From IMG/VR virus record IMGVR_UViG_3300045988_081432, positions 1-64,000 of that record: 64,000 nucleotides of DNA. The stretch is one strand, 5' to 3'. Position numbers and translations under genes: made by a program. This document shows positions 1 to 64,000 of the stretch, piece by piece. This DNA is from a virus. The notes under the pieces were generated by a model. It did not search any database, was not told the origin of the DNA, and worked only from the letters and a program-made list of their open reading frames with translations. How positions within the stretch are numbered: the first letter of the stretch is position 1; each line of letters starts with the position of its first letter.

Positions 1-140
1 AGAGTAGATTTCAGGGAGACGTTGGAGAAAAGTATAGGGGACTGATGCAGATAAGATTATTGTTCGCTATTAAACATCGACTACCAAGTTTTAATATCAT
101 CGACATACTATTATAATATTAAAATGATATCACTTATTAA

Positions 141-177
141 AACATAAAAATAAGACCGTAGAATTAACTACGGTCTT
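141..177 (-). terminator. Rho-independent terminator closing the minus-strand operon
   Basis: Perfect 10-bp stem AAGACCGTAG/CTACGGTCTT (152-161/168-177) with a 6-nt loop. On the minus strand it is followed by ATTTTTAT. Confidence 0.6.
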
Positions 178-201
178 TAATTATACCTATGAGTTACTAT
201 A

Positions 202-615
202 TTATGATTCAATACTGTATGCGATTACTTCTTGACACATCAAAAAGACAAAAGCATCTCTAATAAATTTATTAATATTTAGAATAACTACTGGTTCCTG
301 CATGAAATAACTAAAAGAATTTTTTGGTTCAGCAAGTGTCTTCGCATACCAAATACGCGGTGTGTATGGGAACCGTTCGCCTTCTATTTCTATGCAAACA
401 TATCCACCGTAATACGCATTGCCTTTATCTATGGCTTCTATATATTTATATTTACCGTTCGACTTATCACAAATTTCTTTTAGAATCTTAAAACATACTC
501 GAACATCTTTTTCAGATGGGACATAAATATTACACTTATGTTCGATTGCATATTCGCATAAGTCATAATCGCTGCGCTCAGAACAAAACTCAATTAATTC
601 TTTTGCATTCTCCAT
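202..615 (-). CDS. hypothetical protein
   Basis: 137-aa ORF packed 3 nt from the next gene. No motif recognised. Confidence 0.55.
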   Translation of the reverse strand: MENAKELIEFCSERSDYDLCEYAIEHKCNIYVPSEKDVRVCFKILKEICDKSNGKYKYIEAIDKGNAYYGGYVCIEIEGERFPYTPRIWYAKTLAEPKNSFSYFMQEPVVILNINKFIRDAFVFLMCQEVIAYSIES

Positions 616-617
616 AA

Positions 618-1316
618 TTACTTCTTTCTAAAATCCTTATAAAATATATCACAAGCGATATCTCTTAAATATTGCTTGTTAATCACTATATTAATTGGCT
701 TCTCTGGTCTGATACACTCGCTATATACTAATTTCATATATTGATTGATAACAAAGTATCTTCGTCCTTTATAACTTGATTGATTTAACATAAATTCTTC
801 TATATTATCGAAATGTATTTTGTGTTTTTGTATCTCTGGAAAAACTGCCTCTTGCAATTCTTTTGAGTTTAACAGAAATGCTTCTATGCTATCTAAATTA
901 TAAATATCATTAGTAAAAGATTTCGGGTAAATTATATTATAATATGTCGTCAATTTATTCTTATCAACAAACCATCCGACGCTATTACGATACCCGGCTT
1001 TATATAATTCAAAACTAAACGTATTCAAATCTCTTGTTAAATATTTTATAGCCGCCTTTTCATCAACAAGATATTCTTTGTTATATCTATTTAATATAAC
1101 ATCAATACCAGAGATATCTTGTTCTTTTGTTGGTTGTTTAACAGAGAAACCATGCTCATCATAGAGCATGGTCATATATTGATGAATTACGTTTTCTTGT
1201 TTTAAATCAAGTTGTCTGTTGGAATAAATTATATCACTTTTTGACGAACCTTCCACAGTGACATTCACCACTTTCTTGCTCTCTAAATTCCTTACACATA
1301 CACTTCGTGTCTTCAT
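618..1316 (-). CDS. hypothetical protein, possible PD-(D/E)xK nuclease; start uncertain
   Basis: 232-aa ORF with GIDVIL...VDEKA, which resembles a D...(D/E)xK nuclease signature. The first 83 nt overlap the upstream ORF and no RBS is seen at 1316, so the true start may be internal. Confidence 0.45.
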   Translation of the reverse strand: MKTRSVCVRNLESKKVVNVTVEGSSKSDIIYSNRQLDLKQENVIHQYMTMLYDEHGFSVKQPTKEQDISGIDVILNRYNKEYLVDEKAAIKYLTRDLNTFSFELYKAGYRNSVGWFVDKNKLTTYYNIIYPKSFTNDIYNLDSIEAFLLNSKELQEAVFPEIQKHKIHFDNIEEFMLNQSSYKGRRYFVINQYMKLVYSECIRPEKPINIVINKQYLRDIACDIFYKDFRKK

Positions 1317-1419
1317 TCTTAATCAGAGAACATGGACAATAGCCACCATTTGACTTAATAATATTGGCAAACTCAATATGTTCCTCATCTGTCCAAGTTG
1401 GATTTTTAATAATGCTCAT
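1234..1419 (-). CDS. ferredoxin-thioredoxin-reductase catalytic-subunit-like small Cys protein
   Basis: CPC-x10-CMC-x10-CHC spacing (GGYCPCSLIKNEDTKCMCKEFREQESGECHCGRF) resembles the FTR beta (FeThRed_B) cluster motif. ATG at 1419 avoids overlap with the upstream ORF. Confidence 0.5.
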   Translation of the reverse strand: MSIIKNPTWTDEEHIEFANIIKSNGGYCPCSLIKNEDTKCMCKEFREQESGECHCGRFVKK

Positions 1420-1420
1420 T

Positions 1421-1798
1421 TTATTCCCCAACCTCCATAGTAATTCCTTTTAGATTATAAGCGTTAAATATCTGCTTTAATGCAAAATCTACGTCATCAA
1501 TTACAATATTTTCTCCCTCTGCATATCCCCTGCGTTGTAGAGCATCATGGATGGTGTAAATTCTAACAATCTTAGTATCAGACTCATACCTACGTCTAAA
1601 ATAACAACAATATCCAGTGCTAGACTGGGATTCATCAATAATAATAAAACCGTCAGTTGAGAGAATATCTTTGAGAATAGTTCTCATGTGATTAATTTGA
1701 CGATAAGAATTAACAAGAATATTGCAATTGTTAGAGATTGCATATCTCGCTATTTGATAACTGCGTCCTGTGCCACGAGAAGAAAGAATTTTAATCAT
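1421..1798 (-). CDS. hypothetical protein
   Basis: 125-aa ORF with RBS AGAGG upstream of the ATG. Degenerate P-loop-like SSRGTGRS and FIIIDES, not diagnostic. Confidence 0.5.
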   Translation of the reverse strand: MIKILSSRGTGRSYQIARYAISNNCNILVNSYRQINHMRTILKDILSTDGFIIIDESQSSTGYCCYFRRRYESDTKIVRIYTIHDALQRRGYAEGENIVIDDVDFALKQIFNAYNLKGITMEVGE

Positions 1799-1808
1799 AT
1801 TTAACCTC

Positions 1809-2138
1809 TTAAAATTCTAAATATAAATCGTCGCTCGATTGTTTTAATAAATCACCAAGCCATTCCATTCTATCACAGACCAAATCATTATATGCGACTG
1901 TGGCTTCTTGAATAGTATCAGCATACTTAAAAATATATGCAGGGGTACTATCTGGCTCTGAACTATAAAATTGATTATCTGGGTCAAAGCCACCTTTGTC
2001 AGAATAAAATTTATGATTCTTTACAATACCCTTTGTTGGAACTGCCGTAAATAATCTATTAGTATCATGATTAAAAAATTTATATGCAAAACCATAAACG
2101 GTTATATTTTCTGGAACTGTATCAAAGTTATAAATCAC
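1809..2138 (-). CDS. hypothetical protein
   Basis: 109-aa ORF, GTG start preceded by GAGGTGA. Confidence 0.5.
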   Translation of the reverse strand: MIYNFDTVPENITVYGFAYKFFNHDTNRLFTAVPTKGIVKNHKFYSDKGGFDPDNQFYSSEPDSTPAYIFKYADTIQEATVAYNDLVCDRMEWLGDLLKQSSDDLYLEF

Positions 2139-2153
2139 ATATCTTCACCTCAA

Positions 2154-2786
2154 TTAAATATATCCATCAAAATAATCATCAACAAATTGTTGTAACGTAT
2201 CATAAGCTGCGCCATCTTGATGTGAATACAACTCATCAAGAGCATCAGTTAAGTCTTGCTTATCATAAGAATTATCTTTACGCTGATTGAATTTGTCATT
2301 TATTTGATTGTAATAAGCATTGATTAATCTTTCTATAAGAGCTTCTTTAAGTTGCTTCTCGCTCTTATGGCTGTAATCTGGAATAGTATATTCAAGAGAA
2401 TAAATATCGTCCATTTGTTCTTCTGTTAAGAAAAATGTGTACGGAGTACGCTCTGGTGTAGCATCAAAAATAAATTTAACAAGAAACTCTGAACCGCTAT
2501 GATTATCCCTAACGCAGAAATCATCTGACCAATCAGAGTTAATAGCTTTCTTTAGGTCTTCTCGAATAAAATCAAAGTAGCTACCACTAGTTACGTTGTC
2601 ATAAAACCCTTGAAGAATAGTTTTAAAATTATTAATCGTATTATTTATGCTTCTTTGGTCATAACAATCTATCTTTTGTTCAAAACTATAATTACCGCAC
2701 CCATCTACTTTTGTTCCTAGTGGTGCAATAACCCATACACCACAATAATCAGATTTAAATGAAAATTCAAGGCTCAGTGTCTTCAT
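2154..2786 (-). CDS. hypothetical protein, tandem paralog A
   Basis: Shares MKTL.L, GTK, F.DNVT, W.(D/E).F.VR, KF, P(Y/F)T..(L/V)T.EQ blocks with the upstream ORF. RBS GGAG. Confidence 0.6.
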   Translation of the reverse strand: MKTLSLEFSFKSDYCGVWVIAPLGTKVDGCGNYSFEQKIDCYDQRSINNTINNFKTILQGFYDNVTSGSYFDFIREDLKKAINSDWSDDFCVRDNHSGSEFLVKFIFDATPERTPYTFFLTEEQMDDIYSLEYTIPDYSHKSEKQLKEALIERLINAYYNQINDKFNQRKDNSYDKQDLTDALDELYSHQDGAAYDTLQQFVDDYFDGYI

Positions 2787-3310
2787 AAAGAACTAATCTC
2801 CTTCTCATATTCATCATTAAGATATTTCTTACAAAGGGATACAATAATATCAGTTACCCCATCTTTAATTTCTTCGTCTTTTTTGTTCTCAAAATCGTCT
2901 ACTTGGTAGAGCATAATGTCAAGAACATTTTTTTGTTCAGGCGTTACATAAAGAGTAAAAGGCTGTTTTTCAAGGTGATTGTCGATGTAAAATTTAATAT
3001 GAATATCTCCATGACCATCGTAGTTTCTTACATCAAAACTCTCATTCCAGTTTTTATTTAAAACATTATTAAGCACATCTTGGACAATATTTGCTTCTGC
3101 CCCTGTAACATTATCCATAAACAACTCAATAACTTTTTTGTACCAATCAATAATCCAAGAAGTGTCGTCTTTTAGTTTGCCAGTAGTATAAGTCTCTTCG
3201 CAACCATGCCACTCAAACTTTTCGTATGAACATTTTGTTCCAGCAGGAACAAGACTCCAATCATAATGCTCATCCGTATTAAATTCGACATCAAGATAAA
3301 GTGTCTTCAT
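2783..3310 (-). CDS. hypothetical protein, tandem paralog B
   Basis: Paralog of 2154-2786. ATG at 3310 (MKTLYL) preceded by GGAGG. 4-nt overlap with the downstream paralog. Confidence 0.6.
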   Translation of the reverse strand: MKTLYLDVEFNTDEHYDWSLVPAGTKCSYEKFEWHGCEETYTTGKLKDDTSWIIDWYKKVIELFMDNVTGAEANIVQDVLNNVLNKNWNESFDVRNYDGHGDIHIKFYIDNHLEKQPFTLYVTPEQKNVLDIMLYQVDDFENKKDEEIKDGVTDIIVSLCKKYLNDEYEKEISSL

Positions 3311-3312
3311 AT

Positions 3313-3756
3313 TTAACCTCCATAACGGCAATAGTAATCTACGATTGACTTATGACTAATTTCATGGTCTATATTCCAAGTGCTATGATAAGCGTTTTTC
3401 CAAGGGTCTTGTTTGGTGACAATTTGTGCTAAAGCACTTGTAGAATATTTGGACAAATAATCAAGCATATCATTCATAAGTTGTTCGTCTTTCCGATTAT
3501 TAATCTTATTTTTGAATTTATCTGGTGGAATCACCCCACAGCCATAATAGAAATATTCGTGATAAACCTCTTCAACGACTGGGCCAAAATCCCAAGCAAG
3601 CAACTTTTCATTATAGCATGGTTTTTTCTTGTTTGCAAGAAATGTCACCTGTAAAAAATACATTTGTTTTGCAAGACGAAGATTGTTGGTTAAACGTCCT
3701 TGGGTATTCTCGTACCAAATAATATATTCTGCGACATCAAGTGCTTTGTAAGCCAT
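3313..3756 (-). CDS. Panacea / DUF4065 (SocA/GepA-like) domain protein
   Basis: N-terminal pattern ALDVAEYII...LTNLRLAKQMYF...LLAWDFGPVVEEVYHEY matches the DUF4065 consensus (KLQKLLYF...AW.yGPV..evY) as I recall it. ATG at 3756 with GGAG RBS. Confidence 0.65.
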   Translation of the reverse strand: MAYKALDVAEYIIWYENTQGRLTNNLRLAKQMYFLQVTFLANKKKPCYNEKLLAWDFGPVVEEVYHEYFYYGCGVIPPDKFKNKINNRKDEQLMNDMLDYLSKYSTSALAQIVTKQDPWKNAYHSTWNIDHEISHKSIVDYYCRYGG

Positions 3757-3764
3757 ATTATTCT

Positions 3765-4022
3765 TTACTCCGTAATGCAACGATTGCTTAGTTTCTTATA
3801 AACATCCTCGTATAGCTCACCTTTATCTCCGTTAAATGTGTATTCTGCGAGAGTATTATCTACTTTATTGCTAACGATACACTTCCAGTTTTGGAGAGTT
3901 TTACAAGACCATACAACAAAAGTGTCATTAAACGCAATCTTTACATCGCCAAATTTATAATTCCAAAGAATATATTCTACACGGCACTTATCCTGAAACT
4001 CACTCATGCTACTAATTTTCAT
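3765..4022 (-). CDS. hypothetical small phage protein
   Basis: 85-aa ORF with RBS GGTGA. The VWSCKTLQNWK...YTFNGDKGELYEDVYKK block resembles a small conserved Firmicutes-phage family (recollection only). Confidence 0.5.
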   Translation of the reverse strand: MKISSMSEFQDKCRVEYILWNYKFGDVKIAFNDTFVVWSCKTLQNWKCIVSNKVDNTLAEYTFNGDKGELYEDVYKKLSNRCITE

Positions 4023-4067
4023 ATATCACCATAATGCCGACCCACCCAATCCCTTACTTGAAATTAA

Positions 4068-4571
4068 TTATTCACAATATAACTTAACTAAACCGTCTCT
4101 TAGTGTCTCTTTTAAATCAATTACTCTTTGATTTCTACTCCCACGCCATTTTAGAGTAATATCATGCTGAGATTTAATATATTCCCCATCTACTAAGACA
4201 TCAATATATTTAACAATCTCTTGAGTATCACTTCTATTCATTACTTCCTCATACTCATATCCAGTCCAACACCAAATATCTTTTTGAGGGAACTTTTCTT
4301 TTACTAATTTAACAAGGCGAGTAAGTTCTGGAATATTCTCTTTCTTTAGTGGGTCTCCACCACTAAGAGTAAGACCAGAAATATAATCGTGGTTTAGATA
4401 ACTGAGAATTTCATTTACTGTGTCGTCAGTAAACTTGCTCCCGTAATTGCTGTCCCAAGTTTCAGGATTTTGACATTCATCACAACAATGGTCACAACCA
4501 CTTACCCAGAGAACAACTCTTACTCCCTCTCCATTTGCAATGTCGTATTTTGTTATCTTAGCATAATTCAT
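4068..4571 (-). CDS. nrdG: anaerobic ribonucleotide reductase activating protein (radical SAM)
   Basis: GCDHCCDECQNPETW Cys cluster near the N-terminus and LSGGDPL motif. TAATG overlap with the nrdD stop; RBS AGGAG. Confidence 0.8.
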   Translation of the reverse strand: MNYAKITKYDIANGEGVRVVLWVSGCDHCCDECQNPETWDSNYGSKFTDDTVNEILSYLNHDYISGLTLSGGDPLKKENIPELTRLVKLVKEKFPQKDIWCWTGYEYEEVMNRSDTQEIVKYIDVLVDGEYIKSQHDITLKWRGSRNQRVIDLKETLRDGLVKLYCE

Positions 4572-7500
4572 TACTGGACTCCTAGATGAACAACTCGCTC
4601 TTTAATCTCTTGTGTGCGACCTTGATTCCAGTCATTAGTACCAAGATAACCACAAGTTCTACGCACGATGTTCATTTTTGATTTATCACGATTTTTACAA
4701 TTTGGACATTCCCAAACTAGCTTACCATCATCATCTTTTACGATTTGGATTTCTCCGTCATAACCACAGACCTGACAGTAATCACATTTGGTATTTAGTT
4801 CTGCATACATAATGTTGTCATAAATAAACTTGATTACAGAGAGAACAGCCTCGACATTATTATTCAAGTTAGGTATTTCTATATAACTTATGGCACCACC
4901 CGGAGATAGTTTCTGAAATTCGCTTTCAAATTTCAATTTTGTAAAGGCATCAATCTTTTCGGTTACAACAACATGATAAGAGTTTGTAATATAATTTCTA
5001 TCTGTAATACCCGGAATAACACCGAAACGCCTCTTTAGGCACTTGGCAAACTTGTATGTAGTGGATTCGATTGGGGAGCCATACAAACTATAATCAATGT
5101 TTTCAGAGGCTTTCCATTCATTACACTTATCATTCATGTATTGCATGATTTCAAGTGCGAACGGTTTTGCTTCATCACTTGTATGACTCTTGCCAGTCAT
5201 AGCAAGAACGCATTCGTAGAGACCAGCATATCCTAGACTAATGGTTGAATAACCGTCATACAGGAGCTTATCAATCTTCTCTCCTTTCTTTAGACGAGCA
5301 AGACCTCCATGTTGCCAATGAATTGGAGATACATCTGATAGAGTACCAAGAAGTCTATTATGGCGAATCTGTAGCGCCCTGTGACACAACTCAAGACGTT
5401 CGTCAAAAATCTTCCAGAACTTATTAAAATCTTTGTTTGCACTTAAACCGACATCTGCAAGATTAATAGTAACAACGCCTTGATTAAAACGTCCGTAATA
5501 CTTCTTTCCCTTAACCCAGTTATTAGCATTCGCTAAATTCTCTGTCGTGCGGTCAGGAGTTAGGAACGAGCGACACCCCATACAGGGGAAGCAATCACCC
5601 TTATATTCCAGCATTTTCTTTTCTGAAATATAATCTGGAACCATACGCTTTGCTGTACATTTAGCGGCAAGCTCTGTTAGATAATAATACTTATCTCCCT
5701 CATGGATATTATCTTCTTCTAGTACATAAAGAATCTTTGGGAATGCAGGAGTAATCCATACCCCCTGTTCATTTTTAGTTCCTTCAATTCTTTGCTTTAG
5801 AACCTCTTCAATGAGCATTGCGAAGTCGTCTTTTTCTCTGCCATCATTTACTTCATTTAGATAAAGGAAAATAGATACAAATGGTGTCTGCCCATTAGTC
5901 GTCATCAAAGTATTAATTTGATACTGAATTGTCTGGACTCCGCGTTTAATTTCTTCTTTTAGACGACCTTCTGTAATCTCATTAATCTGTTCATCCGTAG
6001 CATTTGAATTTAACAGAGCAACTTCTTCCATTACTTGCTTTCTGATTTTCTTTCTGCTAACGTCAATAAACGGAACAAGATGAGCTAATGATTCGCTCTG
6101 GCCTCCATACTGATTGCTCGCAACCTGTGCCATCACCTGAGTCGCAATATTGCAAGCAGTTGCAAAACTATGAGGCTTCTCAATTAGAGTACCGTTAATC
6201 ACAGTACCATTTTGGAGCATATCTTCCAGATTAATTAGGCAACAGTTTCCAGTTATAACGCCGCCGTCAAGAGTAAAGGAATGTGTTTCTGGCTCTTCGA
6301 CGCACCAAGCATCATATTCAATCTCTGGACGATAAGGCGTAATTTTCTTTACGACCCATAAATTGTTTGTATTTTGATATTTTCTGAACCGGAAGTTAAT
6401 TAGTCTAGCGTTTTTCTTAAAGTTTGTGTCATGGACAGTTTCGGATTCGCTTGCAATATAAAATCCCGCGATAGAGGAAATATCACGAATCATTTCTGCA
6501 ACTCGGTCATCAACGGTAGAGACTCTATTGGTATCAACAGCTCCATCTGCCGCATAAAAACCATCAAAAAGAAATTGCTTTCTTTTTCCATTTAGGAAGC
6601 GCCATGCTTTGGCGTTCAAGAAGTCTTGCTTAAAAGCGTTCTTACACAAAGCGTAGGCATCTCCATGATAAGATTCTGGATATGTGACAGTGTAACCAGC
6701 CCTTACAAAGTAATCTACATATACTGATTTTTCTCCACATAAGCGAACTGTTGTATACCCGGATTTCTTATCAACGCCGTCTCCAATCGCAAAACCAATA
6801 GCCCATGCTTGGTAGTCTTCTTTTGACTTCATTTCATATTTAGACAATTCAGGTAGAGACGCGAGAACCATTCCTTCTTTTAAATTCGTCGTTACACTTC
6901 CGTCATTTAATAACCATCTGTGATTGGAGGTACAGAGGACGTGCTTAATTGAACGACCGGACTGAATCATAACATCTTGCATTTTTTGTTTTCCGTACTT
7001 TTTTACGGTAGCAATATGCCATTCGCCATCAGAGCCAATAACCTTAACAGTTTCACCATCATTAAAATCTCTAAATTCTTTTACGCCATCATCCGTTACA
7101 AAACGCGTGTTGCCCTTAAAACAGTTGTGCATCCGTTGAATCGCATAGTCAGAGTCATGAAAATGAATCAAGCCTTGCTCATGTGCTTCACGAATGTCTT
7201 TTGGAAGAATCAGACGATTTACAATATCACGGCTTACTTCACCAGCAATATAATCACGTTGCGTAGCTGCAATTTTAGGATTCTTGTTACTGTTTTCTTG
7301 AATTACATCTTCATTTACGCCATCAACAATAGACAAAATTTTACCATCAGTCGTATTACCGTTTCTAGCAAGCTGGCGCTCATAACGATAACGAATATAC
7401 GTTTTTGCGACATCATAATAACCGCGTTGCATCAGAAGTGATTCAATTGCATCTTGAATATTTTCGACAGATACGGCGCAATCTTGTGCTTTAAAATTAT

Positions 7501-7651
7501 TATATACTTCTGTGGCGATTGTCTGAATTGCAATCTGCGGCATCGCTTCCCCACCGCTTTTTTCTACCTCGTCGCTTGCTTTTTGAATTGCAAGCGTTAT
7601 CTTTCCTTTTTGGAACTTGTCTTCACGACCATCACGCTTAATTACATTCAT
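4571..7651 (-). CDS. nrdD: anaerobic ribonucleoside-triphosphate reductase (class III), intein-containing precursor
   Basis: ATP-cone-like N-terminus (VIKRDGREDKF), C-terminal Zn ribbon CDYCQVCG...CPNC and glycyl-radical motif RRTCGYLG. 1026 aa, of which 293 aa are an insertion. Confidence 0.9.
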   Translation of the reverse strand: MNVIKRDGREDKFQKGKITLAIQKASDEVEKSGGEAMPQIAIQTIATEVYNNFKAQDCAVSVENIQDAIESLLMQRGYYDVAKTYIRYRYERQLARNGNTTDGKILSIVDGVNEDVIQENSNKNPKIAATQRDYIAGEVSRDIVNRLILPKDIREAHEQGLIHFHDSDYAIQRMHNCFKGNTRFVTDDGVKEFRDFNDGETVKVIGSDGEWHIATVKKYGKQKMQDVMIQSGRSIKHVLCTSNHRWLLNDGSVTTNLKEGMVLASLPELSKYEMKSKEDYQAWAIGFAIGDGVDKKSGYTTVRLCGEKSVYVDYFVRAGYTVTYPESYHGDAYALCKNAFKQDFLNAKAWRFLNGKRKQFLFDGFYAADGAVDTNRVSTVDDRVAEMIRDISSIAGFYIASESETVHDTNFKKNARLINFRFRKYQNTNNLWVVKKITPYRPEIEYDAWCVEEPETHSFTLDGGVITGNCCLINLEDMLQNGTVINGTLIEKPHSFATACNIATQVMAQVASNQYGGQSESLAHLVPFIDVSRKKIRKQVMEEVALLNSNATDEQINEITEGRLKEEIKRGVQTIQYQINTLMTTNGQTPFVSIFLYLNEVNDGREKDDFAMLIEEVLKQRIEGTKNEQGVWITPAFPKILYVLEEDNIHEGDKYYYLTELAAKCTAKRMVPDYISEKKMLEYKGDCFPCMGCRSFLTPDRTTENLANANNWVKGKKYYGRFNQGVVTINLADVGLSANKDFNKFWKIFDERLELCHRALQIRHNRLLGTLSDVSPIHWQHGGLARLKKGEKIDKLLYDGYSTISLGYAGLYECVLAMTGKSHTSDEAKPFALEIMQYMNDKCNEWKASENIDYSLYGSPIESTTYKFAKCLKRRFGVIPGITDRNYITNSYHVVVTEKIDAFTKLKFESEFQKLSPGGAISYIEIPNLNNNVEAVLSVIKFIYDNIMYAELNTKCDYCQVCGYDGEIQIVKDDDGKLVWECPNCKNRDKSKMNIVRRTCGYLGTNDWNQGRTQEIKERVVHLGVQ
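6245..7123 (-). mobile_element. intein with LAGLIDADG homing-endonuclease domain inside NrdD (aa 177-469)
   Basis: Host sequence MHN|C...GN|CCLINL. Block A CFKGNTRFVTDDG, block B TSNH, LAGLIDADG motifs AIGFAIGDG and LFDGFYAADG, C-terminal ...HSFTLDGGVITGN followed by Cys+1. Confidence 0.85.
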
Positions 7652-7682
7652 GCAACCAGCCTTTCTAAAATTTAACAGATAA

Positions 7683-7901
7683 TTAATCTTCTTTTAATTC
7701 TTGTTGAGCTAGTGCAACATTCGCCCACATAGTACATTCTTTGAGCTTTTCAAATGCAAGTTGCTTACTCTTACCCTTTGGAAGCTCACTTAGAATTTTA
7801 CTTAGCCGATACGCTTCCTGAGAAATATCTTCATTCAGTTCACGGCCCTTGTCTGAAAATTCTACTGAGTAAAACAAACGACTATCAAACGACAATAGCA
7901 C
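7683..7901 (-). CDS. hypothetical protein
   Basis: 72-aa ORF, first gene downstream of the minus-strand promoters. AGGAG RBS; start is GTG 7901 or TTG 7895. Confidence 0.5.
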   Translation of the reverse strand: MLLSFDSRLFYSVEFSDKGRELNEDISQEAYRLSKILSELPKGKSKQLAFEKLKECTMWANVALAQQELKED

Positions 7902-7983
7902 CAGCTCCTTTCAATTTAACAAGAAATAAATACTCGAAGAAAATCAGTTAGGCTCCCGACTTCCTTTCTGACCTTCTACAAGT

Positions 7984-8012
7984 ATTATATCAAAACAGAA
8001 TGATTTTGTCAA
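7984..8012 (-). promoter_or_regulatory. consensus sigma-70/sigma-A type promoter P1 (minus strand)
   Basis: Minus strand reads TTGACA (8012-8007), 17 nt, TATAAT (7989-7984). Confidence 0.7.
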
Positions 8013-8084
8013 TATGTAAATTACACTTGTAATAGTTTTGTAACTATTGTATATACTTACCCATCATCTGTTATTCTATATAAT

Positions 8085-8112
8085 ATTATACTCAAGAAAA
8101 AATATTTGTCAA
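8085..8112 (-). promoter_or_regulatory. consensus sigma-70/sigma-A type promoter P2 (minus strand)
   Basis: Minus strand reads TTGACA (8112-8107), 16 nt, TATAAT (8090-8085), exactly 100 bp upstream of P1. Confidence 0.65.
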
Positions 8113-8160
8113 TATACTTTATGTGAGTGTAATAATTTTGTAATCTTTATACGTTTCTAC

Positions 8161-8442
<282 letters not shown>

Positions 8443-8518
8443 GTTCGGTTGATTTAAGAATGAATCCGCCCATTCTATAGTATTATATCATAATTCTTGT
8501 TAAATTGCAAGACTATAA

Positions 8519-8539
8519 TTGATTACAATTTGATTACAA
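8519..8539 (+). promoter_or_regulatory. tandem TTGATTACAA boxes upstream of the plus-strand promoter
   Basis: TTGATTACAA at 8519-8528 and 8530-8539 (11-bp period). Related boxes lie upstream of both minus-strand promoters (8138-8145, 8038-8045). Confidence 0.45.
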
Positions 8540-8552
8540 AGTAACAAAAACC

Positions 8553-8581
8553 TTGACTTTTTCTGTTAAATTTGATAAAAT
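8553..8581 (+). promoter_or_regulatory. sigma-70/sigma-A type promoter for the plus-strand gene block
   Basis: TTGACT (8553-8558), 17 nt, TAAAAT (8576-8581), 25 nt upstream of the 8606 ATG. Confidence 0.65.
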
Positions 8582-8605
8582 ACTTAAAAGAAAGGGGGCC
8601 TGCGA

Positions 8606-8797
8606 ATGAGTAAGTGCCATCGTTGCGATGCTACTTGTAGGTATTTCCCAGCAGAAGCCAGTAAGATTTTAGATGAATATTTTGATGCTTATGGTGTCAA
8701 ACATAGGGAGTCTATTTTCTCGTGCTGGTATGATGGGCATCGTATTACAAAATATGAAGACTGCGTTAATTACAAACCAAGAAAGGGTAAGGTGTAA
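8606..8797 (+). CDS. small Cys-containing hypothetical protein
   Basis: 63-aa ORF with RBS AAAGGGGG. Stop lies 2 nt before the next start. Confidence 0.5.
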   Translation: MSKCHRCDATCRYFPAEASKILDEYFDAYGVKHRESIFSCWYDGHRITKYEDCVNYKPRKGKV

Positions 8798-8799
8798 GT

Positions 8800-11625
8800 T
8801 TGTCAAAAATTGACCTATTCTATACTTTGAAATTAAACACGTCTGATATTTATGAACAAATTGCAAAAAATGGTTGCGTTGAAACAGACTTTAAAACAGC
8901 GAAGAATGCTGGCTGGGTGGTTGCTCTTGGTGATAATCAACTACTAAGATTTATTCGTCAGATTAAGGATAAACCTTTTGATAAAGAAAAGGTTCAAACT
9001 CTTTATGATAGGCGCAATATTTTAAAGCAAGACAAGAGTTCTAAGAAGAACGTAAGAGAAATTACAAAGATTCAGAATGAAATCAACGAACTACTATTTG
9101 TTCCAGACCTTGTGACAGTTAGAACTGATACTACGCAGAAGGATTATAAGCAGCTATGCAAGACTGGATTCTCTGTTAAATTTAAAGTGAATGATACAGA
9201 GTATGTAACAAAATATAAGCGTTTATGTGCTGGTGCTGGTCAGTTAAGAAAGAACTCTGCTAACTTTGTAAATGCAGAAATTTATGACCAGTTACTCAAT
9301 ATTATGCTTTGTGGTCTTGACGCAAAAAGTATAGGCAAGATTAATCTTGCTAAATTTGGAGCTTATCTTGCGCTGTCTACTTCTGCTACTAAAGTTGTTA
9401 AAACACCAAGAATCTGTGTTATTGACGATTATGAATATCCTTTAAAAGACCAAGTTGTTGATTGGATTTTCAAAAATGAAAAAGGTGAAGACGATATCAG
9501 AGCCGAGAAAATTGATTTTACGATGAACGCTTTTGACGGAGCTGGTATGGTTTGTCCCGAAATGGCTGAGAGATGGCAACAAGACTTAGGTCTGGATTAT
9601 TTACCATCAAGCTTTATTGTTCGAGCCGCATGGTTTAAAGGCGTTGCAAATTGCTTTGACTTTAGACGTTTTGCTCATGAGGTTGCCCATAAAGACACAA
9701 TTGTAGACATCTATGGAGTAACATATAATATTGACGACATTGATGTTATAGCAACAAAAAGTCAATTTAAACTGTGGAATAGATACCCTAATTTTCAGAT
9801 GTATCTAAGTTACTTCAAGAGATACGGTCATGTTTTTGGTATTGCGCGAGTAAACAAGCCAGAAAGTCAATTTGTGACAACTCTTAATTATCAGTATTTG
9901 CAAAGTAACAATTTCACAAAGGATTCTATTCAGAAGATTGCGGAACCTACTGTTAATTGGTTAAATAAAACAATGACTTGTGACCCCTTATACACTTATC
10001 TTATGATGATTGGTTATCATGAAGGGAATACAGTAGAACAACTTGAAAGAAAGGTGGATTCTTCTTTTGCAAAATGCCTTCTTTACAATATTGATATATT
10101 GAATGATGATTATGTTAGCAAAAAAGTAAAGAAACTAATTCAAACAAAGGTTGACCAAGCAAAAATCGGAAAGATTTATGTCGAGGGGTCTTATGACTTT
10201 TTGATTCCAGATTTATATGCTATGTGTGAACACGCATTCGGAATGGAAGTTCGTGGTTTACTTCCTGCCAAATGTATGTATTCAAAGCGTTGGGTAGATA
10301 AAGAAGCGAAAGTCATAAGTACACAACGTAGTCCTCTTGTTGCTCCTGCTGAGAATCAATTGCTCAATGTTTACTGTGATGATAAATGTAGGGATTGGTT
10401 TAGATATATTCAGTGTGGTAACATTTACAGTATTTGGGATTTAACGATTATTAGCCAATCCGATGCGGATTTTGACGGAGATATTGCAATGACCTCAGAT
10501 AATAAATATCTGGTAGATTCGATTGACCCAACTCTCCCAATTATTACTTATGAAAAACAAAAAGTTAAATCACAAAAAATTAATTTTGATAACTTAGGCT
10601 CTTTTGATGTAAAGAGTTTTGATAGTCCAATTGGAGGGATTACAAATCTCGCAAGTAATCTTTATGCTCTAAAAGAATTATTTGATAAAAATTCCAAAGA
10701 ATATGCAGAGATAGAAAAACGTATTAGAATGCTGCGTTTTTATCAGGGAACGGCAATTGACCATGCCAAGGGCTGCGTGTACAGCCCGCCCAACAAAAAT
10801 TGGTCTCATCGTCAGAAATACATTTCAATTACTGATAATATGACCGAAGAACAGAAACAAGAAGCTCAAAAACAAAACGAAAAAATCAAGTTCGAGAATA
10901 GTATTTGCTGTGATAAGAAGACTTATTTCTTTGGATACGTTTACCCACAGAAAATGAGAGAATTAAAATCTTATAAGAAAAGATATAAAAATCTTTGTAG
11001 GATGAAGTTTGGAATGAAGCTTCCAGAACTTCAAGGTAAAGAAGATAAAACAGAACAAGAAAAGAAATTTATCCGTGATTATTATAAATATATGCCACTA
11101 TTTAATTCTAATTGTGCGATGAACAATCTTGCCAAATATATTGAAGATTTTGAATTTAGTAAGAACAAGACGGAAAAATATTTTGATTATTCTTGTCTAA
11201 TGTCAGATAGAAACAGAGAGTTTAAGCCAGCCATTTGCAAGAAAATTAAAACTATCATTACAGATTTCAAAACAAGTTATGCAGTTTACACAAAGTCTTA
11301 TTGTTACGACAGGGATTATAATTTCTTTTCTGACGCAGCCAAAGAAAATAGAAGTTCATATTTTGATGAGCTGTTTAACAATTTCAAAGAAATTCTTGAA
11401 GAAGTTTTATCTAACGAAGAAGAGCTTGTTGATTATATGATTTATGTGTATTACAATCAACTCCCTTCTGTAGATAGGGTTTTGCTCTGGCAGGTTTATC
11501 CAGATGTAATTCTAAATAACGTAAAGAAAAACTCCAAATGCCATTATGAACTTGAAGAATCGGATGATGGTCAAGATTTTTTTGGAAAGAAGTTTGTTTT
11601 GAAGGAGGTTCAGAATGACGTTTAA
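8800..11625 (+). CDS. single-subunit two-barrel RNA polymerase, RDR/QDE-1/YonO-like
   Basis: Three blocks in the order seen in eukaryote-type RdRPs and SPbeta YonO: AFDGAGMVCPEMA (about 9529), PSSFIVRAAWFKGVA (about 9610-9650), and TQRSPLVAPAE followed by SDADFDGD (DADFDGD at 10462-10482; compare NADFDGD of beta-prime). TTG start. Confidence 0.7.
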   Translation: MSKIDLFYTLKLNTSDIYEQIAKNGCVETDFKTAKNAGWVVALGDNQLLRFIRQIKDKPFDKEKVQTLYDRRNILKQDKSSKKNVREITKIQNEINELLFVPDLVTVRTDTTQKDYKQLCKTGFSVKFKVNDTEYVTKYKRLCAGAGQLRKNSANFVNAEIYDQLLNIMLCGLDAKSIGKINLAKFGAYLALSTSATKVVKTPRICVIDDYEYPLKDQVVDWIFKNEKGEDDIRAEKIDFTMNAFDGAGMVCPEMAERWQQDLGLDYLPSSFIVRAAWFKGVANCFDFRRFAHEVAHKDTIVDIYGVTYNIDDIDVIATKSQFKLWNRYPNFQMYLSYFKRYGHVFGIARVNKPESQFVTTLNYQYLQSNNFTKDSIQKIAEPTVNWLNKTMTCDPLYTYLMMIGYHEGNTVEQLERKVDSSFAKCLLYNIDILNDDYVSKKVKKLIQTKVDQAKIGKIYVEGSYDFLIPDLYAMCEHAFGMEVRGLLPAKCMYSKRWVDKEAKVISTQRSPLVAPAENQLLNVYCDDKCRDWFRYIQCGNIYSIWDLTIISQSDADFDGDIAMTSDNKYLVDSIDPTLPIITYEKQKVKSQKINFDNLGSFDVKSFDSPIGGITNLASNLYALKELFDKNSKEYAEIEKRIRMLRFYQGTAIDHAKGCVYSPPNKNWSHRQKYISITDNMTEEQKQEAQKQNEKIKFENSICCDKKTYFFGYVYPQKMRELKSYKKRYKNLCRMKFGMKLPELQGKEDKTEQEKKFIRDYYKYMPLFNSNCAMNNLAKYIEDFEFSKNKTEKYFDYSCLMSDRNREFKPAICKKIKTIITDFKTSYAVYTKSYCYDRDYNFFSDAAKENRSSYFDELFNNFKEILEEVLSNEEELVDYMIYVYYNQLPSVDRVLLWQVYPDVILNNVKKNSKCHYELEESDDGQDFFGKKFVLKEVQNDV

Positions 11626-12370
11626 TGAATATGAACGTGCAGAAGAGCTTGAGGAAAAACAAAAGTTTTCAGATAACATCTATCAGGATGGGACTCTTCT
11701 TCTAAGATATTATAAAACAAACGGTTTTACAAAAGAAGAAGCAGAGCAAAAACTCTTTGTATTTTTCAAAAACATAAATGGTAAGATTAACGAAGAATTT
11801 AAGAAGCAATTTCTGTCTGATATTATGAATATATGGGATTCTGCTCAGATTATTGAAAACAATCCTGTATATTTTTATAAAGAAGAGATGGATGTTATAA
11901 GAACGATTAAAAGAAAAATTGAACGTAAAATTTTGTTTGCCCTTATGTATATTCAAAAAGCCTCTGGTCAAGAATTATTTGAAGCATCCGTAACGGACAT
12001 TAATAGGCTTTGTATTAAGAGGGTAGATTCTAATACAATGTACGATTGCTTGCATGAGTTGGAAGAAAATGGATTTACTAAGTATTCTAATTTTAAAGGC
12101 GAAAACAAGATACAGATTGTACATCCTTTGTTAAATTGTCACCATACATCCGAACCAGTTATTACAATTATTGATAAGCACAATATAATGAATTATTATT
12201 GGAACTATGTCGGAGAGGGAAAATTTGCTATTTGCAAGAACTGCGGTAAATTAGTCCCAGTCACTTCATTTCATGTTGATTATTGTGAAAAGTGTGCAAA
12301 AGAAAAGTACCTAGAGAAGAATGTAAAATACAATAAGAAACGCAATAATCTCAAAACAACGACCGAGTAA
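11615..12370 (+). CDS. hypothetical protein with C-terminal zinc ribbon
   Basis: 251-aa ORF, RBS GAAGGAGG, CKNCGK...CEKCAKEK at the C-terminus. Confidence 0.55.
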   Translation: MTFNEYERAEELEEKQKFSDNIYQDGTLLLRYYKTNGFTKEEAEQKLFVFFKNINGKINEEFKKQFLSDIMNIWDSAQIIENNPVYFYKEEMDVIRTIKRKIERKILFALMYIQKASGQELFEASVTDINRLCIKRVDSNTMYDCLHELEENGFTKYSNFKGENKIQIVHPLLNCHHTSEPVITIIDKHNIMNYYWNYVGEGKFAICKNCGKLVPVTSFHVDYCEKCAKEKYLEKNVKYNKKRNNLKTTTE

Positions 12371-12459
12371 TTTTCAAAAAATCTAGGAATGAAGCCACTT
12401 TTCAGACTTTTTATGCAAATTCTTATAATGAATAGGGAAACATAGAAAGTTACTATTTG

Positions 12460-12490
12460 CAGACCAGTATTTCGCTGGTCTGTTTTTTAT
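12460..12490 (+). terminator. Rho-independent terminator
   Basis: CAGACCAG / TATTTCG loop / CTGGTCTG followed by TTTTTTAT. Confidence 0.75.
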
Positions 12491-12541
12491 TTATGAGCAA
12501 GCGGAATTAAACAACCGCCCAAGTGAATTAAAAGGAAAATA

Positions 12542-12718
12542 ATGATTAAGATTTCTCGCTCTGATATGGAAGCGCTACGCAAAGTTGGTCTAATCAAAGA
12601 AGGTAGTGAGCGTAATTATACTGTCACTAACCGTAAGAAGCATAGTTCACAGAAAGACTATTATATTGTTGAAGACCGTAAGATTCTTGCATTTCTAAAT
12701 CGCAAAAAGGAATACTAA
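12542..12718 (+). CDS. small hypothetical protein (58 aa, below the ORF-track cutoff)
   Basis: ATG preceded by AAAGGAAAATA. Translation MIKISRSDMEALRKVGLIKEGSERNYTVTNRKKHSSQKDYYIVEDRKILAFLNRKKEY. Fills an otherwise empty gap. Confidence 0.45.
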   Translation: MIKISRSDMEALRKVGLIKEGSERNYTVTNRKKHSSQKDYYIVEDRKILAFLNRKKEY

Positions 12719-12739
12719 TACGATTGGAGGAATTGTAGA

Positions 12740-13363
12740 ATGAATTATAAAACTCCAATTCGTAATGATGGAGAAATGGTAGAGCAGCAGATTCTACTAT
12801 CTGGCAATAACTCCATCAAGAAAAATCTAGCAATTTATCAGCGTAAGATTCTGATTAATCAAGAAATTACGAATGAGTCTATCACAGAAGCTATCTATTA
12901 TCTATATACACTTATGGACTTGGATAGAGAAGAGGGAGTAGAGAAGAATCCAAAACCTATTGATATCCTTCTAAATACTCCGGGCGGGTCTGTATGGGAT
13001 GGTCTCATTCTAGTTTCTCTTATTGAACAGATGAAAGACATGGGATACACTATCAACACAACTGCTATTGGTACTGCCGCTAGTATGGGTTTTATTATCT
13101 TTATCACTGGTTCTAATCGTTATTCTTATCGTCATGCACAATTTATGTTGCATGACATTTCCACGATGATGGGCGGCAAGGTAAAAGACCTAGAGGAATC
13201 TATGGAAGACCTAAGAAAGTGTCAAAAACAAGTGTTTGATATTATTAAGAAATATACCCATGTTCCTGATGAAAAGTTAAAAGAGTGGATAGACCATAAA
13301 CGGGATATGTTCTTTTATCCTGATGAAGCTGTCGAATTAGGAATCGTAGATAAGGTGCTTTGA
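12740..13363 (+). CDS. clpP: ClpP-family serine protease
   Basis: TPGGSVWDGL, GTAASMGFIIFITG (Ser), FMLHD (His), RDMFFYPDEAVELGIVDKV (Asp) match the ClpP catalytic-triad context. RBS GGAGG. Confidence 0.8.
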   Translation: MNYKTPIRNDGEMVEQQILLSGNNSIKKNLAIYQRKILINQEITNESITEAIYYLYTLMDLDREEGVEKNPKPIDILLNTPGGSVWDGLILVSLIEQMKDMGYTINTTAIGTAASMGFIIFITGSNRYSYRHAQFMLHDISTMMGGKVKDLEESMEDLRKCQKQVFDIIKKYTHVPDEKLKEWIDHKRDMFFYPDEAVELGIVDKVL

Positions 13364-13410
13364 GCAAGCGAGGATAAACTCTCGCCCAAGGGATTGAAAG
13401 GGATAAGTAT

Positions 13411-13878
13411 TTGAATAATACTAAGAATACTAAAGATATTGAAATGACCGAAACCATTGCCGTGGAAGATATGTCTAAGGAACAACTAGTTCAACTATTC
13501 TATAAGCTGGCTGATGAGGGTCGTTTCGACGACGAAGATATTGATGATTGTGATGGTTGTCACTGTTGCGAAGATGACGATGACATGGGTGATATTGTAG
13601 ACCCTGTTATTGGATTCAACCTAGAGAATGTTATTGATTCTGAATTTGATGCAGAAGAATTTAACAAAGGTATTAAGTCGATGAGTTTTGTGGCTGGTCA
13701 ACTGATGGCGCTACAAAACGCTGGTATTAAACCTCAGAATGCTCTTGAGTATCTACACGCCACTCATTCTCAGGACAGTGATTGCGAATGTGCAAAGCAC
13801 GTTGCAGAACTACAAGCCGCTGTTAATGAAAAGGCTGAGAAGAAGAATCTAATTGAAAGTAAGAAAAATATAGCTTAA
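13411..13878 (+). CDS. highly acidic hypothetical protein
   Basis: 155-aa ORF (TTG 13411, or ATG 13443) with the D/E-rich stretch FDDEDIDDCDGCHCCEDDDDMGDIVD. Confidence 0.5.
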   Translation: MNNTKNTKDIEMTETIAVEDMSKEQLVQLFYKLADEGRFDDEDIDDCDGCHCCEDDDDMGDIVDPVIGFNLENVIDSEFDAEEFNKGIKSMSFVAGQLMALQNAGIKPQNALEYLHATHSQDSDCECAKHVAELQAAVNEKAEKKNLIESKKNIA

Positions 13879-13943
13879 ATGCTATATTAAATTTATATTA
13901 TATAAGTGGCTATAAGCCACAGGAATTTAAAGGAGTAAATATT

Positions 13944-14213
13944 ATGACTAGTTCTACTATTGTTAAGATGATTGCTGACAATACCGATTATACTCAGAAG
14001 GATATTAAGGCATTTCTAGCCGCTGCCGAACCTGTTCTGCTAGAAGCACTAAAGGATGGTGAGTCCTTTAAGATTATGGATGTCACTGTTTCTCTGACTG
14101 ATGTTGCAGAACGCACCGCTCGTAATCTACAGACTGGCGAGATGATGACCGTCCCTGCTCACAAGAAAGTTTCCTTTAAGCCCTCCAAGGCTCTCAAGGA
14201 AGCCGTAAAGTGA
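13944..14213 (+). CDS. hup: HU/IHF-family DNA-binding protein
   Basis: 89 aa. ERTARNLQTGEMMTVPAHKKVSFKPSKALKEAV is the typical HU arm and C-terminus. RBS AAAGGAG. Confidence 0.85.
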   Translation: MTSSTIVKMIADNTDYTQKDIKAFLAAAEPVLLEALKDGESFKIMDVTVSLTDVAERTARNLQTGEMMTVPAHKKVSFKPSKALKEAVK

Positions 14214-14568
14214 TTTAACCAAAGATTGATACACTGGTGTTTCGCCACCAATATTAAGTGCGAACCGTTATAAGCGGGTAATCCACCACCTAGAAACAGA
14301 AGAGTGGAGTTTTATGTTTAGTCGGTATGGAGACTTTAAACTCATGTAAAAAGTCACGGAATCGACTTAAAATTATCCAATGGTGAGCCACTACCAATAA
14401 GTGGGGAATTAAAAAAGCGGTAACTCTGCCGTGCAAACTATTTCTTAAATTATTAGCGGGTGCAACGCTTAGAATATTGCACACTTGTATGTATTCTACC
14501 GGATACTGCTGGACATGGTTTGCTAAAATGAATATCGCTGGCATACCGATTAAAGTATGCTTATATGT

Positions 14569-14645
14569 CGCAGAATAGCCCAATCAGGTACGGCGCTTGG
14601 CTCATACCCAAGAGATTCTTCGTTCAAATCGAAGTTCTGCACCCA
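14569..14645 (+). tRNA. tRNA-Met (anticodon CAU) with encoded CCA and a C1:A72 mismatch
   Basis: Cloverleaf folded by hand. Acceptor CGCAGAA/TTCTGCA (6 bp plus C:A). D arm GCC/GGC with a GG loop. Anticodon stem CTTGG/CCAAG with loop CTCATAC. 5-nt variable loop. T arm CTTCG-TTCAAAT-CGAAG, then C-CCA. Confidence 0.8.
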
Positions 14646-14701
14646 ACAACAGAGAAATAGGATTCTCTGTTAAATTTAAAAGAAAAAGAGGATTTTCTAT
14701 T

Positions 14702-14995
14702 ATGCGTTTTTATTCTGATGTATGTCATAAGCTATTTGAATCACAGGAAGAGCTAGAAAAAGCTGAAAAGGCTCTAGTTCAAAAGAATGATGAAGAAGCT
14801 AAGAAGAAGGCTGAGCGCAAGGCTGATGCCGACAAGGTTCAAAAGGCTTACGACGAAGTGTTTAAAAAGTACGACGAGTATTGCAAGCTAGTTGATGAGT
14901 TTGTAAAGAAGTACGGTTCTTATCATACTACGATTGACAAGCCAATTCATCTTAATGATGTACTACGGTCTTTTGCGGATGTATTTTGGTTTTAA
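14702..14995 (+). CDS. hypothetical coiled-coil protein
   Basis: ATG at 14702 with RBS AGAGGA. The longer track ORF (14597) would start inside the tRNA. Confidence 0.5.
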   Translation: MRFYSDVCHKLFESQEELEKAEKALVQKNDEEAKKKAERKADADKVQKAYDEVFKKYDEYCKLVDEFVKKYGSYHTTIDKPIHLNDVLRSFADVFWF

Positions 14996-15023
14996 CTATT
15001 AAAATTATAGAATTGGAGGTAAT

Positions 15024-15551
15024 GTGATGTCTGAGAAAGTCGAGATTTTTCACTTTGATGATATCGCTAATAGTTATCACGGCGAATCTCTATATTGTGG
15101 GCTAAGTTCTTCACTAAGCCTCCAAGTTGATAAAGATTGTACAATAACAGTTTTTGGACAAATTAATCCTCGCTCTGGTGAATATTTTCAGTTACAGGTA
15201 TTAAATGAAGAGACAATGAAAGCTTCTCCAAATATTACTTCTGCTGGAAATTATTTTGTTCATATTGCCGGATGTTATCGTGTTAAATTTCAAGTAGAAA
15301 ACGCTACTGATGTAAAAGTCGCTGGTGTATTCGGGAAATACCATTATCCGTCTGCGGAAGTAGACTTGGACGATTATGCTTCTATTGAATATGTAGACAG
15401 CAAGTTGGGTGTTGCAACGGAAGAAGAATTTAGAGAAATGCTTGAAGAAGTTCTAAATACTCCATCTACAAGTGCTGTATTTAAAGATGGAAATCTAACT
15501 ATTAATAATTTTTCTTATGATGATGGCACAAAGAATTTTAATATTGAATAA
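15024..15551 (+). CDS. hypothetical protein
   Basis: 175-aa ORF. GGAGGT RBS, then GTG-ATG (15024/15027). Confidence 0.55.
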   Translation: MMSEKVEIFHFDDIANSYHGESLYCGLSSSLSLQVDKDCTITVFGQINPRSGEYFQLQVLNEETMKASPNITSAGNYFVHIAGCYRVKFQVENATDVKVAGVFGKYHYPSAEVDLDDYASIEYVDSKLGVATEEEFREMLEEVLNTPSTSAVFKDGNLTINNFSYDDGTKNFNIE

Positions 15552-15687
15552 TTTAAAATAATACATTTAAACAAATAGCGGTTTTCCGAAAGGTCGTAAT
15601 TAACGCCTATATTGCGTTCCCGCATTTTATATAAATATTAAACATAATCTACATCATAACAAGATATACTATCTTGGTGGTGTTTTT

Positions 15688-16350
15688 ATGGAAATTGATG
15701 GTAAAAAGGTTGCTTCTACTGGGACTACTGCTTTAGGAATTATTGGTACTGTACTCGGAGGCACAGCATTGGCTGGTCAACTAGGTGCTAATGGTGGTAG
15801 TGGTGGCTCTCCCAACGGTGGTGGACTTCTAGGTGGTCTATTTGGCGGTGGCAATAACAATACCTGTTATGTTACCGAAAAAGAGTTCTATCAGAATCAA
15901 CTAGCCGATACTAATATTATGTATCAGAATCTAATGAATACAAATAGCGCTCTGTGCGAACTAAGCCAACGTGTTGCAAGCGACGAGGTTTCTATCGCTA
16001 AGAACTTTGAAATTGCTGCACTAAATAGTGAATGGCAGCAGAAGATGAACGACAAGCAGTTTACTTGTGTTGATGAGAAGATGCAGTGGATGGATAAGTT
16101 TATGAAGGCTTATGTTGATTCTGCCACTTGCGACTTTATCAAGGCAAAGCATTATCTCTCTCCTTCTGACCTTGCTGACCCTTACACTAATACTTCTCAG
16201 GCAATTGTATCTGTTCCTACCTATCAGTTTACAACTACTGCTTGTGCAGCGAATTACTGCAATCCTTATTTTGTAAGCGGCACTGCTTATGCAAATGGCC
16301 CTGCTTACACTAATACTGGTTGTGGTTGCAACGGTGGACTTACTTTCTGA
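15688..16350 (+). CDS. hypothetical Gly-rich membrane or secreted protein
   Basis: Hydrophobic and Gly-rich N-terminus (ALGIIGTVLGGTALAGQLGANGGSGG...) and a Cys-containing C-terminus. Confidence 0.5.
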   Translation: MEIDGKKVASTGTTALGIIGTVLGGTALAGQLGANGGSGGSPNGGGLLGGLFGGGNNNTCYVTEKEFYQNQLADTNIMYQNLMNTNSALCELSQRVASDEVSIAKNFEIAALNSEWQQKMNDKQFTCVDEKMQWMDKFMKAYVDSATCDFIKAKHYLSPSDLADPYTNTSQAIVSVPTYQFTTTACAANYCNPYFVSGTAYANGPAYTNTGCGCNGGLTF

Positions 16351-16444
16351 TTAAGTTCTAATTAATCTTTATTGTGGGACAAGTATTCCACAGAATAACA
16401 TTATATACATTTTTACTTATTTTTTTACAAGCGGGTGAAGATTT

Positions 16445-16978
16445 ATGAACTTCACAAATCCAAGTCCTCTTATTGGAGGTATGCGTTCTCCACAGAATGT
16501 TATGCCAGTAGATGTAGGAGGAACACAAAATCAATATCAGAATCAATATCAAAGAAATATGTCGCCAGAACAGTGGGAGTATGTACAACAGGTTCGTAGA
16601 ACTGGTTATGACCCAAATATGATGCCTCAAGTACAGCAACCACAACAGCCAGAACAGTCTGACCCTTATAATGATTTTATTACAGAGTTTAATCAGTGTT
16701 CTAACGTAGTTCAGGCAAGTATATTAGAAAATCCTGAATTTAAACAGTGCATGGCTGAATGTGACAAAAAGATTCAGGCAACTATGGAGGCTCTAGTACG
16801 TCCACAGGTTATGCAGACACAAGATGGTCGTGTAGCTTTCGAGAGGTTGTTAGCGTCTTTCCGTGGTGTCAGAGACCAAGCAAAGCAGCAAGAAGCTCAG
16901 AATATGCAAAGAATACAAGCGTTAATGAATGATGACGTTGTTCGTAAGCGTATTGAAGAGTTAGAGAAGAATAAGTGA
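16445..16978 (+). CDS. hypothetical Gln-rich protein
   Basis: 177-aa ORF with a Q-rich N-terminal half. Confidence 0.5.
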   Translation: MNFTNPSPLIGGMRSPQNVMPVDVGGTQNQYQNQYQRNMSPEQWEYVQQVRRTGYDPNMMPQVQQPQQPEQSDPYNDFITEFNQCSNVVQASILENPEFKQCMAECDKKIQATMEALVRPQVMQTQDGRVAFERLLASFRGVRDQAKQQEAQNMQRIQALMNDDVVRKRIEELEKNK

Positions 16979-16988
16979 GGTGCTTGCT

Positions 16989-17288
16989 ATGATTTCTGAT
17001 AAAGAACTTTTTAAACAGATGGCCGACCGTGATGTTGTAAATCTATACCGTTATCTTATTTACAATCTTGCTGGTGGTACGAGTATTGCTACTTATGCAA
17101 GTTTGTTTGAAGATAAGATTTTGGGATATGCTAATATTGGTGTGGATAAAGCCTGTGATTGGCTGTTTGGTAAAGATGTCGGTTGTGACATTGACGAGGC
17201 GGCTGATATCGCACAAGCTGTTGTTTCTGATAAGATTGAAGAATACCGCAAACGTGTTAAAGAACAACGTGCGGCTAAAAATGCGTAA
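16989..17288 (+). CDS. hypothetical protein
   Basis: ATG 16989 lies 8 nt after AGTGAGG. The track start GTG 16980 is an alternative. Confidence 0.5.
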   Translation: MISDKELFKQMADRDVVNLYRYLIYNLAGGTSIATYASLFEDKILGYANIGVDKACDWLFGKDVGCDIDEAADIAQAVVSDKIEEYRKRVKEQRAAKNA

Positions 17289-17333
17289 TAACATTGTAAC
17301 ATAATTGATAGTCCTAATAAATAGGTGATTATT

Positions 17334-17702
17334 ATGAGATGGCCTATCGTGACCGTTACATCACTTGATAGCTCTGCTGCTGGTGTGGACGTATTAAAGG
17401 CAAATCCTATATATACTATAGAAAGTTTGCCCTATCCAAGACGCTATTATTATTTTGCCTTACTCATTAAGGTTGGTTTTGAATTTAATGATAATAAGTC
17501 TCTCTTGCTGACAGACAATGATGAAGTCAACAAGTATCACCTTGTTGACCGTCTTGGCAATGCAGTCCTTGCTTCTCAGGCTATTGGGTACTCTCAGAGC
17601 CAGAGATTAATGTACTGTATGTATGACGATGTAAAGAAAATTGTCCGCGTTCTAAGTCCTCTAGCTCCTACTGATTATTATATTGAGGGTTGGCTTACTT
17701 AA
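17334..17702 (+). CDS. hypothetical protein
   Basis: ATG 17334 preceded by TAGGTGA. This initiation region is repeated at 22007-22025. Confidence 0.5.
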   Translation: MRWPIVTVTSLDSSAAGVDVLKANPIYTIESLPYPRRYYYFALLIKVGFEFNDNKSLLLTDNDEVNKYHLVDRLGNAVLASQAIGYSQSQRLMYCMYDDVKKIVRVLSPLAPTDYYIEGWLT

Positions 17703-17725
17703 TAATATAATAAGGAGTGGAAGGA

Positions 17726-18262
17726 ATGGTATTAAACAACGGTATTGCCCCATGCGGTACGATGTCAAGATGTTGTTGCTGTAATATGCGGCTTATTTGT
17801 GCTAAATCCCCTTACTGTGTTATAAATTCAGGGAGTGGTTCTTCTGATAAGAAACTGGAAGAGATTGAGAATCTTATCCAGCAATTAATCCAGTCGCAAG
17901 CACAAGCACTTGCTGACCTTGAAACAAAAGCTACTGCCGCTCAAGCTAGTTTAAATACAATTACTGCTAATATAGCAACATTGCAAACGACTAGTGATAA
18001 TTTAACGACAGCATTTGGTGAATTTGCACAAGATACAAAAACTAAGCTAGACGAAATCTATGCTAAAGTAGAAAATATACCAGCGACCAGTACAACTTCT
18101 GTCAATGATTTAGATACACCGATTGATGTAGATTCTTCTGATGTATCAGAGGATGATTCAAAATCACTTACTGTATTAAAACCAAAAGAAACAGAAGATA
18201 CTATTCTGGTTGAAAAGAAAGGCTTATTTGGTAAATCCAAATGGGTAGAACAAAAGAAATAA
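17726..18262 (+). CDS. hypothetical protein, Cys-rich N-terminus plus coiled coil
   Basis: ATG 17726 lies 8 nt after AAGGAG. N-terminus CGTMSRCCCCNMRLICAKSPYC. Confidence 0.5.
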   Translation: MVLNNGIAPCGTMSRCCCCNMRLICAKSPYCVINSGSGSSDKKLEEIENLIQQLIQSQAQALADLETKATAAQASLNTITANIATLQTTSDNLTTAFGEFAQDTKTKLDEIYAKVENIPATSTTSVNDLDTPIDVDSSDVSEDDSKSLTVLKPKETEDTILVEKKGLFGKSKWVEQKK

Positions 18263-18469
18263 TTTTGAGTTAAATTTTAGAAATTATAGACCCTTTAGTG
18301 AGTATAAGTTATTGTACTTAGTAAAGTGTCTATAATATTTTGTTATAGACATAATTTGAAATTTAACTTATAGGTGTGCGCCCGTATGTGCATGAAAGGA
18401 AAACATTATGACATTTGGTAAAAATGCGAAGAATAATCACCTTTATATTTATAAGGAAGGTGATGTAGT

Positions 18470-18655
18470 ATGAAGTATGAGAAAGAAAAATATTTCTCTT
18501 GTTATTCTCCTAATCTTAAAGAATATCTGGAAAGAAATGGATTTGAACCTATTACTTCGTTTGTACACATCAGAGAGAATAAGACTTGTTGGGTATTTGA
18601 GAAAGTGCCTGAGCTATCTATATATCTTGAACAGTGGACTCGCAATCGCAAGTAA
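18470..18655 (+). CDS. small hypothetical protein
   Basis: 61-aa ORF with RBS AAGGAAGGTGA. Preferred over the overlapping 18477 frame. Confidence 0.5.
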   Translation: MKYEKEKYFSCYSPNLKEYLERNGFEPITSFVHIRENKTCWVFEKVPELSIYLEQWTRNRK

Positions 18656-19047
18656 AGGGTAAATTATATGAAAAATATTGTAAGAAATTTTCTGTTGCTA
18701 TCGTAGTATTTGTGACTACATTTATCACAGTTTATTATTCTGTTGTGTATGCAACAAAGAAACAGATTGTATTTGATGGTTCTGATATTCTAATAATTAT
18801 TTTCTTTGGCTTACTATCTTTGATGGTCGTGTTTATGCTACTTTATATCAATTCTAAATTAAACTCATTCTCTAATGCTCTATCTGATATTTCTAATAAG
18901 ATTGATATATCAGAAGAAAACATGATAAATTTAGAAAAGAGTACGCAGAGAATTATATTAAAGGAAGTAAAAGAGAATAGGGAATTTAAGGGAAAAATTT
19001 TAGAAAGGATTGAGCATGAAGAGAAATCCGAACAGCAATCGGAGTAA
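18634..19047 (+). CDS. hypothetical membrane protein; start uncertain
   Basis: Two hydrophobic segments followed by a charged coiled tail. No convincing RBS at GTG 18634. Contains copy 1 of the 76-bp repeat. Confidence 0.45.
   Translation: MDSQSQVKGKLYEKYCKKFSVAIVVFVTTFITVYYSVVYATKKQIVFDGSDILIIIFFGLLSLMVVFMLLYINSKLNSFSNALSDISNKIDISEENMINLEKSTQRIILKEVKENREFKGKILERIEHEEKSEQQSE
18867..18942 (+). repeat. 76-bp perfect direct repeat, copy 1
   Basis: ATTCTCTAATGCTCTATCTGATATTTCTAATAAGATTGATATATCAGAAGAAAACATGATAAATTTAGAAAAGAGT, identical to 19289-19364. Confidence 0.9.
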
Positions 19048-19297
19048 AAGATGGGTAGAAAGAAATTGCCTATCCTCTGATAGATGCGTGTCTTATGTAA
19101 AGGATTTATGTGAAGCTTATGGCATTAAATATAAAATTTCTGGCGATAAGCTTTTTGTGGATTCTGATGGGATTTCCTATCGGGTTTATCCTGACTATGA
19201 AAATATATGTATAATTGCAGTAAATAAAATAACTGGTGAGAAAAAATGGTATGACGGAGATTCATGTTGGGTTGACTTCATATTAGATATTCTCTAA
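19016..19297 (+). CDS. hypothetical protein
   Basis: ATG 19016 with RBS AAAGGA. The gene lies between the two repeat copies. Confidence 0.5.
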   Translation: MKRNPNSNRSKRWVERNCLSSDRCVSYVKDLCEAYGIKYKISGDKLFVDSDGISYRVYPDYENICIIAVNKITGEKKWYDGDSCWVDFILDIL

Positions 19298-19364
19298 TGC
19301 TCTATCTGATATTTCTAATAAGATTGATATATCAGAAGAAAACATGATAAATTTAGAAAAGAGT
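19289..19364 (+). repeat. 76-bp perfect direct repeat, copy 2
   Basis: Identical to 18867-18942. Overlaps the stop of 19016-19297 and abuts the promoter at 19366. Confidence 0.9.
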
Positions 19365-19365
19365 C

Positions 19366-19394
19366 TTGACAACTTCTGTATGTTGTGCTATATT
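19366..19394 (+). promoter_or_regulatory. sigma-A type promoter with extended -10
   Basis: TTGACA (19366-19371), 17 nt, TGC-TATATT (-10 at 19389-19394). Confidence 0.65.
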
Positions 19395-19442
19395 AACAAT
19401 GGAAGCAAATAATTCCATAAAATAGTACAAGGAGAAGTCGTT

Positions 19443-19940
19443 ATGAGTGTTCCACTAAGTTTGTTAATTTATAATCCAATTGAAGCATATATCTTGATTT
19501 TGTTATGTGATGTTATTGCCGAGAATGACACAAAGTTTACCATTAAAAGAGCATTACTTTTGTGGGATTTTGGTGCGACAAATTTGTTTATCCAGCTAGT
19601 TCCGTATATTTGGTATGGGAAATGGTTCTTTGCAATTTTTAATGTTTCTGTGAATTATATAATAATACCATTTTCTATCATGTATTATTACAGAATTGTG
19701 TCTTGCCGCATAGGTTATTTTAGATGTTTTATTTCCGAATTAATCAATTGTTTGTTTATAATAATCATATCTAATATATTTGATTTGTTAATAGATAAAT
19801 ATGATATGTTCTTTTCAAGAAGTATATTTCACGAATTTATATCAAATATGACTATATTTTTCGTGCAAATTATACTATATTCTATTATAAAACATAGGAG
19901 ATTTTTATATGAAAAACATTTTCAAAACTTTCGCAAGTAA
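19443..19940 (+). CDS. polytopic membrane protein (unknown function) in the agr-like module
   Basis: 165-aa ORF with about 5 hydrophobic segments. RBS AAGGAG. Confidence 0.55.
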   Translation: MSVPLSLLIYNPIEAYILILLCDVIAENDTKFTIKRALLLWDFGATNLFIQLVPYIWYGKWFFAIFNVSVNYIIIPFSIMYYYRIVSCRIGYFRCFISELINCLFIIIISNIFDLLIDKYDMFFSRSIFHEFISNMTIFFVQIILYSIIKHRRFLYEKHFQNFRK

Positions 19941-20037
19941 CTGTGTTGAAAAAGCCTTTACTTCTCTCGGTCACTACCAGCCTAAGATGCCAAATTCTCT
20001 GATGGAAAAGGCTCAGAAGGAAAATAAGGAAGACTAA
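19909..20037 (+). CDS. agrD: AgrD-like autoinducing-peptide precursor candidate (42 aa)
   Basis: AGGAG RBS 8 nt upstream of the ATG. Translation MKNIFKTFASNCVEKAFTSLGHYQPKMPNSLMEKAQKENKED: amphipathic N-terminus, YQPKMPNSL resembling the clostridial AgrD recognition motif (H)QP(E/K)xPxxL, and a charged tail. Confidence 0.5.
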   Translation: MKNIFKTFASNCVEKAFTSLGHYQPKMPNSLMEKAQKENKED

Positions 20038-20080
20038 TCTTCCCTTATCCTTATATTATAGACATTGTAGACTTTAATAT

Positions 20081-20116
20081 AGGGAGTCAGTCTTTTGGCT
20101 GGCTCCCTTATTTTTG
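20081..20116 (+). terminator. Rho-independent terminator
   Basis: 12-bp stem AGGGAGTCAGTC / TTTT loop / GGCTGGCTCCCT (two G:T pairs) followed by TATTTTTG. Confidence 0.65.
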
Positions 20117-20138
20117 TGTAATAAAGGAATATTCTGTT

Positions 20139-20744
20139 ATGGATATTTTTAGATATATTGAAGACGTATCTTATAAACTCGGTTTAAAAGTTGCAAATTA
20201 TTTCCATGAAGACAAGGATGGGATTGAAGAGACACAATATGGGATGTTCGCTATTTTGAGTTTCTTGTTTGAGTTTGGAACTGGACTTATTATATCTCTT
20301 ATTTTTGGATATGTCAAGTATTTTCTTGTATTTCAAATTACCTATTGTTTTCTACGTTCTGTTTGTGGTGGAGAACATTGCAAAACATTTGCATCTTGTT
20401 GGGCAGTAACAAACATTATCTCATTTGTTGGAAGTATGATAGCTATTTTATTATCCGTAAACAGTATGTTTGTAATGATTGGAGTTATTATTACATCTCT
20501 GGCATCTGTTGATATGTTTTATATTATTCCGAAACCAAGCGAAAATTCTCCTAGTAGAGGGAGTAGAGATATCGAGTTTAAAAGACGCTATATTGAGGGG
20601 ACTTGTGTGTTAATTTTCTTAGCTTGTATTTTGGCGTTTTTTGATATAAAGTTTGTTTCTGCTTCTATTTGCTCTGCTTATATTATGTGTTATATTATGC
20701 TATCTAAATATGGCGAAAAATTTATGACTCTATTTAAGTTTTGA
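20139..20744 (+). CDS. agrB: AgrB-family membrane peptidase (cyclic-peptide maturation)
   Basis: 201 aa, polytopic. LRSVCGGEHCKTFASC gives the R..GG.H-x6-C pattern (His80/Cys87), equivalent to AgrB His77/Cys84. Later IIPKPSENSP...FKRRY loop. Confidence 0.7.
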   Translation: MDIFRYIEDVSYKLGLKVANYFHEDKDGIEETQYGMFAILSFLFEFGTGLIISLIFGYVKYFLVFQITYCFLRSVCGGEHCKTFASCWAVTNIISFVGSMIAILLSVNSMFVMIGVIITSLASVDMFYIIPKPSENSPSRGSRDIEFKRRYIEGTCVLIFLACILAFFDIKFVSASICSAYIMCYIMLSKYGEKFMTLFKF

Positions 20745-20874
20745 TTAATTAAAGACCAGAGGATAGGGATATTAAGCTGCTATCGCCCGTTGTTAGGAGA
20801 TACAGGTTCTTTGGCTTGCCTGTCTGGTCTTTATTATTTATAATTGTAGAACCAGCTTTAAAGAGGTGCGTTCT

Positions 20875-21141
20875 ATGATTATAAATGATTTAGCAACAAT
20901 AGCAAATTCTGATTTAATATCAGGAGCTGCAAACATTAGTCAATTTATAAATGTTTATCAAGCGACTAAAGGTGCGACATCATCTCAGTTAAATACAGAG
21001 CTTATTAAGCAAAACCAACATATTGAAAATAAACTTGACGAACAAACGAATATGTTGCTTGAAAAACTATTGTCTGAATTAAAGATTATAGAAGAACAAA
21101 ATATTGAAATAATTAAACTGTTGGGTGGCGGCGTCAAATGA
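20875..21141 (+). CDS. hypothetical protein
   Basis: ATG 20875 with RBS AGAGG. Confidence 0.5.
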   Translation: MIINDLATIANSDLISGAANISQFINVYQATKGATSSQLNTELIKQNQHIENKLDEQTNMLLEKLLSELKIIEEQNIEIIKLLGGGVK

Positions 21142-21362
21142 TTCTTAATACTAATGCAGAATTAGGTGGATTAGATGCCCTTGGTGTTGCAGATACAATT
21201 ATTGCTTCATTATTATTAAATTATTCTGAGAAATCTTATAGGTTAAATCTCGATAATACCTCAGAAAATAAAAAAGTTATTTCTCTATTAAACGAAATAA
21301 ATGAAAATGAAAAAACTATTATTTCTTTATTACAAAGAATAATAGAAGATGATAAGCATTAG
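21138..21362 (+). CDS. hypothetical protein
   Basis: ATGA overlap with the upstream gene. Similar C-terminal E.N..II.LL pattern to its neighbour. Confidence 0.5.
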   Translation: MILNTNAELGGLDALGVADTIIASLLLNYSEKSYRLNLDNTSENKKVISLLNEINENEKTIISLLQRIIEDDKH

Positions 21363-21503
21363 TCTTGTCTTATCGGTAAAATAATCCAGACTAAATAAAC
21401 GAGTGACGGTTCTGACTCGTCGTAAAAATAAAAATTGACCGAGCGATGATTCACGACAGGGAATAAAAGGGGTCAAAAATATTATAGAAAGTAGTGGATA
21501 TCA

Positions 21504-21974
21504 ATGGGTGTATTGCAAATTATTATTAATATTTGCTCTACTTTTGGTGTGTCTGGACTCCTTTTGTTCTTTGTGAAAAGGCACTATGAAAAGAAAGACG
21601 AAGCTTTAAAAGAGGGAAAGCGGGAGAGAAGAGAAATCAAGGATGCGATTGATAAAATTGCTAAACAAAACGAAGAGCAGTATGCAATGATTGCATTTCA
21701 AAAGGATAAGATAAGTTCTCTTTCTGATGATGTTAAGGTTTTAAGAGAGCAAGGAAATCAAAATTCACAAGCGGATAGAGATATACTTCGGGATGCGATG
21801 TTAAGGACATATCATAATTGTTATGAAGTCAAAGGTTGGATTTCTGTTAATGACTTAGAAAGTTTTCAACACATGTTTGAGAGCTACACAGCGTTGCACG
21901 GTAACGGAATGATGCCGTCTGTTCATGAAAAAATTTTAAGTCTACCAACTATTCCACCTGAGAATAAATCTTGA
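21504..21974 (+). CDS. hypothetical membrane-anchored protein
   Basis: N-terminal TM segment (ICSTFGVSGLLLFFV) followed by a charged coiled region. Confidence 0.5.
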   Translation: MGVLQIIINICSTFGVSGLLLFFVKRHYEKKDEALKEGKRERREIKDAIDKIAKQNEEQYAMIAFQKDKISSLSDDVKVLREQGNQNSQADRDILRDAMLRTYHNCYEVKGWISVNDLESFQHMFESYTALHGNGMMPSVHEKILSLPTIPPENKS

Positions 21975-22021
21975 ACATTTCATTAAATTATAAAATCACT
22001 TTTAACAAATAGGTGATTATT

Positions 22022-22351
22022 ATGACAGTAAATGAATCTAAAAATATTATCCAAAAACTAATTAAGTATTCTATTTGTGAACTTGAAACGGCAGAGTGTT
22101 ACCAAGAACTAATGGGCTGTGTTGAAGACTCTTCTATGTTTTCCAAATTCAAAGAGTTTGCAAATGAAGAACTAACTCATTACGAGTATGATTTGTCAAC
22201 CGCAATGGTTATGGCTCAAAAATTGAAAGACAATGGTGATATTGCGGATGTTGATGAAATGATTAGTAATATCTATAAAGAGAATGAGACAGACTGGAAG
22301 AATAAGATTGTCTGGAAAATTGCTAACACTAAGTTAAAAACTTCTCGCTAA
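22022..22351 (+). CDS. hypothetical protein
   Basis: ATG 22022 preceded by TAGGTGA. Confidence 0.5.
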   Translation: MTVNESKNIIQKLIKYSICELETAECYQELMGCVEDSSMFSKFKEFANEELTHYEYDLSTAMVMAQKLKDNGDIADVDEMISNIYKENETDWKNKIVWKIANTKLKTSR

Positions 22352-22654
22352 ATGATGCTAGATGCGTGGCTAGAGGTCGTTAAACAGCGACGATAAATGT
22401 TGAGAAAACCAGTACATTACTACGGTATTGTATGGTTTCAAAACTAATTATGATTTATACAGCTGTATGTTAGTACGAGGCGCTGATGAATTTTAGTAAC
22501 CGTTTTTAAGTATTAAAGAATACGACCGTATAAACCATATAGAAATGTTTGTTGCTATGGCAACTATCCATAAGTAAAGATGCTTGTGGATAGTAACGAT
22601 GGCAATAAGTCATCGGCTGAATTAAAGGGGTATTTGGTACAGAAAGGAGTACAC

Positions 22655-23830
22655 ATGGAAGATAGTCTACTAAAGCGTAAGGACGAGACCGATAAGGAAT
22701 ATGGTTTACGTCTAGCTATCAATAAAGACGTATACGATATTAGCTGGTCTAAAATTTGTGACCTTATGTTTGAAGCAACTGGCGTAAGAAAAGACGAAAG
22801 TGCTTATCGTAAATATTATATGGCATTCCTTGATGGAGTTGATTATCAAAAGAATAAAGACCCGTCTGAACAAATGGACGAGTTAATGAATAAAGAGCTA
22901 GATATTAAATTAAAAACTGTCAAGATGCGGGATTATAAAGCAGCGCTTAACCGTGATGTTAATAAGATTGCTCGTTTTGATATGCTTAAACAAGACATTT
23001 CAGACTATGTTATTAAAAATCATTTGGAGTTTAATGATAATAAAAGCAACTTTTCATCAACCGAGAAGAGTGCTATTTTATGCCTATCTGATTTCCATTA
23101 TGGTATGGTGACTGATAATTATCTTAATAAATATAATCCTGAAATCTTCCATGAGCGCATGACCAAACTTTTTGACACAGTTGTTAAGAAGATTTATTCT
23201 GAAAAGATTGGTGCTCTGTACGTTATTAATTTAAACGATGCTATTTCTGGATATATTCATAATACTGTTCGGATTGAGAATCGTAAGAATGTTATTGAAC
23301 AGGTAATGGAAGTTTCTAATGCTTTGGCAGAGTTTCTAAATGGGCTTTCTCAACATTGTAATATTGAATATTATTCTGTTATTGATAATCATTCTCGTTG
23401 TATGGCTAATAAGTATGATAGCTTGCAAAATGAAAATTTTTCTCTACTTGTTGACTGGTATTTGAAAGCAGCTTTACATTATGTCCATAATATTCATATT
23501 AATGAGAACGAATTTGATAATGATATTTTAACATTTAGTATTTATAACTGGAATTATCTAGGCTCTCATGGAGACAAAGACAGTATTCATGATATAGTTC
23601 AGAATATGACGCTTTTAACCCATAAGTTCTATGATGCGATGTTTATTGCACATAAACACCATGTAGAGTCTAAAGAAGTTGATGGAACTATGGTTTTTAT
23701 GAATGGTTCTCTTTGTGGTACAGATAACTATGCAAAGTCTTTGCGTATCACTTCTCACCCTTCCCAGACTATGTATATTGTCACCCCTGATAATCCCTAT
23801 GAATCTATAAATATTATCCGTTTGGATTAA
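22655..23830 (+). CDS. calcineurin-like metallophosphoesterase
   Basis: Ordered motifs LSDFHYG, NLNDAISG, VIDNHS, GSHGDKD, AHKHH. ATG 22655 with RBS AAAGGAG. Confidence 0.6.
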   Translation: MEDSLLKRKDETDKEYGLRLAINKDVYDISWSKICDLMFEATGVRKDESAYRKYYMAFLDGVDYQKNKDPSEQMDELMNKELDIKLKTVKMRDYKAALNRDVNKIARFDMLKQDISDYVIKNHLEFNDNKSNFSSTEKSAILCLSDFHYGMVTDNYLNKYNPEIFHERMTKLFDTVVKKIYSEKIGALYVINLNDAISGYIHNTVRIENRKNVIEQVMEVSNALAEFLNGLSQHCNIEYYSVIDNHSRCMANKYDSLQNENFSLLVDWYLKAALHYVHNIHINENEFDNDILTFSIYNWNYLGSHGDKDSIHDIVQNMTLLTHKFYDAMFIAHKHHVESKEVDGTMVFMNGSLCGTDNYAKSLRITSHPSQTMYIVTPDNPYESINIIRLD

Positions 23831-23842
23831 GGCGGTGGTTAC

Positions 23843-24898
23843 ATGGCTATTGCTAAAAAAGGAAAACAAATCGGAGAAGAGACGAAGAAGAAACTGATTT
23901 GCATTAGTTGTGGCTGTGGAGTTCAAAATAATTTCAATGCCACAAAAGACGAATATCATAAGTTCTTTAATAAGATACCATATTGTAAGGATTGTGTCAA
24001 GTCTATTTATAAAGGATACTTGGTAAAATACAATGGTAATACAAACCTTGCTATTTATTTTACTTGTAGAAAAATTGATATTCCGTACATTCATCAAGCG
24101 TATTTGGCGGCTATGAAAGAATCTCAGAATGAAAACTCTGTGTTAAATGGAGAAGAGAACCTATTGCCAATTTACCTAAAGAATCTTGCATTCGCAGATA
24201 AAAATGGTTGGGGTTCGAGCTTTGATGATTCTCAGGGCGAAAACAATATTGAAGGTCTTAGTAACTACGATGTTTATACAAAAATTAAACGTCCTAAGAA
24301 AGTTACTAGCGAGCTTGACGATGACGATAATTATGAAGATATTGAATTTAGTACAGCATATTTGCAAAGTGTATGGGGAAGATTTGATAATGATGACCTA
24401 GCATATCTTCAAAATGAATATATGGATTGGGAATCCAAACTAGGCCAAATTGATACCAAAGATATTGATATTATTGTTAGACAGATTTGTTATCAAACCC
24501 TTGACATTAATAAAGCTCGTGAAAATGGTGAAGATGTTACAAAGAAACTAAACGCTCTAACTTCACTTATGAATAATGGTGGCTTGCTTGAAAAACAGAA
24601 TAGGGCCGTCCAAAATTCTAAGGTTGTTGGTCAGCGCATTGAAGATATTGAAACATTTAGACCTGTTAAGAAAGCCGACCCTGAATTAGCAGATGTAGAT
24701 AATGTTAATTTGTTATTTGATGCGTTTGCTGGTTGTACTGCAAGGGCTTTGGGTAAAAATAATAAATATGTTGAAAAATTTGAAAAGGAGTTTGAACCTT
24801 GGAGTATTGATATAATTGAAAAGGGTAAAGCTCAACTTCTTGGAACGGAGAGTGATGGAGAATGTCAGAGTCAGACAAAATTACAATCCGAAGACTAA
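23843..24898 (+). CDS. hypothetical protein, possible small terminase subunit
   Basis: Position directly upstream of and overlapping terL. N-terminal Cys4 ribbon (CISCGC...CKDC). Positional inference only. Confidence 0.35.
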   Translation: MAIAKKGKQIGEETKKKLICISCGCGVQNNFNATKDEYHKFFNKIPYCKDCVKSIYKGYLVKYNGNTNLAIYFTCRKIDIPYIHQAYLAAMKESQNENSVLNGEENLLPIYLKNLAFADKNGWGSSFDDSQGENNIEGLSNYDVYTKIKRPKKVTSELDDDDNYEDIEFSTAYLQSVWGRFDNDDLAYLQNEYMDWESKLGQIDTKDIDIIVRQICYQTLDINKARENGEDVTKKLNALTSLMNNGGLLEKQNRAVQNSKVVGQRIEDIETFRPVKKADPELADVDNVNLLFDAFAGCTARALGKNNKYVEKFEKEFEPWSIDIIEKGKAQLLGTESDGECQSQTKLQSED

Positions 24899-26105
24899 AG
24901 AAAAAACGTGCCACACTTCAAGAGCAATACAATGAAAATTTTGAGGCATGGGTTGGGTATTGGAGAGCGAACCCTCAAAGATTTATTACTGAATATCTAG
25001 GTTTACCATTGTATGATTTTCAAAAAGTTTTAATTTGGGAAATGAATAATACTGCAAACTATATATTTATAGGGAGCAGAGGCATAGCGAAGTCTTCTCT
25101 AACATTAGATTTCTGTTGTCAAATGGCTATTCTTTATCCGGGTCTCAAAATTCTTGTTGTTTGTCCTGTTAAATCGCAGAGTAAACAATTCGTTAAGAAG
25201 ATTTATGAATATATGCGAATGAGTAAGAACCTAGAACAGGAAATCAAAGTTGATGAGATTAAGATTGGCGTTAATGAATGTCAGGTTCCGTTCAAAAATG
25301 GTTCTACAATTTTTACTGCGACGTACAGTGAAAATGCCCTCGGATTGAGAGCTAATATATTAATTGTTGATGAATTTGTCCGTACAGAGAAAGAAGTTAT
25401 TACTCGTGTTTTTGACCCTATGCTTTCCGACCCAAGAAAACCAAGATATCTTGATTTAACAAGAGAGCAAAGAGCAGAAGAATACAAACACGAAGAATTA
25501 AGAAAGATTTACCTATCTTCAATTAGACGTGCGGATGAGTGGTCTTATAAGACCTTTGAGGATTATATAAACTGGATGACAGACGGCAATAGAGATTATT
25601 GCGCAACAGTTGTTAGTTATGCTCTTGGTGTTAAAAATGGGTTTATTAGCAAAAAGAAAGTAGAGGACACTTTTAAATCCAATCTGGAAAATATTAACAT
25701 TTTACAGGCAGAATATAACTGTATTGCAGAACGTGGTACTGGCAACTCTTATTTCACATATAAAATGATGGATAGAGTTAGAACTAACTCCAAAGCATTC
25801 TGTTGTATGTCTGATGAGGAATATATTCAGTATAAAGATTGTAGAGAAAAATACCCTTACTATCAAGAAAAACTACCCAATGAAATTAGGTTGCTGTGTA
25901 TGGACGTTGCTGTTATTGAATCTAGCAAAAACGACAATACTGCATTTTTTATTATTAGGTTAATTCCTGATAGTGGAAGATATACAATTATTGTACCATA
26001 CGCAGATAGTATGCATGGTCTAAACTCAATCGCTCAAACTAAGAGAATGAAACAATTATTTTATGAGTTTGAATGCGATTATATGATACTTGATACACAA
26101 GGCGT
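24862..26105 (+). CDS. terL: terminase large subunit, exon 1 of 2
   Basis: Walker A GSRGIAKS, Walker B ILIVDEF, nuclease-domain start LLCMDVAV. The frame ends in junk (KCLRQLYSNI*) right after ...ILDTQGV. Confidence 0.8.
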
Positions 26106-26365
26106 GAAATGCTTGCGCCAATTATATAGTAATATATAATTAAGTATTGCGGAAAAAACTGGAAGGCTGAAACGCTAATCAGAGTGGAAGTTATATAATA
26201 ATATATATAACACACGCAACGCATAGAGATTGAAACTATTTATAGAATATAACATCTCCAAGAGTCCGCAACTCCTATTTAAATTTAGGATGAAAAGATA
26301 TGCTGAACTAATACGAATGGTAAGTATTAGAATTTAGAGATAAAAAGCTCTAAAGATAACAAATG
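26106..26365 (+). mobile_element. ORF-less group I intron in terL (260 nt)
   Basis: P1: exon GGCGU (26101-26105) pairs with intron GCGCC (26115-26119), with U:G at the splice site. The intron ends in G (26365). Splicing restores ...DTQGV|GISIFDYATTE. Confidence 0.7.
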
Positions 26366-26897
26366 AGGTATTTCTATTTTTGACTATGCTACCACGGAAA
26401 CCTATGATGAAAACCGTGGTGTTACTTACCCTGCATGGACGGTAGTTAACCCAGAAGATATCAAGATGGTCAACCGTACTATTGATAGAAATGCAGTACC
26501 CGTAATTTATTCTGTTAAAACTCCAATCCAGTTGAAGTCTGCTATGTTTAGTAATATGCGTGATTTGATTACCGATGGGCGAGTTAATCTACTTGTTGAT
26601 AGCCAAGAGGGTCTTGATTATATGATGAAGAACTATCAGTATTACAAGATTGAAGATGAGGATTTAAAGAAACGTCTTATGAATCCTTATGTACAAACTA
26701 ATCGGCTTGTTGATGAGGCAATCAGTTTGGAACAGGTGGTTACTCAGGGCTATATTAACCTAAAGGAAAAAGCTGGAAATCGTAAAGACCGTGTTATGTC
26801 TTTGGCTTACGGTCTTTGGTACGCCAAATTGTTGGAAGACCAATACATCAATAAACAAGAAACTAATAGTCTATTAGACTGGACATTCTTTGGATAA
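26366..26897 (+). CDS. terL: terminase large subunit, exon 2 of 2
   Basis: The frame is open from 26366 and continuous with the track ORF 26466-26897. The joined product is 591 aa. Confidence 0.75.
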
Positions 26898-26915
26898 TTA
26901 TTTTAAGAAAGTGAG

Positions 26916-28598
26916 GTGAGATGTTTGCCAAGAAAAAAGAAAGTTGAACAAGAAACGCTGTCTGAGAAACAGGTTAATGATGTTCTAAATGCGTATGATT
27001 ATTTTATGAATTTCTCTGATTCTTATAATCGCAGTTATTATAGTGGTGGCGCTGATTATAATACGCCAGATACTATTAATAGAAGGCTAAAAGATATTAA
27101 CTTAACACAAGTTGATACTACCGTAGCAGATATTGAAAAGGCTTTAAAGAACGCGAAGGATTCAGAGGAAATTCTTTCTAATTATGCACAGACGCTTGAG
27201 ATTACAAATATGTCCTTTAAGCGTCTAACGCAATATTTGCCAAATCTGGCGGCATTTAACTTAACTTTTGACCCAATCAATGTCACAAAAGAATCTGAAC
27301 TAAAGTCTAAAGAATTTAAGAAAGATTTGGCTAAAGTAGATGAGTTTTGTAACAAGTTCGATTATCGCACAGAATTTGCGACTGCTATGCGTCAGTGTTT
27401 TAGACAAGGTGCAATGTTTAGTGTTCTCCGTGATGAAGGAGACAAATATACTCTTCAAGAGCTTCCAAAACAATTTTGCAAGATTACTGGGCGTTTTGAC
27501 TATGGTTATTTGTATGACTTTGATATGACATGGTTTTTAAATATGGATGGTGTTGATATTGATATGTACCCCACTATCTTCAAACGTATGCTAAATCGGA
27601 TTCAAAAGAACCATAACAAACCTTATGACCCTGCAAGACGTTTGCAATCAAGAAATACTGGCTTTAATTATTGGCAACAGACTTCTCCTGAAAATGGGTT
27701 CTGGTGTTTTAAGCTCGACCCAGAACTAGCAACTATTTTGCCTTATTATTCGGGCATTCTTGGTAATGCTAGTTTCCAGCCTGTTGTTAGAGGTCTACAA
27801 CAGGATAAATACTTTATTGATGCTTCTAAGATTCTGGTTGGTATCCTTGGGTTCAATAAAGAACAGAAGAGTGGTCAGGTCGCCAACTCTATTAATATGA
27901 CACCTGAGATGATTGGTAAATTCTTAGGTGTTGCTCGTAAAGGACTAAATAGCCAGATTGGTTTAGCTGTGCTGCCCACTGACGATGTTAAAGCTGTAGA
28001 TTTTAGTGTTTCAAATACCAATTCCGATGTTGACTATGCAAGCTCTGTTGTTAAACAAAGTGTTGCTTCTAGTGAAGCCCTGTTTGGAACTGAAAAGCTA
28101 AATAGTCATCAGTCTAAACTAGCTTCTCAGATTGATAATAATACTATTGAAGCGCTTTATCCTATGTTTGCTAATTTTATGGAATTTTTTATTAATAGAA
28201 TGACCGAGAAATATAAATTCAAAGTTCGTTTCCATGATGAAAATGTCCCTGACCAAAAGGCAGAGCGCAAAGCGCTATTCAATGATTTTTCTAAGATAGG
28301 ATTTGTAGATATGCAGCTTGCCGCCCGTTGCAATGATATGAATGTATTCGAGTATACAAGACACTTACAAATTTCCAAGAATTGTTTTGATGTTAAGGGG
28401 ATGGTCATTCCTCTAAATCAATATCTAACTCCCCCTGTACAAACTAGAACTGGTACTAGCACAACAACAAAACCACCAGAGAATCCTCTTACTAAAGGTA
28501 GCGTTGGTAGACCACCAAAACCTGAGAGTGATTCTGAGTCTACGGAAGCAAGTTGGGCGAGAGGTTCTAATGAACTCAAACAGGAATTTAACGATTAA
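26916..28598 (+). CDS. portal protein (positional call)
   Basis: 560-aa ORF immediately after terL. Start is GTG 26916 or TTG 26925. Confidence 0.55.
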   Translation: MRCLPRKKKVEQETLSEKQVNDVLNAYDYFMNFSDSYNRSYYSGGADYNTPDTINRRLKDINLTQVDTTVADIEKALKNAKDSEEILSNYAQTLEITNMSFKRLTQYLPNLAAFNLTFDPINVTKESELKSKEFKKDLAKVDEFCNKFDYRTEFATAMRQCFRQGAMFSVLRDEGDKYTLQELPKQFCKITGRFDYGYLYDFDMTWFLNMDGVDIDMYPTIFKRMLNRIQKNHNKPYDPARRLQSRNTGFNYWQQTSPENGFWCFKLDPELATILPYYSGILGNASFQPVVRGLQQDKYFIDASKILVGILGFNKEQKSGQVANSINMTPEMIGKFLGVARKGLNSQIGLAVLPTDDVKAVDFSVSNTNSDVDYASSVVKQSVASSEALFGTEKLNSHQSKLASQIDNNTIEALYPMFANFMEFFINRMTEKYKFKVRFHDENVPDQKAERKALFNDFSKIGFVDMQLAARCNDMNVFEYTRHLQISKNCFDVKGMVIPLNQYLTPPVQTRTGTSTTTKPPENPLTKGSVGRPPKPESDSESTEASWARGSNELKQEFND

Positions 28599-28612
28599 TT
28601 GAGGTGATATAA

Positions 28613-28873
28613 TTGGCACTATCTAAAGAAGTGATTAAGGCTCTAAATAGCTCTAATGGTCTAACTCAGTCTCTAAATGTCGGGCAGGCTATTTCTGACG
28701 CTATTGATGAATGTGGTGGTTCTACTACCAATGTGCAAAATGTTACTAATGTAATTGATGCACCTAAGATTGCACACCACGATAAGCTAGATGGTAATGT
28801 TACAATTGCTACTCTAAAAACTGCCTACAATTCTCTTATAGACGACCTAATTAAGGTCGGTCTAATGGAGTAA
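28613..28873 (+). CDS. hypothetical head-module protein
   Basis: 86-aa ORF, TTG start after GAGGTGA. Confidence 0.45.
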   Translation: MALSKEVIKALNSSNGLTQSLNVGQAISDAIDECGGSTTNVQNVTNVIDAPKIAHHDKLDGNVTIATLKTAYNSLIDDLIKVGLME

Positions 28874-28904
28874 TTATATGTTAAATTTAATGAAAGGAGG
28901 TGAC

Positions 28905-30569
28905 ATGAGATTGGAGAATAAAAGTTTATATTTCACATTTGGTATTGACGACGTAAATGTTATTGAAGACGATGATAGATTTGCTATCACTAAGATTCGT
29001 GCATTTGCAGAAAAAGAGAATAGTCATACTCAGCCAATTTCTTTTGATTCTCTTAAAACGACTGCTAATACTATTTATAATGTTCCTGTTGTAGTTGAGT
29101 TTACTGATTGGAATGATGACGGTATTGGTACTCACTCTAAGGCAGAAATCCCGGTTGGGTTTGTTTACTCTGAAAACAATCCTGTCACCTTTGAATATGA
29201 TGAAGAGCGAGACAAGAATTTCTTGACTATTAAAGCTCTTATTTGGAAAAACTATTCTAAAAATATTGTTGATATTATTCATAGTTCCAATGACAGAAAG
29301 AAAGTATCTGTTGAAATGACCACTACTGATTATCAAGATAATGGCCCATTTGATAAACCAGACGTTTATAGTTGGAAATATCAAGCTATTACTATTTTGT
29401 CAGACCAAGTTGCAGAGGCTTGTAAGGGAAGCAATGTTCAGCTTATGAAATTCTCTAAGGATAAAGAAAATTATATTAAAGAAAATTTTGCTGACAAAAT
29501 TTCTATTGATAATTCTAAAGAAGCCGCTACAAGTGGCGAGTGGTCTAATCCCGGTCAGAAGCTATTCAAGCCAATTACAGAAGCGTCTAACGCAAAGTCT
29601 TTGCTAAAAGAGGCATATTTAATTGGTGATTTCTCCGACAATGAGTATGAAATTACGAAATTCAAGTATCCACATCACGTTGTTCGTGATGGTAAACTTA
29701 TTGTTCATAAAGATGGCTTGCAGTCCGCATTCTCTAGGGCTGCACAGCAGGGAATTGTTAAAGGAGACGTGAAGTCCCACTTGCTGAAACACTATCGTGA
29801 GCTTGGTTTGGATACACAAAATTTTGCAGAATTTGGTTTCTCGCAAGATGAGTTCAACCAGTATTTTGCAGAAGATTATAAACAGGACGAGGGTGAAAAC
29901 GTGGAAGAAGAGAAGAAAGTAACAGAAGCCGAAGTCACTGAGACCAAGAAGGAAGATGAGACTAAGGTGGAGGAAGCGGAAGCAGCCGAAGAAAAGACCG
30001 AGAAAAAGGTTGAAGAGGCTTGTGAAACCGAGACCATCACAGAATCTTGCGAAACTAAAATGGGTAGTGACAAGAAAATGGCTGACGATGAAGACGGTAA
30101 AGATGATGATTCCGATGAGCGTCATGATGAGCCTGACAATGACGATGATGACAATAAGGAAAATATGTCTCTTGAAGAAGCTATGTCTGAAATTTCTAAT
30201 CTAACTGCTGAAAATGAAAAACTAAAAAAGGACAATGAAGCATATATGGCTAAATTTGAAGCCATGTCTGATTATGATGAACTAAAGGCTTTTAAGTTTG
30301 CAGCAGAAGAAAAAGAAAAGCAAGAAGCTAATATGGTTAAGATGTGTGAAGTCCTAGACGAAATCTCTGAAAAGGGCGTTGAAATGTCTGAGGATGAACG
30401 TAATGCTTATATCGCTAAATTTAGCGAATATGATAGTGTAGCCGCATGGAGTAACATGGTAAAAGCCGCAGAGTTTGACCGAGTTGGTGCTCCCTCTGGC
30501 AACATTCACAAGATTGGTCTACCTTATGGAGAGAAGAAGAAATCTACTGGTTCCATTTGGGACAATTAA
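28905..30569 (+). CDS. scaffolding-like protein with acidic coiled-coil C-terminal half
   Basis: ATG 28905 after AAAGGAGG. Long E/D/K-rich helical region (EEEKKVTEAEVTETKKEDETKVEEAEAAEEK...). Lies between the portal and capsid genes. Confidence 0.45.
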   Translation: MRLENKSLYFTFGIDDVNVIEDDDRFAITKIRAFAEKENSHTQPISFDSLKTTANTIYNVPVVVEFTDWNDDGIGTHSKAEIPVGFVYSENNPVTFEYDEERDKNFLTIKALIWKNYSKNIVDIIHSSNDRKKVSVEMTTTDYQDNGPFDKPDVYSWKYQAITILSDQVAEACKGSNVQLMKFSKDKENYIKENFADKISIDNSKEAATSGEWSNPGQKLFKPITEASNAKSLLKEAYLIGDFSDNEYEITKFKYPHHVVRDGKLIVHKDGLQSAFSRAAQQGIVKGDVKSHLLKHYRELGLDTQNFAEFGFSQDEFNQYFAEDYKQDEGENVEEEKKVTEAEVTETKKEDETKVEEAEAAEEKTEKKVEEACETETITESCETKMGSDKKMADDEDGKDDDSDERHDEPDNDDDDNKENMSLEEAMSEISNLTAENEKLKKDNEAYMAKFEAMSDYDELKAFKFAAEEKEKQEANMVKMCEVLDEISEKGVEMSEDERNAYIAKFSEYDSVAAWSNMVKAAEFDRVGAPSGNIHKIGLPYGEKKKSTGSIWDN

Positions 30570-30599
30570 AAATTATTAATTTTAGGAGGAAATTTTACT

Positions 30600-31145
30600 A
30601 TGTATGATGTTCTAATTAAGAACGGCTATGCGGCTCTAAATGTTGATAACTGGAACCGTACTGTCGTATGCGAAGAGGACGTACCCAACGGTGCAGTTTT
30701 TGCTCTAAGTGAGTATTCTACCGATGCTGATAGCAAGATTGTTTGGAAGGCTGGCAAGCCTGCCGCAGACGCAAAGAATCTATGGATGGCATCTAGCCCC
30801 GAAGTCGTTATTACTACTCTACCTGACGGCACTGAGCTAAAGGGTATTGATAACAATATCCGCGATTTCGTAAATATCAAGGGGCATCCTATTGATGCTT
30901 TCAAGCTAATCGAAGACGATGTTCTTACTATCGTTCCTAGTGAGACTAATGCAACTGAAATGGCTACTGCAAAGTTCCTAATTCCTGATACTACTAAGTT
31001 CACCCTAAAGGCACAGGCTACGGCTACCGCTCCTACTGCTGGTATGTATCTAAAGGCATTGGGTGCCACTACCGCTCATATTGGCGATGGCAACCTAGTT
31101 AAGAAGGCAGTTACCGCTTACAAGTTCGTTGTATGTGTAGCTTGA
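30600..31145 (+). CDS. hypothetical head protein
   Basis: 181-aa ORF with RBS AGGAGG, directly upstream of the capsid gene. Confidence 0.45.
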   Translation: MYDVLIKNGYAALNVDNWNRTVVCEEDVPNGAVFALSEYSTDADSKIVWKAGKPAADAKNLWMASSPEVVITTLPDGTELKGIDNNIRDFVNIKGHPIDAFKLIEDDVLTIVPSETNATEMATAKFLIPDTTKFTLKAQATATAPTAGMYLKALGATTAHIGDGNLVKKAVTAYKFVVCVA

Positions 31146-31174
31146 TGATATTTTAAGAAAAGGAGAATAATACT

Positions 31175-32266
31175 ATGAATGAGAAGACTCTAGCTTTCTC
31201 CGGCGATATGACTGCCGAAGTAAAGATTAAGGATTATTTTAATGACTATGCAAAGCAGCGTGGTCAGTACGACGGCCCTGTTGACACTTCTATCTCTTTT
31301 GCCGAGAAGGAGAAGAAGATTAATGACCTACTGATGGCAGAAGTTAAGAAGCTATCTGGTCTGGATTTCAATAATTCTTTTGCCTCCATTGAGATGATGG
31401 CTAAGAATCCCACTTTCCAGTGGGCATACATGGCTGTTATTGATGCCGCCATTGATATGGTTCTACCTGATTTTGTAGACCGTACTACCAGTGTCTATAC
31501 CGAAATGCGTAATGGCGCTATTGGTGATAGCTTTAAGTTTGATGTTGAGTCTAACGACCTGTTTATTGTCTCCAAGGCTGGTCGGAATCAGCGTAATACT
31601 GAGTTCCAGCGTGAAGATATTGGGCAGCGTTCTATCATCCCCTTCAACCACAATATTTCTGTTGCTTCCAATAAGTACAAGGCTCTGTGTGGCAAGGAAT
31701 CCATGGCTCGTTTCCTGATGAAGGCTGTTCTATCTATGGAAGCAGAACTAACCAAGGAAATTGCTCTAGCATTTGCTACCGCCATGGATGATGTTAAGGA
31801 CAATGGCGCAGAGGCTCTACACGTTGCTGGTCTAGCGGACAAGAGCGTTATTAAGCTAATTCAAACTGTTTCTGCTTATAACCGTGCTCCCGCTATTCTG
31901 ATGGGTACTATGAGCGCTGTTCATGACCTACTTCCTCAGTCTGCTAATCTGCGTATGATGGTTGATTCCGATTACGTTCGTGTTGGCTATATCTCTAACA
32001 TTTATGGTACTGATGTAATGGTTATGCCTCAGTATGCCGATTATGCCGCTGCTGACCAGTACAAGCTGGCTCTGCCTGATGATAAGATTTATGTCATCAG
32101 CCCCTCTGCTCAGAAGCCTGTCAAGCTGTGCCTAGAGGGTGCTACTACCTCTAACACTGTTGATAGCAATGCAGATGCAGACCTGACCACCAATACTACT
32201 ATCAATAAGAGCTGGGGTATCGGTGTCATCACCAACGCTATTGCTGGTGTCATCACTGTCAGCTGA
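31175..32266 (+). CDS. major capsid protein (positional call)
   Basis: 363 aa, RBS AAAGGAG, followed by a strong terminator. Position is typical for a capsid gene. Confidence 0.5.
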   Translation: MNEKTLAFSGDMTAEVKIKDYFNDYAKQRGQYDGPVDTSISFAEKEKKINDLLMAEVKKLSGLDFNNSFASIEMMAKNPTFQWAYMAVIDAAIDMVLPDFVDRTTSVYTEMRNGAIGDSFKFDVESNDLFIVSKAGRNQRNTEFQREDIGQRSIIPFNHNISVASNKYKALCGKESMARFLMKAVLSMEAELTKEIALAFATAMDDVKDNGAEALHVAGLADKSVIKLIQTVSAYNRAPAILMGTMSAVHDLLPQSANLRMMVDSDYVRVGYISNIYGTDVMVMPQYADYAAADQYKLALPDDKIYVISPSAQKPVKLCLEGATTSNTVDSNADADLTTNTTINKSWGIGVITNAIAGVITVS

Positions 32267-32293
32267 TTGCTTGTTAAATTTTAAATAATTGCT

Positions 32294-32330
32294 CTACTCC
32301 TTCGGGAGTAGGGTTTATATTATTTTTGGA
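32294..32330 (+). terminator. Rho-independent terminator after the capsid gene
   Basis: CTACTCC / TTCG / GGAGTAG followed by a T-rich run. Confidence 0.7.
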
Positions 32331-32346
32331 TTAAAAGGGGTATAAA

Positions 32347-32976
32347 ATGGCGACTAATACACAGAGAATTGAAAACCTTGAAAAGGGTATGTCAGAAATG
32401 CAGGGTACGCTTGGTGAGATTCTTGCTGCACTACGCGGTTTTTCTACTTCCTCTGCTCAAAATGAATCTGTTGCAGTTGTACACGAGGATAACCCATCCG
32501 AAGAAGATTATACAGAACCAGAGGACGGAAAGAGCATTCGTGTTCGCAGTCTGTTTAATGGGACTCTTAATCTTACTTATGGGGATAGACGCTTTGTTAC
32601 TTTTAATAAGTACGGCGACGAAAATCGTGTGCTATACCGTGACTTGATTCAAATTGTGAATATGAATCACAAGTTTGCGGAAGAAGGATACTTTGAAATT
32701 GAGGATGCAAGTGCCGTTTATTTTCTTGGTATGACTTATGCTTATAATAATATTATTAAGTATAAAGACATCGAAAATATTTGCAGTTATTCCGATGACA
32801 AAGTGAAGACTCTAATTGAGAACGCAAGTGACTATCAGAAAAGCCTAGTAGCAAATCGCGTTGCTCATCAAATTGTTGATGGTAAGAACGTAGACTACAA
32901 CAAGGTCAATTTGATTAATAAGTTGTGTTCCGTAGATATTAGTAAGCGCGCAGAGTCTATTCGCTCACTTGCTTAA
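32347..32976 (+). CDS. hypothetical head or neck protein
   Basis: 209-aa ORF with an RBS. Confidence 0.45.
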   Translation: MATNTQRIENLEKGMSEMQGTLGEILAALRGFSTSSAQNESVAVVHEDNPSEEDYTEPEDGKSIRVRSLFNGTLNLTYGDRRFVTFNKYGDENRVLYRDLIQIVNMNHKFAEEGYFEIEDASAVYFLGMTYAYNNIIKYKDIENICSYSDDKVKTLIENASDYQKSLVANRVAHQIVDGKNVDYNKVNLINKLCSVDISKRAESIRSLA

Positions 32977-33002
32977 ATTATTTTAAATAAGAAAGGCGGT
33001 GA

Positions 33003-33554
33003 ATGGGATTGAACAATATTAGTTTATTTAATAATGAAATAGAAGACAAACCTGTTGAAGAACCAGACGCTCCACCAGAGCAAACACAACTTTCTGGTAC
33101 AAATTTTAACGAGATTTATAAATTATTTTTAATTTCATTACAAGATTATGAGCTAAAACGGCTATTTAATGATAACCCAGAAGCAGCCGATGATTTGCTT
33201 ATGTACTTCTTACTAAGAGCGATTCCGCTTTTTATAAATTGTCAGAAAGATATTGAACAATATCATCAAAATGAATCAGGGGAGTATGAATTTAACGACA
33301 CACTGACATTAACAGAAAAGACTATTCTTTCAGATTTAATGGTTCAATGCTGGCTTGACTTTATAATTTCTGATACTACTCAGCTTGGTGGTTTGCAAGA
33401 TACTGACTTTAAGCGTGAATCTGCTTCTAATAATTTGAAGGAGAAAGCAAATTATGCTGATAGATGGCGAGAAAAAGTAAATCAGAAAATTATAAACTAT
33501 GGTCTAAAGAACACCCCATTTGCTGAATGGGCGGTGGGAAACTATGGACTTTAA
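33003..33554 (+). CDS. hypothetical head-tail joining protein
   Basis: 183-aa ORF; positional call only. Confidence 0.4.
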   Translation: MGLNNISLFNNEIEDKPVEEPDAPPEQTQLSGTNFNEIYKLFLISLQDYELKRLFNDNPEAADDLLMYFLLRAIPLFINCQKDIEQYHQNESGEYEFNDTLTLTEKTILSDLMVQCWLDFIISDTTQLGGLQDTDFKRESASNNLKEKANYADRWREKVNQKIINYGLKNTPFAEWAVGNYGL

Positions 33555-33846
33555 TGGAATCAATTTTTCTGACAAAGAAATTCAAGAGTATAAACAATCT
33601 GTAATTAATAAACTATTTGCAATTCTTGGAATTTTTGAGGATTGCGAAGCTATAAATGATTATTCTGGGTATACTGCTTACATCAAGAGGTTAACAAGGG
33701 AATTTAATGGGCTGTACAATATGTTCGGTATTGTAAATTTCCTTTCTGTTGTTAGTATTCTTGAGGGTTCGCAAGTACCCATTGAACATTCAGAGGTTAA
33801 AAGACTAGTGTTCCATTGTATCTCTTTGGTCAAAAAGGCTAGGTGA
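33544..33846 (+). CDS. hypothetical protein
   Basis: ATG 33544 after GGTGGGA. 11-nt overlap with the upstream gene. Confidence 0.45.
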   Translation: MDFNGINFSDKEIQEYKQSVINKLFAILGIFEDCEAINDYSGYTAYIKRLTREFNGLYNMFGIVNFLSVVSILEGSQVPIEHSEVKRLVFHCISLVKKAR

Positions 33847-33850
33847 TACC

Positions 33851-34843
33851 ATGCCATATTATGATACTTTCATGAATGTTAATAAACACCCTGCTCAAAG
33901 ATGGAGAAATCAACTTCAAGACACGGTTGATAAAGTCTTTGAGAATGCGTCTACATGGTGGGATGACGTGTGGGAAGAGAAAGAATTTGGCTCTGATGCT
34001 CTTGAGACAATTACAACTAATGAAGAAAAAAGAAAAGAATTATTTAATAAAATAGATATCCGTATTACATCACTTGTTGATGCTAAAACCGGACAGCGTG
34101 TAAACGATGACTATAAGAAATTAATTTATAAAGACTTGGATTATAGACCAAAGTTAGGACAAAGGTATTTCTTTGACGATAATATCTGGATTATATATTC
34201 GCGTGATAATATTCGCAAGAGTTCATCTAGTGCTTATGTTAGACGTTGTAACAATACAATCAATACTCTAGCAGAGGACGAGAAAACAATCCATCGTGAA
34301 CCATGTTATATTGAGTATAAAATTGTTGAAGACCAAATTTCTACATCGGAAGTTATTGATGTAGCCAAAGATAAAATTGAGGTTGTTTGCCAGTATAATG
34401 ATTGGACAAGTCGGTACAGAATTAATACTCGTTTTATGTTAAATGGTGTAACATATAAGATTAGACAGTTTGTTAATTTCTTAAATATGAATACATTCCA
34501 AGATAATCCGGGACTATTAAAATTCTATGCAGACTTTGAAAATTATAATGCGGCAGACAATCCGAAGAATGATTTGGCTAATGACGATAAAGAACCAAAG
34601 CAGCCGGAAGAATTTACTATTCTTTTAAACGGCTCGAAAACATTTGTTCTTGATGGAGATAACTATACGTTTGAATGCAACAAGGACAAAACAGTGTCTA
34701 AAGATTATTATTCTTTTACATCCACAAATAACAGTTTTAGAATAAAAAACTATCATCAAAGCACCAATCCGCTTATTGTGAATTGCTACCAAGATGATAT
34801 ACTAATAAAAACATTTAATATTAAATTAGGAGGTGTTGTATAA
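33851..34843 (+). CDS. hypothetical virion protein
   Basis: 330-aa ORF with RBS AGGTGA. Confidence 0.45.
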   Translation: MPYYDTFMNVNKHPAQRWRNQLQDTVDKVFENASTWWDDVWEEKEFGSDALETITTNEEKRKELFNKIDIRITSLVDAKTGQRVNDDYKKLIYKDLDYRPKLGQRYFFDDNIWIIYSRDNIRKSSSSAYVRRCNNTINTLAEDEKTIHREPCYIEYKIVEDQISTSEVIDVAKDKIEVVCQYNDWTSRYRINTRFMLNGVTYKIRQFVNFLNMNTFQDNPGLLKFYADFENYNAADNPKNDLANDDKEPKQPEEFTILLNGSKTFVLDGDNYTFECNKDKTVSKDYYSFTSTNNSFRIKNYHQSTNPLIVNCYQDDILIKTFNIKLGGVV

Positions 34844-35458
34844 TTGTATTACGAAGAGCTTAGTTCTATCGTTTTCGCAGTTATTTATAACAGACTTCTA
34901 AGAAGTGAGCGTTTGGTTAGGTTGTTGACTTGTTACGAGCGAAATACCTCCCCTTATTTTGATAAATCTTTTGACGAAAAGATTAAGAAAATTGGTGGGT
35001 TGAATAATCTTGTTTATATGGGGCAAGACCTAGATAAATGCACAGACGTTCATATTTATCCACTAGAGCATATTCCTGACGCAAAATTAGACCAAAAAAC
35101 ATATTTAACTGTAACACTCAATGGTGGTTACACCACAGAGGTTGCACAGTATAAAAAGGTTATTATATGTGTCGATGTGGTAGTTCACGATGAACAAAGT
35201 GTTATTCTGTCTGATAATCCCGACTATCCGATAGCTTATCGTCTTTACGATATCGTGCATGAAATTGACGCAATCATTAATGACAAAAGGTTGGAGGACT
35301 TTTCTGCCGGACGTGTGAACCTGATAGGATTTCAACGTCGTTATTATAATGGTTATTTTAATGGTTTGCAGCTTCAATATCAACTAACACTAAATAGCAC
35401 AATTGGTTGTGATGGTGGTTCTACAAATCTATTACCTAAATTTACACTGAAAAATTGA
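34844..35458 (+). CDS. hypothetical virion protein
   Basis: TTG start directly after the upstream stop, with AGGAGG 9 nt upstream. Confidence 0.45.
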   Translation: MYYEELSSIVFAVIYNRLLRSERLVRLLTCYERNTSPYFDKSFDEKIKKIGGLNNLVYMGQDLDKCTDVHIYPLEHIPDAKLDQKTYLTVTLNGGYTTEVAQYKKVIICVDVVVHDEQSVILSDNPDYPIAYRLYDIVHEIDAIINDKRLEDFSAGRVNLIGFQRRYYNGYFNGLQLQYQLTLNSTIGCDGGSTNLLPKFTLKN

Positions 35459-36336
35459 ACGCTTTACAACTGTATTGCGGGAGACCGCTAAAATTAGCAG
35501 AAAACGTATATGTAGAACACCCAAAACTTGATAAACTACTTAACGACGTTGGTGAAAAAGACGCTTATAGTGAATACATGAAAAACCTAGCCCTTATCAC
35601 AACTCAGTCTAAAGATATCGCTGATATCCTGTGGGTGGAAAATAAGATATGGTATGAAGATATCAAAAGCGAATACGAGTTTTTCATTCAAGAATGTTTG
35701 GCAGATAGCACATCAAATAATGTTTTTATTAGAGATGGAGAAGTCGTTTCAGAAATGGACGAAGAATGTATTGTTATCAATAATGATATGTCTAATGCGC
35801 TTAACTATTTTCTGGATTTAAATGGTAAATGGATTGTATTAGGCAGAACTGTTGGAGAAAATACACAAATTTTTCTTTTGAGTGTTAAATGTGAAGATGA
35901 AAAGTTATATATAGAGTCTGATTCTATTAAGTTCAATGAACAGACTTATCATATATTGGTGGAGTATTTAAGAGAAGTAAACTGGATTCATCCAGAATAC
36001 AAGTTTCTTAAAGGTGCTACTAAAAAAGCAAAGAAAATAATCTTACAAAGAAGTTATGAAGAAAGAGAATATGAGGCAAAAAAGAGCAAAGAGAGAGACA
36101 AAGAGGAAGTTAATTTCCAAAGTATCTTATCCTGTCTCGTAACCTTTAAAATATTTTCTTATGATGAATTGCCTAATATACCTGTGTATGTAATTTATGA
36201 TTCATATTTTAGATATGTTAAGGCTGATAATTATAGAAACACAATGGAGGCTTTACATTCTGGGTGTATCGACACAAAGAAAAACCCGATTGATATAAAT
36301 AAGATTCATTGGTCTTCTATTCTTGAAAATAATTGA
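35455..36336 (+). CDS. hypothetical virion protein
   Basis: 293-aa ORF; TTG overlaps the upstream stop. Confidence 0.45.
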   Translation: MNALQLYCGRPLKLAENVYVEHPKLDKLLNDVGEKDAYSEYMKNLALITTQSKDIADILWVENKIWYEDIKSEYEFFIQECLADSTSNNVFIRDGEVVSEMDEECIVINNDMSNALNYFLDLNGKWIVLGRTVGENTQIFLLSVKCEDEKLYIESDSIKFNEQTYHILVEYLREVNWIHPEYKFLKGATKKAKKIILQRSYEEREYEAKKSKERDKEEVNFQSILSCLVTFKIFSYDELPNIPVYVIYDSYFRYVKADNYRNTMEALHSGCIDTKKNPIDINKIHWSSILENN

Positions 36337-36362
36337 TGATTATTATTTAAGGAGGAAAAAAT

Positions 36363-37220
36363 ATGGCAACTGCTGGAACCCCTCGAAACTTTGTTGTACA
36401 GCAAATCTTCGAGTTCCTACTACAAGATACTACCGATAAGTCTATTATCGGTTATCTAAAGCATTGTAAAACTTCTACCCTAGAAAATACCGTTGAAATG
36501 GTGTATCCTAGCGGAGGCAGAGGTAATGTATATATTGGACGTGGCTTTTCTCACAGCCGCCGTGCGAATCTGAATGTGGAGAGCGCTACTTGGAACACCG
36601 AAATTATTGCAGCTCAGAACGGCACTGATGTCGTTACTGGTGAAACCACTTATACCAAGTATATTCAGATTGACCTAAAGGACGCAACTTATAGTTACAA
36701 CCTTCCTGTTCCCGCCGTAAAGGAACCCGGTCAGACTCTATATATTGGCACTATTTATGGTACTCAATCCGATGGTGACTACGTTAAGGTTATTACCGAG
36801 GACGAGAGCGCAAGCGAAGGTAAATTTACTTATACTAAAGAAGTTACCGAAACTTCCCCTGCACCGGCAAAAATTACCCTCGCTGAAAAAGATGTTAAGG
36901 ATATGATTGAGACCATGGGTTGCACTAAGCTATCTATGGCGTATACTGTCAAGTCTACCGCAAACGCCCAACGTATCGAGATTAAGACTGGTACTATGCC
37001 TGACACTGTTCTTGTTACCGCTTATGGCCTAGTTGCAGATATTTGTGATGGCAAGCTATATCCTTGCGTTATTCACGGCATGGCACAAATTGATGGTAAC
37101 TGGAATTGGGAGCTAACAGCAGATGGCGACCCTGCCGTTCAGAACATCTCTATGCAGTTTGTTTCTGGTTGTGCTTCTGATGACCTGTATACTATCACCA
37201 TTGATACTGACGAAGAATAA
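36363..37220 (+). CDS. major tail protein (positional call)
   Basis: 285 aa, strong RBS AAGGAGG, strong terminator downstream. Confidence 0.45.
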   Translation: MATAGTPRNFVVQQIFEFLLQDTTDKSIIGYLKHCKTSTLENTVEMVYPSGGRGNVYIGRGFSHSRRANLNVESATWNTEIIAAQNGTDVVTGETTYTKYIQIDLKDATYSYNLPVPAVKEPGQTLYIGTIYGTQSDGDYVKVITEDESASEGKFTYTKEVTETSPAPAKITLAEKDVKDMIETMGCTKLSMAYTVKSTANAQRIEIKTGTMPDTVLVTAYGLVADICDGKLYPCVIHGMAQIDGNWNWELTADGDPAVQNISMQFVSGCASDDLYTITIDTDEE

Positions 37221-37238
37221 TTTGTTTTGTTAAATTAA

Positions 37239-37275
37239 ATGTAGGTAACGCTTTGACGTTGCCTACATTTTTTAT
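37239..37275 (+). terminator. Rho-independent terminator
   Basis: 12-bp stem ATGTAGGTAACG/CGTTGCCTACAT, loop CTTTGA, then TTTTTAT. Confidence 0.75.
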
Positions 37276-37303
37276 ATTTGAAATTTTATGAAAGGAGGAT
37301 TTT

Positions 37304-38926
37304 ATGGCTTATGATGTAAGTAAGAAAATAAACGTAGGTTTGGCAAAAATATATGTTCAGCTTGCCGATTCTCTATACCTCCGAAAAATTGATGCACAAA
37401 AAGAGTATCTTTCTTTATCTGGTGGTACTCTGACAGGTGATATAACATTAGATGATAGTTCATTGTATCTCAAGAAAAATTCCAATGTATCTAAATTTAG
37501 TCAAAACTCAAATAATAACCTAGATATTTATAGTGATAAAAATATACAGTTCAGTACAAATGGCTCTACCTATTTCGTTGCAAATCCAAGCTATATATCT
37601 TTAGAAAATAAGCACAATAATGTGTCTGTCGAACTTGTAAACGAAGACGGTTCTGGTTCTCCTTATGGTGGACTTACAATTTACAGTACCAAAAACGGAG
37701 TCCCTGAGATGACAAGCGCCATTAGCTCTGGCTATATGAATGGAACTCCGTACCAAGATTTTACAGTTGAAGATGGAGGTCTTTTTTCTTGGAATGTTGT
37801 TGACGGAGACGATATAAACGGCGTTACAAAGATTGATAAAAACGGACTGACGCTATCAAATCCAGATTCAACATCTGGGAAGTTCTCTATGCTTAAATTT
37901 GAAAGCGGGAATAATGGGTTTGTGTCTATATTTAGCCCAGAAGAAAACACATTAACTCTATCCGCTTCTGACTGTATTATGCTAAATAATAATTTTGGCG
38001 TTTCTGATACGGCAATTATGCTATATCAGGAAAATAAAATCCATTTTGATGGTGGTCACGATAATGGCGTAGTTATGTATAGTAAAACAGGTTCACACGA
38101 ATTGAGTATTGACTTAGATAACAAACATTTTGTGATTAACAAAGATGGTTTTAGTGGAAACGCTAATACGGCAACATCGGCATTAAAATTGTCACAAGAA
38201 AGAACTGTAAGTGGCGGCACTGACATCATGTTAAATTACAAATATGATGGTTCTAACGACTCGGAGGCCGAAGTAGGTTTTTATGCCTGTAATGCAAAGG
38301 TTGGAAATCAGAATAATTATCCATATCATCGTATTGCAAGAATAGACTTAACGTCAGAAAATTATAAAGACTGGTCAACAACACTATATATTTCTCAGGG
38401 TTATCTTGGTGGCGGTTTTGGCATTTGTAGAATTGCTATGAGAACTAATGGCACTGGCGCTAGGTCTGGTGTAGAAGTAAAATGGCTTGCCAGAAATAAT
38501 CTGTCAACAGACTTTGTTCAGATTGCAGTTGATGACACAATTAATGCAACTTATGCCGATGTATTTGTGAAGATTGAGTCTTCTTACGCCTCCACCACAA
38601 TCAGAGCATTTGCCTCTGAGTCTCGTGGATTCATTAAGAGAACATGGGTTCTTGTTGACTCAGAAGAAGTTGATAATACTACAGAAGAAGCAAAGGAAAA
38701 TTCTGTGGAGTGCTACAAATCAATATCTGAGGCTGGTAACGAGCTTCATAATGCTCAGTACACAGCCATCATCACTGGCAGTGATACAATAGCGGAAAGA
38801 GCAAACAGAGATTCTAATGGACAAACCATTGCATCTACTTATATTGCAAATATTGAAGCATCTGGTGCTAATACTATTAAAATCACTTATGGAGACGGTC
38901 ATAGTTCAACCGTGTCGATTCAATAA
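37304..38926 (+). CDS. fibre-like structural protein
   Basis: 540 aa. The N-terminal LSLSGGTLTGDITL motif is common in phage tail fibres. RBS AAAGGAGG. Confidence 0.4.
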   Translation: MAYDVSKKINVGLAKIYVQLADSLYLRKIDAQKEYLSLSGGTLTGDITLDDSSLYLKKNSNVSKFSQNSNNNLDIYSDKNIQFSTNGSTYFVANPSYISLENKHNNVSVELVNEDGSGSPYGGLTIYSTKNGVPEMTSAISSGYMNGTPYQDFTVEDGGLFSWNVVDGDDINGVTKIDKNGLTLSNPDSTSGKFSMLKFESGNNGFVSIFSPEENTLTLSASDCIMLNNNFGVSDTAIMLYQENKIHFDGGHDNGVVMYSKTGSHELSIDLDNKHFVINKDGFSGNANTATSALKLSQERTVSGGTDIMLNYKYDGSNDSEAEVGFYACNAKVGNQNNYPYHRIARIDLTSENYKDWSTTLYISQGYLGGGFGICRIAMRTNGTGARSGVEVKWLARNNLSTDFVQIAVDDTINATYADVFVKIESSYASTTIRAFASESRGFIKRTWVLVDSEEVDNTTEEAKENSVECYKSISEAGNELHNAQYTAIITGSDTIAERANRDSNGQTIASTYIANIEASGANTIKITYGDGHSSTVSIQ

Positions 38927-38949
38927 CGTAATGGAAGGAGAGATTTGTT

Positions 38950-39279
38950 ATGATGGAATTTTTAACCCCCATTATTATTAATCTAACTAGAGTTGTTATC
39001 TCTGCGTTTGTTACCTATCTATGTGTTGCAATTATTCCTCGATTTGTAACTATTTTAAAGCAAATCGGTTTATATCGGGTTGTGAAATTTTTTGTAGCTG
39101 CGGCTGAAAAAATGGCAGATACAAAAAGGATTCCCAAAGAAACAAAAAAACAATGGGTAAAAGATATACTCGCAAAAGTTGGTATTCAAGACAATGAAAT
39201 TATTGACGCTTTGATTGAGGGTGCTGTTGAAGAACTTGACAATCAGAAGGGCAAAATAGGGGATGCTTTTAATAAGTAA
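38950..39279 (+). CDS. LL-H-family holin-like protein
   Basis: N-terminal TM segment, then FFVAAAEKMADTKRIPKETKKQWVKDILAKVGIQDNEIIDALIEGAVEEL, which resembles the Holin_LLH pattern (recollection). Confidence 0.5.
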   Translation: MMEFLTPIIINLTRVVISAFVTYLCVAIIPRFVTILKQIGLYRVVKFFVAAAEKMADTKRIPKETKKQWVKDILAKVGIQDNEIIDALIEGAVEELDNQKGKIGDAFNK

Positions 39280-39304
39280 TTCCATGTTAAATTGGGTGTA
39301 AGAA

Positions 39305-39739
39305 ATGAAACATAATAGAATATGTGCTTATTGTGGACGCTCCTATTATGTTTGTTCATCTTGCATTTCTGCTGGGTCATATAAGAACTCTTATTGTTCA
39401 CAAGAATGTTTTCGCAGAAGTGTAATGAACAATGGGAGTTTCCAACCAATAATTATAGAAGGAGAAGAAATGAAAACTTTATTGAGAGGAAAGTTAGCAG
39501 GAACAGATATCTTTGTAGATATTATTGGTTATGACCTAGAACTTGGAAAATTTGACTGCCATGATGGCGTAACTCGTACACCAGATGATTTCAGATATTT
39601 TGTTATTCCTTGTGACGAAATGAAGACAATTAATAAATACGTATCTGAATTAAACGAGAAAAAAGTCAAAACTTCTGGCCGTACCTCTATTACAAAGAAG
39701 ACTGAAACAGAAAGGCCAAAGCATGAAATTAAGCCTTAA
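39305..39739 (+). CDS. hypothetical protein with N-terminal Cys-rich zinc-binding motif
   Basis: CAYCGRSYYVCSSCIS...YCSQEC. Confidence 0.5.
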   Translation: MKHNRICAYCGRSYYVCSSCISAGSYKNSYCSQECFRRSVMNNGSFQPIIIEGEEMKTLLRGKLAGTDIFVDIIGYDLELGKFDCHDGVTRTPDDFRYFVIPCDEMKTINKYVSELNEKKVKTSGRTSITKKTETERPKHEIKP

Positions 39740-39922
39740 ATTGTAAAATACTCGAAAATGGGTTATTTATCCGTATATTTATGGATTTTTAGCTCATTTT
39801 CATTTTTAGATGTATGACAATGAAAGTGAAATTTTATTGCTAAATAAAGTGCTGTAAACACGGGGATTTTTAAGGGTGGGTTGTGGCTGTTTACAGGATT
39901 TTAGATTGAAAGGGATAAAAAT

Positions 39923-40345
39923 ATGGATAAATGTTTCAAAATGTATATCAAAGATGTTACACACGAACAGCTAATTGGCGTATATGACTCTAAAAATTTA
40001 AACGTGAAGAGTTTATATACATCTGTAACAAATGATGAAAATAGTTTTACTCTAACTTTTTCAGACGACCAACTTGTTGAATATCTACAATTTAACAAGA
40101 ATATTATGCTACGGTTTATTATCATTTATGAGCAGTATTGTTTTAATCTGCCCGACCCGATGTATCGTCTTGAAAAGTATAGCACAATCAATTATTATCT
40201 GTCAAGAGATGATAACCCAGCAGATGAAAAATATTGGGAATTGATGCTAAATAATGTCGTAAAAAGTAATCGCAACGAATATTTCTTTACTGAAAATGGC
40301 AGGAAGCCGGAGATTAACATTGATGAATGTTGGAAAGATTTTTGA
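39923..40345 (+). CDS. hypothetical protein
   Basis: 140-aa ORF with RBS AAAGGGA. Confidence 0.5.
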   Translation: MDKCFKMYIKDVTHEQLIGVYDSKNLNVKSLYTSVTNDENSFTLTFSDDQLVEYLQFNKNIMLRFIIIYEQYCFNLPDPMYRLEKYSTINYYLSRDDNPADEKYWELMLNNVVKSNRNEYFFTENGRKPEINIDECWKDF

Positions 40346-40865
40346 ACAAAAGTTCAAAGAGAGTATTCCTAAAGATGTGGCAGTAATTAGACTGCATGAC
40401 AGCGCAAGTGGTTTTGGGCAAGATAGCAAGTCAACAAGATTTTCTATGAAATCTCCATTTGATTTTATCTTGTTCAAAACTCCTTGTATGTATTGTCTGG
40501 AATTAAAATCAACAGACAAGAAAAGTTTTTCTTTTGAACGTGAGAAACCAACGAAAGAAAACCCTACTAAACGAGAAATCCATTGGCATCAAATTCAAGC
40601 TCTTACTGAGTATAATAAGTATTGTAATTGTATATGTGGTTTTGTGTTAGACTTTAGAAATGATGGAACTTATTTCTTGAGTATCAAAGATTTCAATAAA
40701 TTTAAAGAAAAATCAACTAAAGTTTCAATAAATATTCAGGACTGTATTGCGTATGGTGCTGTTCAAATAGATAGAGAATTAAAGAAAAAATATTATAGCT
40801 ACGATGTAGCAAAGTTATTAGATAAGATTGGAAGTGACGAAATTGGGAAGAAGAACTGTATATAA
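40323..40865 (+). CDS. recU: RecU-like Holliday junction resolvase
   Basis: FEQKFKESI...VIRLHDS...SPFDFILFK...YCLELKST...IHWHQIQAL...GFVLDF follows the RecU order (D...E.K...Q). ATG 40323 with GGAG RBS. Confidence 0.55.
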   Translation: MNVGKIFEQKFKESIPKDVAVIRLHDSASGFGQDSKSTRFSMKSPFDFILFKTPCMYCLELKSTDKKSFSFEREKPTKENPTKREIHWHQIQALTEYNKYCNCICGFVLDFRNDGTYFLSIKDFNKFKEKSTKVSINIQDCIAYGAVQIDRELKKKYYSYDVAKLLDKIGSDEIGKKNCI

Positions 40866-41883
40866 TAGAATTTATACAGAAGAAATCTGGGCAAAGGTTA
40901 ATGAAGACAATAAGAACTTGTTGAAAGATTATCTTGCATATAAGACTACTGGCGGTCGTTCTCCACAGACGATTTATCAATATGAACAAATGATTCGTCT
41001 GTTCTTCTGTTGGAATTATTTGCATAATAAAGATACGTTCTTTGTGGATTTGAAGAAGCGGCAACTTGTTAGTTTCTTTAATTATGCAATTACAGAAATG
41101 GGATGGTCTAGTAATAGAATCTCTACTATTAAATCATCTCTATCTTCTATGTCAGATTATATTGAAAATGTTCTTGATGATGAGTTTCCTGATTTTAGAA
41201 ATATTGTTGTTAAACTGGAAACTCCTGTAAAGCAGACTGTTCGTGAAAAGACTGTTATGAGCGAAGAGCAGATTCAAGATTGTCTTGATAAATTGGTTGT
41301 CGCCAAACGGTATCAGGCGGCTTGCTATCTTGCTCTTGCTGTCAGCTCTGGTGCAAGAAAAGCAGAACTGATTCAATTTAAAGCAGATTGGTTCACTGAC
41401 GAAAATATTGTTTACGGCTGTATGTGGAAGACCCCTGAACAAATCAGAACCAAGGGAAAGGGTAAGCAAGGCAAGTTGCTTCATAAATTTACATTTATTA
41501 AGTCTTTCAAACCATACTATGAACTTTGGATGAAATATCGCAAAGAAAATAATATTGAGAGTGAATGGCTATTTATTGTAAAGAACGATGACGGCACTTA
41601 TCGTCAAGCAAGTATTTCAACAGCAGATAGCATTTGTAGAACAATTTCGGCTGTTTCTGGCCTAGATTTTTATAGCCACTGCTGTAGGCATCGTTATGTT
41701 ACAATGATGAAGGAAGCGAAGTTACCTGATGATGTTATTGTTGCGTTGGTAGGATGGCAGAGGGAAAGTGGTTCGGTTTTAGTGAACTTATATTCAGACA
41801 TTGACGTTGCAGACACGCTTGATGAATACTTTGATGAAAACGGTATCAAAGAAGTAAAGACTGGCACTGTAAGCGATATTTAA
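40828..41883 (+). CDS. tyrosine recombinase / phage integrase family; start uncertain
   Basis: SAM-like N-terminal domain. Catalytic residues in order: SSGARKAEL (Arg), HCCRHRY (His-x-x-Arg), VGWQ (Trp/His position), LVNLY (Tyr). Confidence 0.75.
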   Translation: MEVTKLGRRTVYNRIYTEEIWAKVNEDNKNLLKDYLAYKTTGGRSPQTIYQYEQMIRLFFCWNYLHNKDTFFVDLKKRQLVSFFNYAITEMGWSSNRISTIKSSLSSMSDYIENVLDDEFPDFRNIVVKLETPVKQTVREKTVMSEEQIQDCLDKLVVAKRYQAACYLALAVSSGARKAELIQFKADWFTDENIVYGCMWKTPEQIRTKGKGKQGKLLHKFTFIKSFKPYYELWMKYRKENNIESEWLFIVKNDDGTYRQASISTADSICRTISAVSGLDFYSHCCRHRYVTMMKEAKLPDDVIVALVGWQRESGSVLVNLYSDIDVADTLDEYFDENGIKEVKTGTVSDI

Positions 41884-41894
41884 CAAGGAGATAT

Positions 41895-43019
41895 ATGACA
41901 CTTCAAGAATTATTAGACCACTATAGTCTTACAATTGTAAATGAGTCGAGCGAGATTAGAAATTATACTAAACTTGAGCTAGAAAGTTCTGAGGGGTATA
42001 AATATTATCTTAACAAAAGCAATCTGAGCTGTGCTTATAGGCGAAATGCTGAATTATGTAAATATTTCAAAAATCCGTATACGGAGCATAACTTATCTAA
42101 TTTCCTTAAAATAGAAACAAACGGAGACGTTGTAATCAAGGATTTTCAAGATGCTCAAAATGCACACAGTCCGATTCTTTTACACTGTAATTCTATTGAC
42201 TTAGATTATACTAAAAGTGCTAATGAAATTACATCTGGGAGATATTATATAAAAAGTAAAATGCCAGATTATAAGAATCCTGAAAGGCTTGGGATAGAAT
42301 ATGTTAAAACAGAGGCCGTAAAATATGGTATTGAAATAGTAGATTCAGAGTACATTAATAATATGACCCCACTTAAATTCGTATGTTTAAGACATAAAGA
42401 TAAGGGCGTTCAGGAAAGAACATGGTCTAACATAAGAAAGAAAAAATTTCCATGTAAATATTGTTATTACGAAAATACACTTGGTAACAACTGGAAATCC
42501 TCTGTTGATGCCAAAGAGAGATTTGAGATAGTCTCAAAAGAATTAAAAAATCCATTTATAGATATAATTGGGGAATATAAATCTGCTCATAACAAAATCG
42601 AATGCAAATGTTTAAAATGCGGAGAAACTTTTTATCTCAGGCCAGACCATATTAGGCGTGGTATTGGACATAGTGGTTGTAACAAATCTCTTGGAGAGGA
42701 ACGTCTTGAGAAATATCTCAAAGAACATAACATAAATTATATCGGTCAGTACCGTTTTGGAGACTGTGTTCGCAAAGAAAGAGATATGCCGTTTGACTTT
42801 TATCTTCCTGACCTAAATATTGCAATAGAATACGATGGCATACAACACTATAAACCTGTTGTTAAATTCGGTGGAGAAGAAGGCTTTGCAGAGCTAAAAT
42901 TGAATGATTACTTCAAGACAAATTATTGCATTGAACACAATATAAAACTAATTAGAGTTCCGTATACTGAGTACGATAGCATGGAAGAGTTTCTAAATAA
43001 CTATTTTAACAAGGATTAA
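41895..43019 (+). CDS. free-standing nuclease: zinc ribbons plus C-terminal Vsr/DUF559-like PD-(D/E)xK fold (homing-endonuclease-like)
   Basis: CLRH...CKYC and CKCLKCG...GHSGC ribbons. C-terminus PFDFYLPDLNIAIEYDGIQHY...IKLIRVPY. Confidence 0.5.
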   Translation: MTLQELLDHYSLTIVNESSEIRNYTKLELESSEGYKYYLNKSNLSCAYRRNAELCKYFKNPYTEHNLSNFLKIETNGDVVIKDFQDAQNAHSPILLHCNSIDLDYTKSANEITSGRYYIKSKMPDYKNPERLGIEYVKTEAVKYGIEIVDSEYINNMTPLKFVCLRHKDKGVQERTWSNIRKKKFPCKYCYYENTLGNNWKSSVDAKERFEIVSKELKNPFIDIIGEYKSAHNKIECKCLKCGETFYLRPDHIRRGIGHSGCNKSLGEERLEKYLKEHNINYIGQYRFGDCVRKERDMPFDFYLPDLNIAIEYDGIQHYKPVVKFGGEEGFAELKLNDYFKTNYCIEHNIKLIRVPYTEYDSMEEFLNNYFNKD

Positions 43020-43032
43020 AGGAGCTGAAATT

Positions 43033-43701
43033 ATGACACTAAAGACTGTTATTGATAAACTAAACCAATATAAAAACAAGCTGATTGACAAAGAGGCTCT
43101 TGACAGTTGGCTCTTTGAGAATATCAATATTACTAATTATATCTCTATTGGTAATAAGTACGCTTATATCCACAAGATTAATGAAACTTTCTCAGAAGAA
43201 ATTGCTGAGAATCTAAACAATAAACTAGATATCGAACTTGTATTTATGCGTTATGATATGCACGTCTTGTTTGATATTCTTCTTAAATATACCGATATTG
43301 AAGTAGTAAAGGATGATAAGTCTCCTGAGTATTATGATATTATGGTCGAAACCGAATTTGACCGTTATCTAAAACTAGCTATTGGTAATGATTGTGTTAA
43401 ATTTATGAATGCTTTTGAAAAGGCTTCTGGCATCAATGAAATTAACACTATGAATATTATTAAGGGGGCTATTGATAGTAATATTACTCAGGATAAGATT
43501 GATGCTCTTGATAAGGTATTTAAGAAACTAAACACTAAGAAGAATAGAACCTTCCTAGAAGATGTAATGGCATATTCCAACCCTGCCGTTAAGGAACTAA
43601 TGGACGGTATGCGTAAGTCTGCTACGGAAGAAGCAGATAAGAAATTAAAGGAGAAGTATTCTAAGCCGGAAGGTGATACAAATGGCGAAGCCGTCAGTTG
43701 A
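43033..43701 (+). CDS. hypothetical protein, possible tail assembly chaperone
   Basis: Acidic 222-aa ORF two genes upstream of the tape measure gene. Positional call only. Confidence 0.35.
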   Translation: MTLKTVIDKLNQYKNKLIDKEALDSWLFENINITNYISIGNKYAYIHKINETFSEEIAENLNNKLDIELVFMRYDMHVLFDILLKYTDIEVVKDDKSPEYYDIMVETEFDRYLKLAIGNDCVKFMNAFEKASGINEINTMNIIKGAIDSNITQDKIDALDKVFKKLNTKKNRTFLEDVMAYSNPAVKELMDGMRKSATEEADKKLKEKYSKPEGDTNGEAVS

Positions 43702-44302
43702 CAACAGAAAACTCCAAGTGGCAATTTGGAATAAAATTGATAAAATTAATGACAATTTTGTTGATGATTATGAAAAAGCTGCTAAGAATATCCTGATGAC
43801 GATTGCCCAAGAAGGGGTCAAAAAAATTAAGGAATATATAAAAAAGTATTTTTACGATGATATTTCTGAATCTCCTTATTATGAAAGATTAGCAGAACAA
43901 GGCGGTTTTTTAGCAACTATTAGTTATACTATTATTGACAAACATGGTATGCCAAATCAAATTAGAATTTACTGTGATTGGGACAAGCTCAAACGTGTCA
44001 TTCGTCCGTATAGTCCCGGTCAAACTCCACAATTTGACGCTCACAACGGTTTCGATAATAAGAAATTTACAGAAGGATTGTACGACTACATTATGGATGG
44101 CACATGGAACTCGCCTTATGGCAATCCTAAAACAAATGGTATCGGAGAAGGAGTAAACGAAGAACTTTCTCAACTTCTTACTGGTAGAGCAAGACAAGAG
44201 ATTGCGGCTTATATGAAGAAATACTTCAAAGATACTACTATCAAACACCGTGTTGTTGGTGGTCTTTCTGTTAGCAAAGATACAAAGAGACATAAGAAAT
44301 AA
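43682..44302 (+). CDS. hypothetical tail-module protein
   Basis: ATG 43682 with its own RBS GGAAGGTGA. Confidence 0.45.
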   Translation: MAKPSVDNRKLQVAIWNKIDKINDNFVDDYEKAAKNILMTIAQEGVKKIKEYIKKYFYDDISESPYYERLAEQGGFLATISYTIIDKHGMPNQIRIYCDWDKLKRVIRPYSPGQTPQFDAHNGFDNKKFTEGLYDYIMDGTWNSPYGNPKTNGIGEGVNEELSQLLTGRARQEIAAYMKKYFKDTTIKHRVVGGLSVSKDTKRHKK

Positions 44303-44314
44303 GGAGGTGGGTAA

Positions 44315-45552
44315 ATGGCGCAATCTCAAAGTGATATTTTTAGTTTTCTAATTACACCTGAATTTGATACCAAAGGTGTCACTGACAGCGGAAAATATCT
44401 TGAAGAAGAAGTCAAGCAGATAGCAGAAAAGATATCAAATCAGATTAGCGAAGTCATGGGGAGGGGCTTTTCTTTCCCGAAAAATTTCAAAAAAGATGAT
44501 ATCAACGAAGTCACAAAACTAGTTGAAAGTTTAGGTGGCAGTGTAAAAAGAACTGGCGAATATATTACATCGTCTTTTAAGGATGCAAGCGGAACAACTG
44601 TAACGCTAAAGCAAAATTTAAAAGACGCAATAGATGTAGCAGAAGCAGAAAGCCTAAAGGCTGCCAAAAATATTCAAGAAGTAATCAACATAAGAAAAGA
44701 GTTTGAACAACTAAGAACTTCTACCGCTACATATTCTGGCGCAGAGCAAACCAAAGAGCAAAATCAACTTGAACAAAATATTATAAAAAGTATCGAAGAA
44801 CAATATAATTACCGACTAAAAATTATTGATGCTCAGAATAGTGGCAACAAAATTCAAGAGAACTATTATACAGAGCTTTTAAATATTGCAAAAGGCGAAG
44901 AACAGGTATACACAATTCAATATAACGGTTCTCAGAATAATATAAAATTTAAAAAACAAGAACTTGCACAAGAAGAACGACTCTATCAAAAAAAATCTGA
45001 TTCTGTAAAACAAGAAAATGAACTCGTTAATGCTATTAAACAGTATGCAAAACAATATCAGACTGTCAAGCAATTAGAGAGCAAAGGTCAACAAAACACT
45101 CAGGCTTATACTGATGCTAAAAATGCTTTACAGCAGCTAACAAATACTTTAACAACGTATGGTGTTAAAGTTGTAACAAGCTCCGACGGTACAACAAAAC
45201 TTGTAGCACAACAAAATTCAATGGCTGACAGCTCCAATAAGGTCAAAACAGCGTTGGACAATGCCAATGGCAGTTTAGCAAAAGCTGATACTGCACAAAA
45301 TTCCATATCGAAATCTATTCAGTCTAGTGTAGAGAATTTTATTAAATATCAGGTGGTTATGGAAGCCATCAACAAAATCACTAGCGAATTTACATCTGCA
45401 ATTTATGATATGAACCAAGCCATGACACAAGTTCGTATGGTTACAATGGGTAGCTATGAAGATACTGTAGCATTGGCTGATAGTTATACTAAATTGGCAA
45501 AGCAACTTGGTACTACTACGACCACGGTTGCAGAAGGCGCAGATGCTTGGCT
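44315..45552 (+). CDS. tape measure protein, exon 1 of 3
   Basis: Coiled-coil-rich ORF with RBS AAGGAGG. The frame runs into junk plus a stop right after ...GADAWL. Confidence 0.7.
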
Positions 45553-45920
45553 TAAATGTCTAGGTCAAGTAAAATCTCTCTAATTGCTGGAAAGTCCTTA
45601 GAGCTTTGATAACCAAGTTATTATAGTGATATAATAATGGCTGAACTAATCATTCAGGCATGGTAAAATAATCGAAGATTGGATAATCAGCAGCCAAGAT
45701 TCTTAAATATTTATAATAAAGCTATTAAAATATTTCAATAGATATGATATAATATTTAAGAATAAGGTTCATCGACTAATTGTAAGGGCAAGTGCTCTGA
45801 AACGGGAGATACCTTGTTAAATTTAACAGATAAAGATATAGTCAGAACTTATGTAGAAATACATAGAAAATCCTATATGGAATCTTTTGATAAGTGGCGA
45901 TTATTAAGAGTAACAAATTG
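45553..45920 (+). mobile_element. ORF-less group I intron 1 in the tape measure gene (368 nt)
   Basis: P1: exon CUUGGCU (45546-45552) pairs with intron GGUCAAG (45563-45569), with a terminal U:G. The intron ends in G (45920). Splicing gives ...ADAWL|RQGYNAQEAMEML. Confidence 0.65.
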
Positions 45921-46496
45921 AAGACAGGGTTATAATGCTCAAGAAGCAATGGAGATGCTAAAGCAGTCAACTACGTTGGCTGTTGTTGGTCAATTGGACG
46001 CAGCTTCTAGCACTGACCAACTTACGGCAATCACAAAATCCTATAATGTAGCTGTAGAAGATACAAGCAAAATCGTAGATAAACTTGTTGCGGTTGACTT
46101 AAATTATGCCGCTAGTACAGGTGAAATCTCTACAGCATTACAAAAAGTCGCTAGTTCTGCTGGACAGGCAGGGTTAGGGCTTGATAAACTAATCGGTCTA
46201 ATTACAATTTCCGAGGAAAAGACTCGACAAGCGCCAGAAGTTATTGGTTCCGCTTGGCAGAGTATTATCGCGCGTATAGGTAAAATCACAGCAAAAGTAG
46301 ATTTAGATGACCTTGTTGATGAAAATGGCAAGGTTGTGGCTACAATTAACGATGCTGATAAAGTTTTATCTAAATATGGTATCAATTTAGTTGACACTAG
46401 TGGTAAAATGAGAGACATGGGAACCATTATGGACGAAATCGGTGCTAAATGGGGTCAAATGTCTACTCTTGAACAAAACCAGTTGGCTTATGTGGT
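45921..46496 (+). CDS. tape measure protein, exon 2 of 3
   Basis: The frame is open from 45922 through the track ORF 45949-46521. The junction keeps the reading frame. Confidence 0.65.
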
Positions 46497-47532
46497 TTTA
46501 AGTAGCCACAATACGAAGTAATTCGTAGGTGTTTATAACACTACAACATTCCTATATCGGTGAACCCTAAGTTTGTACAAATAAGGGAATACCGAGATAA
46601 TTTTATTATGAAGGATGGTGGAAAAGGAATGGATTTTTATTCCTTGTCACAAGATGAAGTTTCAGTTATTTTAGGTGGGTTGCTTGGCGATTCATGTTAT
46701 AAAAAACGAGATAACGTCATCGTATTTTCTCACTCAGCAAAACAAAAAGAATATTTGTCTTGGAAACATGATATATTATCAGATATCTCGTCTGATATTC
46801 GCACAAGAGTAGTAGGAAAATCTATTATTACAGATGAAGAATTGGTTAATGTGTCATTTTCTACAAAAACAAATAAAAAATATCACTCCGATTATAACTC
46901 TATAAGAACCCTAATATTTTCCAACGGTAAAAAAACAGTCAATAGAAAATGGCTTAATATGCTCACACCTTTATCATTGGCCGTTTGGTGGATGGACGAT
47001 GGGTGCTTGTCCGTTCATAAGAAAAAAGATGGCGCTATTTCAAGATTTGGTAAATTAAGTACAAATGGATTCTCATACGAAGAGCAAAAAATTATGAAGG
47101 ATTATTTCAAGACGGTTTGGGATATTGATGTAAAAATAACCCCAGAAAAGGGAAATTATTTCTTGAGATTTACAGTCCCGAACTTAAAAAAACTATTCTT
47201 AATTATATATCCATTTGTAATGCAAGTGCCAGACATGATTTATAAGATAAATATGAAATATAAACTAGAAAAACTGAGTGATGACGACGAGTATAAAGTA
47301 ATACAAACTATTATATACGATACTCTCGATAATAAAAAATCGTAACGACTAAACGAGGAATGCTCCTTATATCAAACACATCTCTTATTGTTGGGATGTG
47401 TTTTGTTGTATAAGGATGAAAATATAGTCTGAACTATAAGGAAACTTATAGAAGAGCGGTCAAGTGTAAAGACACTTTTAAGGAGAACCGTTCTCGCCTA
47501 TTTTAATAATAGGTCACAAAAGTAACAGATTG
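46497..47532 (+). mobile_element. group I intron 2 in the tape measure gene, carrying a homing endonuclease ORF (1036 nt)
   Basis: P1: exon UGUGGU (46491-46496) pairs with intron GCCACA (46505-46510), with a terminal U:G. The intron ends in G (47532). Splicing gives ...QLAYVV|AGVRQRNVFIAAMEDY. Confidence 0.65.
46560..47345 (+). CDS. LAGLIDADG homing endonuclease (intron-encoded); start uncertain
   Basis: Two LAGLIDADG motifs: VILGGLLGDSCY and LAVWWMDDGCL. Confidence 0.75.
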   Translation: MNPKFVQIREYRDNFIMKDGGKGMDFYSLSQDEVSVILGGLLGDSCYKKRDNVIVFSHSAKQKEYLSWKHDILSDISSDIRTRVVGKSIITDEELVNVSFSTKTNKKYHSDYNSIRTLIFSNGKKTVNRKWLNMLTPLSLAVWWMDDGCLSVHKKKDGAISRFGKLSTNGFSYEEQKIMKDYFKTVWDIDVKITPEKGNYFLRFTVPNLKKLFLIIYPFVMQVPDMIYKINMKYKLEKLSDDDEYKVIQTIIYDTLDNKKS

Positions 47533-50500
47533 GGCAGGCGTAAGACAGAGAAACGTATTTATTGCAGCTATGGAAGATTACAATAAAGTCTTGGAAGCAA
47601 CTAGTGTTGCAGAAAATGCAAACGGTGTTGCTGCTGAAAAAATGACGGTTTACAATGAATCTCTTGAAGCTGCACAAAATAGATTAACCGCAAGTGTTCA
47701 ACAATTTGCACAGGATTCTAACCTTGATAGAACCCTTGCATTAGCATACGACGGTTTGTCAAAAGTCGTAGAAATTCTAAATATTCTACTAAATAAAATT
47801 CCAGTTCTATCACCAATGATTAAAGCACTAGGGGCTGCTCTAGCAACAGCTTTCGTAGGTAATATGCTTAAAAATATATGGGAGACTTCCAATTTAATTG
47901 GGCAACTTCCAAGTCTTGCGGCAACTGCCACAAGTGCGATTGGGGCGCTAAATACAACATTATTTACAATGGGTTCTGTTGCAGTACCAATATGGGGTGT
48001 GGTAGCGGCCATTACCGCCATTGGAGCTGTTGCGAAAGTAGCATGGAACGCTTGGAAAGATGCTCAACCAGAGGCGCAAGTCAAAAAAGCAAACGAAGCC
48101 CTGCAAGAGAGCCAACAGAGTCTTGATGAGACAAATAATAAAATAACTGAAATTAACAAACAAATCTCAGAAATCAACTCTAAAGGTACTTTAACCTTAG
48201 CAGATGAGCAACAAAAAGAGAACCTTCAAGGGCAACTTGATGTTCTAAAAGAAATTCAGAAAACGCAAAATGATGTTAATGAGGCGAATAAAGCCGTATC
48301 AAAAGAAAAAACTCAGGAAGAGATTAAATCAAGATATGGTGATAATAAGTCTGTTGAAGAATATCAGTCTTCTTTTGTAGGTATTGCACCGAAACTTTAT
48401 GACACAGAATCAGCAAGCGTCAATCAACTCCTTGCAAATATTGCCCAGCTAAACAAAGAAAAACAAAATCTCGATAAAACAGATGAGAATTATGCGACTA
48501 GGTTACAACAACTTAATTCTCAGATGGACGCTCAAACACTTGCTTTACAAAATCAGAAATTAACAATTCTTCAAGATATGCAAACTTTACAAAATCTTGG
48601 GGATACAAGTTCTGATGTGTATAAGATACTTCAAGAGCAACTTGACACGGTTAACCTAGCGCTTGACCCGTCTAATTTTGAAACGATTAAAGTCCAAAAT
48701 TTAATTGACACTTCTGGTATTTCTGATAAGTTACAAGAAGCTGTTCAAGACGGTGGAGAAGCTGGGCAAAAAACAGCAAAAGAGTATGCAAATAAATTTG
48801 CACAACAAATTCTAAATTCTGATGATTCTATAAAAGCAGCTTGGGCGCAAGCTATGAATATTGATGTCAATGACTTAAACATTGACAATTTAACGCAAGA
48901 ACTCCTTACGAAGTTCCAGCAAATGTATGGGCAAGTTAATCAAGCAATATTTGAATTAACTTCCGAACAGGTTGCAGACTGGACTACCGAGGCAACAAAT
49001 GCTCTCGTTACTCAAGACGAGGCAATGAAGGATTACATTTCTACCGTTGCAAATGTCACAGAGAAACAAGAGATTCTAAATACGGCGTATAGCGAAATGA
49101 AAGAAAAGGGCGAACTTAGTGTCGCCACAGTTCAGAAGCTAATTAAGCAAGAACCGTCTCTTGTTAGTGCGCTTACTGTAGAAAACGGGCATATCAGAAT
49201 AAATATTGATTCTCTTCAAGATTTATCAAATGGTTATTTTGATACAGCTATTGAAACAAAAAAACAACAAATAACACAAACGCAGTCTGTGATTGATGAA
49301 ACAAAAAAAAGAATAGAAGCAATAAACCAAGAAATGATTGCTCTTGGTAAGCTTATCAAAAAAAGAATAGAAGCAGGAGAAAAGGTCTCTGCGACAGATT
49401 TAGACACATATCGTGGACAGCAAAAAACAAAATACTATCTTGAACAACAAGGAAAGCAAGCGCAAGAGACTCAGGACGATTTACAAGAACAATTAGATGC
49501 TTTAACAAAATTACAAGAAGCTGGACTAACTTATACACCTTCAAAAGGCAAGTCTTCTGGGAAATCTGCCGCTGACAAAGCTGCAAAAGACTTTGAGAAC
49601 GCAATCAAAGAAAAAATCAAAAACCTAAAGAGCATCGTAGAACTATATTCTGAACGAACTGATTGGGACGACCCCACTGTTATTCAGGAATTTACGAATG
49701 ATTACAACAACCTCTTTGACGAAGTAATAAACAATCCAAAAGCAAGGAAAATCTTAGCCGATTCTTTCAATTTGGATATTAGTGAAATGTCCGACGAAAA
49801 AGCAATTGAGGCTTTAACTGCTCTTTGGAAGAAACAAGCTGGAACTATAGATGAGGCAAGACAGAAACTTCAAGACAATTACTTAAAAGGCATTCAAGAT
49901 GCCGCTAAAGCCGAGAAAGAGCAGTTTGATGAAGCTAAAAAGCAGATTGAAGAACTAAATAAGATGACCACCAACATGATTAAGACTTATGTTGGTCTGC
50001 TTGAAAAGGCTGGTAATCTTGTTTTTAGTATTCTTGAAAAGGTCTCTGACAGATATGATAAACAGATAGATAATCTTGATAAAATCATGGATGGTCTTGA
50101 TGACCAGAAAGATGCTTTTGATGACAAGATTGATGCTCAAAAAGAATATCTACAGCTTCAAAAAGAAGAGATGGATAATGAGGACAAGCTTGCCGAAAAG
50201 ACAAAATCTATCGCTGATATTGATGCACGTCTAATTGAGTTACAATACGACGACTCTGCCGCTGCGCAAGCTGAACGTCTAAAACTTCTTGACCAGAGAG
50301 CAGAAGCAGAGAAAGACCTTAAAGACCTACAGGCTGAACAAGCCTACGATTCTCAGATAAACGCTCTAGACGCTCAGAAGAAGCAGTTCGACAAAGATAT
50401 TGAAGCTCAAAAGAAAGCCCTAGAAGAGCAGAAAAAGGCACTAGAAGAGTCTCAGACAAAATTTGAGAATACTCTGAACAAAATAAAATCTGGATTTGAT

Positions 50501-52021
50501 GGTTTTATCAAAGTTCTGAATAGTGATATATTCCAAAATCTCGCTGCTAACTTGTTAAATAGCATAGATGGCGACACTCTAAAACAAGCTCTTTATTCTT
50601 GGAATAGACTATTTGGTTCTGGTATTGATGCCGATGTTACAAATACATTACAGGCATACGGTACTGCTGGGAAATATGGGTGGACTCCCGGTAAAAATAT
50701 GCAAGATTTCTTGAATATGTTTACTCAAGGCTCTAACACCCAACAACAAATCCTTGACCAAGTAGAACAGGCCATTTCTTCTAATAAGGCTGGCAATCTT
50801 GATATTTCTGGATATAAAAATAACATAGATTTCTTGAACAAGTCTTGGGACTCTTTTAAGCAAAATGCTATTGATAGCGTTACTCAAGTTGGTGAGAGTT
50901 CTCAATCCATTGTTAAGAACCTCTGGGATTTCGGCAACAAAATGCTTAATCAAGAATCTGCTTCTGGCAGTGGTGTTGTACGAACTATCGCAAAGGGTAT
51001 TTCCACCACTATAAAAAGTGGTAAAAAGGGAATATCTACATTTCTGCAACAAGGCATTCAGGCTAACCAAGCTCTAGGCATTAGCGGGCAGGGTATACTA
51101 TCTCAAGTTGGTAACTTTGCACAAAATATCATGAAGCTTGTCGGAGGTTCTGGCGGTGGCATCTTAAAAACTACAATACAGTTCGGCAGTACACTATTAG
51201 GCAAAATTAGTGGAACCTCTTTGAGCTTAGCAAAGGGAATTACAACGGTTGGTGGAAATGGTATTGCTACTATCGGCAATTTAGGAGTACAAGTTCTTAA
51301 ATCTCTGTCTGGTGTGGCAACTAGCATTTTTGGAAGTAGCGCTACCGCAGGGATTACTAGCATGATACCAACACTAGGTTCTGCCGCAGGAGGTCTTGGT
51401 AGTGCCGCTGGGTTACTCGGTCTTGGGGCAAAAGGTGGCCTTATCGGATTAGCTGTGGCTGGTGGAGCTATTCTTTCAAGTGGTATCAAATCTAATCTTA
51501 AAAATCTTTGGGGGTCTAACTTACCAACATGGAAGAAAGTTACTGGAACCGCACTTAATTTCCTCACTCCGGCGGGCTGGTTCTCAGGTTTTAAAAACCT
51601 CCTTTTTGGTCGTCACCACTCTGGTGCTGATTACGTCAAAAAACAAAACCCCACATTGGATAAGATGCTTGGGTTAGGGAGTGACGAAACTGTTTCTATC
51701 CTAAAAGTCGGTGAAGCAGTTGTACCTACATGGGCAAATAACGCTAGTAGTTCAGCTTCTAACAGTAACTACACTGGCGCTGCAACTCAAGCTGTAAGAG
51801 CCGCCCAGCAAGCTTCCAGAATATCTTCTTCCGTTAACAATAGTAACAGCTCTGTGGTGAATACAATATCTATTCCTATTAATATTCAGGGCAACGCAGA
51901 TGAATCTACTGTTAAATTGTTGAGAGAAGAGTCGGATAAAATTGCTAAAATGGTTTTCAAACAAATAAATAAACAAACAAATATGAGTGGATACAGAAAT
52001 ATACGAGCCGCAACAATTTGA
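47533..52021 (+). CDS. tape measure protein, exon 3 of 3
   Basis: Hydrophobic segments, very long coiled coils and Gly-rich TM-like repeats near the C-terminus. The spliced product is about 2100 aa. Confidence 0.7.
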
Positions 52022-52080
52022 TAATATGCCGATACTATTAAATATTATTTAACAAGTCGGCAATGAAGAGAGGTGAGTTT

Positions 52081-53016
52081 ATGATTGGTGGTTATCAATT
52101 TATGTTCAACGGAAGGAGAAGCGAAGATTACCATGTTTCTATGGTCATGATAGATAATTCTTATACGAACAGGGTGTCAGGTGGAGACAAACAGGTTGTA
52201 ACAGCTTCCATCCGTAGAAATCCGCAAAAGCAGTATTTAGATACCGAATACTCAGATGTATTGCAATTTAACATAGAAATTATTTTCAACGAAGATAAAG
52301 CAGTAGATATTTACCGACTAACAGACTTAAAAAATTGGTTATCCTCTCCTGTCGGATACGAAGAGCTTCAAATTTGTGCAGAAAATTTTGATAGGTTTTA
52401 TTACAACTGCGTTATCCACCTCAAAGAAGACCTGATTTACGCTGACGGGTATCGAGGGGTGTCTGCCACCGTAGAATGCGATGCCCCGTATGCCTATGAA
52501 TTTGAAACCGTATTAAAATATAGTTTGAACCCAGATGTTTCTAAATCAGACACTTTTGTATTTAGTAATTACTCTGATGATTTTGAATTGATGAGTCCAA
52601 AACTACAATTTCACATGGCAGAAGATGGGAATTTTAGTATAAATGTAAAACACTACAGCGAAAATAAATATATGATAAATTATAAGAATAATATTATACT
52701 AAATAATGTTTCTTATAACAAATGTATTGTTTACTGTAGGATGAACCAGATTCCCGTAAGTGCTATCGAAAAAGCGTTAGACTATGATGTTACAACCAAT
52801 TTTTCTCATTTGAATAAAAACGATATTGTGTATTTAGATAATAAAAATTATATTATAATATTAAATGAAGACCCGTCATCTGATATTTTTTCTAAATTCA
52901 ATAAAAAGTTTTTTAAGCTACCACGAGGTATGAATACAATAACCGTATATGGTAAGGCTGATTATATGTATATGGCATACCAAAATGCCAAGCGGTTAGG
53001 AGGGAGTTACTATTAA
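52081..53016 (+). CDS. distal tail protein-like (positional call)
   Basis: ATG 52081 after GAGGTGA. First gene after the tape measure gene. Confidence 0.45.
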   Translation: MIGGYQFMFNGRRSEDYHVSMVMIDNSYTNRVSGGDKQVVTASIRRNPQKQYLDTEYSDVLQFNIEIIFNEDKAVDIYRLTDLKNWLSSPVGYEELQICAENFDRFYYNCVIHLKEDLIYADGYRGVSATVECDAPYAYEFETVLKYSLNPDVSKSDTFVFSNYSDDFELMSPKLQFHMAEDGNFSINVKHYSENKYMINYKNNIILNNVSYNKCIVYCRMNQIPVSAIEKALDYDVTTNFSHLNKNDIVYLDNKNYIIILNEDPSSDIFSKFNKKFFKLPRGMNTITVYGKADYMYMAYQNAKRLGGSYY

Positions 53017-56000
53017 ATTTGATTTTGATTTAAATAACAGATATAAGTATCCATATATTGAATTATGCAATCCAGATAAAACCGTAATCGGAATAGTTTC
53101 TGGAATTACCGATTTGGTAATCTCTCCAAAATGGGGGTCTTGCTCAGAGGTATCATTTACTGCATACGAAAAATATAATGACGTTGAAAATAATAGTTAT
53201 GGACTTCTATGCAAGAGTAGGCTCCTTCATATAGATGGCTTTGGATATTTCGTAATTAAAGATTATAGTGAGTCTTGTGAGAACAAGGTTCATAACAAAT
53301 CAATTACTGCATATTCTGCGGAGTACTTGTTGAACAATAAAAGCGTCAATCTTACGTTTGTCACAACTGCTGGCGACATTAACAATACAGATAGCACAAC
53401 AATTACAACAAGCAATTATTTCTTTTATAGAGAAGAACAGCCTGAAAAGTCTTTGCTTCATCAGCTAATTTCAGTGGCTCCGCAATGGACAATCGGTTAT
53501 GTAAGTGACTCTTTGAAAAATAAATCGCGGTCTTTTAGCGAAACAGATAACGGCCTATATGGGTTTCTTACAAACGATGTGGCTCAATCTTACGAAGCCT
53601 TATTTGTATTTGACAATGAAGAGTATACTATAAATGCATACGACCCATCAGAAGTAATTAAGCAAACCAATATCGTATTATCTTTTGATAACCTGTTAAA
53701 AAACGCGACCATTACCGAAATGTCGGATGATATTTATACTGTACTAAATGTAACCGGAGCAGAAGATTTAAGCATTCGGAAGGTTAACCCGAATGGTACA
53801 AAAAAAATATATTGTCTAGATTATTACACTGGTACTCTTGATAAAAACGCAGACAACTATTATGAAAATTATAATAGTTGGATTAAAGATAATGCCTTAA
53901 AGAAAAAAATTCTTGACTGGGAAAAGAGTTGCAAAGAGGCAATTCATGATACCAGTGAAGGTTCTTATGCCTATTGGACAGAACTGCATAAGAAATTTAA
54001 TGCCTCTTTAATAAATGAGCAAGCAAAATTAAAAGAAATGCAAACTTATTGTGACATTGCGAAACAGAATATGTCTGCTTATTCAGATTACAGTGATATT
54101 TATAGCGAGTATGTAACCATACAAAGAGTTACAATTCTAGGAAATGTAAGGACAAAAACTGTAACCTATCAGAAATGGGTAGACGTTTATTCCCATAGTA
54201 GCAAAAATTGGGAAATTGTTGATTACGGCAATGTTAGCGCTATGTGTATTCCAAATACTAATGTTACGTGGTATTCTTATTGGAAAAATTATGCAAAAGG
54301 GTTGGAGTACAATATCAAAGCCGAAGAAGAGTCTCATATCTTAAATGGCTCCCCAATTAATGTAACATTCCATTCATTTAACAAAACAGATTTTGAACTG
54401 GGCGAAAACGGCTCTTATCCGGTTAATAAAGAATATTCGCAAACCAGTAATTTTGACTATATATCTTCTCATCCTAAAGGTGATATATACAGTGCCGCCG
54501 TAAAAAATCATAGTATTACCCCAGAAAGCCCTGCAATAAAATATACGATATTGGCTCTAAAAGACGAGCTTAAATTAATTCAAAACGAACGTGATAAAAT
54601 TGTGTCTCAGTTTTCTTTTGAATCAAATTTTACCGAAGAAGAAAAAATTGCTATTGAGCCATATTTAATCGAAGGGACATTTAGCGACGAAACTTTTATA
54701 GTTACAGATAGCATGGAAGTCAAAGACTATTCCGATACATCAACAAAGGTACAGGTAATTGATGCAAATGGAAACATCTCCGTTAAAACTATTGGAGAGT
54801 TAAAAGACACAGATACTATTATGGATGACATTTATGTAGCCAATCAACTTGTTGATGCAGGATATAAAAAACTGGAAATCGTTAGCCAACCAAGTTTCTC
54901 TTTTTCTCTTGAAAGTGCGAACTTTTTATTTATAGAAAAATTCAAACCATTTATTGACCAACTTCTCTCCCTTGAAAAAGAAAAAGGAAGTTTGTTTGGA
55001 GCGATTATAAATGTAGAATTAGATAATGGTAATTGGGTTTATCCATATCTACAAGAAATGGAAATTCAATATGATGACCCCGATAATTTTACAATGAGTT
55101 TTGGTAACAGATTTAGGCTGTCCACAGAAACTTATACTTTTAGCGAATTACACAACGCAACTACAAATGCCGTGTCGAATGTTTCTTCGCTATTATCTTC
55201 TGTATCTCAACCTGTAACAAATGGTACAATTGATGCCATTTCTGCTTATACCAATACCAATCTTAATTTAACCAAGCAGACCATTGTTGCTACGGACGAG
55301 AATGACTTTACTATTGGCTCATACGGTATTATGGGTAAAAAGAAATCTACCGCTGAAAACAATGTAGATGGCTTCGACCCTGAACAACTATGGATAACAA
55401 ATAATAAGATTTGTTTTACTACAGACGGATGGGAAACTACAGAGTCGGTATTTGGCAAAATAACTAACGAGGACGGTAGTACAACCTATGGATTAATTGC
55501 CGATACTCTTATTGGAAATTTGATTATGGGTAAAAACCTAATTATTCAAAATAGTGGAGAGACTATGACCGTGGACGAGGATGGCCTTACTGTTAAAAAT
55601 GATAGCACTGGTGTCAGTATTGACCCAAATGCAGAAAGTGTATTTAATATCTATAAAAGAAAGGTCATAGAAAGCCCCGATGAAGAAGATGAAGATGTAC
55701 TAGAAGAAAGAAGCTCCGTTTTGACTGTGGATGAAAATGGAAACCTAACTATTTATGGTGGTGTTTTACAAGTTGGTGACGGTAAAAGTTTAGGTTACAT
55801 AATCGACGGAACTACTGGTACTATTAAATCTATCAAAACCGTAGAAAATTCTGACACTCCGTTATTTGAACTTACACCAGACGGATATCTATTTACTTCT
55901 GGCACGACTATTAACGGAGAAGAAACCGTAGACCCTCCCTCAGTTGTCACCCCGAGTGGTACAAACGGCATTGTGAATCGTCAAGATATTACAATGCCAA

Positions 56001-56335
56001 GCGGTCTGATGGATAGATTAAGAGTTATTGCAAGGGCCGAATATCATGGCCCATATAACTATATTCTTGACCAAGTTGGACAAACCGATAGTGAGGGTTG
56101 GAGAAAAATTTGGGGGTACTACTCATCTCGCAATCTAAATCAAATGCTTGTTGATTTCCAGAACCAAGGGAATCCACTAATTCAAAAAAATAGCAGAGAC
56201 TTAACATATTATAAAACGTGGGATGACACACAGTCTTACATCAATACACAATTTGGAATCTCATCGTCTGATAAATTTAAAAAACAAACTGTAACAATTA
56301 ATGGTACAACTTACACTATTTTGGTATCTGCTTAA
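53012..56335 (+). CDS. tail-associated / baseplate hub protein (Tal-like), probable ATT start
   Basis: The frame is open from 53000. AGGAGGG at 52998-53004 lies 7 nt upstream of ATT 53012. The extra 34 aa (IKFDFDLNNRYKYPYIELCNPDKTVIGIVSGITD) read like genuine N-terminal sequence. Confidence 0.5.
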   Translation: MKFDFDLNNRYKYPYIELCNPDKTVIGIVSGITDLVISPKWGSCSEVSFTAYEKYNDVENNSYGLLCKSRLLHIDGFGYFVIKDYSESCENKVHNKSITAYSAEYLLNNKSVNLTFVTTAGDINNTDSTTITTSNYFFYREEQPEKSLLHQLISVAPQWTIGYVSDSLKNKSRSFSETDNGLYGFLTNDVAQSYEALFVFDNEEYTINAYDPSEVIKQTNIVLSFDNLLKNATITEMSDDIYTVLNVTGAEDLSIRKVNPNGTKKIYCLDYYTGTLDKNADNYYENYNSWIKDNALKKKILDWEKSCKEAIHDTSEGSYAYWTELHKKFNASLINEQAKLKEMQTYCDIAKQNMSAYSDYSDIYSEYVTIQRVTILGNVRTKTVTYQKWVDVYSHSSKNWEIVDYGNVSAMCIPNTNVTWYSYWKNYAKGLEYNIKAEEESHILNGSPINVTFHSFNKTDFELGENGSYPVNKEYSQTSNFDYISSHPKGDIYSAAVKNHSITPESPAIKYTILALKDELKLIQNERDKIVSQFSFESNFTEEEKIAIEPYLIEGTFSDETFIVTDSMEVKDYSDTSTKVQVIDANGNISVKTIGELKDTDTIMDDIYVANQLVDAGYKKLEIVSQPSFSFSLESANFLFIEKFKPFIDQLLSLEKEKGSLFGAIINVELDNGNWVYPYLQEMEIQYDDPDNFTMSFGNRFRLSTETYTFSELHNATTNAVSNVSSLLSSVSQPVTNGTIDAISAYTNTNLNLTKQTIVATDENDFTIGSYGIMGKKKSTAENNVDGFDPEQLWITNNKICFTTDGWETTESVFGKITNEDGSTTYGLIADTLIGNLIMGKNLIIQNSGETMTVDEDGLTVKNDSTGVSIDPNAESVFNIYKRKVIESPDEEDEDVLEERSSVLTVDENGNLTIYGGVLQVGDGKSLGYIIDGTTGTIKSIKTVENSDTPLFELTPDGYLFTSGTTINGEETVDPPSVVTPSGTNGIVNRQDITMPSGLMDRLRVIARAEYHGPYNYILDQVGQTDSEGWRKIWGYYSSRNLNQMLVDFQNQGNPLIQKNSRDLTYYKTWDDTQSYINTQFGISSSDKFKKQTVTINGTTYTILVSA

Positions 56336-56355
56336 TAAGGACGAAAGGAGCCTTT

Positions 56356-56595
56356 ATGAATAAAGAAAATCTGATTACTCTGGTTGGGCAAATTTACAGG
56401 GGACTTGACACAATTAGCGTCTCAGGGTATAACAACATAAAAGTGCTTTCTAACTGTATGGAGGCGCTACAGCAGTTGGCAAATGACATTAATGATGCTG
56501 AACCAAATTTGCAACGCACTGCAAATAAGGATAATATCAAACCAGTAAATCCCGGAAAGCCGAGACCAGAGCCATCAAAGAAAGATGGTGATTAA
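56356..56595 (+). CDS. hypothetical protein
   Basis: 79-aa ORF with RBS AAAGGAG. Confidence 0.5.
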   Translation: MNKENLITLVGQIYRGLDTISVSGYNNIKVLSNCMEALQQLANDINDAEPNLQRTANKDNIKPVNPGKPRPEPSKKDGD

Positions 56596-57031
56596 ATTGA
56601 AAAGAATCGAGTCTGAACAATTTAGTGACTTCTATCAACAAATTGACGATATTGAACTTTTTCAGGGAGACACAGTAACTCTTCCGTTTCAATTTACAGA
56701 CTATAATGAGGACGTAATTCCACTGATTGTTTCTGACAAGAGCAAGACATCTGTTGAGTGGAGGTTATGTCCTTACGGACAGCCGCAAAACCCAATCCTT
56801 CAACTGAAATCTACACAAGAAAATAATAAGACTGACGATGTGTATATAGATACGGACACTAATGTCGCCTATGTAAATCTCGATGCAGCAAGGACTAGAA
56901 ATTTAATTTACGGGAAATACACGCAACAGATTATTCTTCATTATGATTTTCAGGATGGAACTGAGCCAAAAGACTTTTTGAGGGCGCAGGGATTTATGAA
57001 CTTTAAAAATAAAATTCAAGATTTTTTCTAA
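56585..57031 (+). CDS. hypothetical tail protein
   Basis: 148-aa ORF overlapping the upstream gene by 11 nt. Confidence 0.5.
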   Translation: MVIKLKRIESEQFSDFYQQIDDIELFQGDTVTLPFQFTDYNEDVIPLIVSDKSKTSVEWRLCPYGQPQNPILQLKSTQENNKTDDVYIDTDTNVAYVNLDAARTRNLIYGKYTQQIILHYDFQDGTEPKDFLRAQGFMNFKNKIQDFF

Positions 57032-57046
57032 GGAGGAGCTTACAGT

Positions 57047-57475
57047 ATGGTTTCTAAAGATTTTGCAAATAAAATCAATGCGGAGATTTTTGGTGGTCAA
57101 AATTATACCCCACCTACCACATGGTATTTTGGGCTTTCTACTCAAGCCATTACCGATGGTATTATCCCTGTTGGAGCAGAACCTACAAATCCGGGATATT
57201 CTCGTACACAAATTGCTAATAACCAAACAAACTTTACTGCACCAACATATAACGCCACCTATACGCTAAGTTTCGTTAGTAATAAAACACCGATTACTAT
57301 GAGCGAAATTACTGGTGGTTCTCAGATTACGGTTCCCTATTTCTTTCTTTCCAGCTCTAATACCGGGAATACTTGTGAGATTTGGGGTAGTTTTGCTAAC
57401 GCAAGAATTTTGACTGTAGACTCACAGCTTATTATCAAAGCTGGTGGCGCAATTTTCTCTCTTGAGAATATTTGA
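57047..57475 (+). CDS. hypothetical tail protein
   Basis: 142-aa ORF with RBS AAGGAGG. Confidence 0.5.
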   Translation: MVSKDFANKINAEIFGGQNYTPPTTWYFGLSTQAITDGIIPVGAEPTNPGYSRTQIANNQTNFTAPTYNATYTLSFVSNKTPITMSEITGGSQITVPYFFLSSSNTGNTCEIWGSFANARILTVDSQLIIKAGGAIFSLENI

Positions 57476-57497
57476 CCTATAAATGAGGTGAAACTAA

Positions 57498-58154
57498 ATG
57501 TTACCACCTATTAAAGTAAAAATTTGTGATAGAAATAAAAGTATGCAACAAGCGTTTGGTGATAAAAGCGCAAAAGTAGAAACACAAGACGGAAAGATTC
57601 TGATTAAAAAAAGTGAAGATATTTTACCTACGGATAGAATTATCACTTATATCCCAAACGACTATATTAAGCCAATCAAAATAAGGATTATAGACCTAAA
57701 TATTATTTTCGCATTTCTATATGGCGAACTTGCCAAACTGGCGTTCTTTTGTAAAATAAATATAGACGGAGTTCTAATTCTGAGATTTGGCAAATTTAAT
57801 ATTAAACTAAACTTTTTCCACGAAATAGAAAAGACATTGAGTACATCATTCGGGAAGTTTTATGAAAAAATATTGGTCTCTGCTATCTCTGAAAAAGCCA
57901 CCAGTACGTTTTGGATGGCGACAAAAGCCACCTCGTATATACTTACACAAAGCATTAAATTAACTACTGTAATAAATGAGAAGTATGTTCTCCCACAGCC
58001 TATAAAAATTAATATCCCACCGATAGTTAATGCGATTGTCTATACGTTATACTACAAAAAAATAGGGGATATTACTACTGGTACGCTTGAAGAACAATTT
58101 CTCAATAATGAAATGACTATTGGAAATATATTCACTAGAAAAGAAGAGACCTAA
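57498..58154 (+). CDS. hypothetical tail protein
   Basis: 218-aa ORF with RBS GAGGTGA. Confidence 0.5.
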   Translation: MLPPIKVKICDRNKSMQQAFGDKSAKVETQDGKILIKKSEDILPTDRIITYIPNDYIKPIKIRIIDLNIIFAFLYGELAKLAFFCKINIDGVLILRFGKFNIKLNFFHEIEKTLSTSFGKFYEKILVSAISEKATSTFWMATKATSYILTQSIKLTTVINEKYVLPQPIKINIPPIVNAIVYTLYYKKIGDITTGTLEEQFLNNEMTIGNIFTRKEET

Positions 58155-58203
58155 TACGCTTGTTACTATTTCGTTGTTAAATTATTTATAAGGAGTGGAT
58201 TTA

Positions 58204-60369
58204 ATGCCTAAATATTCTGAAAATTTGAATCTAAGACTAGATGACCCTGTTGCCGACGTATCACAGTTGTCAAGAAACTGGTTTGAGGCTAACTTCGGAT
58301 ATACCGATAGTAACATGACCAAAATTGATTCTGCCTATAAAGCAATGAAAGATGATATAGCTGATACTCCAACAAAATCTGGCGTTGGAGCTACTGGTGA
58401 CTGGGATATCAATGTTACTGGCTCTGCCAATAGCGCTGTTCATGATGGAGTAGGAAACGACATCTCTTCTTCTTATATAACTGGTATATCAGTCGGAAAC
58501 ACCTCTATTACTTATACAAAAGGAGACGGAACCGACCAAGAAGAGACTATTAAAACAGATAAAACTTTGAGTATTAAAGGAATGGCTGCGGACGCAAAGG
58601 CAACGGGAGACTTGATTAAGAAATCTATCTATCCTACACTTGTGGTAAGTGTTACTGCTGGTTCATCTGTTACCGTTACGAAGGACTCTTATTCGTTCTC
58701 TGGTACTACTGACGACAAAGGCAAAGTAGAGTTTAACCTCCCCGCATTGGGACGATGGGATATTTCTGCAAGTCATAATGGTAGAACCGTAACCGACTTC
58801 ATTGATATTGATGTTCTTGCTAAAAGGTATACTATCAGTTTGGTATATTTTAACGCAAACTTAGTTGTTAGTGCTCCAACTAATGCCGTTGTGACTGCTA
58901 TTTCTGGACACTATCAGTATACTAAGACCTCTGGTTCTGAAGGAAACGCTACTTTTGACATTAATCACGCTGGCAATTATACTGTTACAGCCACAATGAA
59001 TACCGCCACTTCCAATCCTGTGCCTGTAGATATTACAGAAGATGGTGGCAATTATAGCGCCGAGGCAGTATTCCGCACTATTACAGTAACTTGTAACTCC
59101 GGTAGCTCTATTACAGTCCAAAAAGATGAAGAGGTCTTAACCGGTAATAGTACAGGCGTCCCTGTTAAATTTTATATTCCATCTACCGGCTCTTGGACTG
59201 TAACAGCAACGCTGGGTGAAAATGTCGCCCAAGAAGAAATTAACGTAGTAGACTTTACCGACTATCCTATTACACTAAATTATGCTAGAATTTTTGGTGT
59301 AGTATGGGCTTATTCTAATTCTTCTACCGCGCTTGCTCGTGTTACAAAAGCTAATGACCCGAATAACTATGTAAATACAGATATTACTACCAGTCCCTCT
59401 CCCGCTGTAGGTACTGGTTCTGGTAGTAGTCCATTTGACGATTATATGCCGTGGAAGGGTATGGACGAATATAACATCGTTAACGGTGTTGTTGGGGCAA
59501 AATATGGCGAAGCTGGATTCTCTCGTAGTTCTAACGATGTAATGGTATATATTCCTGAATTTTGGTATAAGGTCGTAGACAATGGTAGCGCAAGCAAGCG
59601 TTACTTTTACATTGCAAATAAGGCAACAGATGGATTCGAGAAACATCCTGGTTCTGGGCGCTATGTAGGTCGTTATAATACGTCTAACAATCGTTCCGTA
59701 TCTCCTTCGACGCCTTACATTAATATGAGTCGTGCATCTGCTCGTAATGGGGCAAGAGGCAAGGGAAACAAGTGGGCGCTATACGATTACGCTTCTTGGT
59801 GTGCTGTATGGTTACTTTATATAATAGAATATGCGGACTGGAACAGCCAGAGCAAAATTGGTAGAGGGTATGTAGATAACAACATCAATCTAATTGCTTC
59901 TGGCTATACTGACAGCATGACTTATCATACTGGACGTGTCTCTGGTTCTGATGGCTCTACCTCAGTGCAATATCGCCATATTGAGAACCCTTGGGGAAAC
60001 GTCTACGAGTGGATTGATGGCATAAACTTTAGTGGTAATGGAGTATATATTTGTACTGATATTTCTAAATACGCCGATGATACCGTCACAAACTATACTT
60101 ATGCCGGCGCTAAAACTCAATCTAGCGGATACATCTCTATGACTGGATATTCTTCCACATATCCATGGAGTTTTTATCCAACTAGTACCAGTGGCAGCGA
60201 AACAACATATATCCCTGACTACTTTTACTCTGGCGGCGGTTGGCGTGTTTTGTGTGTTGGTGGTGATTGGGACGGTGGGTCGAGGGCCGGTCTGTTCTAT
60301 TTCTATGCGGACGTTGGTTCTAGCAGCTCGAGCTCGAGCATCGGGGCGCGGCTCCTTTTCGTCCCCTAA
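58204..60369 (+). CDS. tail fibre / receptor-binding protein, DGR target with C-terminal C-type-lectin/FGE-like fold
   Basis: ATG 58204 lies 9 nt after AGGAG. Three Ig-like repeats (...GKVEFNLPALGRWDISASHNG; ...GNATFDINHAGNYTVTATMN; ...VPVKFYIPSTGSWTVTATLG). C-terminus NPWGNVYEWIDG...GGGWRVLCVGGDWDGG...IGARLLFVP carries the VR. Confidence 0.75.
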   Translation: MPKYSENLNLRLDDPVADVSQLSRNWFEANFGYTDSNMTKIDSAYKAMKDDIADTPTKSGVGATGDWDINVTGSANSAVHDGVGNDISSSYITGISVGNTSITYTKGDGTDQEETIKTDKTLSIKGMAADAKATGDLIKKSIYPTLVVSVTAGSSVTVTKDSYSFSGTTDDKGKVEFNLPALGRWDISASHNGRTVTDFIDIDVLAKRYTISLVYFNANLVVSAPTNAVVTAISGHYQYTKTSGSEGNATFDINHAGNYTVTATMNTATSNPVPVDITEDGGNYSAEAVFRTITVTCNSGSSITVQKDEEVLTGNSTGVPVKFYIPSTGSWTVTATLGENVAQEEINVVDFTDYPITLNYARIFGVVWAYSNSSTALARVTKANDPNNYVNTDITTSPSPAVGTGSGSSPFDDYMPWKGMDEYNIVNGVVGAKYGEAGFSRSSNDVMVYIPEFWYKVVDNGSASKRYFYIANKATDGFEKHPGSGRYVGRYNTSNNRSVSPSTPYINMSRASARNGARGKGNKWALYDYASWCAVWLLYIIEYADWNSQSKIGRGYVDNNINLIASGYTDSMTYHTGRVSGSDGSTSVQYRHIENPWGNVYEWIDGINFSGNGVYICTDISKYADDTVTNYTYAGAKTQSSGYISMTGYSSTYPWSFYPTSTSGSETTYIPDYFYSGGGWRVLCVGGDWDGGSRAGLFYFYADVGSSSSSSSIGARLLFVP
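60227..60357 (+). repeat. DGR variable region (VR)
   Basis: 131-bp copy of TR. 13 of the 14 mismatches are at TR adenines. Confidence 0.85.
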
Positions 60370-60394
60370 TGGGGGACTGGGGGTCGCAACCCCC
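60361..60394 (+). promoter_or_regulatory. two GC-rich hairpins immediately 3' of VR (candidate DGR target-recognition element and terminator)
   Basis: GTCCCC-TAATG-GGGGAC (60361-60377, spans the stop codon) and GGGGG-TCGCAA-CCCCC (60379-60394) followed by ATTTTT. No equivalent follows TR. Confidence 0.55.
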
Positions 60395-60530
60395 ATTTTT
60401 AATGATTATTTAGACGCTTTCGCTTGTTTTATCTAAATGGCTCCAAGATAAAACAGACTTTTTATATTTTGGGATTGTTTGTGCTGCGCCCGATGTTCTA
60501 CTAGGCATTCGACGCTAGTGGAAAACGCTG

Positions 60531-60661
60531 ACTCTGGCAGCGGTTGGCGTGTTTTGTATGTTGGTGGTGATTGGAACGGTGGGTCGAATGCCGGTCTGTT
60601 CTATTTCAATGCGAACAATGATTCTAGCAACTCGAACTCGAACATCGGGGCGCGGCTACTT
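60531..60661 (+). repeat. DGR template region (TR)
   Basis: Invariant, adenine-bearing copy with AAC/AAT codons in the VR frame. Lies directly upstream of the RT. Confidence 0.85.
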
Positions 60662-60784
60662 GTTTATTCTCCGTTTATTATCGCACAAACTCTCCCGCAC
60701 CACTTGGTGAAAATATTGCCAATTAGGAAGCGAATTAGTAGGTTTATTCTCGAAAATTTGCGCGGCAAACAAGGAGATGTTTTT

Positions 60785-61945
60785 ATTCCTAAAAGAAAAG
60801 GTTATTTATATGAAAAAATGCTAAATAAAGAGCAAATTCGCTTTATCATTCAAGAAGCGGCAAGAGGGAAAACAAATAGAAGAGAAGTTCGCCGTGTATT
60901 GAAAAATTTAGATTTATATGTAGACAAAACATACGAGATGCTGGTTACGGAGTCGTTTAAGCCATCTGTCCCGCATGAAAAAGAAATCTATGACGTAAGC
61001 AGTCAAAAGGTCAGAATTATCAAAACAGTACCATTTTGGCCTGATGGAATTATGCATTGGCTTATTGTTGATGCTCTAAAACCTATCTTTATGAAAGGTA
61101 TGTATGATTGGTCTTGTGCTTCTATTCCCGGAAGAGGCGGGGTAAAAGTCCAAAAGAAACTGCAAAAATTTATTAGAACAAGCAAAAAGGCTAAATATGC
61201 CGCCGAATTAGATGTCTCGAAATACTATCCGTCAATATCTACTGATACCCTAATAGAATTATTAAGAAGAAAAGTAAAAGATAAGAAAATGATTAAAATA
61301 GTTCAGGATATAGCGGAATCTTGCGGTGGAGGTCTAGCGATAGGATACTATATTTGTCAATGGCTGGCGAACTTTTATCTGGAATCACTAGACCATTATA
61401 TTGCATCTCTGCCCGGTGTAGATTGTTACACCAGATATATGGATAATATAACATTGATAGGGGCAAACAAAAAACTGTTACATGAAGCAAGAAGAAAAAT
61501 AGAAATGTTTTTAAAAGATAAATTGTCATTAAAACTAAAGGGAAATTGGCAAGTATATAGATTATCTTTTACAAGAAAAGTTTCCCAAAAACACCTTCTT
61601 CTAGACAAAAAACAACAAAGACTAAGAAAACCTAGGTTAGTATCTGCTGTTGGATGTAGATTCGCTAAGACATATACTATTGTAAGAAAGAGAAATTTTC
61701 TACGTTTAACCAGACAAAGCAGAAAAATTCAAAAGAAGCAAAACAAACATTTAAAAATATCTTTTAACATGGCGACGGGTTTTATAAGCAGAATCGCACA
61801 ATTAACAAGGTGCGACAGTCAATATGCCAAAGAAAAATACGTTTATTCAATAAACATGAAGCAATTAAAGGAGGTTATCAGAAATGAAAGTAAACGCAAG
61901 CTGTGCTCCAAACAAAAGCTTTCGTGTAGAGGAAATCCCGAATAA
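60785..61945 (+). CDS. DGR-type reverse transcriptase; start uncertain (ATT 60785 after AGGAG, or ATG 60818)
   Basis: RT motifs in order: AARGKTNRREV, IPGRGG, ELDVSKYYPSI, GLAIGYYICQWLANFYL (DGR-like IGxxx[S/C]Q), YTRYMDNITLIG (YxDD position). The track ORF from 60479 simply reads through TR. Confidence 0.8.
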   Translation: MPKRKGYLYEKMLNKEQIRFIIQEAARGKTNRREVRRVLKNLDLYVDKTYEMLVTESFKPSVPHEKEIYDVSSQKVRIIKTVPFWPDGIMHWLIVDALKPIFMKGMYDWSCASIPGRGGVKVQKKLQKFIRTSKKAKYAAELDVSKYYPSISTDTLIELLRRKVKDKKMIKIVQDIAESCGGGLAIGYYICQWLANFYLESLDHYIASLPGVDCYTRYMDNITLIGANKKLLHEARRKIEMFLKDKLSLKLKGNWQVYRLSFTRKVSQKHLLLDKKQQRLRKPRLVSAVGCRFAKTYTIVRKRNFLRLTRQSRKIQKKQNKHLKISFNMATGFISRIAQLTRCDSQYAKEKYVYSINMKQLKEVIRNESKRKLCSKQKLSCRGNPE

Positions 61946-62282
61946 GCCCGGGTTTGCTCTTGCGCGGTTTTTTGAAAATGTAGTGGAAAATGAAAAAAAG
62001 ATTGATGACAAAACTATTAAGGAATATAACTATGATGAATATCATTTAATTATGCCTTATTATGACAATATAGAAAAAGATGTTTCTGCAAACATTGAGA
62101 ATTTAATGACTCAAGCAAAATACGAAGAGGAAGAGAAAAATACAATTCCTAATCTCAAAGGCCAAATTAGTGAGCTAGAAAAACAAAAATCTAAACTTGA
62201 AGAGCAGACAACGGATATGCAACTTGCTCTATGTGATGTATATGAGCAAATGTTATCTGTTACTTCTACCACAAAGGAGTGA
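61884..62282 (+). CDS. hypothetical acidic coiled-coil protein overlapping the RT 3' end
   Basis: Strong RBS AAAGGAGG 9 nt upstream of ATG 61884. 62-nt overlap with the RT ORF. Confidence 0.55.
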   Translation: MKVNASCAPNKSFRVEEIPNKPGFALARFFENVVENEKKIDDKTIKEYNYDEYHLIMPYYDNIEKDVSANIENLMTQAKYEEEEKNTIPNLKGQISELEKQKSKLEEQTTDMQLALCDVYEQMLSVTSTTKE

Positions 62283-62288
62283 TTTGTA

Positions 62289-62411
62289 ATGCCTAAAATT
62301 TATGCAGAACTCATTCGTAAAGGATTCAAAACTATTGACGATGTTCCTGTTTCTATCAGGGAAGAAGTAGAAAAGATTCTCGCAGAGAGCACTCATTGTG
62401 CGCTCTCTTGA
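62289..62411 (+). CDS. small conserved phage protein, paralog 1 (40 aa)
   Basis: MPKIYAELIRKGFKTIDDVPVSIREEVEKILAESTHCALS. RBS AGGAG. Paralogous to 62453-62545. Confidence 0.5.
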   Translation: MPKIYAELIRKGFKTIDDVPVSIREEVEKILAESTHCALS

Positions 62412-62452
62412 ATTTATTTGTTAAATTATTTATAAGAAAAGGAGATAATATT

Positions 62453-62545
62453 ATGGCTATTATTTATGCTACTCTAATTGTTAAAGGTAAAAAGACTATT
62501 AACCAAGTCCCCGCAATCATTCGTGAACAGGTAAAGAAATCCTAA
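62453..62545 (+). pseudogene. small conserved phage protein, paralog 2, apparently frameshifted at an A-run
   Basis: MAIIYATLIVKGKKTINQVPAIIREQVKKS* as written. The -1 frame from 62539 continues ILKDLEVEI and stops at TGA 62566-62568, overlapping the lysin ATG. Confidence 0.4.
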
Positions 62546-62567
62546 AGGACTTGGAAGTTGAGATTTG

Positions 62568-63509
62568 ATGAAAAATATTATAGATATTTCTTATGCTCAA
62601 GGTAAAATTTCTGATGCGCAATGGAAATATTTCAAAGAGAATCTAACTGGAATTATTATTCGCTTTGGTTATCGCGGGTATTCTAATGGGAATATAAAAC
62701 TTGATAAATGCTTAGATTATAACGTATTTAAGTGCCAAGAATATAATATCCCGTATGGGTTATATATATTTTCTCAAGCCATGGACAAGCAAGAAGGTAT
62801 TGAAGAGGCCAACGCAATAATCTCATCTGAATACTTCAATAATGCAACTCTCGGTATTTGGTTTGATTCAGAATTAGCCGATGATGGGAATGGTAGAGCA
62901 GATAACATTTCCGTTGAATCTCGCACAGAGGCAACAAAAGGATTCTGTGATACTATTATTCTTGCAAACAAGAAAACCGGAATTTATGCTTCTTCCAGTT
63001 GGTTCATTTCCAGACTAGATATGAGTAAACTGCAATACCCAATTTGGGTGGCACACTACGGGAATGATTATTCTTATAAAAAAAATGTTGTATTGTGGCA
63101 ATACTCTAGCTCTAACCCTATGCTTATTCCGGGGTTTGCAAAACTTGACTGTAATAAGATTGTTGATGAATCTTTCTTTAATAATTCGAGTCCCGTTCTT
63201 GCTAAATCAAAGAAATATTTTATCCAACAAATTCAAAAAGCTCTCGGTGTTAAAGCGGACGGTATTTTCGGCCCAAAAACATTAGCAGCTACAATTACAG
63301 TCAGCAAAACTAAGAATAGAAAGCATCCTGTTGTAAAAACATTGCAGGAATACTTGAATTATTTAGGGTATAACTGCGGTGCGGCAGACGGGATTGCTGG
63401 TGTTAAATTTGATAACGCCGTGAAACAATTTCAGAAAGAGCATGGATGTATTGTCGATGGAGAGCTAACAGCACAAAAAACTACTTGGAAAAGAATTTTA
63501 ACAATTTAA
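62568..63509 (+). CDS. endolysin: GH25 muramidase plus two PG_binding_1-like repeats
   Basis: N-terminus IIDISYAQGKI...GIIIRFGYRG...YGLYIFS (GH25 pattern). C-terminus KALGVKADGIFGPKT and LGYNCGAADGIAGVKFDNAVKQFQ. Confidence 0.8.
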   Translation: MKNIIDISYAQGKISDAQWKYFKENLTGIIIRFGYRGYSNGNIKLDKCLDYNVFKCQEYNIPYGLYIFSQAMDKQEGIEEANAIISSEYFNNATLGIWFDSELADDGNGRADNISVESRTEATKGFCDTIILANKKTGIYASSSWFISRLDMSKLQYPIWVAHYGNDYSYKKNVVLWQYSSSNPMLIPGFAKLDCNKIVDESFFNNSSPVLAKSKKYFIQQIQKALGVKADGIFGPKTLAATITVSKTKNRKHPVVKTLQEYLNYLGYNCGAADGIAGVKFDNAVKQFQKEHGCIVDGELTAQKTTWKRILTI

Positions 63510-63520
63510 TCCAAATATTA

Positions 63521-63562
63521 AGAGAGACGTGTCGAATGACATGTCTCTCTTTTTTTTTTTTT
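63521..63562 (+). terminator. Rho-independent terminator ending the late operon
   Basis: 13-bp stem AGAGAGACGTGTC/GACATGTCTCTCT, loop GAAT, then T12. Confidence 0.85.
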
Positions 63563-63568
63563 GGCGTT

Positions 63569-63835
63569 TTAAATTTCTATAGCAATAGATTTAGCAACAC
63601 ATTCTGGCTGACTATATTCATAGTCACAAGCAAGCAATTCTGATTTACCTGTTTCCAAATTAACACCAAGATAAGAAGAATAGTCCCTGTTAGAACAATA
63701 GCCGTAGTTTTCTCTAAAGCCTCTATGGTTTATAGATTTAATATACCATTTATCATTAAACTTAAAAACGGTTCCACATTCTAAGTCTCTAATTCTGATT
63801 TCATCTAAAGATGACTTTTCCATTATATTTGCCAT
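63569..63835 (-). CDS. hypothetical protein
   Basis: 88-aa ORF convergent with the late operon. Confidence 0.5.
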   Translation of the reverse strand: MANIMEKSSLDEIRIRDLECGTVFKFNDKWYIKSINHRGFRENYGYCSNRDYSSYLGVNLETGKSELLACDYEYSQPECVAKSIAIEI

Positions 63836-63845
63836 AAATTTAATC

Positions 63846-64000
63846 TCAAGTGCATGGATACCAAGCCTTGTTCAGTTCAAGTGTGGGAATGTTGTAATCT
63901 TTTGCGGCATCATGTTCAATACGACACCCACGAGCATTCTCCCATCCATCCATAAACACAGCAAGGTCTGCTTTGGCAAGAACTTCAAGAGAACGCCCAA
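63846..64000 (-). CDS. partial CDS (5' end outside the window), DUF4406 / nucleoside-deoxyribosyltransferase-like C-terminus
   Basis: Minus-strand translation ..GRSLEVLAKADLAVFMDGWENARGCRIEHDAAKDYNIPTLELNKAWYPCT*. The GWE.(S/A)RG...E motif resembles DUF4406 (recollection). Confidence 0.4.
   Translation of the reverse strand, partial: GRSLEVLAKADLAVFMDGWENARGCRIEHDAAKDYNIPTLELNKAWYPCT

Follow-up and report, generated by a model that had tools for sequence, protein, structure and literature searches.

YonO of the temperate phage SPbeta is a single-chain two-barrel RNA polymerase, which was shown experimentally to be DNA-dependent and processive, to require its Asp triad, and to transcribe 37 late genes, all from a single start site, P_YonO, mapped to the yonN-yonK gap (Forrest et al. 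2017, PMC5467207). It has no trigger loop, clamp or flap homology, and how enzymes of this type find their promoters was left open in the same study (PMC5467207), with no later answer found in the literature searched. The active site of two-barrel polymerases contains eight universal residues, including D481, D483, D485, R446 and P448 of Rpb1 and D837, K979 and K987 of Rpb2 (PMC2919709). Among known relatives of the active site of cellular RNA polymerases, YonO-type enzymes are the smallest, and they serve as models for the single-chain ancestor of such polymerases. QDE-1 and RDR2 are eukaryotic silencing enzymes that use RNA templates, whereas the phage branch, represented by YonO, transcribes DNA. 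Sigma-independent two-barrel enzymes encoded by phages include the virion RNA polymerase of crAss-like phages (gp66 of phi14:2) and the non-virion RNA polymerases of PhiKZ and AR9; those of PhiKZ and AR9 are beta/beta-prime homologs in split form rather than QDE-1-like single chains.

The DNA analysed here (the window) is a stretch of 64,000 nucleotides of the virus record IMGVR_UViG_3300045988_081432, and its gene at 8800-11625 on the plus strand encodes a single-chain two-barrel RNA polymerase (RNAP) of the YonO type from a gut phage. The 941-aa ORF, present in the ORF list as the preliminary description had it, is an intron-less allele with an AAGGTG ribosome-binding site 5 nt upstream of a TTG start, and this start is supported because database homologs of 940-941 aa span 100% of the ORF. 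Indeed, no other large gene of the plus-strand block precedes it, only a 63-aa ORF (8606-8797); upstream of that ORF lies a divergent AT-rich region, and both gene strand and GC skew flip at approximately 7950-8600. Taken as a whole, the locus is very probably best explained by a YonO-type RNAP encoded in an operon with a host-type promoter and, by analogy, transcribing the late module. The enzyme adds no new class; its family is already known and common among gut phages (2,904 clusters at 50% identity). The nearest cultured representative of the window clade is no closer than 30% identity, and a virulent Enterocloster phage is among the closest isolates, whereas SPbeta is temperate. When contigs of representative bacterial genomes were scanned for two peptide patterns, no relatives turned up.

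The similarity to YonO is evident from sequence comparison. BLASTP against SPbeta YonO gave E 8e-40 with 29% identity over aa 138-622, where DFDGD of the window RNAP pairs with DNDGD of YonO, while tblastn gave E 4e-33 against SPbeta YonO and 1e-32 to 1e-38 against all SPbeta-like phages. YonO is shorter (839 aa vs 941 aa); the N- and C-terminal thirds can hardly be aligned, and BLASTP aligns the C-terminal third only marginally. When the window RNAP was searched alone, phmmer against the PDB returned only noise, the Pfam search only a sub-threshold HEAT match, and PF05183 (RdRP) gave no match at E <= 1, as was also the case for YonO; the PHROG search pointed to three families, all of unknown function. 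Ten of the 23 close homologs score above the Pfam gathering threshold of PF05183 (23.8 bits), and homologs at 41-51% identity reach 46-73 bits over aa 110-690. A family profile built from 35 sequences picked out RDR2 in the PDB at the sequence level (E 1.6e-5), with QDE-1 as a weak match (E 0.023); this broader profile was needed, as a narrow one of 23 sequences gave nothing at E <= 10. In the profile alignment, FDGxG...SxFxIRxxxxKG pairs with RDR2 FSDGIGKIS...SAFQIRYGGYKGV, and DFDGD with RDR2 DLDGD, so that the parallels to the eukaryotic RdRP blocks drawn in the preliminary description were reproduced motif for motif.

All four motifs quoted in the preliminary description were found in the translation, with the metal-binding loop DADFDGD exactly at 10462-10482 (plus strand, aa 555-561), where translation and alignments place the catalytic triad D557/D559/D561. 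The TQRSPLVAPAE motif (10321-10353, plus strand, aa 508-518) contributes R510 and P512, the universal R-x-P of the beta-prime-like barrel, and the invariant R510-S511-P512 stands approximately 45 residues upstream of the Asp triad, as the universal R-x-P does. The beta-like barrel block (9529-9648, plus strand, aa 244-283) runs from AFDGAGMVCPEMA (aa 244-256) to PSSFIVRAAWFKGVA (aa 269-283), with D246, G247, K280 and G281 invariant, R275 near-invariant, and the D246-K280 block aligned with RDR2 FSDGIGKIS...YKGV. Further downstream, YQGTAIDHAKG (10741-10773, plus strand, aa 648-658), in which D654 and K657 are invariant, lies where a long helix (633-655) ends. Across the 35-sequence alignment (A4; identity down to 24%, YonO included), D246, G247, K280, G281, K324, R510, P512, D557, D559 and D561 are all invariant, which is why these motifs are not attributable to chance. 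Eight of them (D246, K280, K324, R510, P512, D557, D559 and D561) match the eight universal two-barrel residues listed in PMC2919709, and K324 would correspond to the second Lys of the beta-like, Rpb2-type barrel. Multisubunit RNAPs (beta/beta-prime, Rpb2/Rpb1) thus have the same eight active-site residues, including an NADFDGD-like loop, but the window RNAP, unlike them, holds both barrels in one 941-aa chain and shows no detectable homology to their trigger loop, clamp or flap.

The AlphaFold2 model of the RNAP (pLDDT 87.7, pTM 0.82) agrees with this assignment. All 21 Foldseek matches in the PDB at E < 1e-3 (8e-18 to 2e-13) are QDE-1 (2j7n, 7y7p-t) or RDR2 (7w82, 7rqs, 7eu0), with probability 1.0, TM of approximately 0.46, approximately 950 aligned columns and 11-14% identity; these are the best structural matches of the enzyme, and they share with it the blocks FDGxG, SxFxIRxxxxKG, RxP and DxDGD. 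Next came weak beta-prime/Rpb1 matches that are not significant (E 0.07 or worse); a PhiKZ non-virion RNAP subunit (7ogp_A) matched only weakly (E 0.31), and the crAss enzyme is absent among the best 50 PDB matches. In the viral library, the best matches were predicted phage 'RdRPs' (E 2e-50). Predicted strands flank the DADFDGD loop (E541-543, E562-566), and together with the Foldseek and profile alignments they suggest that the DxDGD loop lies inside a double-psi beta-barrel. YonO homology, the structural matches and the RDR2 profile match all agree on the two-barrel family that had been proposed, so similarity was found by profile and by structure alike, and family membership, catalytic residues and fold are directly supported.

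Since QDE-1 and RDR2 are the closest solved structures, it could be argued that the enzyme is an RNA-dependent RNA polymerase, whose role would be to copy or amplify RNA of phage or host origin (e.g., for counter-defence or regulation) instead of transcribing DNA. Pfam places homologs in the RdRP family PF05183, and UniRef has automatically named a close relative "RNA dependent RNA polymerase"; however, such names merely follow that of the Pfam family. Template preference cannot be read from sequence, and the structural neighbours are RNA-dependent enzymes, although QDE-1 itself also uses DNA templates. We nevertheless consider this reading very improbable, because the window gene has both the sequence and the gene neighbourhood of YonO, the one member of the phage branch that has been characterised, which is a DNA-dependent RNAP essential for late transcription (PMC5467207).

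The arrangement of genes around the YonO-type RNAP points in the same direction. It forms an operon with orf63 upstream and orf251 downstream, bracketed by a promoter and a terminator. The sigma-A-type promoter (8553-8581, plus strand) consists of TTGACT, a 17-nt spacer and TAAAAT with a TG extension; in the promoter scan it had 10/12 matches plus TG, and it is kept in MT835481. The small Cys-rich orf63 (8606-8797, plus strand) lies directly 5' of the RNAP gene in the position of SPbeta yonP, and it gave no Pfam or PHROG match; no homology to YonP could be detected, as BLASTP gave no alignment. Downstream, orf251 (11615-12370, plus strand) has its ribosome-binding site and ATG inside the 3' end of the RNAP gene, so that the junction sequence indicates translational coupling, and an ORF of this kind was found 3' of the RNAP in all relatives, whereas SPbeta has no such coupled ORF. 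The 251-aa product is predicted to be a winged-helix protein with a C-terminal zinc ribbon (CxxC-x13-CxxC); its AlphaFold2 model has a pLDDT of 84, and its top Foldseek matches are all winged-helix proteins, none of them significant (best E 0.04). It may therefore be regarded as a candidate DNA-binding cofactor or regulator. An intrinsic terminator (12459-12492, plus strand; 10-bp stem and T-run) closes the operon.

The HU-like gene that had been noted at 13944-14213 (plus strand) was borne out by PHROG 379 (E 4e-25) and by a BLASTP match with YonN of SPbeta (E 1e-15), which makes it a YonN homolog. It is followed by a non-coding gap (14214-14698, plus strand), syntenic to the yonN-yonK gap of SPbeta, which holds a conserved stretch (14380-14568), a tRNA-Met (14569-14645) and, 25 nt before the first downstream ORF, a copy of the 9-mer TGTTAAATT (14668-14676). 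The late module, which is SPbeta-like, begins with a YonJ-like exonuclease (22580-23830, plus strand; BLASTP to YonJ E 6e-40), after which PHROGs identify a terminase-like ORF, portal, tape measure and tail genes; relatives carry YonJ_N and YonG_N Pfam domains. The gene order (small ORF, RNAP, HU, gap with tRNA, YonJ-like exonuclease, structural genes) is thus that of SPbeta, where YonO is likewise followed by the HU homolog, a non-coding gap, and YonJ/YonG-like and structural genes, and it is kept in relatives at 42-58% identity. The RNAP gene adjoins a divergent region or the record start here and in many phage records, and YonO likewise adjoins a genome opening or divergent region, the packaged SPbeta genome opening just 5' of yonP-yonO. 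Operon layout and synteny are in this way directly supported. There are also differences: the gap after HU contains a tRNA in the window and tRNA arrays in relatives, but a 1.7-kb non-coding leader in SPbeta, and the late unit may be bounded differently than in SPbeta because a ClpP-like protease (head maturation protease in PHROG) sits upstream of HU. In SPbeta, primers bracket the published start site (168 coordinate 2225998) to L001 8910-9104, and the start-site primer sequence was not found in representative genomes. For the gap RNA at 14214-14568, the fold z-score was only -2.6 and there was no Rfam match. The sole sequence shared with the SPbeta gap is a 16-nt exact match (14235-14250), which is not conserved in MT835481 and was attributed to chance.

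To hypothesize, host RNA polymerase would transcribe orf63, the RNAP gene and orf251 from the ordinary sigma-A-type promoter beside the divergent control region. In the resulting enzyme, the Asp triad D557/D559/D561 would hold the catalytic Mg2+, R510 and P512 would be contributed by the same beta-prime-like barrel, and D246, K280 and K324 of the beta-like barrel would bind NTP, with both barrels in one chain. By analogy with YonO, it would then act as a processive DNA-dependent RNAP for the downstream SPbeta-like late module (tRNA, YonJ/YonG-like genes, terminase, portal, tail), probably initiating in the non-coding gap 3' of HU. The DNA template, the late-gene specificity, the start site and insensitivity to inhibitors of host RNAP would all be expected on the same analogy.

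For the question of how YonO-type enzymes find promoters, the window clade offers several handles: an operon driven by a host promoter that joins the polymerase to a presumed DNA-binding partner, a candidate start region placed by synteny after HU, and an oriented motif in marked excess. The motif, TGTTAAATT, ranks first among the 9-mers of the window, with 28 copies vs 2.5-2.8 expected (approximately ten-fold), a number reached in 0 of 100 shuffles, and on both arms its copies point the same way as the genes. Approximately 12 copies are found in approximately 6 kb of intergenic sequence, mostly 0-10 nt before a Shine-Dalgarno sequence, and genic copies on the sense strand are approximately six-fold enriched. 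In the full genome of a relative with 78% identity, there are 19 copies vs 2.6 expected. The motif is absent from L003 and L004 and has one copy in L005; more distant relatives carry different but similar-looking motifs (TTTAGATT-type), some of them at orthologous positions. No sigma factor that could read the motif was found among the window ORFs tested, with approximately 11 kb of the genome lying outside the window. A Chi-like reading was rejected by reasoning, given that the motif is AT-rich and concentrated beside ribosome-binding sites, while an extended -10 (TG-n-TAAATT) fits the sequence, yet for several copies the start site would fall inside or after the Shine-Dalgarno sequence.

The abundance and gene orientation of the motif, its enrichment in the close relative and the similar motifs of distant relatives could mean that transcription by the polymerase covers most of the phage genome, beyond the late genes, and starts at TTCT-TGTTAAATT, possibly with orf251 as specificity factor, since orf251 is coupled to the RNAP and looks DNA-binding. 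We find this unlikely. The motif precedes the RNAP operon and early-type genes (Acb2/Tad1-like, nrdD) that are already served by host-type promoters, and in two lineages (the window, at 8564-8572 in the spacer of the RNAP operon promoter, and L003) a copy lies inside a sigma-A-type spacer, where it looks like an operator. Moreover, the distance between the motif and the Shine-Dalgarno sequence is often just 0-6 nt, too short for a normal leader to fit, two copies run straight into terminator hairpins, SPbeta has no enrichment of the motif, and the structural matches of orf251 are not significant. We would likewise give only a small chance to the more specific proposal that RNAP and orf251 are a two-component transcription system recognising a lineage-specific TTCT-TGTTAAATT (TTTAGATT-type in relatives); if true, a YonO-type (QDE-1-like) DNA-dependent RNAP would for the first time have a known promoter and a known specificity factor. 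We assign an even chance to a further reading, in which TGTTAAATT is unrelated to the polymerase and would be an RNA-level element beside ribosome-binding sites (e.g., the target of a translational repressor or of a processing nuclease) or the operator of a phage DNA-binding regulator that acts on transcription by host RNAP. Its tight, sense-strand coupling to the Shine-Dalgarno sequence, its occurrence before early and late genes alike, the copies within sigma-A-type spacers and a further copy in the 5' leader downstream of a perfect promoter (8012 to 7984) all fit such a role; however, the window yielded no candidate RNA-binding protein or nuclease, no precedent is known from this phage group, and a purely intergenic function does not explain the genic sense-strand enrichment.

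Returning to the YonO-type RNAP itself, the window copy is uninterrupted, whereas about half of its relatives are interrupted inside the codons of the catalytic Asp loop, some by group I introns. Interruption mapping placed the insertion hotspot in an 18-nt stretch of the DADFDGD loop codons, with a second intron-insertion site at YQGTAIDHAKG. Rfam confirms two introns in L007 only and found no intron match in the inserts of L002, L006, L008 and L009; judging by exon restoration, these remaining inserts are probably introns too, and that of L002 has U|...G| boundaries and a NUMOD4/HNH ORF. In relatives, homing endonucleases and introns target catalytic codons, a pattern typical of essential, highly conserved sites, and their repeated insertion there is independent evidence that the Asp-triad loop is under strong constraint. 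Such insertions in the Asp-triad codons also account for the many half-length database entries of the family.

The open reading frame at 8800-11625 on the plus strand is a real gene encoding 941 aa. It begins with TTG, has the ribosome-binding site AAGGTG 5 nt ahead of this start, and is covered in full (100%) by homologs of 940-941 aa. Translation assigns DADFDGD to nt 10462-10482, and the other three peptides quoted in the preliminary description were found at aa 244-256, 269-283 and 508-518. That description had taken the product for a two-barrel RNA polymerase (RNAP) of the RDR/QDE-1/YonO kind, which is now supported by homology to YonO, the RNAP of the B. subtilis prophage SPbeta, by the fold of RDR2 and QDE-1, and by a profile match to RDR2. 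With only the protein as query, Pfam yielded nothing relevant, a sequence search of the PDB nothing at all, and PHROGs three families, all of unknown function; the comparison with phage genomes was decisive. By tblastn, yonO of SPbeta and of all SPbeta-like phages was matched at E values of 1e-32 to 1e-38, as were genes annotated as RNA-dependent RNA polymerase in phages of Enterocloster, Thomasclavelia and Psychrobacillus. In BLASTP, aa 138-622 aligned with YonO at 29% identity (E = 8e-40), pairing SDADFDGD of the window protein with LQFDNDGD of YonO, as well as the FDGAG, SFIVRAAWFKG and RSP blocks. The Pfam gathering threshold of the RdRP family (PF05183) is exceeded by 10 of the 23 homologs (41-78% identity), with 46-73 bits over aa 110-690.

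The AlphaFold2 model built from the 23-sequence alignment is confident (mean pLDDT 87.7, pTM 0.82), and all 21 Foldseek matches in the PDB at E < 1e-3 are plant RDR2 or fungal QDE-1 (E 8e-18 to 2e-13, probability 1.00, TM about 0.46, about 950 aligned columns), and next in the ranking are multisubunit RNAPs, whose beta-prime/Rpb1 subunits match weakly. From sequence alone, a broad profile of 35 sequences, with identity down to 24% and YonO included, reached RDR2 at E = 1.6e-5 and QDE-1 weakly (E = 0.023). It aligns NaFDGqGlispelA...ipSsFiiRaafvKGl with FSDGIGKISLAFA...VPSAFQIRYGGYKGV of RDR2, and dsDfDgD with GGDLDGD, and these are exactly the parallels to eukaryotic RdRP blocks that the first reading had drawn. 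Invariant columns of this alignment include D246, K280, K324, R510, P512, D557, D559 and D561, the same composition as the eight universal residues of two-barrel polymerases, i.e., three Asp, one Arg and one Pro in one barrel, and one Asp and two Lys in the other (Ruprich-Robert and Thuriaux 2010, PMC2919709). Judging by the alignments to RDR2 and QDE-1, and by the strands flanking the Asp loop in the model, this loop probably lies inside a double-psi beta-barrel.

At about 7950-8600 both the coding strand and the GC skew switch. As described before, no large gene of the plus-strand arm comes ahead of the RNAP, and only a 63-aa ORF (8606-8797) precedes it there. A TG-extended TTGACT-N17-TAAAAT promoter (8553-8581, +) precedes the unit of this small ORF, the RNAP and a 251-aa ORF (orf251, 11615-12370, +), whose GAAGGAGG ribosome-binding site and ATG sit within the final RNAP codons, and a strong intrinsic terminator follows at 12459-12492 (+). 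The polymerase gene is therefore most likely expressed early and transcribed by the host RNAP. Leftward, the same divergent region carries two perfect sigma-70-type consensus promoters, TTGACA-N16/17-TATAAT (8112 to 8085 and 8012 to 7984, both minus strand), ahead of an Acb2/Tad1-like anti-defence gene, NrdD and NrdG, in this order. The product of the first gene of this leftward, early arm, 7683-7901 (-), is likely an anti-CBASS or anti-Thoeris nucleotide sponge, since it carries the Acb2/Tad1 hairpin domain (PF24729, E = 2.6e-7). NrdD, the anaerobic ribonucleotide reductase (4571-7651, -), has 1026 aa, against 695 aa in the related locus L003, and matches Pfam NRDD in two stretches; its insertion of ~330 aa, from CFKGNTRF after ...RMHN to ...VITGN before CCLIN, looks like an intein, and NrdD of a relative gave a weak Intein_splicing match.

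Between the divergent arms, 8180-8420 is extremely AT-rich and of low complexity, with (TA)n runs and a sign change of the GC skew, and the scaffold of the related phage MT835481 starts within the corresponding stretch. The SPbeta genome opens for packaging just upstream of yonP-yonO, and this opening (pac) region is the positional counterpart of 8180-8420. It agrees with the position of the window RNAP beside the AT-rich divergent region and with the many phage records that begin a few hundred bases before the RNAP gene. The region may be an origin or packaging region.

Homologs of orf251 are confined to the clade of the RNAP and no Pfam family was matched. Translationally coupled to the polymerase, orf251 is kept after it in all relatives examined; SPbeta is without an equivalent. 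From the model of orf251 (pLDDT 84), a winged-helix domain is predicted (three helices and a beta-wing, about aa 100-168), together with a Cys4 zinc ribbon at the C-terminus (CxxC-x13-CxxC); Foldseek gave nothing significant (best E = 0.04), with almost all of the top 50 being winged-helix DNA-binding proteins, foremost Fur/Zur/PerR, which share the predicted layout of winged helix and Cys4 zinc site. As judged from the model, orf251 is a plausible but unproven candidate for a DNA-binding cofactor or regulator.

Downstream follow a ClpP-like protease and the HU homolog noted earlier (13944-14213, borne out by a YonN match at E = 1e-15). A non-coding gap of 485 nt, which holds tRNA-Met, comes next, and beyond it lie small ORFs and the YonJ-like exonuclease (E = 6e-40 to YonJ), then genes for portal, tape measure and tail along with a terminase-like ORF. 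The order NrdD/NrdG, small ORF, RNAP, 230-290-aa ORF, ClpP, HU, tRNAs, YonJ and YonG is conserved in relatives (42-58% identity). The SPbeta enzyme YonO, a DNA-dependent and processive RNAP whose Asp triad is essential, transcribes 37 late genes as one operon; transcription starts between yonN and yonK, ahead of an unannotated ncRNA (PMC5467207), and the published primers confine the start site to 8910-9104 of the SPbeta locus (L001). Because of the early operon, the conserved synteny and the function of YonO in SPbeta, the best-supported model is that a YonO-like DNA-dependent RNAP would be expressed early by the host, and would then transcribe the late module, with the gap that follows HU as its probable start region. 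DNA template, late specificity and start site are what we infer for the window enzyme. Its promoters may be unusual, as the first reading predicted. In this clade, tRNA genes occupy the stretch that separates HU from the late genes, with one tRNA-Met in the window (14214-14645), eight tRNAs in L003 (11147-12342) and three in L004 (7196-8821). The 190 nt before the window tRNA are about 97-100% identical to MT835481, exceeding the conservation of neighbouring genes; the fold z-score of the gap RNA is only -2.6, and Rfam gave no match to it.

Ranked against an order-2 Markov model in an unbiased scan, TGTTAAATT is the top 9-mer of the window (z about 16), with 28 copies against about 2.6-2.8 expected, a count reached in 0 of 100 shuffles. 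Copies lie, e.g., at 7669-7677(-), 7913-7921(-), 8498-8506, 8564-8572, 14668-14676, 28879-28887, 39285-39293, 58175-58183 and 62419-62427; they are all on the minus strand left of 7950 and mostly on the plus strand right of it, i.e., co-oriented with the genes. That the motif is the promoter of the window RNAP seems to us unlikely: it is found before early and late genes alike, two copies have terminator hairpins directly after them, and SPbeta shows no enrichment. About 12 co-oriented copies are intergenic, in a total of roughly 6 kb of such DNA; they usually follow closely on a stop codon and stand 0-10 nt ahead of a Shine-Dalgarno sequence, and the motif could be an RNA element beside ribosome-binding sites. 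It could also be an operator, bound by a phage regulator for which orf251 would be a candidate; one copy lies in the spacer of the RNAP operon's sigma-A-type promoter (8553-8581). The complete genome of a 78% relative has 19 copies against 2.6 expected. The motif is missing from more distant relatives, which have enriched motifs of their own with the TTC(T) left flank in common (TTTAGATT in L003 and L007, AAGCTAAAG in L004), some at orthologous positions. In L003, one of these positions is likewise a sigma-A-type promoter spacer. Other over-represented words of the window are TTGTTGATG (14 copies against 0.97 expected) and GATGTTAAGG (5 against 0.08).

YonO-like proteins of Firmicute phages were already recognised in 2003 (Iyer et al.) and 2010 (Ruprich-Robert and Thuriaux, PMC2919709), and YonO was characterised in 2017 (PMC5467207). 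The kind of enzyme is thus already known and the window RNAP adds another member to a family of 2,904 cluster representatives at 50% identity (E <= 1e-3), in which close relatives already carry the name RNA dependent RNA polymerase. Identity is at most 30% to cultured-phage proteins in the collection searched, and 78% to an unannotated human-faecal scaffold.

The window copy is the uninterrupted allele. About half of the RNAP relatives in databases carry interruptions, and 59 of the 120 best homologs are truncated. Exon mapping by tblastn placed inserts in the Asp loop at four different positions in six codons, after codon 555 (L007, about 5642-6180), 557 (L006, 2350-3272), 559 (MT835481, 2088-3035, 948 nt) and 560 (L009, about 4557-4934), and others near codon 650/651, where the YQG.AID motif is invariant (L007, about 6466-7130; L008, about 5945-6620). 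In every mapped case the joined exons give an intact protein with a complete DxDGD, and many "half-length" database proteins are exon-1 products. Rfam identified both inserts of L007 as group I introns (71.6 and 50.1 bits) and did not recognise the remaining inserts; that of MT835481 is preceded by an exon-terminal T, ends in G and encodes a NUMOD4 and HNH_3 endonuclease. We found no report of introns in yonO-like genes in the literature searched. Elsewhere in the window, a group I intron (45510-45866, +; RF00028, 69.5 bits) lies between ORFs 44315-45583 and 45949-46521 and probably splits a tail gene, since the second ORF is a phage minor tail protein (PF10145).

Further features were noted in the window. 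Two 131-nt repeats of 89% identity, one at the 3' end of tail gene 58195-60369 (60227-60357, variable region) and one downstream (60531-60661, template region), are followed by an RT-18 RNA (60698-60776, Rfam, 68.7 bits), and with it and the reverse transcriptase ORF 60479-61945 (PF00078, E = 1.7e-9) form a probable diversity-generating retroelement. A homolog of AgrB, the accessory gene regulator peptide-processing protein (20139-20744, +; PF04647, E = 3.5e-24), suggests a quorum-sensing module in the phage. The other strand has a perfect consensus promoter there (20317 to 20289). ORF 3313-3780 (-) has a SocA/Panacea antitoxin domain (PF13274, E = 7e-10). Amid small ORFs of unknown function, a perfect 76-nt direct repeat occurs at 18867-18942 and 19289-19364, 422 nt apart, and a near-consensus promoter (TTGACA-17-TATATT with TG) begins at 19366, straight after the second copy.

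Follow-up and report, generated by a model that had tools for sequence, protein, structure and literature searches.

An agr-type peptide cassette of human-gut phages with a predicted threonine-based precursor and an allele-matched membrane protein

Positions 19366–20744 of the window (the whole 64-kb stretch of viral DNA analyzed here, 64,000 nt) carry a 1.4-kb cassette of three genes, which is best read as a self-contained phage unit for the production of an agr-type peptide, with a probable threonine lactone as the product and a five-helix membrane protein, designated X, as the allele-matched membrane partner of the precursor. The probability assigned to this reading as a whole is about one in two. 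The cassette comes from uncultured tailed phages of the human gut and is conserved in dozens of them, and the phage origin proposed in an earlier sequence-only reading was confirmed. The window codes, in addition, for an integrase-family protein. None of the cultured phages carries the cassette, and its AgrB had no detectable tblastn similarity to any cultured-phage record. Two narrow scans of 185,579 species-representative bacterial genomes produced nothing when based on AgrB and one chance match, in a Brevinematales MAG, when based on the peptide pattern, so that bacterial or prophage carriers were rejected. The presence of agr-type genes on phages is as such already known; what appears to be new, judging from the sequence comparisons, is the Thr-type AgrD family, the five-helix X family, the pairing of X alleles with ring variants, and the X-peptide fusions.

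All features of the cassette lie on the plus strand. Its left boundary is formed by the second copy (19289–19364) of a perfect 76-nt direct repeat, which ends 1 nt short of the −35 box and includes the palindrome TGATATATCA at 19326–19335, while the first copy occupies 18867–18942. The 422-bp unit bracketed by the repeat is missing from two related phages (L002 and L011); an assembly artefact was ruled out, since 12 related phages carry the repeat at the same 422-nt spacing. X and the peptide gene are preceded by a sigma-70-type promoter with an extended −10 element (TTGACA-17 nt-TG-n-TATATT, 19366–19394), matching the consensus at 11 of 12 positions plus the TG extension. Because promoter-like sites as a class are no more frequent in this AT-rich region than expected (19 vs. 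18.3), the support for this promoter comes from the invariance of its −35 box and extended −10 in 13 related phages. Being near-consensus, it would not obviously need an activator. In the gap between the peptide gene and agrB, an intrinsic terminator (20081–20118), consisting of a 12-bp stem followed by a T-run, folds with a ΔG of −22.3 kcal/mol (z = −5.8), a stability reached by none of 200 shuffles, and is kept in 17 loci. Thus, both the promoter upstream of the 165-aa ORF and the terminator ahead of agrB were found where they had been read from the sequence. Such a strong terminator suggests that AgrB is produced in smaller amounts than X and the peptide, and it raises the question of how AgrB gets expressed at all, which counts against the preferred reading. 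A second long stem with a U-run (20750–20835; ΔG −28.6 kcal/mol), 3′ of agrB, is the probable, though weakly supported (z only −2.2), end of the cassette. Directly past it, at 20849/20863, the near-identical phage L002 has a 1.6-kb insertion.

The distal gene (20139–20744; 201 aa) encodes a predicted AgrB-family membrane cysteine peptidase/cyclase. The assignment proposed for it was borne out by a clear PF04647 match above the curated threshold (85.6 bits at a cutoff of 23, E = 3.5e-24, profile positions 3–181 of 185). In S. aureus AgrB the catalytic pair is H77/C84; here, the His-x6-Cys arrangement noticed previously in the GGEHCKTFASC motif corresponds to the putative catalytic His80 (20376–20378) and Cys87 (20397–20399). 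Both of these residues, together with G78 and P131, were invariant across 33 sequences, including highly divergent ones such as P0069 (33% identity), and the omega values of AgrB were only 0.10–0.18. The peptide gene stops 101 nt 5′ of agrB, with the same adjacency in all related loci. By analogy, the predicted function of AgrB is the removal of the tail and the closure of the ring on the 42-aa precursor.

The gene of this precursor (19909–20037) shares 32 nt with the X gene, which it overlaps in the +1 frame, and its AGGAG Shine-Dalgarno sequence (19896–19900) is located within the 3′ end of X, 8 nt 5′ of the peptide ATG. The overlap, the ribosome-binding site and the peptide sequence were exactly as described in the earlier reading. 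Moreover, the ORF with its own Shine-Dalgarno sequence was present and conserved in every related locus examined, and all six forms checked, the in-frame fused ones included, had a similar motif ahead of the Met of the peptide. Since the overlap has no slippery heptamer either, independent initiation is a simpler explanation than programmed frameshifting fusing X and the peptide in the window, and the latter was rejected. A degenerate DNA pattern for AFT-x4-YQPKxP matched the window once, with no matches expected from 100 shuffles.

The peptide begins with a putative leader of 17 residues (19909–19959; MKNIFKTFASNCVEKAF), in which, by direct reading, hydrophobic residues at positions 4, 5, 8, 9, 12, 13, 16 and 17 alternate with polar residues at positions 2, 3, 6, 7, 10, 11, 14 and 15, as expected of the amphipathic N-terminus of an AgrD. 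It is followed by a predicted five-residue ring, Thr18-Ser-Leu-Gly-His22 (19960–19974), placed in the TIGR04223 register, and by a predicted AgrB-recognition tail starting with YQPKMPNSLMEK (19975–20034) and containing a conserved Pro motif. The charged, Pro-containing tail YQPKMPNSLMEKAQKENKED aligns with positions 25–37 of the TIGR04223 profile, and the FT and YQPKMP blocks are invariant in the clade. The window peptide itself scored 14.4 bits (E = 0.034), over the tail only and below the curated cutoff of 19. Despite this, its relationship to the AgrD family is supported, because two orthologues from related phages exceed the cutoff (25.5 and 20.7 bits) and an in-silico T18C replacement brings the score of the window peptide to 19.3 bits. 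In addition, nr already lists one relative under the name ‘AgrD [Caudoviricetes sp.]’. Taken together, the comparison with AgrD families suggested earlier came out in its favor, and judging by its sequence features the 42-aa ORF is, with high confidence, a real AgrD-type precursor.

An unusual feature of the peptide concerns the putative ring nucleophile. Thr18 and the ring Cys of four reference AgrDs all fall on TIGR04223 profile position 23, which bears out the proposed TSLGH register with Thr in the position of Cys. The single Cys of the peptide does exist, with a small clarification as to its distance: Cys12 lies six residues before Thr18, and the given 11 residues before Tyr23. This Cys is not conserved, being replaced by Ser in most relatives, and was therefore ruled out as the nucleophile. 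Among 35 distinct ring variants, the first ring position is occupied by Thr in 33 and by Ser in two, but never by Cys, an interchange expected of a hydroxyl nucleophile; in all 35, this Thr or Ser stands exactly five residues ahead of the tail, across very divergent AgrBs. A secondary alcohol is a poorer nucleophile, which counts against a Thr-lactone. The position and spacing of Thr18 would be those of an AgrD nucleophile, but the residue is not among the documented ones, as the AgrB-dependent nucleophiles described in the literature consulted are Cys or (rarely) Ser only (PMC8251862, PMC12312760, PMC4916163). The undocumented Thr and the sub-cutoff score of the window peptide, as well as the terminator 5′ of agrB, which suggests little AgrB relative to the peptide, would be compatible with the absence of any macrocycle. 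AgrB might act as an endopeptidase only, the acyl-enzyme might be hydrolyzed to give a linear ...AFTSLGH, or the Thr precursor might be a dead-end substrate tying up AgrB-type enzymes. Any of these outcomes is improbable, given that the exact five-residue spacing is difficult to account for if the hydroxyl has no use, that Cys87 and His80 of AgrB are invariant, and that Ser-lactone AIPs are established (PMC8251862, PMC12312760). A Thr-lactone is considered a reasonably likely product.

X (p165; 19443–19940; 165 aa) belongs to a new family. The polytopic membrane protein called from the sequence is present, and its AF2 model (pLDDT 83.9, pTM 0.78) has five helices, with an N-out/C-in topology suggested by seven Lys and Arg residues in the inside loops vs. 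three outside. TM1 (LSLLIYNPIEAY) is invariant and TM5 (EFIxN..Q) semi-conserved, and the residues from ~25 to 128 are hypervariable. The conserved polar residues are N11, E14, N47, Q51, E131 and N135, with no conserved His among them. No matches to X were found in Pfam, NCBIfam, PHROG and PADLOC, and neither fold nor sequence searches of the PDB gave a significant one (best fold-search E = 3.3). A profile search of 1.84 billion protein representatives recovered 75 relatives, all of 206 aa or shorter and none fused to a kinase. The earlier idea that the 165-aa protein might resemble an AgrC sensor domain was thus not supported, as family matches, kinase-fused homologues and structural matches in the PDB were all absent from these searches, although some resemblance at the level of the fold may exist. 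The other identities rejected for X were a degenerate AgrB paralogue (hhalign probability of 0.6%), a known defence or exclusion protein (no PADLOC match), and a CAAX/MroQ-like or other intramembrane protease (no Pfam match and no conserved His). The sequence entropy of TM2–TM4 was similar in the outer and inner halves, and the entropy map was uninformative as to a concentration of variable residues on one membrane face. On the level of the whole window, none of its 74 ORFs matched HATPase_c, HisKA, LytTR or Response_reg at E ≤ 1e-4; hence, the window apparently does not encode a complete agrBDCA circuit with an AgrC kinase and an AgrA LytTR regulator.

The link between X and the peptide emerged from the comparison of related loci. 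X is always directly 5′ of the peptide gene, with AgrB next wherever the contig extends, even where AgrB is only 33% identical and among the weakest family matches. Eleven representatives, all of them distant relatives, encode the peptide as an in-frame extension of the C-terminus of X, which argues for a physical or functional coupling. Furthermore, X alleles and ring variants correspond 1:1, with TFFGH and TNFAH among the ring groups besides the TSLGH of the window. Within a ring group, X is at least 92.7% identical, while between the groups its identity drops to 35–70% in closely related phages whose AgrBs are 88–97% identical. The promoter, the tail, the intergenic region and AgrB are reshuffled around this X-ring block. 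Since the diverged block is contiguous (19517–19975) and homologous recombination resumes only in conserved sequence, the pairing could be explained by linkage alone. Overall, a functional coupling of X to the peptide is regarded as quite probable.

The dS of the X core was saturated between the ring groups and lower than the AgrB dS within them, and the ring codon changes within the groups were synonymous. Whole-gene positive selection was not detected between the groups (omega <1). Recent positive selection was therefore rejected as the source of X diversity, the pattern being that of ancient allele classes. Discrete ancient classes of X plus ring, shuffled among ~90% identical phages, suggest selection for distinct signal specificities (pherotypes), and at the sequence level this allele pattern resembles the agr specificity groups.

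The same pattern would suit X as the cognate receptor of a private phage-phage or lysogen-lysogen channel, i.e., an agr-derived analogue of arbitrium with pherotypes. TM2–TM4 would then sense the AgrB-made extracellular peptide, and the invariant TM1/TM5 face would relay the signal to a conserved membrane partner of phage or host origin. The division of X into variable and conserved parts resembles AgrC, with its variable sensor and conserved output, and the 1:1 pairing with ancient classes shuffled among phage backbones is as in the agr specificity groups; the 64-kb window contains no alternative receptor candidate, and its integrase-family protein makes a lysis-lysogeny decision conceivable. 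However, X ends in a basic tail of ~15 residues only, without an output domain, none of its 75 relatives (1.84e9 proteins searched) is kinase-fused, and no fold match was obtained. The precursor fused to the cytoplasmic C-terminus of X in the 11 representatives would be a strange arrangement if X received its ligand from outside the cell, and the near-consensus promoter, as well as its comparison among related loci, gave no sign of an autoinduction loop. A receptor function of X is, hence, unlikely. About as unlikely is the more elaborate version, namely that gut phages possess a pherotyped agr-derived system in which X, as a new class of kinase-less five-helix receptor, responds to the Thr-lactone of its cognate ring variant alone and thereby influences a phage decision (lysis-lysogeny or superinfection exclusion, for example). 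Arbitrium would then have a counterpart that works at the membrane and with a cyclic peptide.

Another way to account for the co-variation is to regard the peptide as an antagonist or toxin and X as an immunity or self-protection protein. In this case, agr-type sensors, whether of the host or of competitors, would be blocked by the phage-made oxygen-ester analogue, or membranes would be damaged by it, while X would shield the producer. It is typical of toxin-immunity pairs that the two genes lie side by side, are expressed stoichiometrically and diversify together, and small polytopic immunity proteins are common beside bacteriocin genes; likewise, the X and peptide genes are adjacent, translationally coupled, co-varying and predicted to be highly expressed ahead of the terminator. 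Moreover, agonism tends to be lost in lactone or lactam analogues of staphylococcal AIPs, whereas antagonism can persist. Against this, X is disrupted in L009 and L015 with the peptide and AgrB intact, and replaced in L010 with AgrB intact, which would be self-harming if X were an essential immunity protein. PADLOC gave no match either. To our knowledge, AIP-sized peptides do not act as toxins, and we know of no precedent for an immunity protein fused in-frame to a toxin precursor. Such a role is, therefore, distinctly unlikely. Decay was evident in some lineages, with frameshifts or nonsense mutations in X, replacement of X, truncation of AgrB or insertion of an IS element, as would be seen if the small ORF or the entire cassette were a non-functional remnant or a chance ORF. 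The latter is hardly credible, since dozens of phages have conserved the cassette, its promoter, Shine-Dalgarno sequence, terminator, Thr, tail and catalytic residues being invariant, and in view of the AgrB omega of 0.10–0.18 and the synonymous character of ring changes within the groups.

According to the preferred reading, the cassette would be an accessory (‘moron’) unit of gut phages which is self-contained in producing an agr-type peptide. X and the 42-aa precursor would be co-transcribed from the near-consensus promoter, with the strong terminator restricting read-through to agrB. By analogy with characterized AgrB/AgrD pairs, AgrB would recognize the invariant tail YQPKMPxSLMEK, cut between His22 and Tyr23 using His80/Cys87, and form an acyl-enzyme. 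The latter would be attacked by the side-chain hydroxyl of Thr18, closing the ring T-S-L-G-H as a lactone of five residues, in which oxygen takes the place of the sulfur of the usual thiolactone and Thr that of Cys or the rare Ser. X would most likely dock the amphipathic leader and the ring of the precursor at the membrane and accompany it during its processing by AgrB and/or its passage through the membrane, acting in a stoichiometric rather than an enzymatic manner. The export and N-terminal maturation of AIPs are still described as unresolved, and S. aureus needs a second membrane factor, MroQ (PMC12312760), which makes a dedicated membrane partner plausible. The more specific role of X as an escort, scaffold or exporter is put forward tentatively, at somewhat less than even odds; the PDB, profile and hhalign searches provided no homology or fold backing for it. 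An escort or exporter would not obviously need hypervariability, and this was counted against the preferred reading, as was the disruption of X in L009 and L015 next to an intact peptide gene and AgrB. The receiver would be located outside the cassette and might be either a host agr-type sensor, mimicked or blocked by the phage, or an unrecognized phage component.

If correct, this reading would extend AgrB chemistry, in the literature consulted limited to Cys and rarely Ser, to a Thr nucleophile giving a methyl-substituted lactone. For the mining of AIP-like RiPPs, it would mean that Cys/Ser-based rules and the curated HMM cutoff miss the Thr-peptide family. X would be a conserved third component whose gene is tied to that of the precursor, either overlapping it or being fused with it in-frame, and the co-variation of X with the peptide offers a directly testable handle on the question of AIP maturation and export (PMC12312760). 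Specificity groups in a phage lineage suggest either tuning or jamming of the quorum sensing of host strains, or phage-phage talk, and both roles would matter for gut phage ecology. Being compact, portable and naturally variable, the cassette is also a convenient experimental system.

Among the known systems, arbitrium (AimP/AimR) and ComQXP are functional analogies only: these peptide systems, too, are encoded by phages or mobile elements, and their signals have diversified together with the cognate partners into discrete specificity types, but there is no sequence or structural relationship to the cassette. Arbitrium, moreover, works with a cytoplasmic receptor and a linear peptide, whereas X is only a candidate receptor. 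The agr3 locus of the C. difficile phage phiCDHM1 (agrC-agrB-agrD; PMC3901668) is closer, being a set of phage-borne accessory agr genes without a response regulator. In comparison, phiCDHM1 has a HATPase_c kinase and agr genes homologous to those of its host species, while the gut-phage family is kinase-less and went undetected in the two narrow scans of 185,579 species-representative bacterial genomes. The closest architectural analogue was found in the Brevibacillus phages Davies, Emery and Abouo (listed as Paenibacillus phages in PMC3901668), which have two membrane proteins, AgrB and a 39-aa ORF beside an integrase. Like the gut-phage cassette, they combine AgrB with a putative AgrD that is small and free of Cys (gp47), and with polytopic membrane proteins without a kinase domain. 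The differences are that their gp44 and gp45 (219 and 222 aa) fall outside the X family (HMM E > 1), that the genes are arranged as membrane-membrane-AgrB-AgrD, and that the peptide lacks the FT-x4 tail motif. As the Davies/Emery/Abouo cassette is uncharacterized, it gives no functional guidance for that of the gut phages.

With the staphylococcal agrBDCA, the phage cassette has in common an AgrB with the His-x6-Cys pair, a small precursor apparently composed of an amphipathic leader, a five-residue ring segment and a charged, Pro-containing tail, and a hypervariable specificity block spanning the ring and the adjacent polytopic membrane protein, with discrete allele classes. It differs by the predicted Thr, instead of Cys, as the ring nucleophile, by the absence of AgrC and AgrA from the window, with X having neither a kinase nor a detectable similarity to known proteins, and by a conserved AgrB, which in staphylococci is partly hypervariable. 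The gene order X-D-terminator-B is also different, as is the near-consensus promoter with no AgrA-type regulator encoded in the window. The Ser-lactone AIPs, i.e., those of S. pseudintermedius and GBAP of E. faecalis (fsrBDCA), are similar in that the nucleophile predicted for the phage peptide is an oxygen leading to a lactone. Two members of the phage family use Ser as well, although Thr is found in 33 of 35, and the phage ring would have five residues vs. nine in GBAP. As in the in-frame fsrB/fsrD pair, the precursor gene of the fused phage forms occupies, in-frame, the 3′ end of the membrane-protein gene ahead of it, albeit the latter encodes the unrelated 5-TM X and not an AgrB homologue (hhalign 0.6%). 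By the precedent of fsrD (PMC7028047), the nested phage precursor is probably translated from its own Shine-Dalgarno sequence.

The cassette opens with a near-consensus promoter (19366-19394), followed by a 165-aa membrane protein, hereafter X (19443-19940), a 42-aa ORF with its own AGGAG (19909-20037) that overlaps X by 32 nt, a strong terminator (20081-20108; dG -22.3 kcal/mol, z = -5.8) and the 201-aa AgrB (20139-20744). All these elements of the phage agr-like module proposed in the sequence-only reading were found in place, and the promoter, SD and terminator are kept in 13-17 related phages. Between promoter and X, the 5' UTR also contains a small, weak hairpin, ATGGAA-N8-TTCCAT (19399-19418; dG -6 kcal/mol, z = -2.1), a possible operator or RNA element that is only partially conserved. 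The HMM search bore out the AgrB homology (PF04647, 85.6 bits, cutoff 23). Residues G78, H80, C87 and P131 are invariant in 33/33 AgrB sequences, including a divergent relative (P0069, 33% identity) and still more divergent ones. Within the close clade, identity was 88-97% with an omega of 0.10-0.18, so that AgrB is conserved and, judged from its sequence, catalytically intact.

The 42-aa ORF had been read as an AgrD-like precursor with Thr in the place of the canonical ring Cys, and both proposals held. The ORF was found in every related locus, with FT and YQPKMPxSLMEK invariant and the four intervening residues variable. Scored alone on TIGR04223, the window peptide reached 14.4 bits (cutoff 19) with only its tail aligned, while two orthologues passed with 25.5 and 20.7 bits; the nr entry of one relative already bears the name 'AgrD [Caudoviricetes sp.]'. 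Thr18 falls on TIGR04223 position 23, the ring Cys position in AgrD of S. aureus, L. monocytogenes, C. perfringens and C. difficile (reference sequences approximate), and an in-silico T18C change brought the score to 19.3 bits. Of 35 distinct ring sequences (24 from separate peptide genes, 11 from fusions to X), 33 have Thr at the first position, two have Ser and none has Cys; Cys12 of the window peptide, remarked upon earlier, is not conserved. Because of this conservation, the register and the family-wide ring pattern, the assignment as a real AgrD-type precursor is solid despite the 14.4 bits. The five-residue ring and the 'Cys, rarely Ser' rules are laid down in PMC4916163, PMC8251862 and PMC12312760, which make no mention of Thr.

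X represents a new protein family, tied to the peptide. Its AF2 model is a confident five-helix bundle (pLDDT 83.9, pTM 0.78), and the positive-inside rule suggests an N-out/C-in topology. No match was found in Pfam, NCBIfam, PHROG or PADLOC, nor in the PDB by fold or by sequence; in BFVD, the sole confident match belongs to the X family itself and is uncharacterised. Comparison with AgrB gave no sign of a relationship (hhalign 0.6%). When 1.84 billion representatives were searched exhaustively with a profile, 75 relatives were obtained, all of 206 aa or less and none fused to a kinase. In all genomic contexts sampled, X lies immediately upstream of an AFT/S-type peptide, with AgrB downstream wherever the contig goes on, including the weakest X-family matches and an AgrB at 33% identity; in one locus (L030), an inserted IS-type TnpB gene separates AgrB from the peptide gene. 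Eleven distant representatives have the peptide fused in-frame to the C-terminal end of X, all with a junction Met; an SD motif precedes this Met in the three fused forms read at the DNA level as well as in the overlapping forms. Such an in-frame fusion with an SD before the junction Met resembles the nested fsrB/fsrD arrangement (PMC7028047).

Among 14 intact loci, X identity was at least 92.7% when the ring was the same and 35-70% (mean 45%) when it differed, whereas AgrB identity was about 90% in both cases. The diverged block begins at about codon 25 of X (19517) and ends with the final codon of the ring (19974); identity recovers precisely where AgrB is predicted to cleave. Against the X and ring block, reshuffling is seen in the promoter block, the peptide tail, the intergenic region and AgrB alike. 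Between ring groups, dS of the X core is saturated (1.2-1.9) compared with 0.13-0.47 for AgrB; within groups, it is 0.03-0.05, below the 0.17-0.19 of the adjacent AgrB, and the only two ring-codon changes are synonymous. This pattern points to old allele classes that, like agr groups, pass from one phage backbone to another. The 1:1 pairing of X and ring could be due to nothing more than physical linkage, as the diverged block is uninterrupted.

Such hypervariability of X is more typical of a receptor or an immunity protein than of an escort. However, the fusions put the precursor on the cytoplasmic C-terminus of X, and X is without an output domain, so that a receptor role appears rather unlikely and an immunity role more unlikely still. 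For these reasons, we tentatively prefer X as an escort or scaffold, with a probability of roughly 0.4, the ranking being soft on account of the hypervariability. As an escort, X would be made stoichiometrically with the precursor, ahead of the terminator, and would dock the precursor at the membrane by its leader and ring, accompanying it through processing and/or export. AgrB would cut between His22 and Tyr23, and the Thr18 hydroxyl would close a five-residue lactone. The peptide might then act on a receiver outside the cassette, either as a mimic or blocker of agr-type sensing in the host or as a signal between phages. AgrC and AgrA are absent from the window: kinase, LytTR and receiver domains were found in none of its 74 ORFs.

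Upstream, a perfect 76-nt direct repeat (18867-18942 and 19289-19364) brackets a 422-bp unit in which a 137-aa membrane ORF ends and a 95-aa ORF (19010-19297) lies; the second repeat copy stops 1 nt short of the cassette's -35 box. Both copies are kept in 12 relatives (71-76/76 identical within each genome). The unit is missing from locus L011 and from L002, a phage near-identical to that of the window, each with one copy of the repeat, which thus mediates gain or loss of the unit. The palindrome TGATATATCA within the repeat (19326-19335) is a possible operator. L002 is 99.7-99.9% identical to the window over the cassette and upstream flank and 97-98.6% downstream, with an extra insert of about 1.6 kb (4711-6338) directly after the AgrB cassette, opposite window 20849-20863. 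Other relatives have DUF6273 (L021/L022) or a 556-aa ORF (L020) downstream of agrB, and this site looks like a cargo-exchange hotspot. In some lineages, the cassette is decayed or remodelled: L009 has a frameshift in X and L015 a nonsense mutation; in L010, X is replaced and the peptide is without ATG; and in L018, AgrB is cut down to its C-terminal 111 aa.

The source is a tailed phage of the human gut. The 6 kb around the cassette (17000-23000) is 89% identical to the unannotated faecal 'Bacteriophage sp.' record MT835481, and IMG/VR contig 3300045988_088154 is 97-99.9% identical over the regions compared. Narrow scans of 185,579 species-representative bacterial genomes detected no carrier of a close AgrB relative and a single, chance match to the peptide pattern, and the cassette was not found in cultured phage records. 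The lysin domains (GH25 and PG_binding) and the SPbeta-like YonJ/YonG domains in relatives make a Gram-positive host likely. Besides a GH25 lysin, the window encodes NrdD, ClpP, HU, a reverse transcriptase, a tape-measure-type tail protein and an integrase-family protein. The 1026-aa anaerobic ribonucleotide reductase NrdD (4571-7651, minus strand; NRDD, ATP-cone and Gly_radical matches) has, by eye, a putative intein-like insert with Cys at its start and VITGN at its end, where the next residue is Cys. A LAGLIDADG_2 homing-endonuclease ORF (46560-47345, within 44315-52021; match placed by reading the translation) apparently lies between tape-measure pieces (44315-45583, 45949-46521 and 47570-52021), which suggests a gene interrupted by an intron or endonuclease. 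Among 37 ORFs in 1-24895, Pfam matches were obtained to the Acb2/Tad1 hairpin (E = 2.6e-7) and SocA_Panacea (E = 7.3e-10), domains related to counter-defence or toxin-antitoxin systems; the latter is probably carried by 3313-3780 (minus strand), from its translation. A diversity-generating retroelement occupies 58195-61945: its VR (60227-60357) is the 3' end of a 724-aa tail-fibre-like ORF (58195-60369), and a copy 304 nt downstream with 89% identity, the TR (60531-60661), lies at the start of the RVT_1 ORF (60479-61945). Adenine is in the template copy at 14 of the 15 VR/TR mismatches.

No published description of the X-peptide-AgrB family, of a Thr AgrD or of X was found. Overall, the cassette resembles the biosynthetic half of agr, with a bona fide AgrB, but is not a complete circuit. 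As this peptide falls below the TIGR04223 cutoff and has no Cys/Ser nucleophile, two formal AgrD criteria, the precursor is best filed within the AgrD lineage as a Thr variant rather than a canonical member. The nearest phage precedents, uncharacterised at the peptide level, are phiCDHM1 (PMC3901668), which has a kinase, unlike the window cassette, and the Brevibacillus phages Davies, Emery and Abouo, with AgrB, a Cys-free small ORF and membrane proteins that are kinase-less like X, yet unrelated to it. Since the putative AgrD of Davies (gp47, MNKQIAKTISKGLGTLGKVYTKFAKVSIGNPVAPKELRK; KC595518, locus L040, 26243-28283) is also without Cys, AgrD-like peptides of this Cys-free kind may be more widespread among phage agr cassettes.

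Follow-up and report, generated by a model that had tools for sequence, protein, structure and literature searches.

The prototype of the diversity-generating retroelements (DGRs) is that of Bordetella phage BPP-1, arranged as mtd-avd-TR-brt, in which the reverse transcriptase (RT) requires Avd. An accessory protein is not required for a DGR in general, since 29% of 372 DGRs have no accessory genes, and the accessory-less DGRs of Firmicutes and gut phages have been described as "Architecture A1" (Wu et al. 2018, PMC5758913). As for the enzyme, a 2012 survey reported both Asp residues of the YxDD motif to be 100% conserved in 155 DGR RTs and listed the motif 4 variants SP, SH, NQ, PA, AQ and VQ as still functional, CQ not being among them (Schillinger 2012).

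In the window, that is, the whole 64,000-nt stretch of viral DNA analyzed here, we found a tail fibre gene followed by TR and RT and accompanied by conserved RNA and hairpin elements (Table 1). This target-TR-RT layout without Avd is the documented "Architecture A." From the sequence evidence set out below, which as regards activity is entirely comparative, we consider it highly probable that the locus is an active DGR of this accessory-less architecture, carried by a siphovirus-type phage of gut Clostridia and working by the mechanism that we propose.

Table 1. Position of the features of the retroelement locus in the window.
Feature	Position	Strand	Remarks
Target gene, 721-aa tail fibre/putative receptor-binding protein	58204..60369	+	ATG at 58204; stop ends at 60369
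Fibre C-terminal domain region, predicted C-type-lectin/FGE-like fold, VR at its end	59185..60366	+	394 aa modelled
VR mutable tract	60227..60353	+	15 variable codons; hypervariable between near-identical genomes
IMH-like 3' end of VR	60340..60357	+	GC-rich ATCGGGGCGCGGCT, then CCTT; C60354 is VR-specific, A in TR
Hairpin 1, GTCCCC-TAATG-GGGGAC	60361..60377	+	DNA fold; fibre stop TAA (60367-60369) in the loop
Hairpin 2, 7-bp GC-rich stem, 4-nt loop CGCA	60378..60395	+	Terminator scan; candidate DGR target-recognition hairpin
TR tract	60531..60657	+	24 adenines; non-coding in function despite open frame
IMH*-like 3' end of TR	60644..60661	+	ATCGGGGCGCGGCT, then ACTT; fixed A60658
RT-18 RNA motif (Rfam RF03021)	60698..60776	+	68.7 bits versus gathering score 41.3; in the TR-RT spacer
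DGR reverse transcriptase, 386 aa	60785..61945	+	Pfam RVT_1, 1.3e-9; phrog_1423, 7e-77

The repeat search returned an ungapped direct repeat of 131 nt (VR, 60227-60357; TR, 60531-60661; offset 304; 89% identical), with no third copy in the window. An earlier note on this DNA had aligned the two copies by eye and had read their 14 mismatches, of which 13 fall on TR adenines and one on a non-A position (T60589/G60285), as the signature of adenine-specific mutagenic homing. Our formal alignment, tabulated by TR base, reproduced the coordinates, the offset and every listed pair, and our own translation matched the TR and VR peptides given there. The adenine enrichment stays (at least 13 of 14 mismatches on 25 adenines among 131 positions; hypergeometric p = 2.3e-10), and the homing signature is further supported by the type of RT, the fold of the target and the turnover of VR. 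In particular, 10 of the adenine mismatches are A>G, two are A>T and one is A>C, none of the 12 VR adenines (25 in TR) is mismatched, and all 12 A-site changes in the mutable tract occur at position 1 or 2 of a codon of the fibre frame. The A>C at 60658/60354 is common to all relatives (CTACTT in TR and CTCCTT in VR, a difference found in six loci, namely, the window, L001, L002, L004, L006 and L007), and therefore it represents a boundary difference between IMH* and IMH rather than mutagenesis. The 3' ends of VR and TR have a GC-rich 14-mer in common, and the VR tract may reach a few bases further 5' in the relatives, to about 60221.

The 3.7-kb region gave no match by megablast against 50,697 phage records, the scan of viral contigs with the RT as query gave no relative, and the 488-aa ORF of the window comprising TR and RT has no exact database entry; the close relatives were reached via the P0001 cluster. 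Two contigs from other samples, L013 and L014, share an identical TR with the window and show, respectively, 3 and 2 differences from it in 3,088 nt upstream and none in 2,173 nt downstream, whereas their VRs differ from that of the window at 15 (13 at TR adenines) and 19 (15 at TR adenines) positions. L012, L013 and L014 have one and the same TR but different VRs. Similarly, L006 and L007 are identical in the DNA of RT and TR, and their 3.4 kb contain, as the only differences, 17 in VR (15 at TR adenines) and 3 others nearby. VR is thus far from invariant: among otherwise near-identical genomes from other samples, it is almost the only part to differ, at sites of TR adenines. The same specificity recurs independently in at least seven loci: in L001, whose RT has 97% amino acid identity, all 15 TR/VR mismatches lie at TR adenines, and the shares in the relatives are 15/15, 15/15, 9/9, 16/17, 10/11, 10/11 and 15/15. 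Moreover, each of the four non-A differences between the TRs of the window and of L001 is mirrored in the VR of its own genome, which points to copying between the repeats after the split of the lineages and, hence, to a concerted evolution from TR to VR. As a caveat to the constancy of TR, TR itself varies at adenine positions among the members of the 90% cluster. The TR of the window has six adenines fewer than those of its relatives, lost in a pattern that matches VR; the directionality of the information flow may be leaky in this lineage.

L003 and L005 each have a single VR/TR hybrid copy, as could result from recombination or assembly collapse. Together with the erosion of TR adenines, these copies make it appear that gene conversion does occur, and the repeat pair could be imagined as a duplication held similar by this ordinary process, with no retroelement and with an A bias due to chance, editing or selection. 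However, such an origin is at odds with the significance and the independent recurrence of the A-specificity, with the presence of A>T and A>C besides A>G, with a TR that is constant while VR varies and with the DGR-clade RT and the conserved RNA motif adjoining TR, and we give it next to no credence.

The target had been described in the earlier note as a 721-aa tail fibre with VR at the end of its ORF and a lectin-fold tip, and we found the ORF as stated, with an alternative GTG start at 58195 and 10 nt from the end of VR to the stop; the gene also encodes 721 aa in L012 to L014. The designation as a tail fibre is reasonable, as the gene comes after those for the tape measure, Dit and a Tal-like protein, and its model matches tail collar fibre proteins in BFVD (TMq up to 0.89); residues 329 to 721 match phrog_5302, annotated as "tail protein" (1.4e-78). 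Since searching the PDB by sequence (phmmer) with the C terminus gave chance matches only, the fold was settled by structure prediction. The AlphaFold2 model of the C-terminal region (pLDDT 90.2, pTM 0.90) was matched by Foldseek in the PDB to TaqVP (5vf4, 7e-11) and Mtd (1yu0-1yu4, 1e-4 to 8e-4), as well as to PvdO and TvpA (2y3c), and this confident model assigns the domain to the C-type-lectin/FGE-like fold of the DGR variable proteins. In 61 fibre homologs, the columns that vary are those of the AAY codons of TR, and the scaffold is invariant. Eight of the 15 variable VR codons are AAY and seven contain one A; none is convertible to a stop, and about 4e13 protein variants are possible. The fibre would act in receptor binding.

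The ORF with RT motifs previously noticed after TR proved to be open in frame over its full extent, 124 nt after the end of TR, and to match RVT_1. Its best PDB match is the RT of the Bordetella phage DGR (8ub7, 9e-13), followed by GsI-IIC (2.9e-8) and a retron-type RT (7e-7), so that it does not group with group II intron or retron RTs; among annotated phage proteins, it is closest to the DGR RTs of LBR48, Arawn, FP_Epona and crAss-like phages. Translation probably starts at an ATT codon, with an in-frame TTG at 60758 as the alternative: the N termini of the homologs (MPKR...) align to IPKR... of the window. The Shine-Dalgarno sequence of the RT, AAGGAG, lies at 60771-60776. Motif 4 reads IGYYICQ (61340-61360). 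In motif C, the canonical YxDD of DGR RTs is replaced by YMDN (61436-61447; Asn codon AAT at 61445-61447), which in the alignment lies opposite the RYMDD of the Bordetella enzyme. We could notice the occurrence of [Y/H]MDN in all 114 close homologs and of DN in 25 of the 134 divergent representatives, which lie together in a single region of the tree, while the Ser-to-Cys replacement in motif 4 is clade-wide (107/120), with I, G and Q retained. The searchable literature gave nothing relevant on RT motifs of the YMDN, HMDN or YxDN type.

The loss of the second catalytic Asp, the non-ATG start and the lack of Avd, together with the six missing TR adenines and the one non-A mismatch, are what one would expect of a fossil, namely, a cassette that was once active and now has a dead RT and a frozen VR. 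It is very improbable that the locus is of this kind: genomes that are near-identical elsewhere have the same TR and different VRs with A-site changes, the xMDN motif is kept in a large clade with members that show the same pattern, every sequence of the 156-member cluster keeps the ATT start, and the RT, with a dN/dS of 0.10 versus L001, is by this measure under purifying selection. Because of this evidence of activity, YMDN, albeit off the canonical signature, does not argue against DGR function.

In well-studied RTs, activity is lost when the second Asp is replaced, as known for D186 of HIV-1 RT. One could thus think of a canonical (YxDD) DGR RT, encoded by the host or by a co-resident prophage, as the diversifying enzyme, with the local xMDN protein confined to RNA binding or targeting; indeed, trans action of DGR components is possible (Wu et al. 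2018, PMC5758913). Nevertheless, the RT described here is the sole one in the window, and its remaining polymerase motifs are conserved (the motif A Asp, the first Asp of motif C and the motif 4 Q). TR, RT-18 and this RT are invariably neighbours in relatives at 53 to 97% identity, across hosts and samples, and a virulent-looking phage of 60 to 80 kb could not rely on a host element across samples. We consequently attach very little probability to an RT acting from elsewhere and retain the local RT as the putative mutagenic enzyme.

With regard to accessory proteins, none of the Avd, HRDC, MSL or CH1 type was found: there is no ORF between VR and TR, and no Avd-type Pfam match among 44 small ORFs. 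ORF132 (61884-62282), which overlaps the 3' end of the RT gene and keeps its synteny throughout the close relatives, was considered as a substitute for Avd and rejected, being acidic and without an Avd-type match. It has no similarity to the ORF at the corresponding position of LBR48, and its counterpart directly follows the fibre in L015, a relative without RT or TR, which indicates that it is not DGR-specific.

RT-18 is the only Rfam motif near the RT, apart from a sub-threshold RT-17. Its 3' end contains the Shine-Dalgarno sequence of the RT, and it occupies the equal position in L001 to L007 and in Lactobacillus phage LBR48. We infer that RT-18 serves as the spacer of the DGR RNA and thereby recruits the RT or primes it; the searchable literature held nothing relevant linking RT-18 with DGRs, and the RNA fold of 60398-60790 is not significantly more stable than those of shuffles (z = -1.5). 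Downstream of VR, the core 4 bp of hairpin 1 are invariant and the outer pairs are not kept, and GGGGGAC, its non-coding 3' half, does not vary in six loci. In hairpin 2, 100% of the cells form pairs, and between lineages both partners of two pairs have changed (UA<->CG). Followed directly by a T-run (60396-60400), hairpin 2 doubles in the window as an intrinsic terminator, after which no sigma-70-like promoter for TR-RT was found. A role as fibre terminator only was rejected, given that the relatives conserve the hairpin, with compensatory changes, but not the T-run. The IMH/IMH* ends and the GC-rich inverted repeat downstream of VR are thus candidate homing elements of the type that characterizes DGRs.

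By analogy with the Bordetella phage DGR, an RNA spanning TR and the RT-18 spacer would be bound by the downstream RT, which, primed from the spacer, would copy TR into cDNA with misincorporation opposite template adenines. The cDNA would then take the place of VR in the 3'-terminal part of the fibre gene, where the GC-rich IMH-like element, along with the hairpin or hairpins after VR, would fix the 3' limit and homology would set a loose 5' limit. Up to 15 codons would be recoded on the ligand-binding face of the receptor-binding domain, which could allow the phage to change or keep its host-receptor specificity. Against this reading, we count the lack of Avd, YMDN, IGYYICQ, the ATT start, the missing TR-RT promoter and the T>G at 60285.

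It is possible to hypothesize, although we would not quite expect it to hold, that these enzymes form a large and apparently undescribed subclade of DGR RTs, with invariant [Y/H]MDN and IGYYICQ, active A-mutagenesis without Avd, RT-18 as the spacer and a leaky TR. If this were true, a natural RT with a D-to-N active site would be catalytically competent, GDN in the mononegavirus polymerases being a parallel, and the altered metal site could bear on how Avd-independent RTs achieve or tune selective infidelity.

Compared with known systems, the RT shares the RVT_1 palm and fingers with group II intron and retron RTs, which are more distant PDB matches; different from them, its motif 4 resembles that of DGR RTs (IGxxx[S/C]Q) rather than QGxxxSP, it is accompanied by a TR/VR pair with A-specific changes, and Rfam detected neither group II intron RNA nor retron msr/msd. 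TaqVP and TvpA have the same C-type-lectin/formylglycine-generating-enzyme-like fold, with variable residues in the C-terminal 45 aa or so, but they are cellular surface proteins of Thermus and Treponema rather than phage fibres, at 13 to 17% sequence identity. The locus resembles the BPP-1 DGR in that VR lies in the 3'-terminal part of the gene for a receptor-binding tail fibre with a C-type-lectin fold, that TR precedes the RT and that the TR-to-VR differences are adenine-specific and concern AAY codons. In both, the IMH/IMH* end is GC-rich and differs between TR and VR, VR is followed by a GC-rich hairpin whose loop has 4 nt, and the spacer from TR to RT contains a structured RNA, which, however, belongs to a different Rfam family (RT-10 in BPP-1); furthermore, the BPP-1 proteins are the best PDB match of the RT and a structural match of the fibre. 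The differences are the lack of avd, YMDN in place of YMDD, IGYYICQ in place of IGSLTSQ, two consecutive hairpins after VR, the first of which spans the stop codon, and an RT of about 25 to 30% identity with a longer and very basic C-terminal region.

The same order of fibre, TR, RT, small ORF, XkdX-like ORF and holin/endolysin, without avd, is found in FP_Epona (Faecalibacterium), whose fibre is annotated as "BPP-1-like major tropism determinant," in LBR48 (Lactobacillus), in Arawn (Butyrivibrio) and in crAss-like phages. LBR48 has the same RT-18 RNA, while FP_Epona has RT-4, and these Architecture A1 RTs, at 29 to 34% identity, keep the canonical DD (NIDD, YMDD, YMDD and YADD) and SQ. A DGR acting on a phage receptor-binding protein is a textbook case, and the locus in this respect adds an ordinary representative to a system already known; its value is that of a very clean natural example, by virtue of its near-identical genomes from different samples. 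The enzymological interest lies in an abundant gut-phage RT clade that, to judge from its sequences, is evidently active without the second catalytic Asp or Avd, and that provides mechanistic studies, or the engineering of targeted diversification, with a compact mutagenic RT that is RNA-guided and consists of a single protein, while the orphan Rfam motif RT-18 gains a putative function as a DGR spacer RNA.

The earlier note had read this stretch as a diversity-generating retroelement (DGR) diversifying the tip of a tail fibre, and the repeat search recovered exactly the direct repeat it described, namely a single, ungapped pair of 131 nt, offset by 304 nt and 89% identical, with no third copy in the window. 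The upstream copy (variable repeat, VR) constitutes the last 131 nt, short of the final 12, of the fibre ORF, and an ORF with an RVT_1 domain starts 124 nt past the downstream copy (template repeat, TR). In the formal tabulation, 13 of the 14 mismatches fall where the downstream copy has A (10 A>G, 2 A>T and 1 A>C), which upholds the enrichment previously seen by eye; the sole exception is T60589/G60285, and no adenine of the upstream copy is mismatched. The TR contains 25 adenines and the VR 12, and the probability that at least 13 of 14 mismatches fall on the 25 adenines among 131 positions is 2.3e-10. The layout of the TR allows 15 codons to vary, none of them convertible to a stop, corresponding to about 4e13 protein variants. 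The attribution of all thirteen changes to mutagenesis holds for 12 of them. The 3' ends of VR and TR share a GC-rich 14-mer, followed by C in the VR and by A in the TR in six of the six loci compared; since the pair 60658/60354 is thus fixed, it represents a boundary marker of the IMH/IMH* type (the 3' ends of VR and TR, respectively).

Coordinates of the features in the window and in related loci (L001 to L005 and L015)
Feature	Window	Related locus	Remarks
tRNA-Met (CAT) gene	14569-14645		
Tyrosine-recombinase ORF	40828-41883		Phage_integrase, 1.2e-11
Tape-measure region	44315-52021		Order: 422-aa ORF, group I intron, 190-aa PhageMin_Tail ORF, LAGLIDADG homing endonuclease ORF, 1483-aa tape-measure ORF
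Group I intron	45510-45866		Rfam, 69.5 bits
LAGLIDADG homing endonuclease ORF	46560-47345		
38-nt direct repeat	58168-58205; 62412-62449		82% identical
Target fibre ORF	58204-60369		721 aa
VR	60227-60357		
Hairpin 2	60378-60395		7 bp, loop CGCA; fully paired in all loci
TR 5' part with adenine loss	60530-60579	L001 10048-10100	
TR	60531-60661		
RT-18 motif (RF03021)	60698-60776		Rfam, 68.7 bits vs gathering score 41.3; between TR and RT
AAGGAG	60771-60776		
Reverse transcriptase (RT) ORF	60785-61945 (+)		386 aa
RT motif 4	61340-61360		IGYYICQ
RT motif C	61436-61447		YMDN
ORF132	61884-62282		132 aa
PolIII alpha gene with intein		L001 17044-21467	PT-HINT/LAGLIDADG_3
Group I intron between two PolIII alpha parts		L001 20341-20578	
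Fibre ORF running into TR		L002 6505-6787	
VR/TR hybrid repeat		L003 6740-6926; L005 6740-6928	
VR in 64-aa ORF		L004 5876-6070	Mismatches at TR adenines, 9/9
Twister-sister ribozyme		L004 11527-11606, minus strand	75.7 bits
Fibre C-terminal domain, then ORF132 homolog		L015 (MT835573.1) 2289-4345	

The comparative data argue that the DGR is active. In L001, a related locus whose RT is 97% identical, the anatomy is the same and all 15 mismatches lie at TR adenines; the two TRs differ at four non-A positions, each mirrored in the VR of its own genome, so copying between the repeats took place after the two lineages split. Divergence between the window and L001 reaches 18.9% in the VR, against 1.6-4.5% in the spacers and RT. 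Within the window's own lineage, L012 shows a single difference in 6.9 kb, and L013 and L014, which come from other samples, carry an identical TR, with 3 and 2 differences, respectively, in 3088 nt upstream of the VR and with no difference in the 2173 nt compared downstream of it. The VRs of both, in turn, differ from that of the window at 15 sites (13 at TR adenines) and 19 sites (15 at TR adenines). At the non-A sites 60223, 60224 and 60226, L014 has the base of the TR; its homing tract therefore extended further 5', as expected for a 5' end defined by homology. The same pattern occurs in the more distant L006 and L007 (RT about 54% identical to that of the window), which have identical RT and TR DNA and differ over 3.4 kb only at 17 VR sites (15 at TR adenines) and three nearby bases. 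The idea that the repeats are the remains of a fossil DGR is contradicted by such near-identical genomes varying in the VR alone, and a plain duplication followed by gene conversion cannot yield variation restricted to adenines, with the TR constant, repeatedly in at least seven loci.

The TR itself has changed in the window lineage: polarised by the outgroup TRs of L001, L002, L004 and L006, it has lost six adenines (AAC>GAC, AAC>GGC, AAT>GAT, AAT>GGT), and at these six sites the VR of the window has the same bases as its TR. Among other members (P0391-P0404) of the 156-member 90% cluster of relatives, the TR-encoded peptides vary at Asn and Tyr codons, and P0404 has a TR that resembles a VR for the greater part but is bordered by both TR flanks. 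This suggests a leaky directionality, with occasional VR-to-TR conversion or TR-directed homing, and assembly chimeras are possible in metagenomic contigs.

As anticipated, the RT groups away from group II intron and retron enzymes: among solved structures, the Bordetella phage DGR RT matches it best (8ub7, 9e-13), with GsI-IIC (2.9e-8) and retron-type RTs ranking lower. The nearest annotated phage RTs (29-34% identity) are those of Lactobacillus phage LBR48, Butyrivibrio phage Arawn, Faecalibacterium phage FP_Epona and crAss-like phages, which are likewise placed after a fibre gene, annotated in FP_Epona as 'BPP-1-like major tropism determinant'. However, these RTs have DD in motif C, characterised phage DGR RTs combine DD with SQ, and the RYMDD of the Bordetella RT aligns opposite the YMDN of the window, where Asn replaces the second catalytic Asp; in motif 4 (IGxxxSQ), Cys replaces Ser. 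These changes are not a lesion: [Y/H]MDN occurs in 114 of the 114 close homologs in which the motif could be read, and IGYYICQ in 107 of 120. Furthermore, D-N is present in 25 of 134 full-length representatives drawn from an exhaustive search (5257 hits), and in a neighbour-joining ordering these 25 group together, adjacent to the subclade of the window. In a 2012 survey of 155 DGR RTs, both aspartates were 100% conserved and CQ was absent from the motif-4 variants (PMC3521204); within the literature searchable in full text, a search for YMDN-type motifs returned nothing relevant. The D-to-N enzyme is most likely capable of catalysis, in view of the A-specific diversification that is ongoing in members of the clade. 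It is unlikely that a canonical RT acts in trans in its place, given that the linkage of TR, RT-18 and RT is strict across hosts, that purifying selection acts on the local RT (dN/dS 0.10 relative to L001) and that no other RT was found in the phage, a second one being absent from the window. The conserved non-canonical active-site motif merits biochemical follow-up.

The N termini of homologs (MPKR[V/I]G[F/Y]LY...) align onto IPKRKGYLY in the window, and the homologous start is therefore the ATT at 60785, where the earlier note had also begun the RT. This codon lies 8 nt past AAGGAG; the adjacent ATG (60777) is in another frame, and an in-frame TTG (60758) offers an alternative. The Ile at the start position is conserved throughout the 156-member cluster, and the codon is ATT across the 90% cluster. 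The RT thus probably initiates at a rare ATT codon, which possibly keeps its levels low.

The RNA motif RT-18, whose 3' end is formed by the AAGGAG of the RT, was found in the TR-RT spacer of every relative fetched and of LBR48, while FP_Epona has RT-4 there. Two hairpins follow the VR: the first includes the fibre stop codon and is conserved only in its core, and the second shows two pairs altered on both sides (UA<->CG) across loci, with a T-run making it a terminator only in the window lineage. In L002, TAC replaces the fibre stop TAA of the hairpin 1 loop, and the fibre ORF extends by some 90 codons, across the VR-TR spacer and into the TR. L003 and L005 keep RT and RT-18 with a single VR/TR hybrid repeat, joined to the fibre gene on its 5' side and to the TR flank on its 3' side, the fibre ORF entering the spacer; either the DGR collapsed through natural recombination of VR with TR, or the hybrid is an artefact of short-read assembly. 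On the 14-kb contig L004, which also encodes a ribozyme, replication-type genes rather than a fibre gene lie upstream of the VR, and the target may be truncated or the contig rearranged.

The tape measure, Dit and a Tal-like minor tail protein are encoded ahead of the target and a GH25 endolysin beyond it; residues 329-721 of the target match PHROG 5302 'tail protein' (1.4e-78). No PDB relative was found at the sequence level. The C-terminal 394 residues, modelled with AlphaFold2 from 61 homologs (pLDDT 90.2, pTM 0.90), retrieved DGR variable proteins at the top of the Foldseek ranking (TaqVP 5vf4, 7e-11; Mtd 1yu0-1yu4, 1e-4 to 8e-4), followed by FGE-like PvdO, TvpA and EgtB; in the viral structure library, the model matched proteins named 'tail collar fiber' from many gut phages, including crAss-like phages. 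The alignment of the 61 sequences shows no variation in the scaffold (GW, GG, AGLF, S, GARL), and its unresolved columns fall on the AAY codons of the TR. A 38-nt direct repeat (ATTT.GTTGTTAAATTATTTATAAG.A..GGA), with copies just 5' of the fibre gene start and at the start of the small ORF preceding the endolysin, flanks the fibre-DGR-ORF132 block; it may be a regulatory element common to both sites, or it may mark a boundary of module exchange.

Elsewhere in the window, the tape-measure region appears split, and the gene probably contains at least one self-splicing intron. In L001, the PolIII alpha gene carries an intein, with a group I intron between its two parts, and self-splicing elements are abundant in this phage lineage. 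A tyrosine recombinase is encoded amid the plus-strand late/structural block, an odd placement for a phage also encoding NrdD and, in L001, PolIII alpha. The 44 small ORFs scanned gave Pfam matches to the Acb2/Tad1 hairpin domain (2.5e-7), of an anti-CBASS/Thoeris sponge family, to SocA_Panacea (7e-10), to HU/Bac_DNA_binding and to a radical-SAM activase (Fer4_12), probably NrdG.

ORF132 overlaps the 3' end of the RT and is syntenic across close relatives. In L015, a related locus, its homolog directly follows a fibre C-terminal domain 63% identical to that of the window, and neither TR nor RT is present in the 8-kb locus; since, in addition, ORF132 is unrelated to the LBR48 ORF in the same position, it was ruled out as a part of the DGR and belongs to the fibre/lysis module. 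The TR-RT cassette consequently looks like an insertion between the fibre gene and ORF132.

Taken together, the analysis supports the DGR interpretation, in the form of an active, accessory-less phage DGR acting on the lectin-fold tip of a tail fibre, and its anatomy and mechanism belong to a known kind of system. The 160 nt separating VR from TR contain no ORF, and the 44 small ORFs gave no Pfam match of the type of Avd (the DGR accessory protein); the order target-TR-RT agrees with 'Architecture A', which accounts for 29% of 372 DGRs, one RT lineage being wholly without avd (PMC5758913). Hairpin 2 matches the GC-rich inverted repeat needed for target recognition in Bordetella-type DGRs (PMC5758913). 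Finally, the motifs RT-1 to RT-19 were described as orphans in the vicinity of RT genes, RT-10 alone being placed in a DGR, in the TR-RT spacer of BPP-1 (PMC5737381), and RT-18 occupies that same position here.
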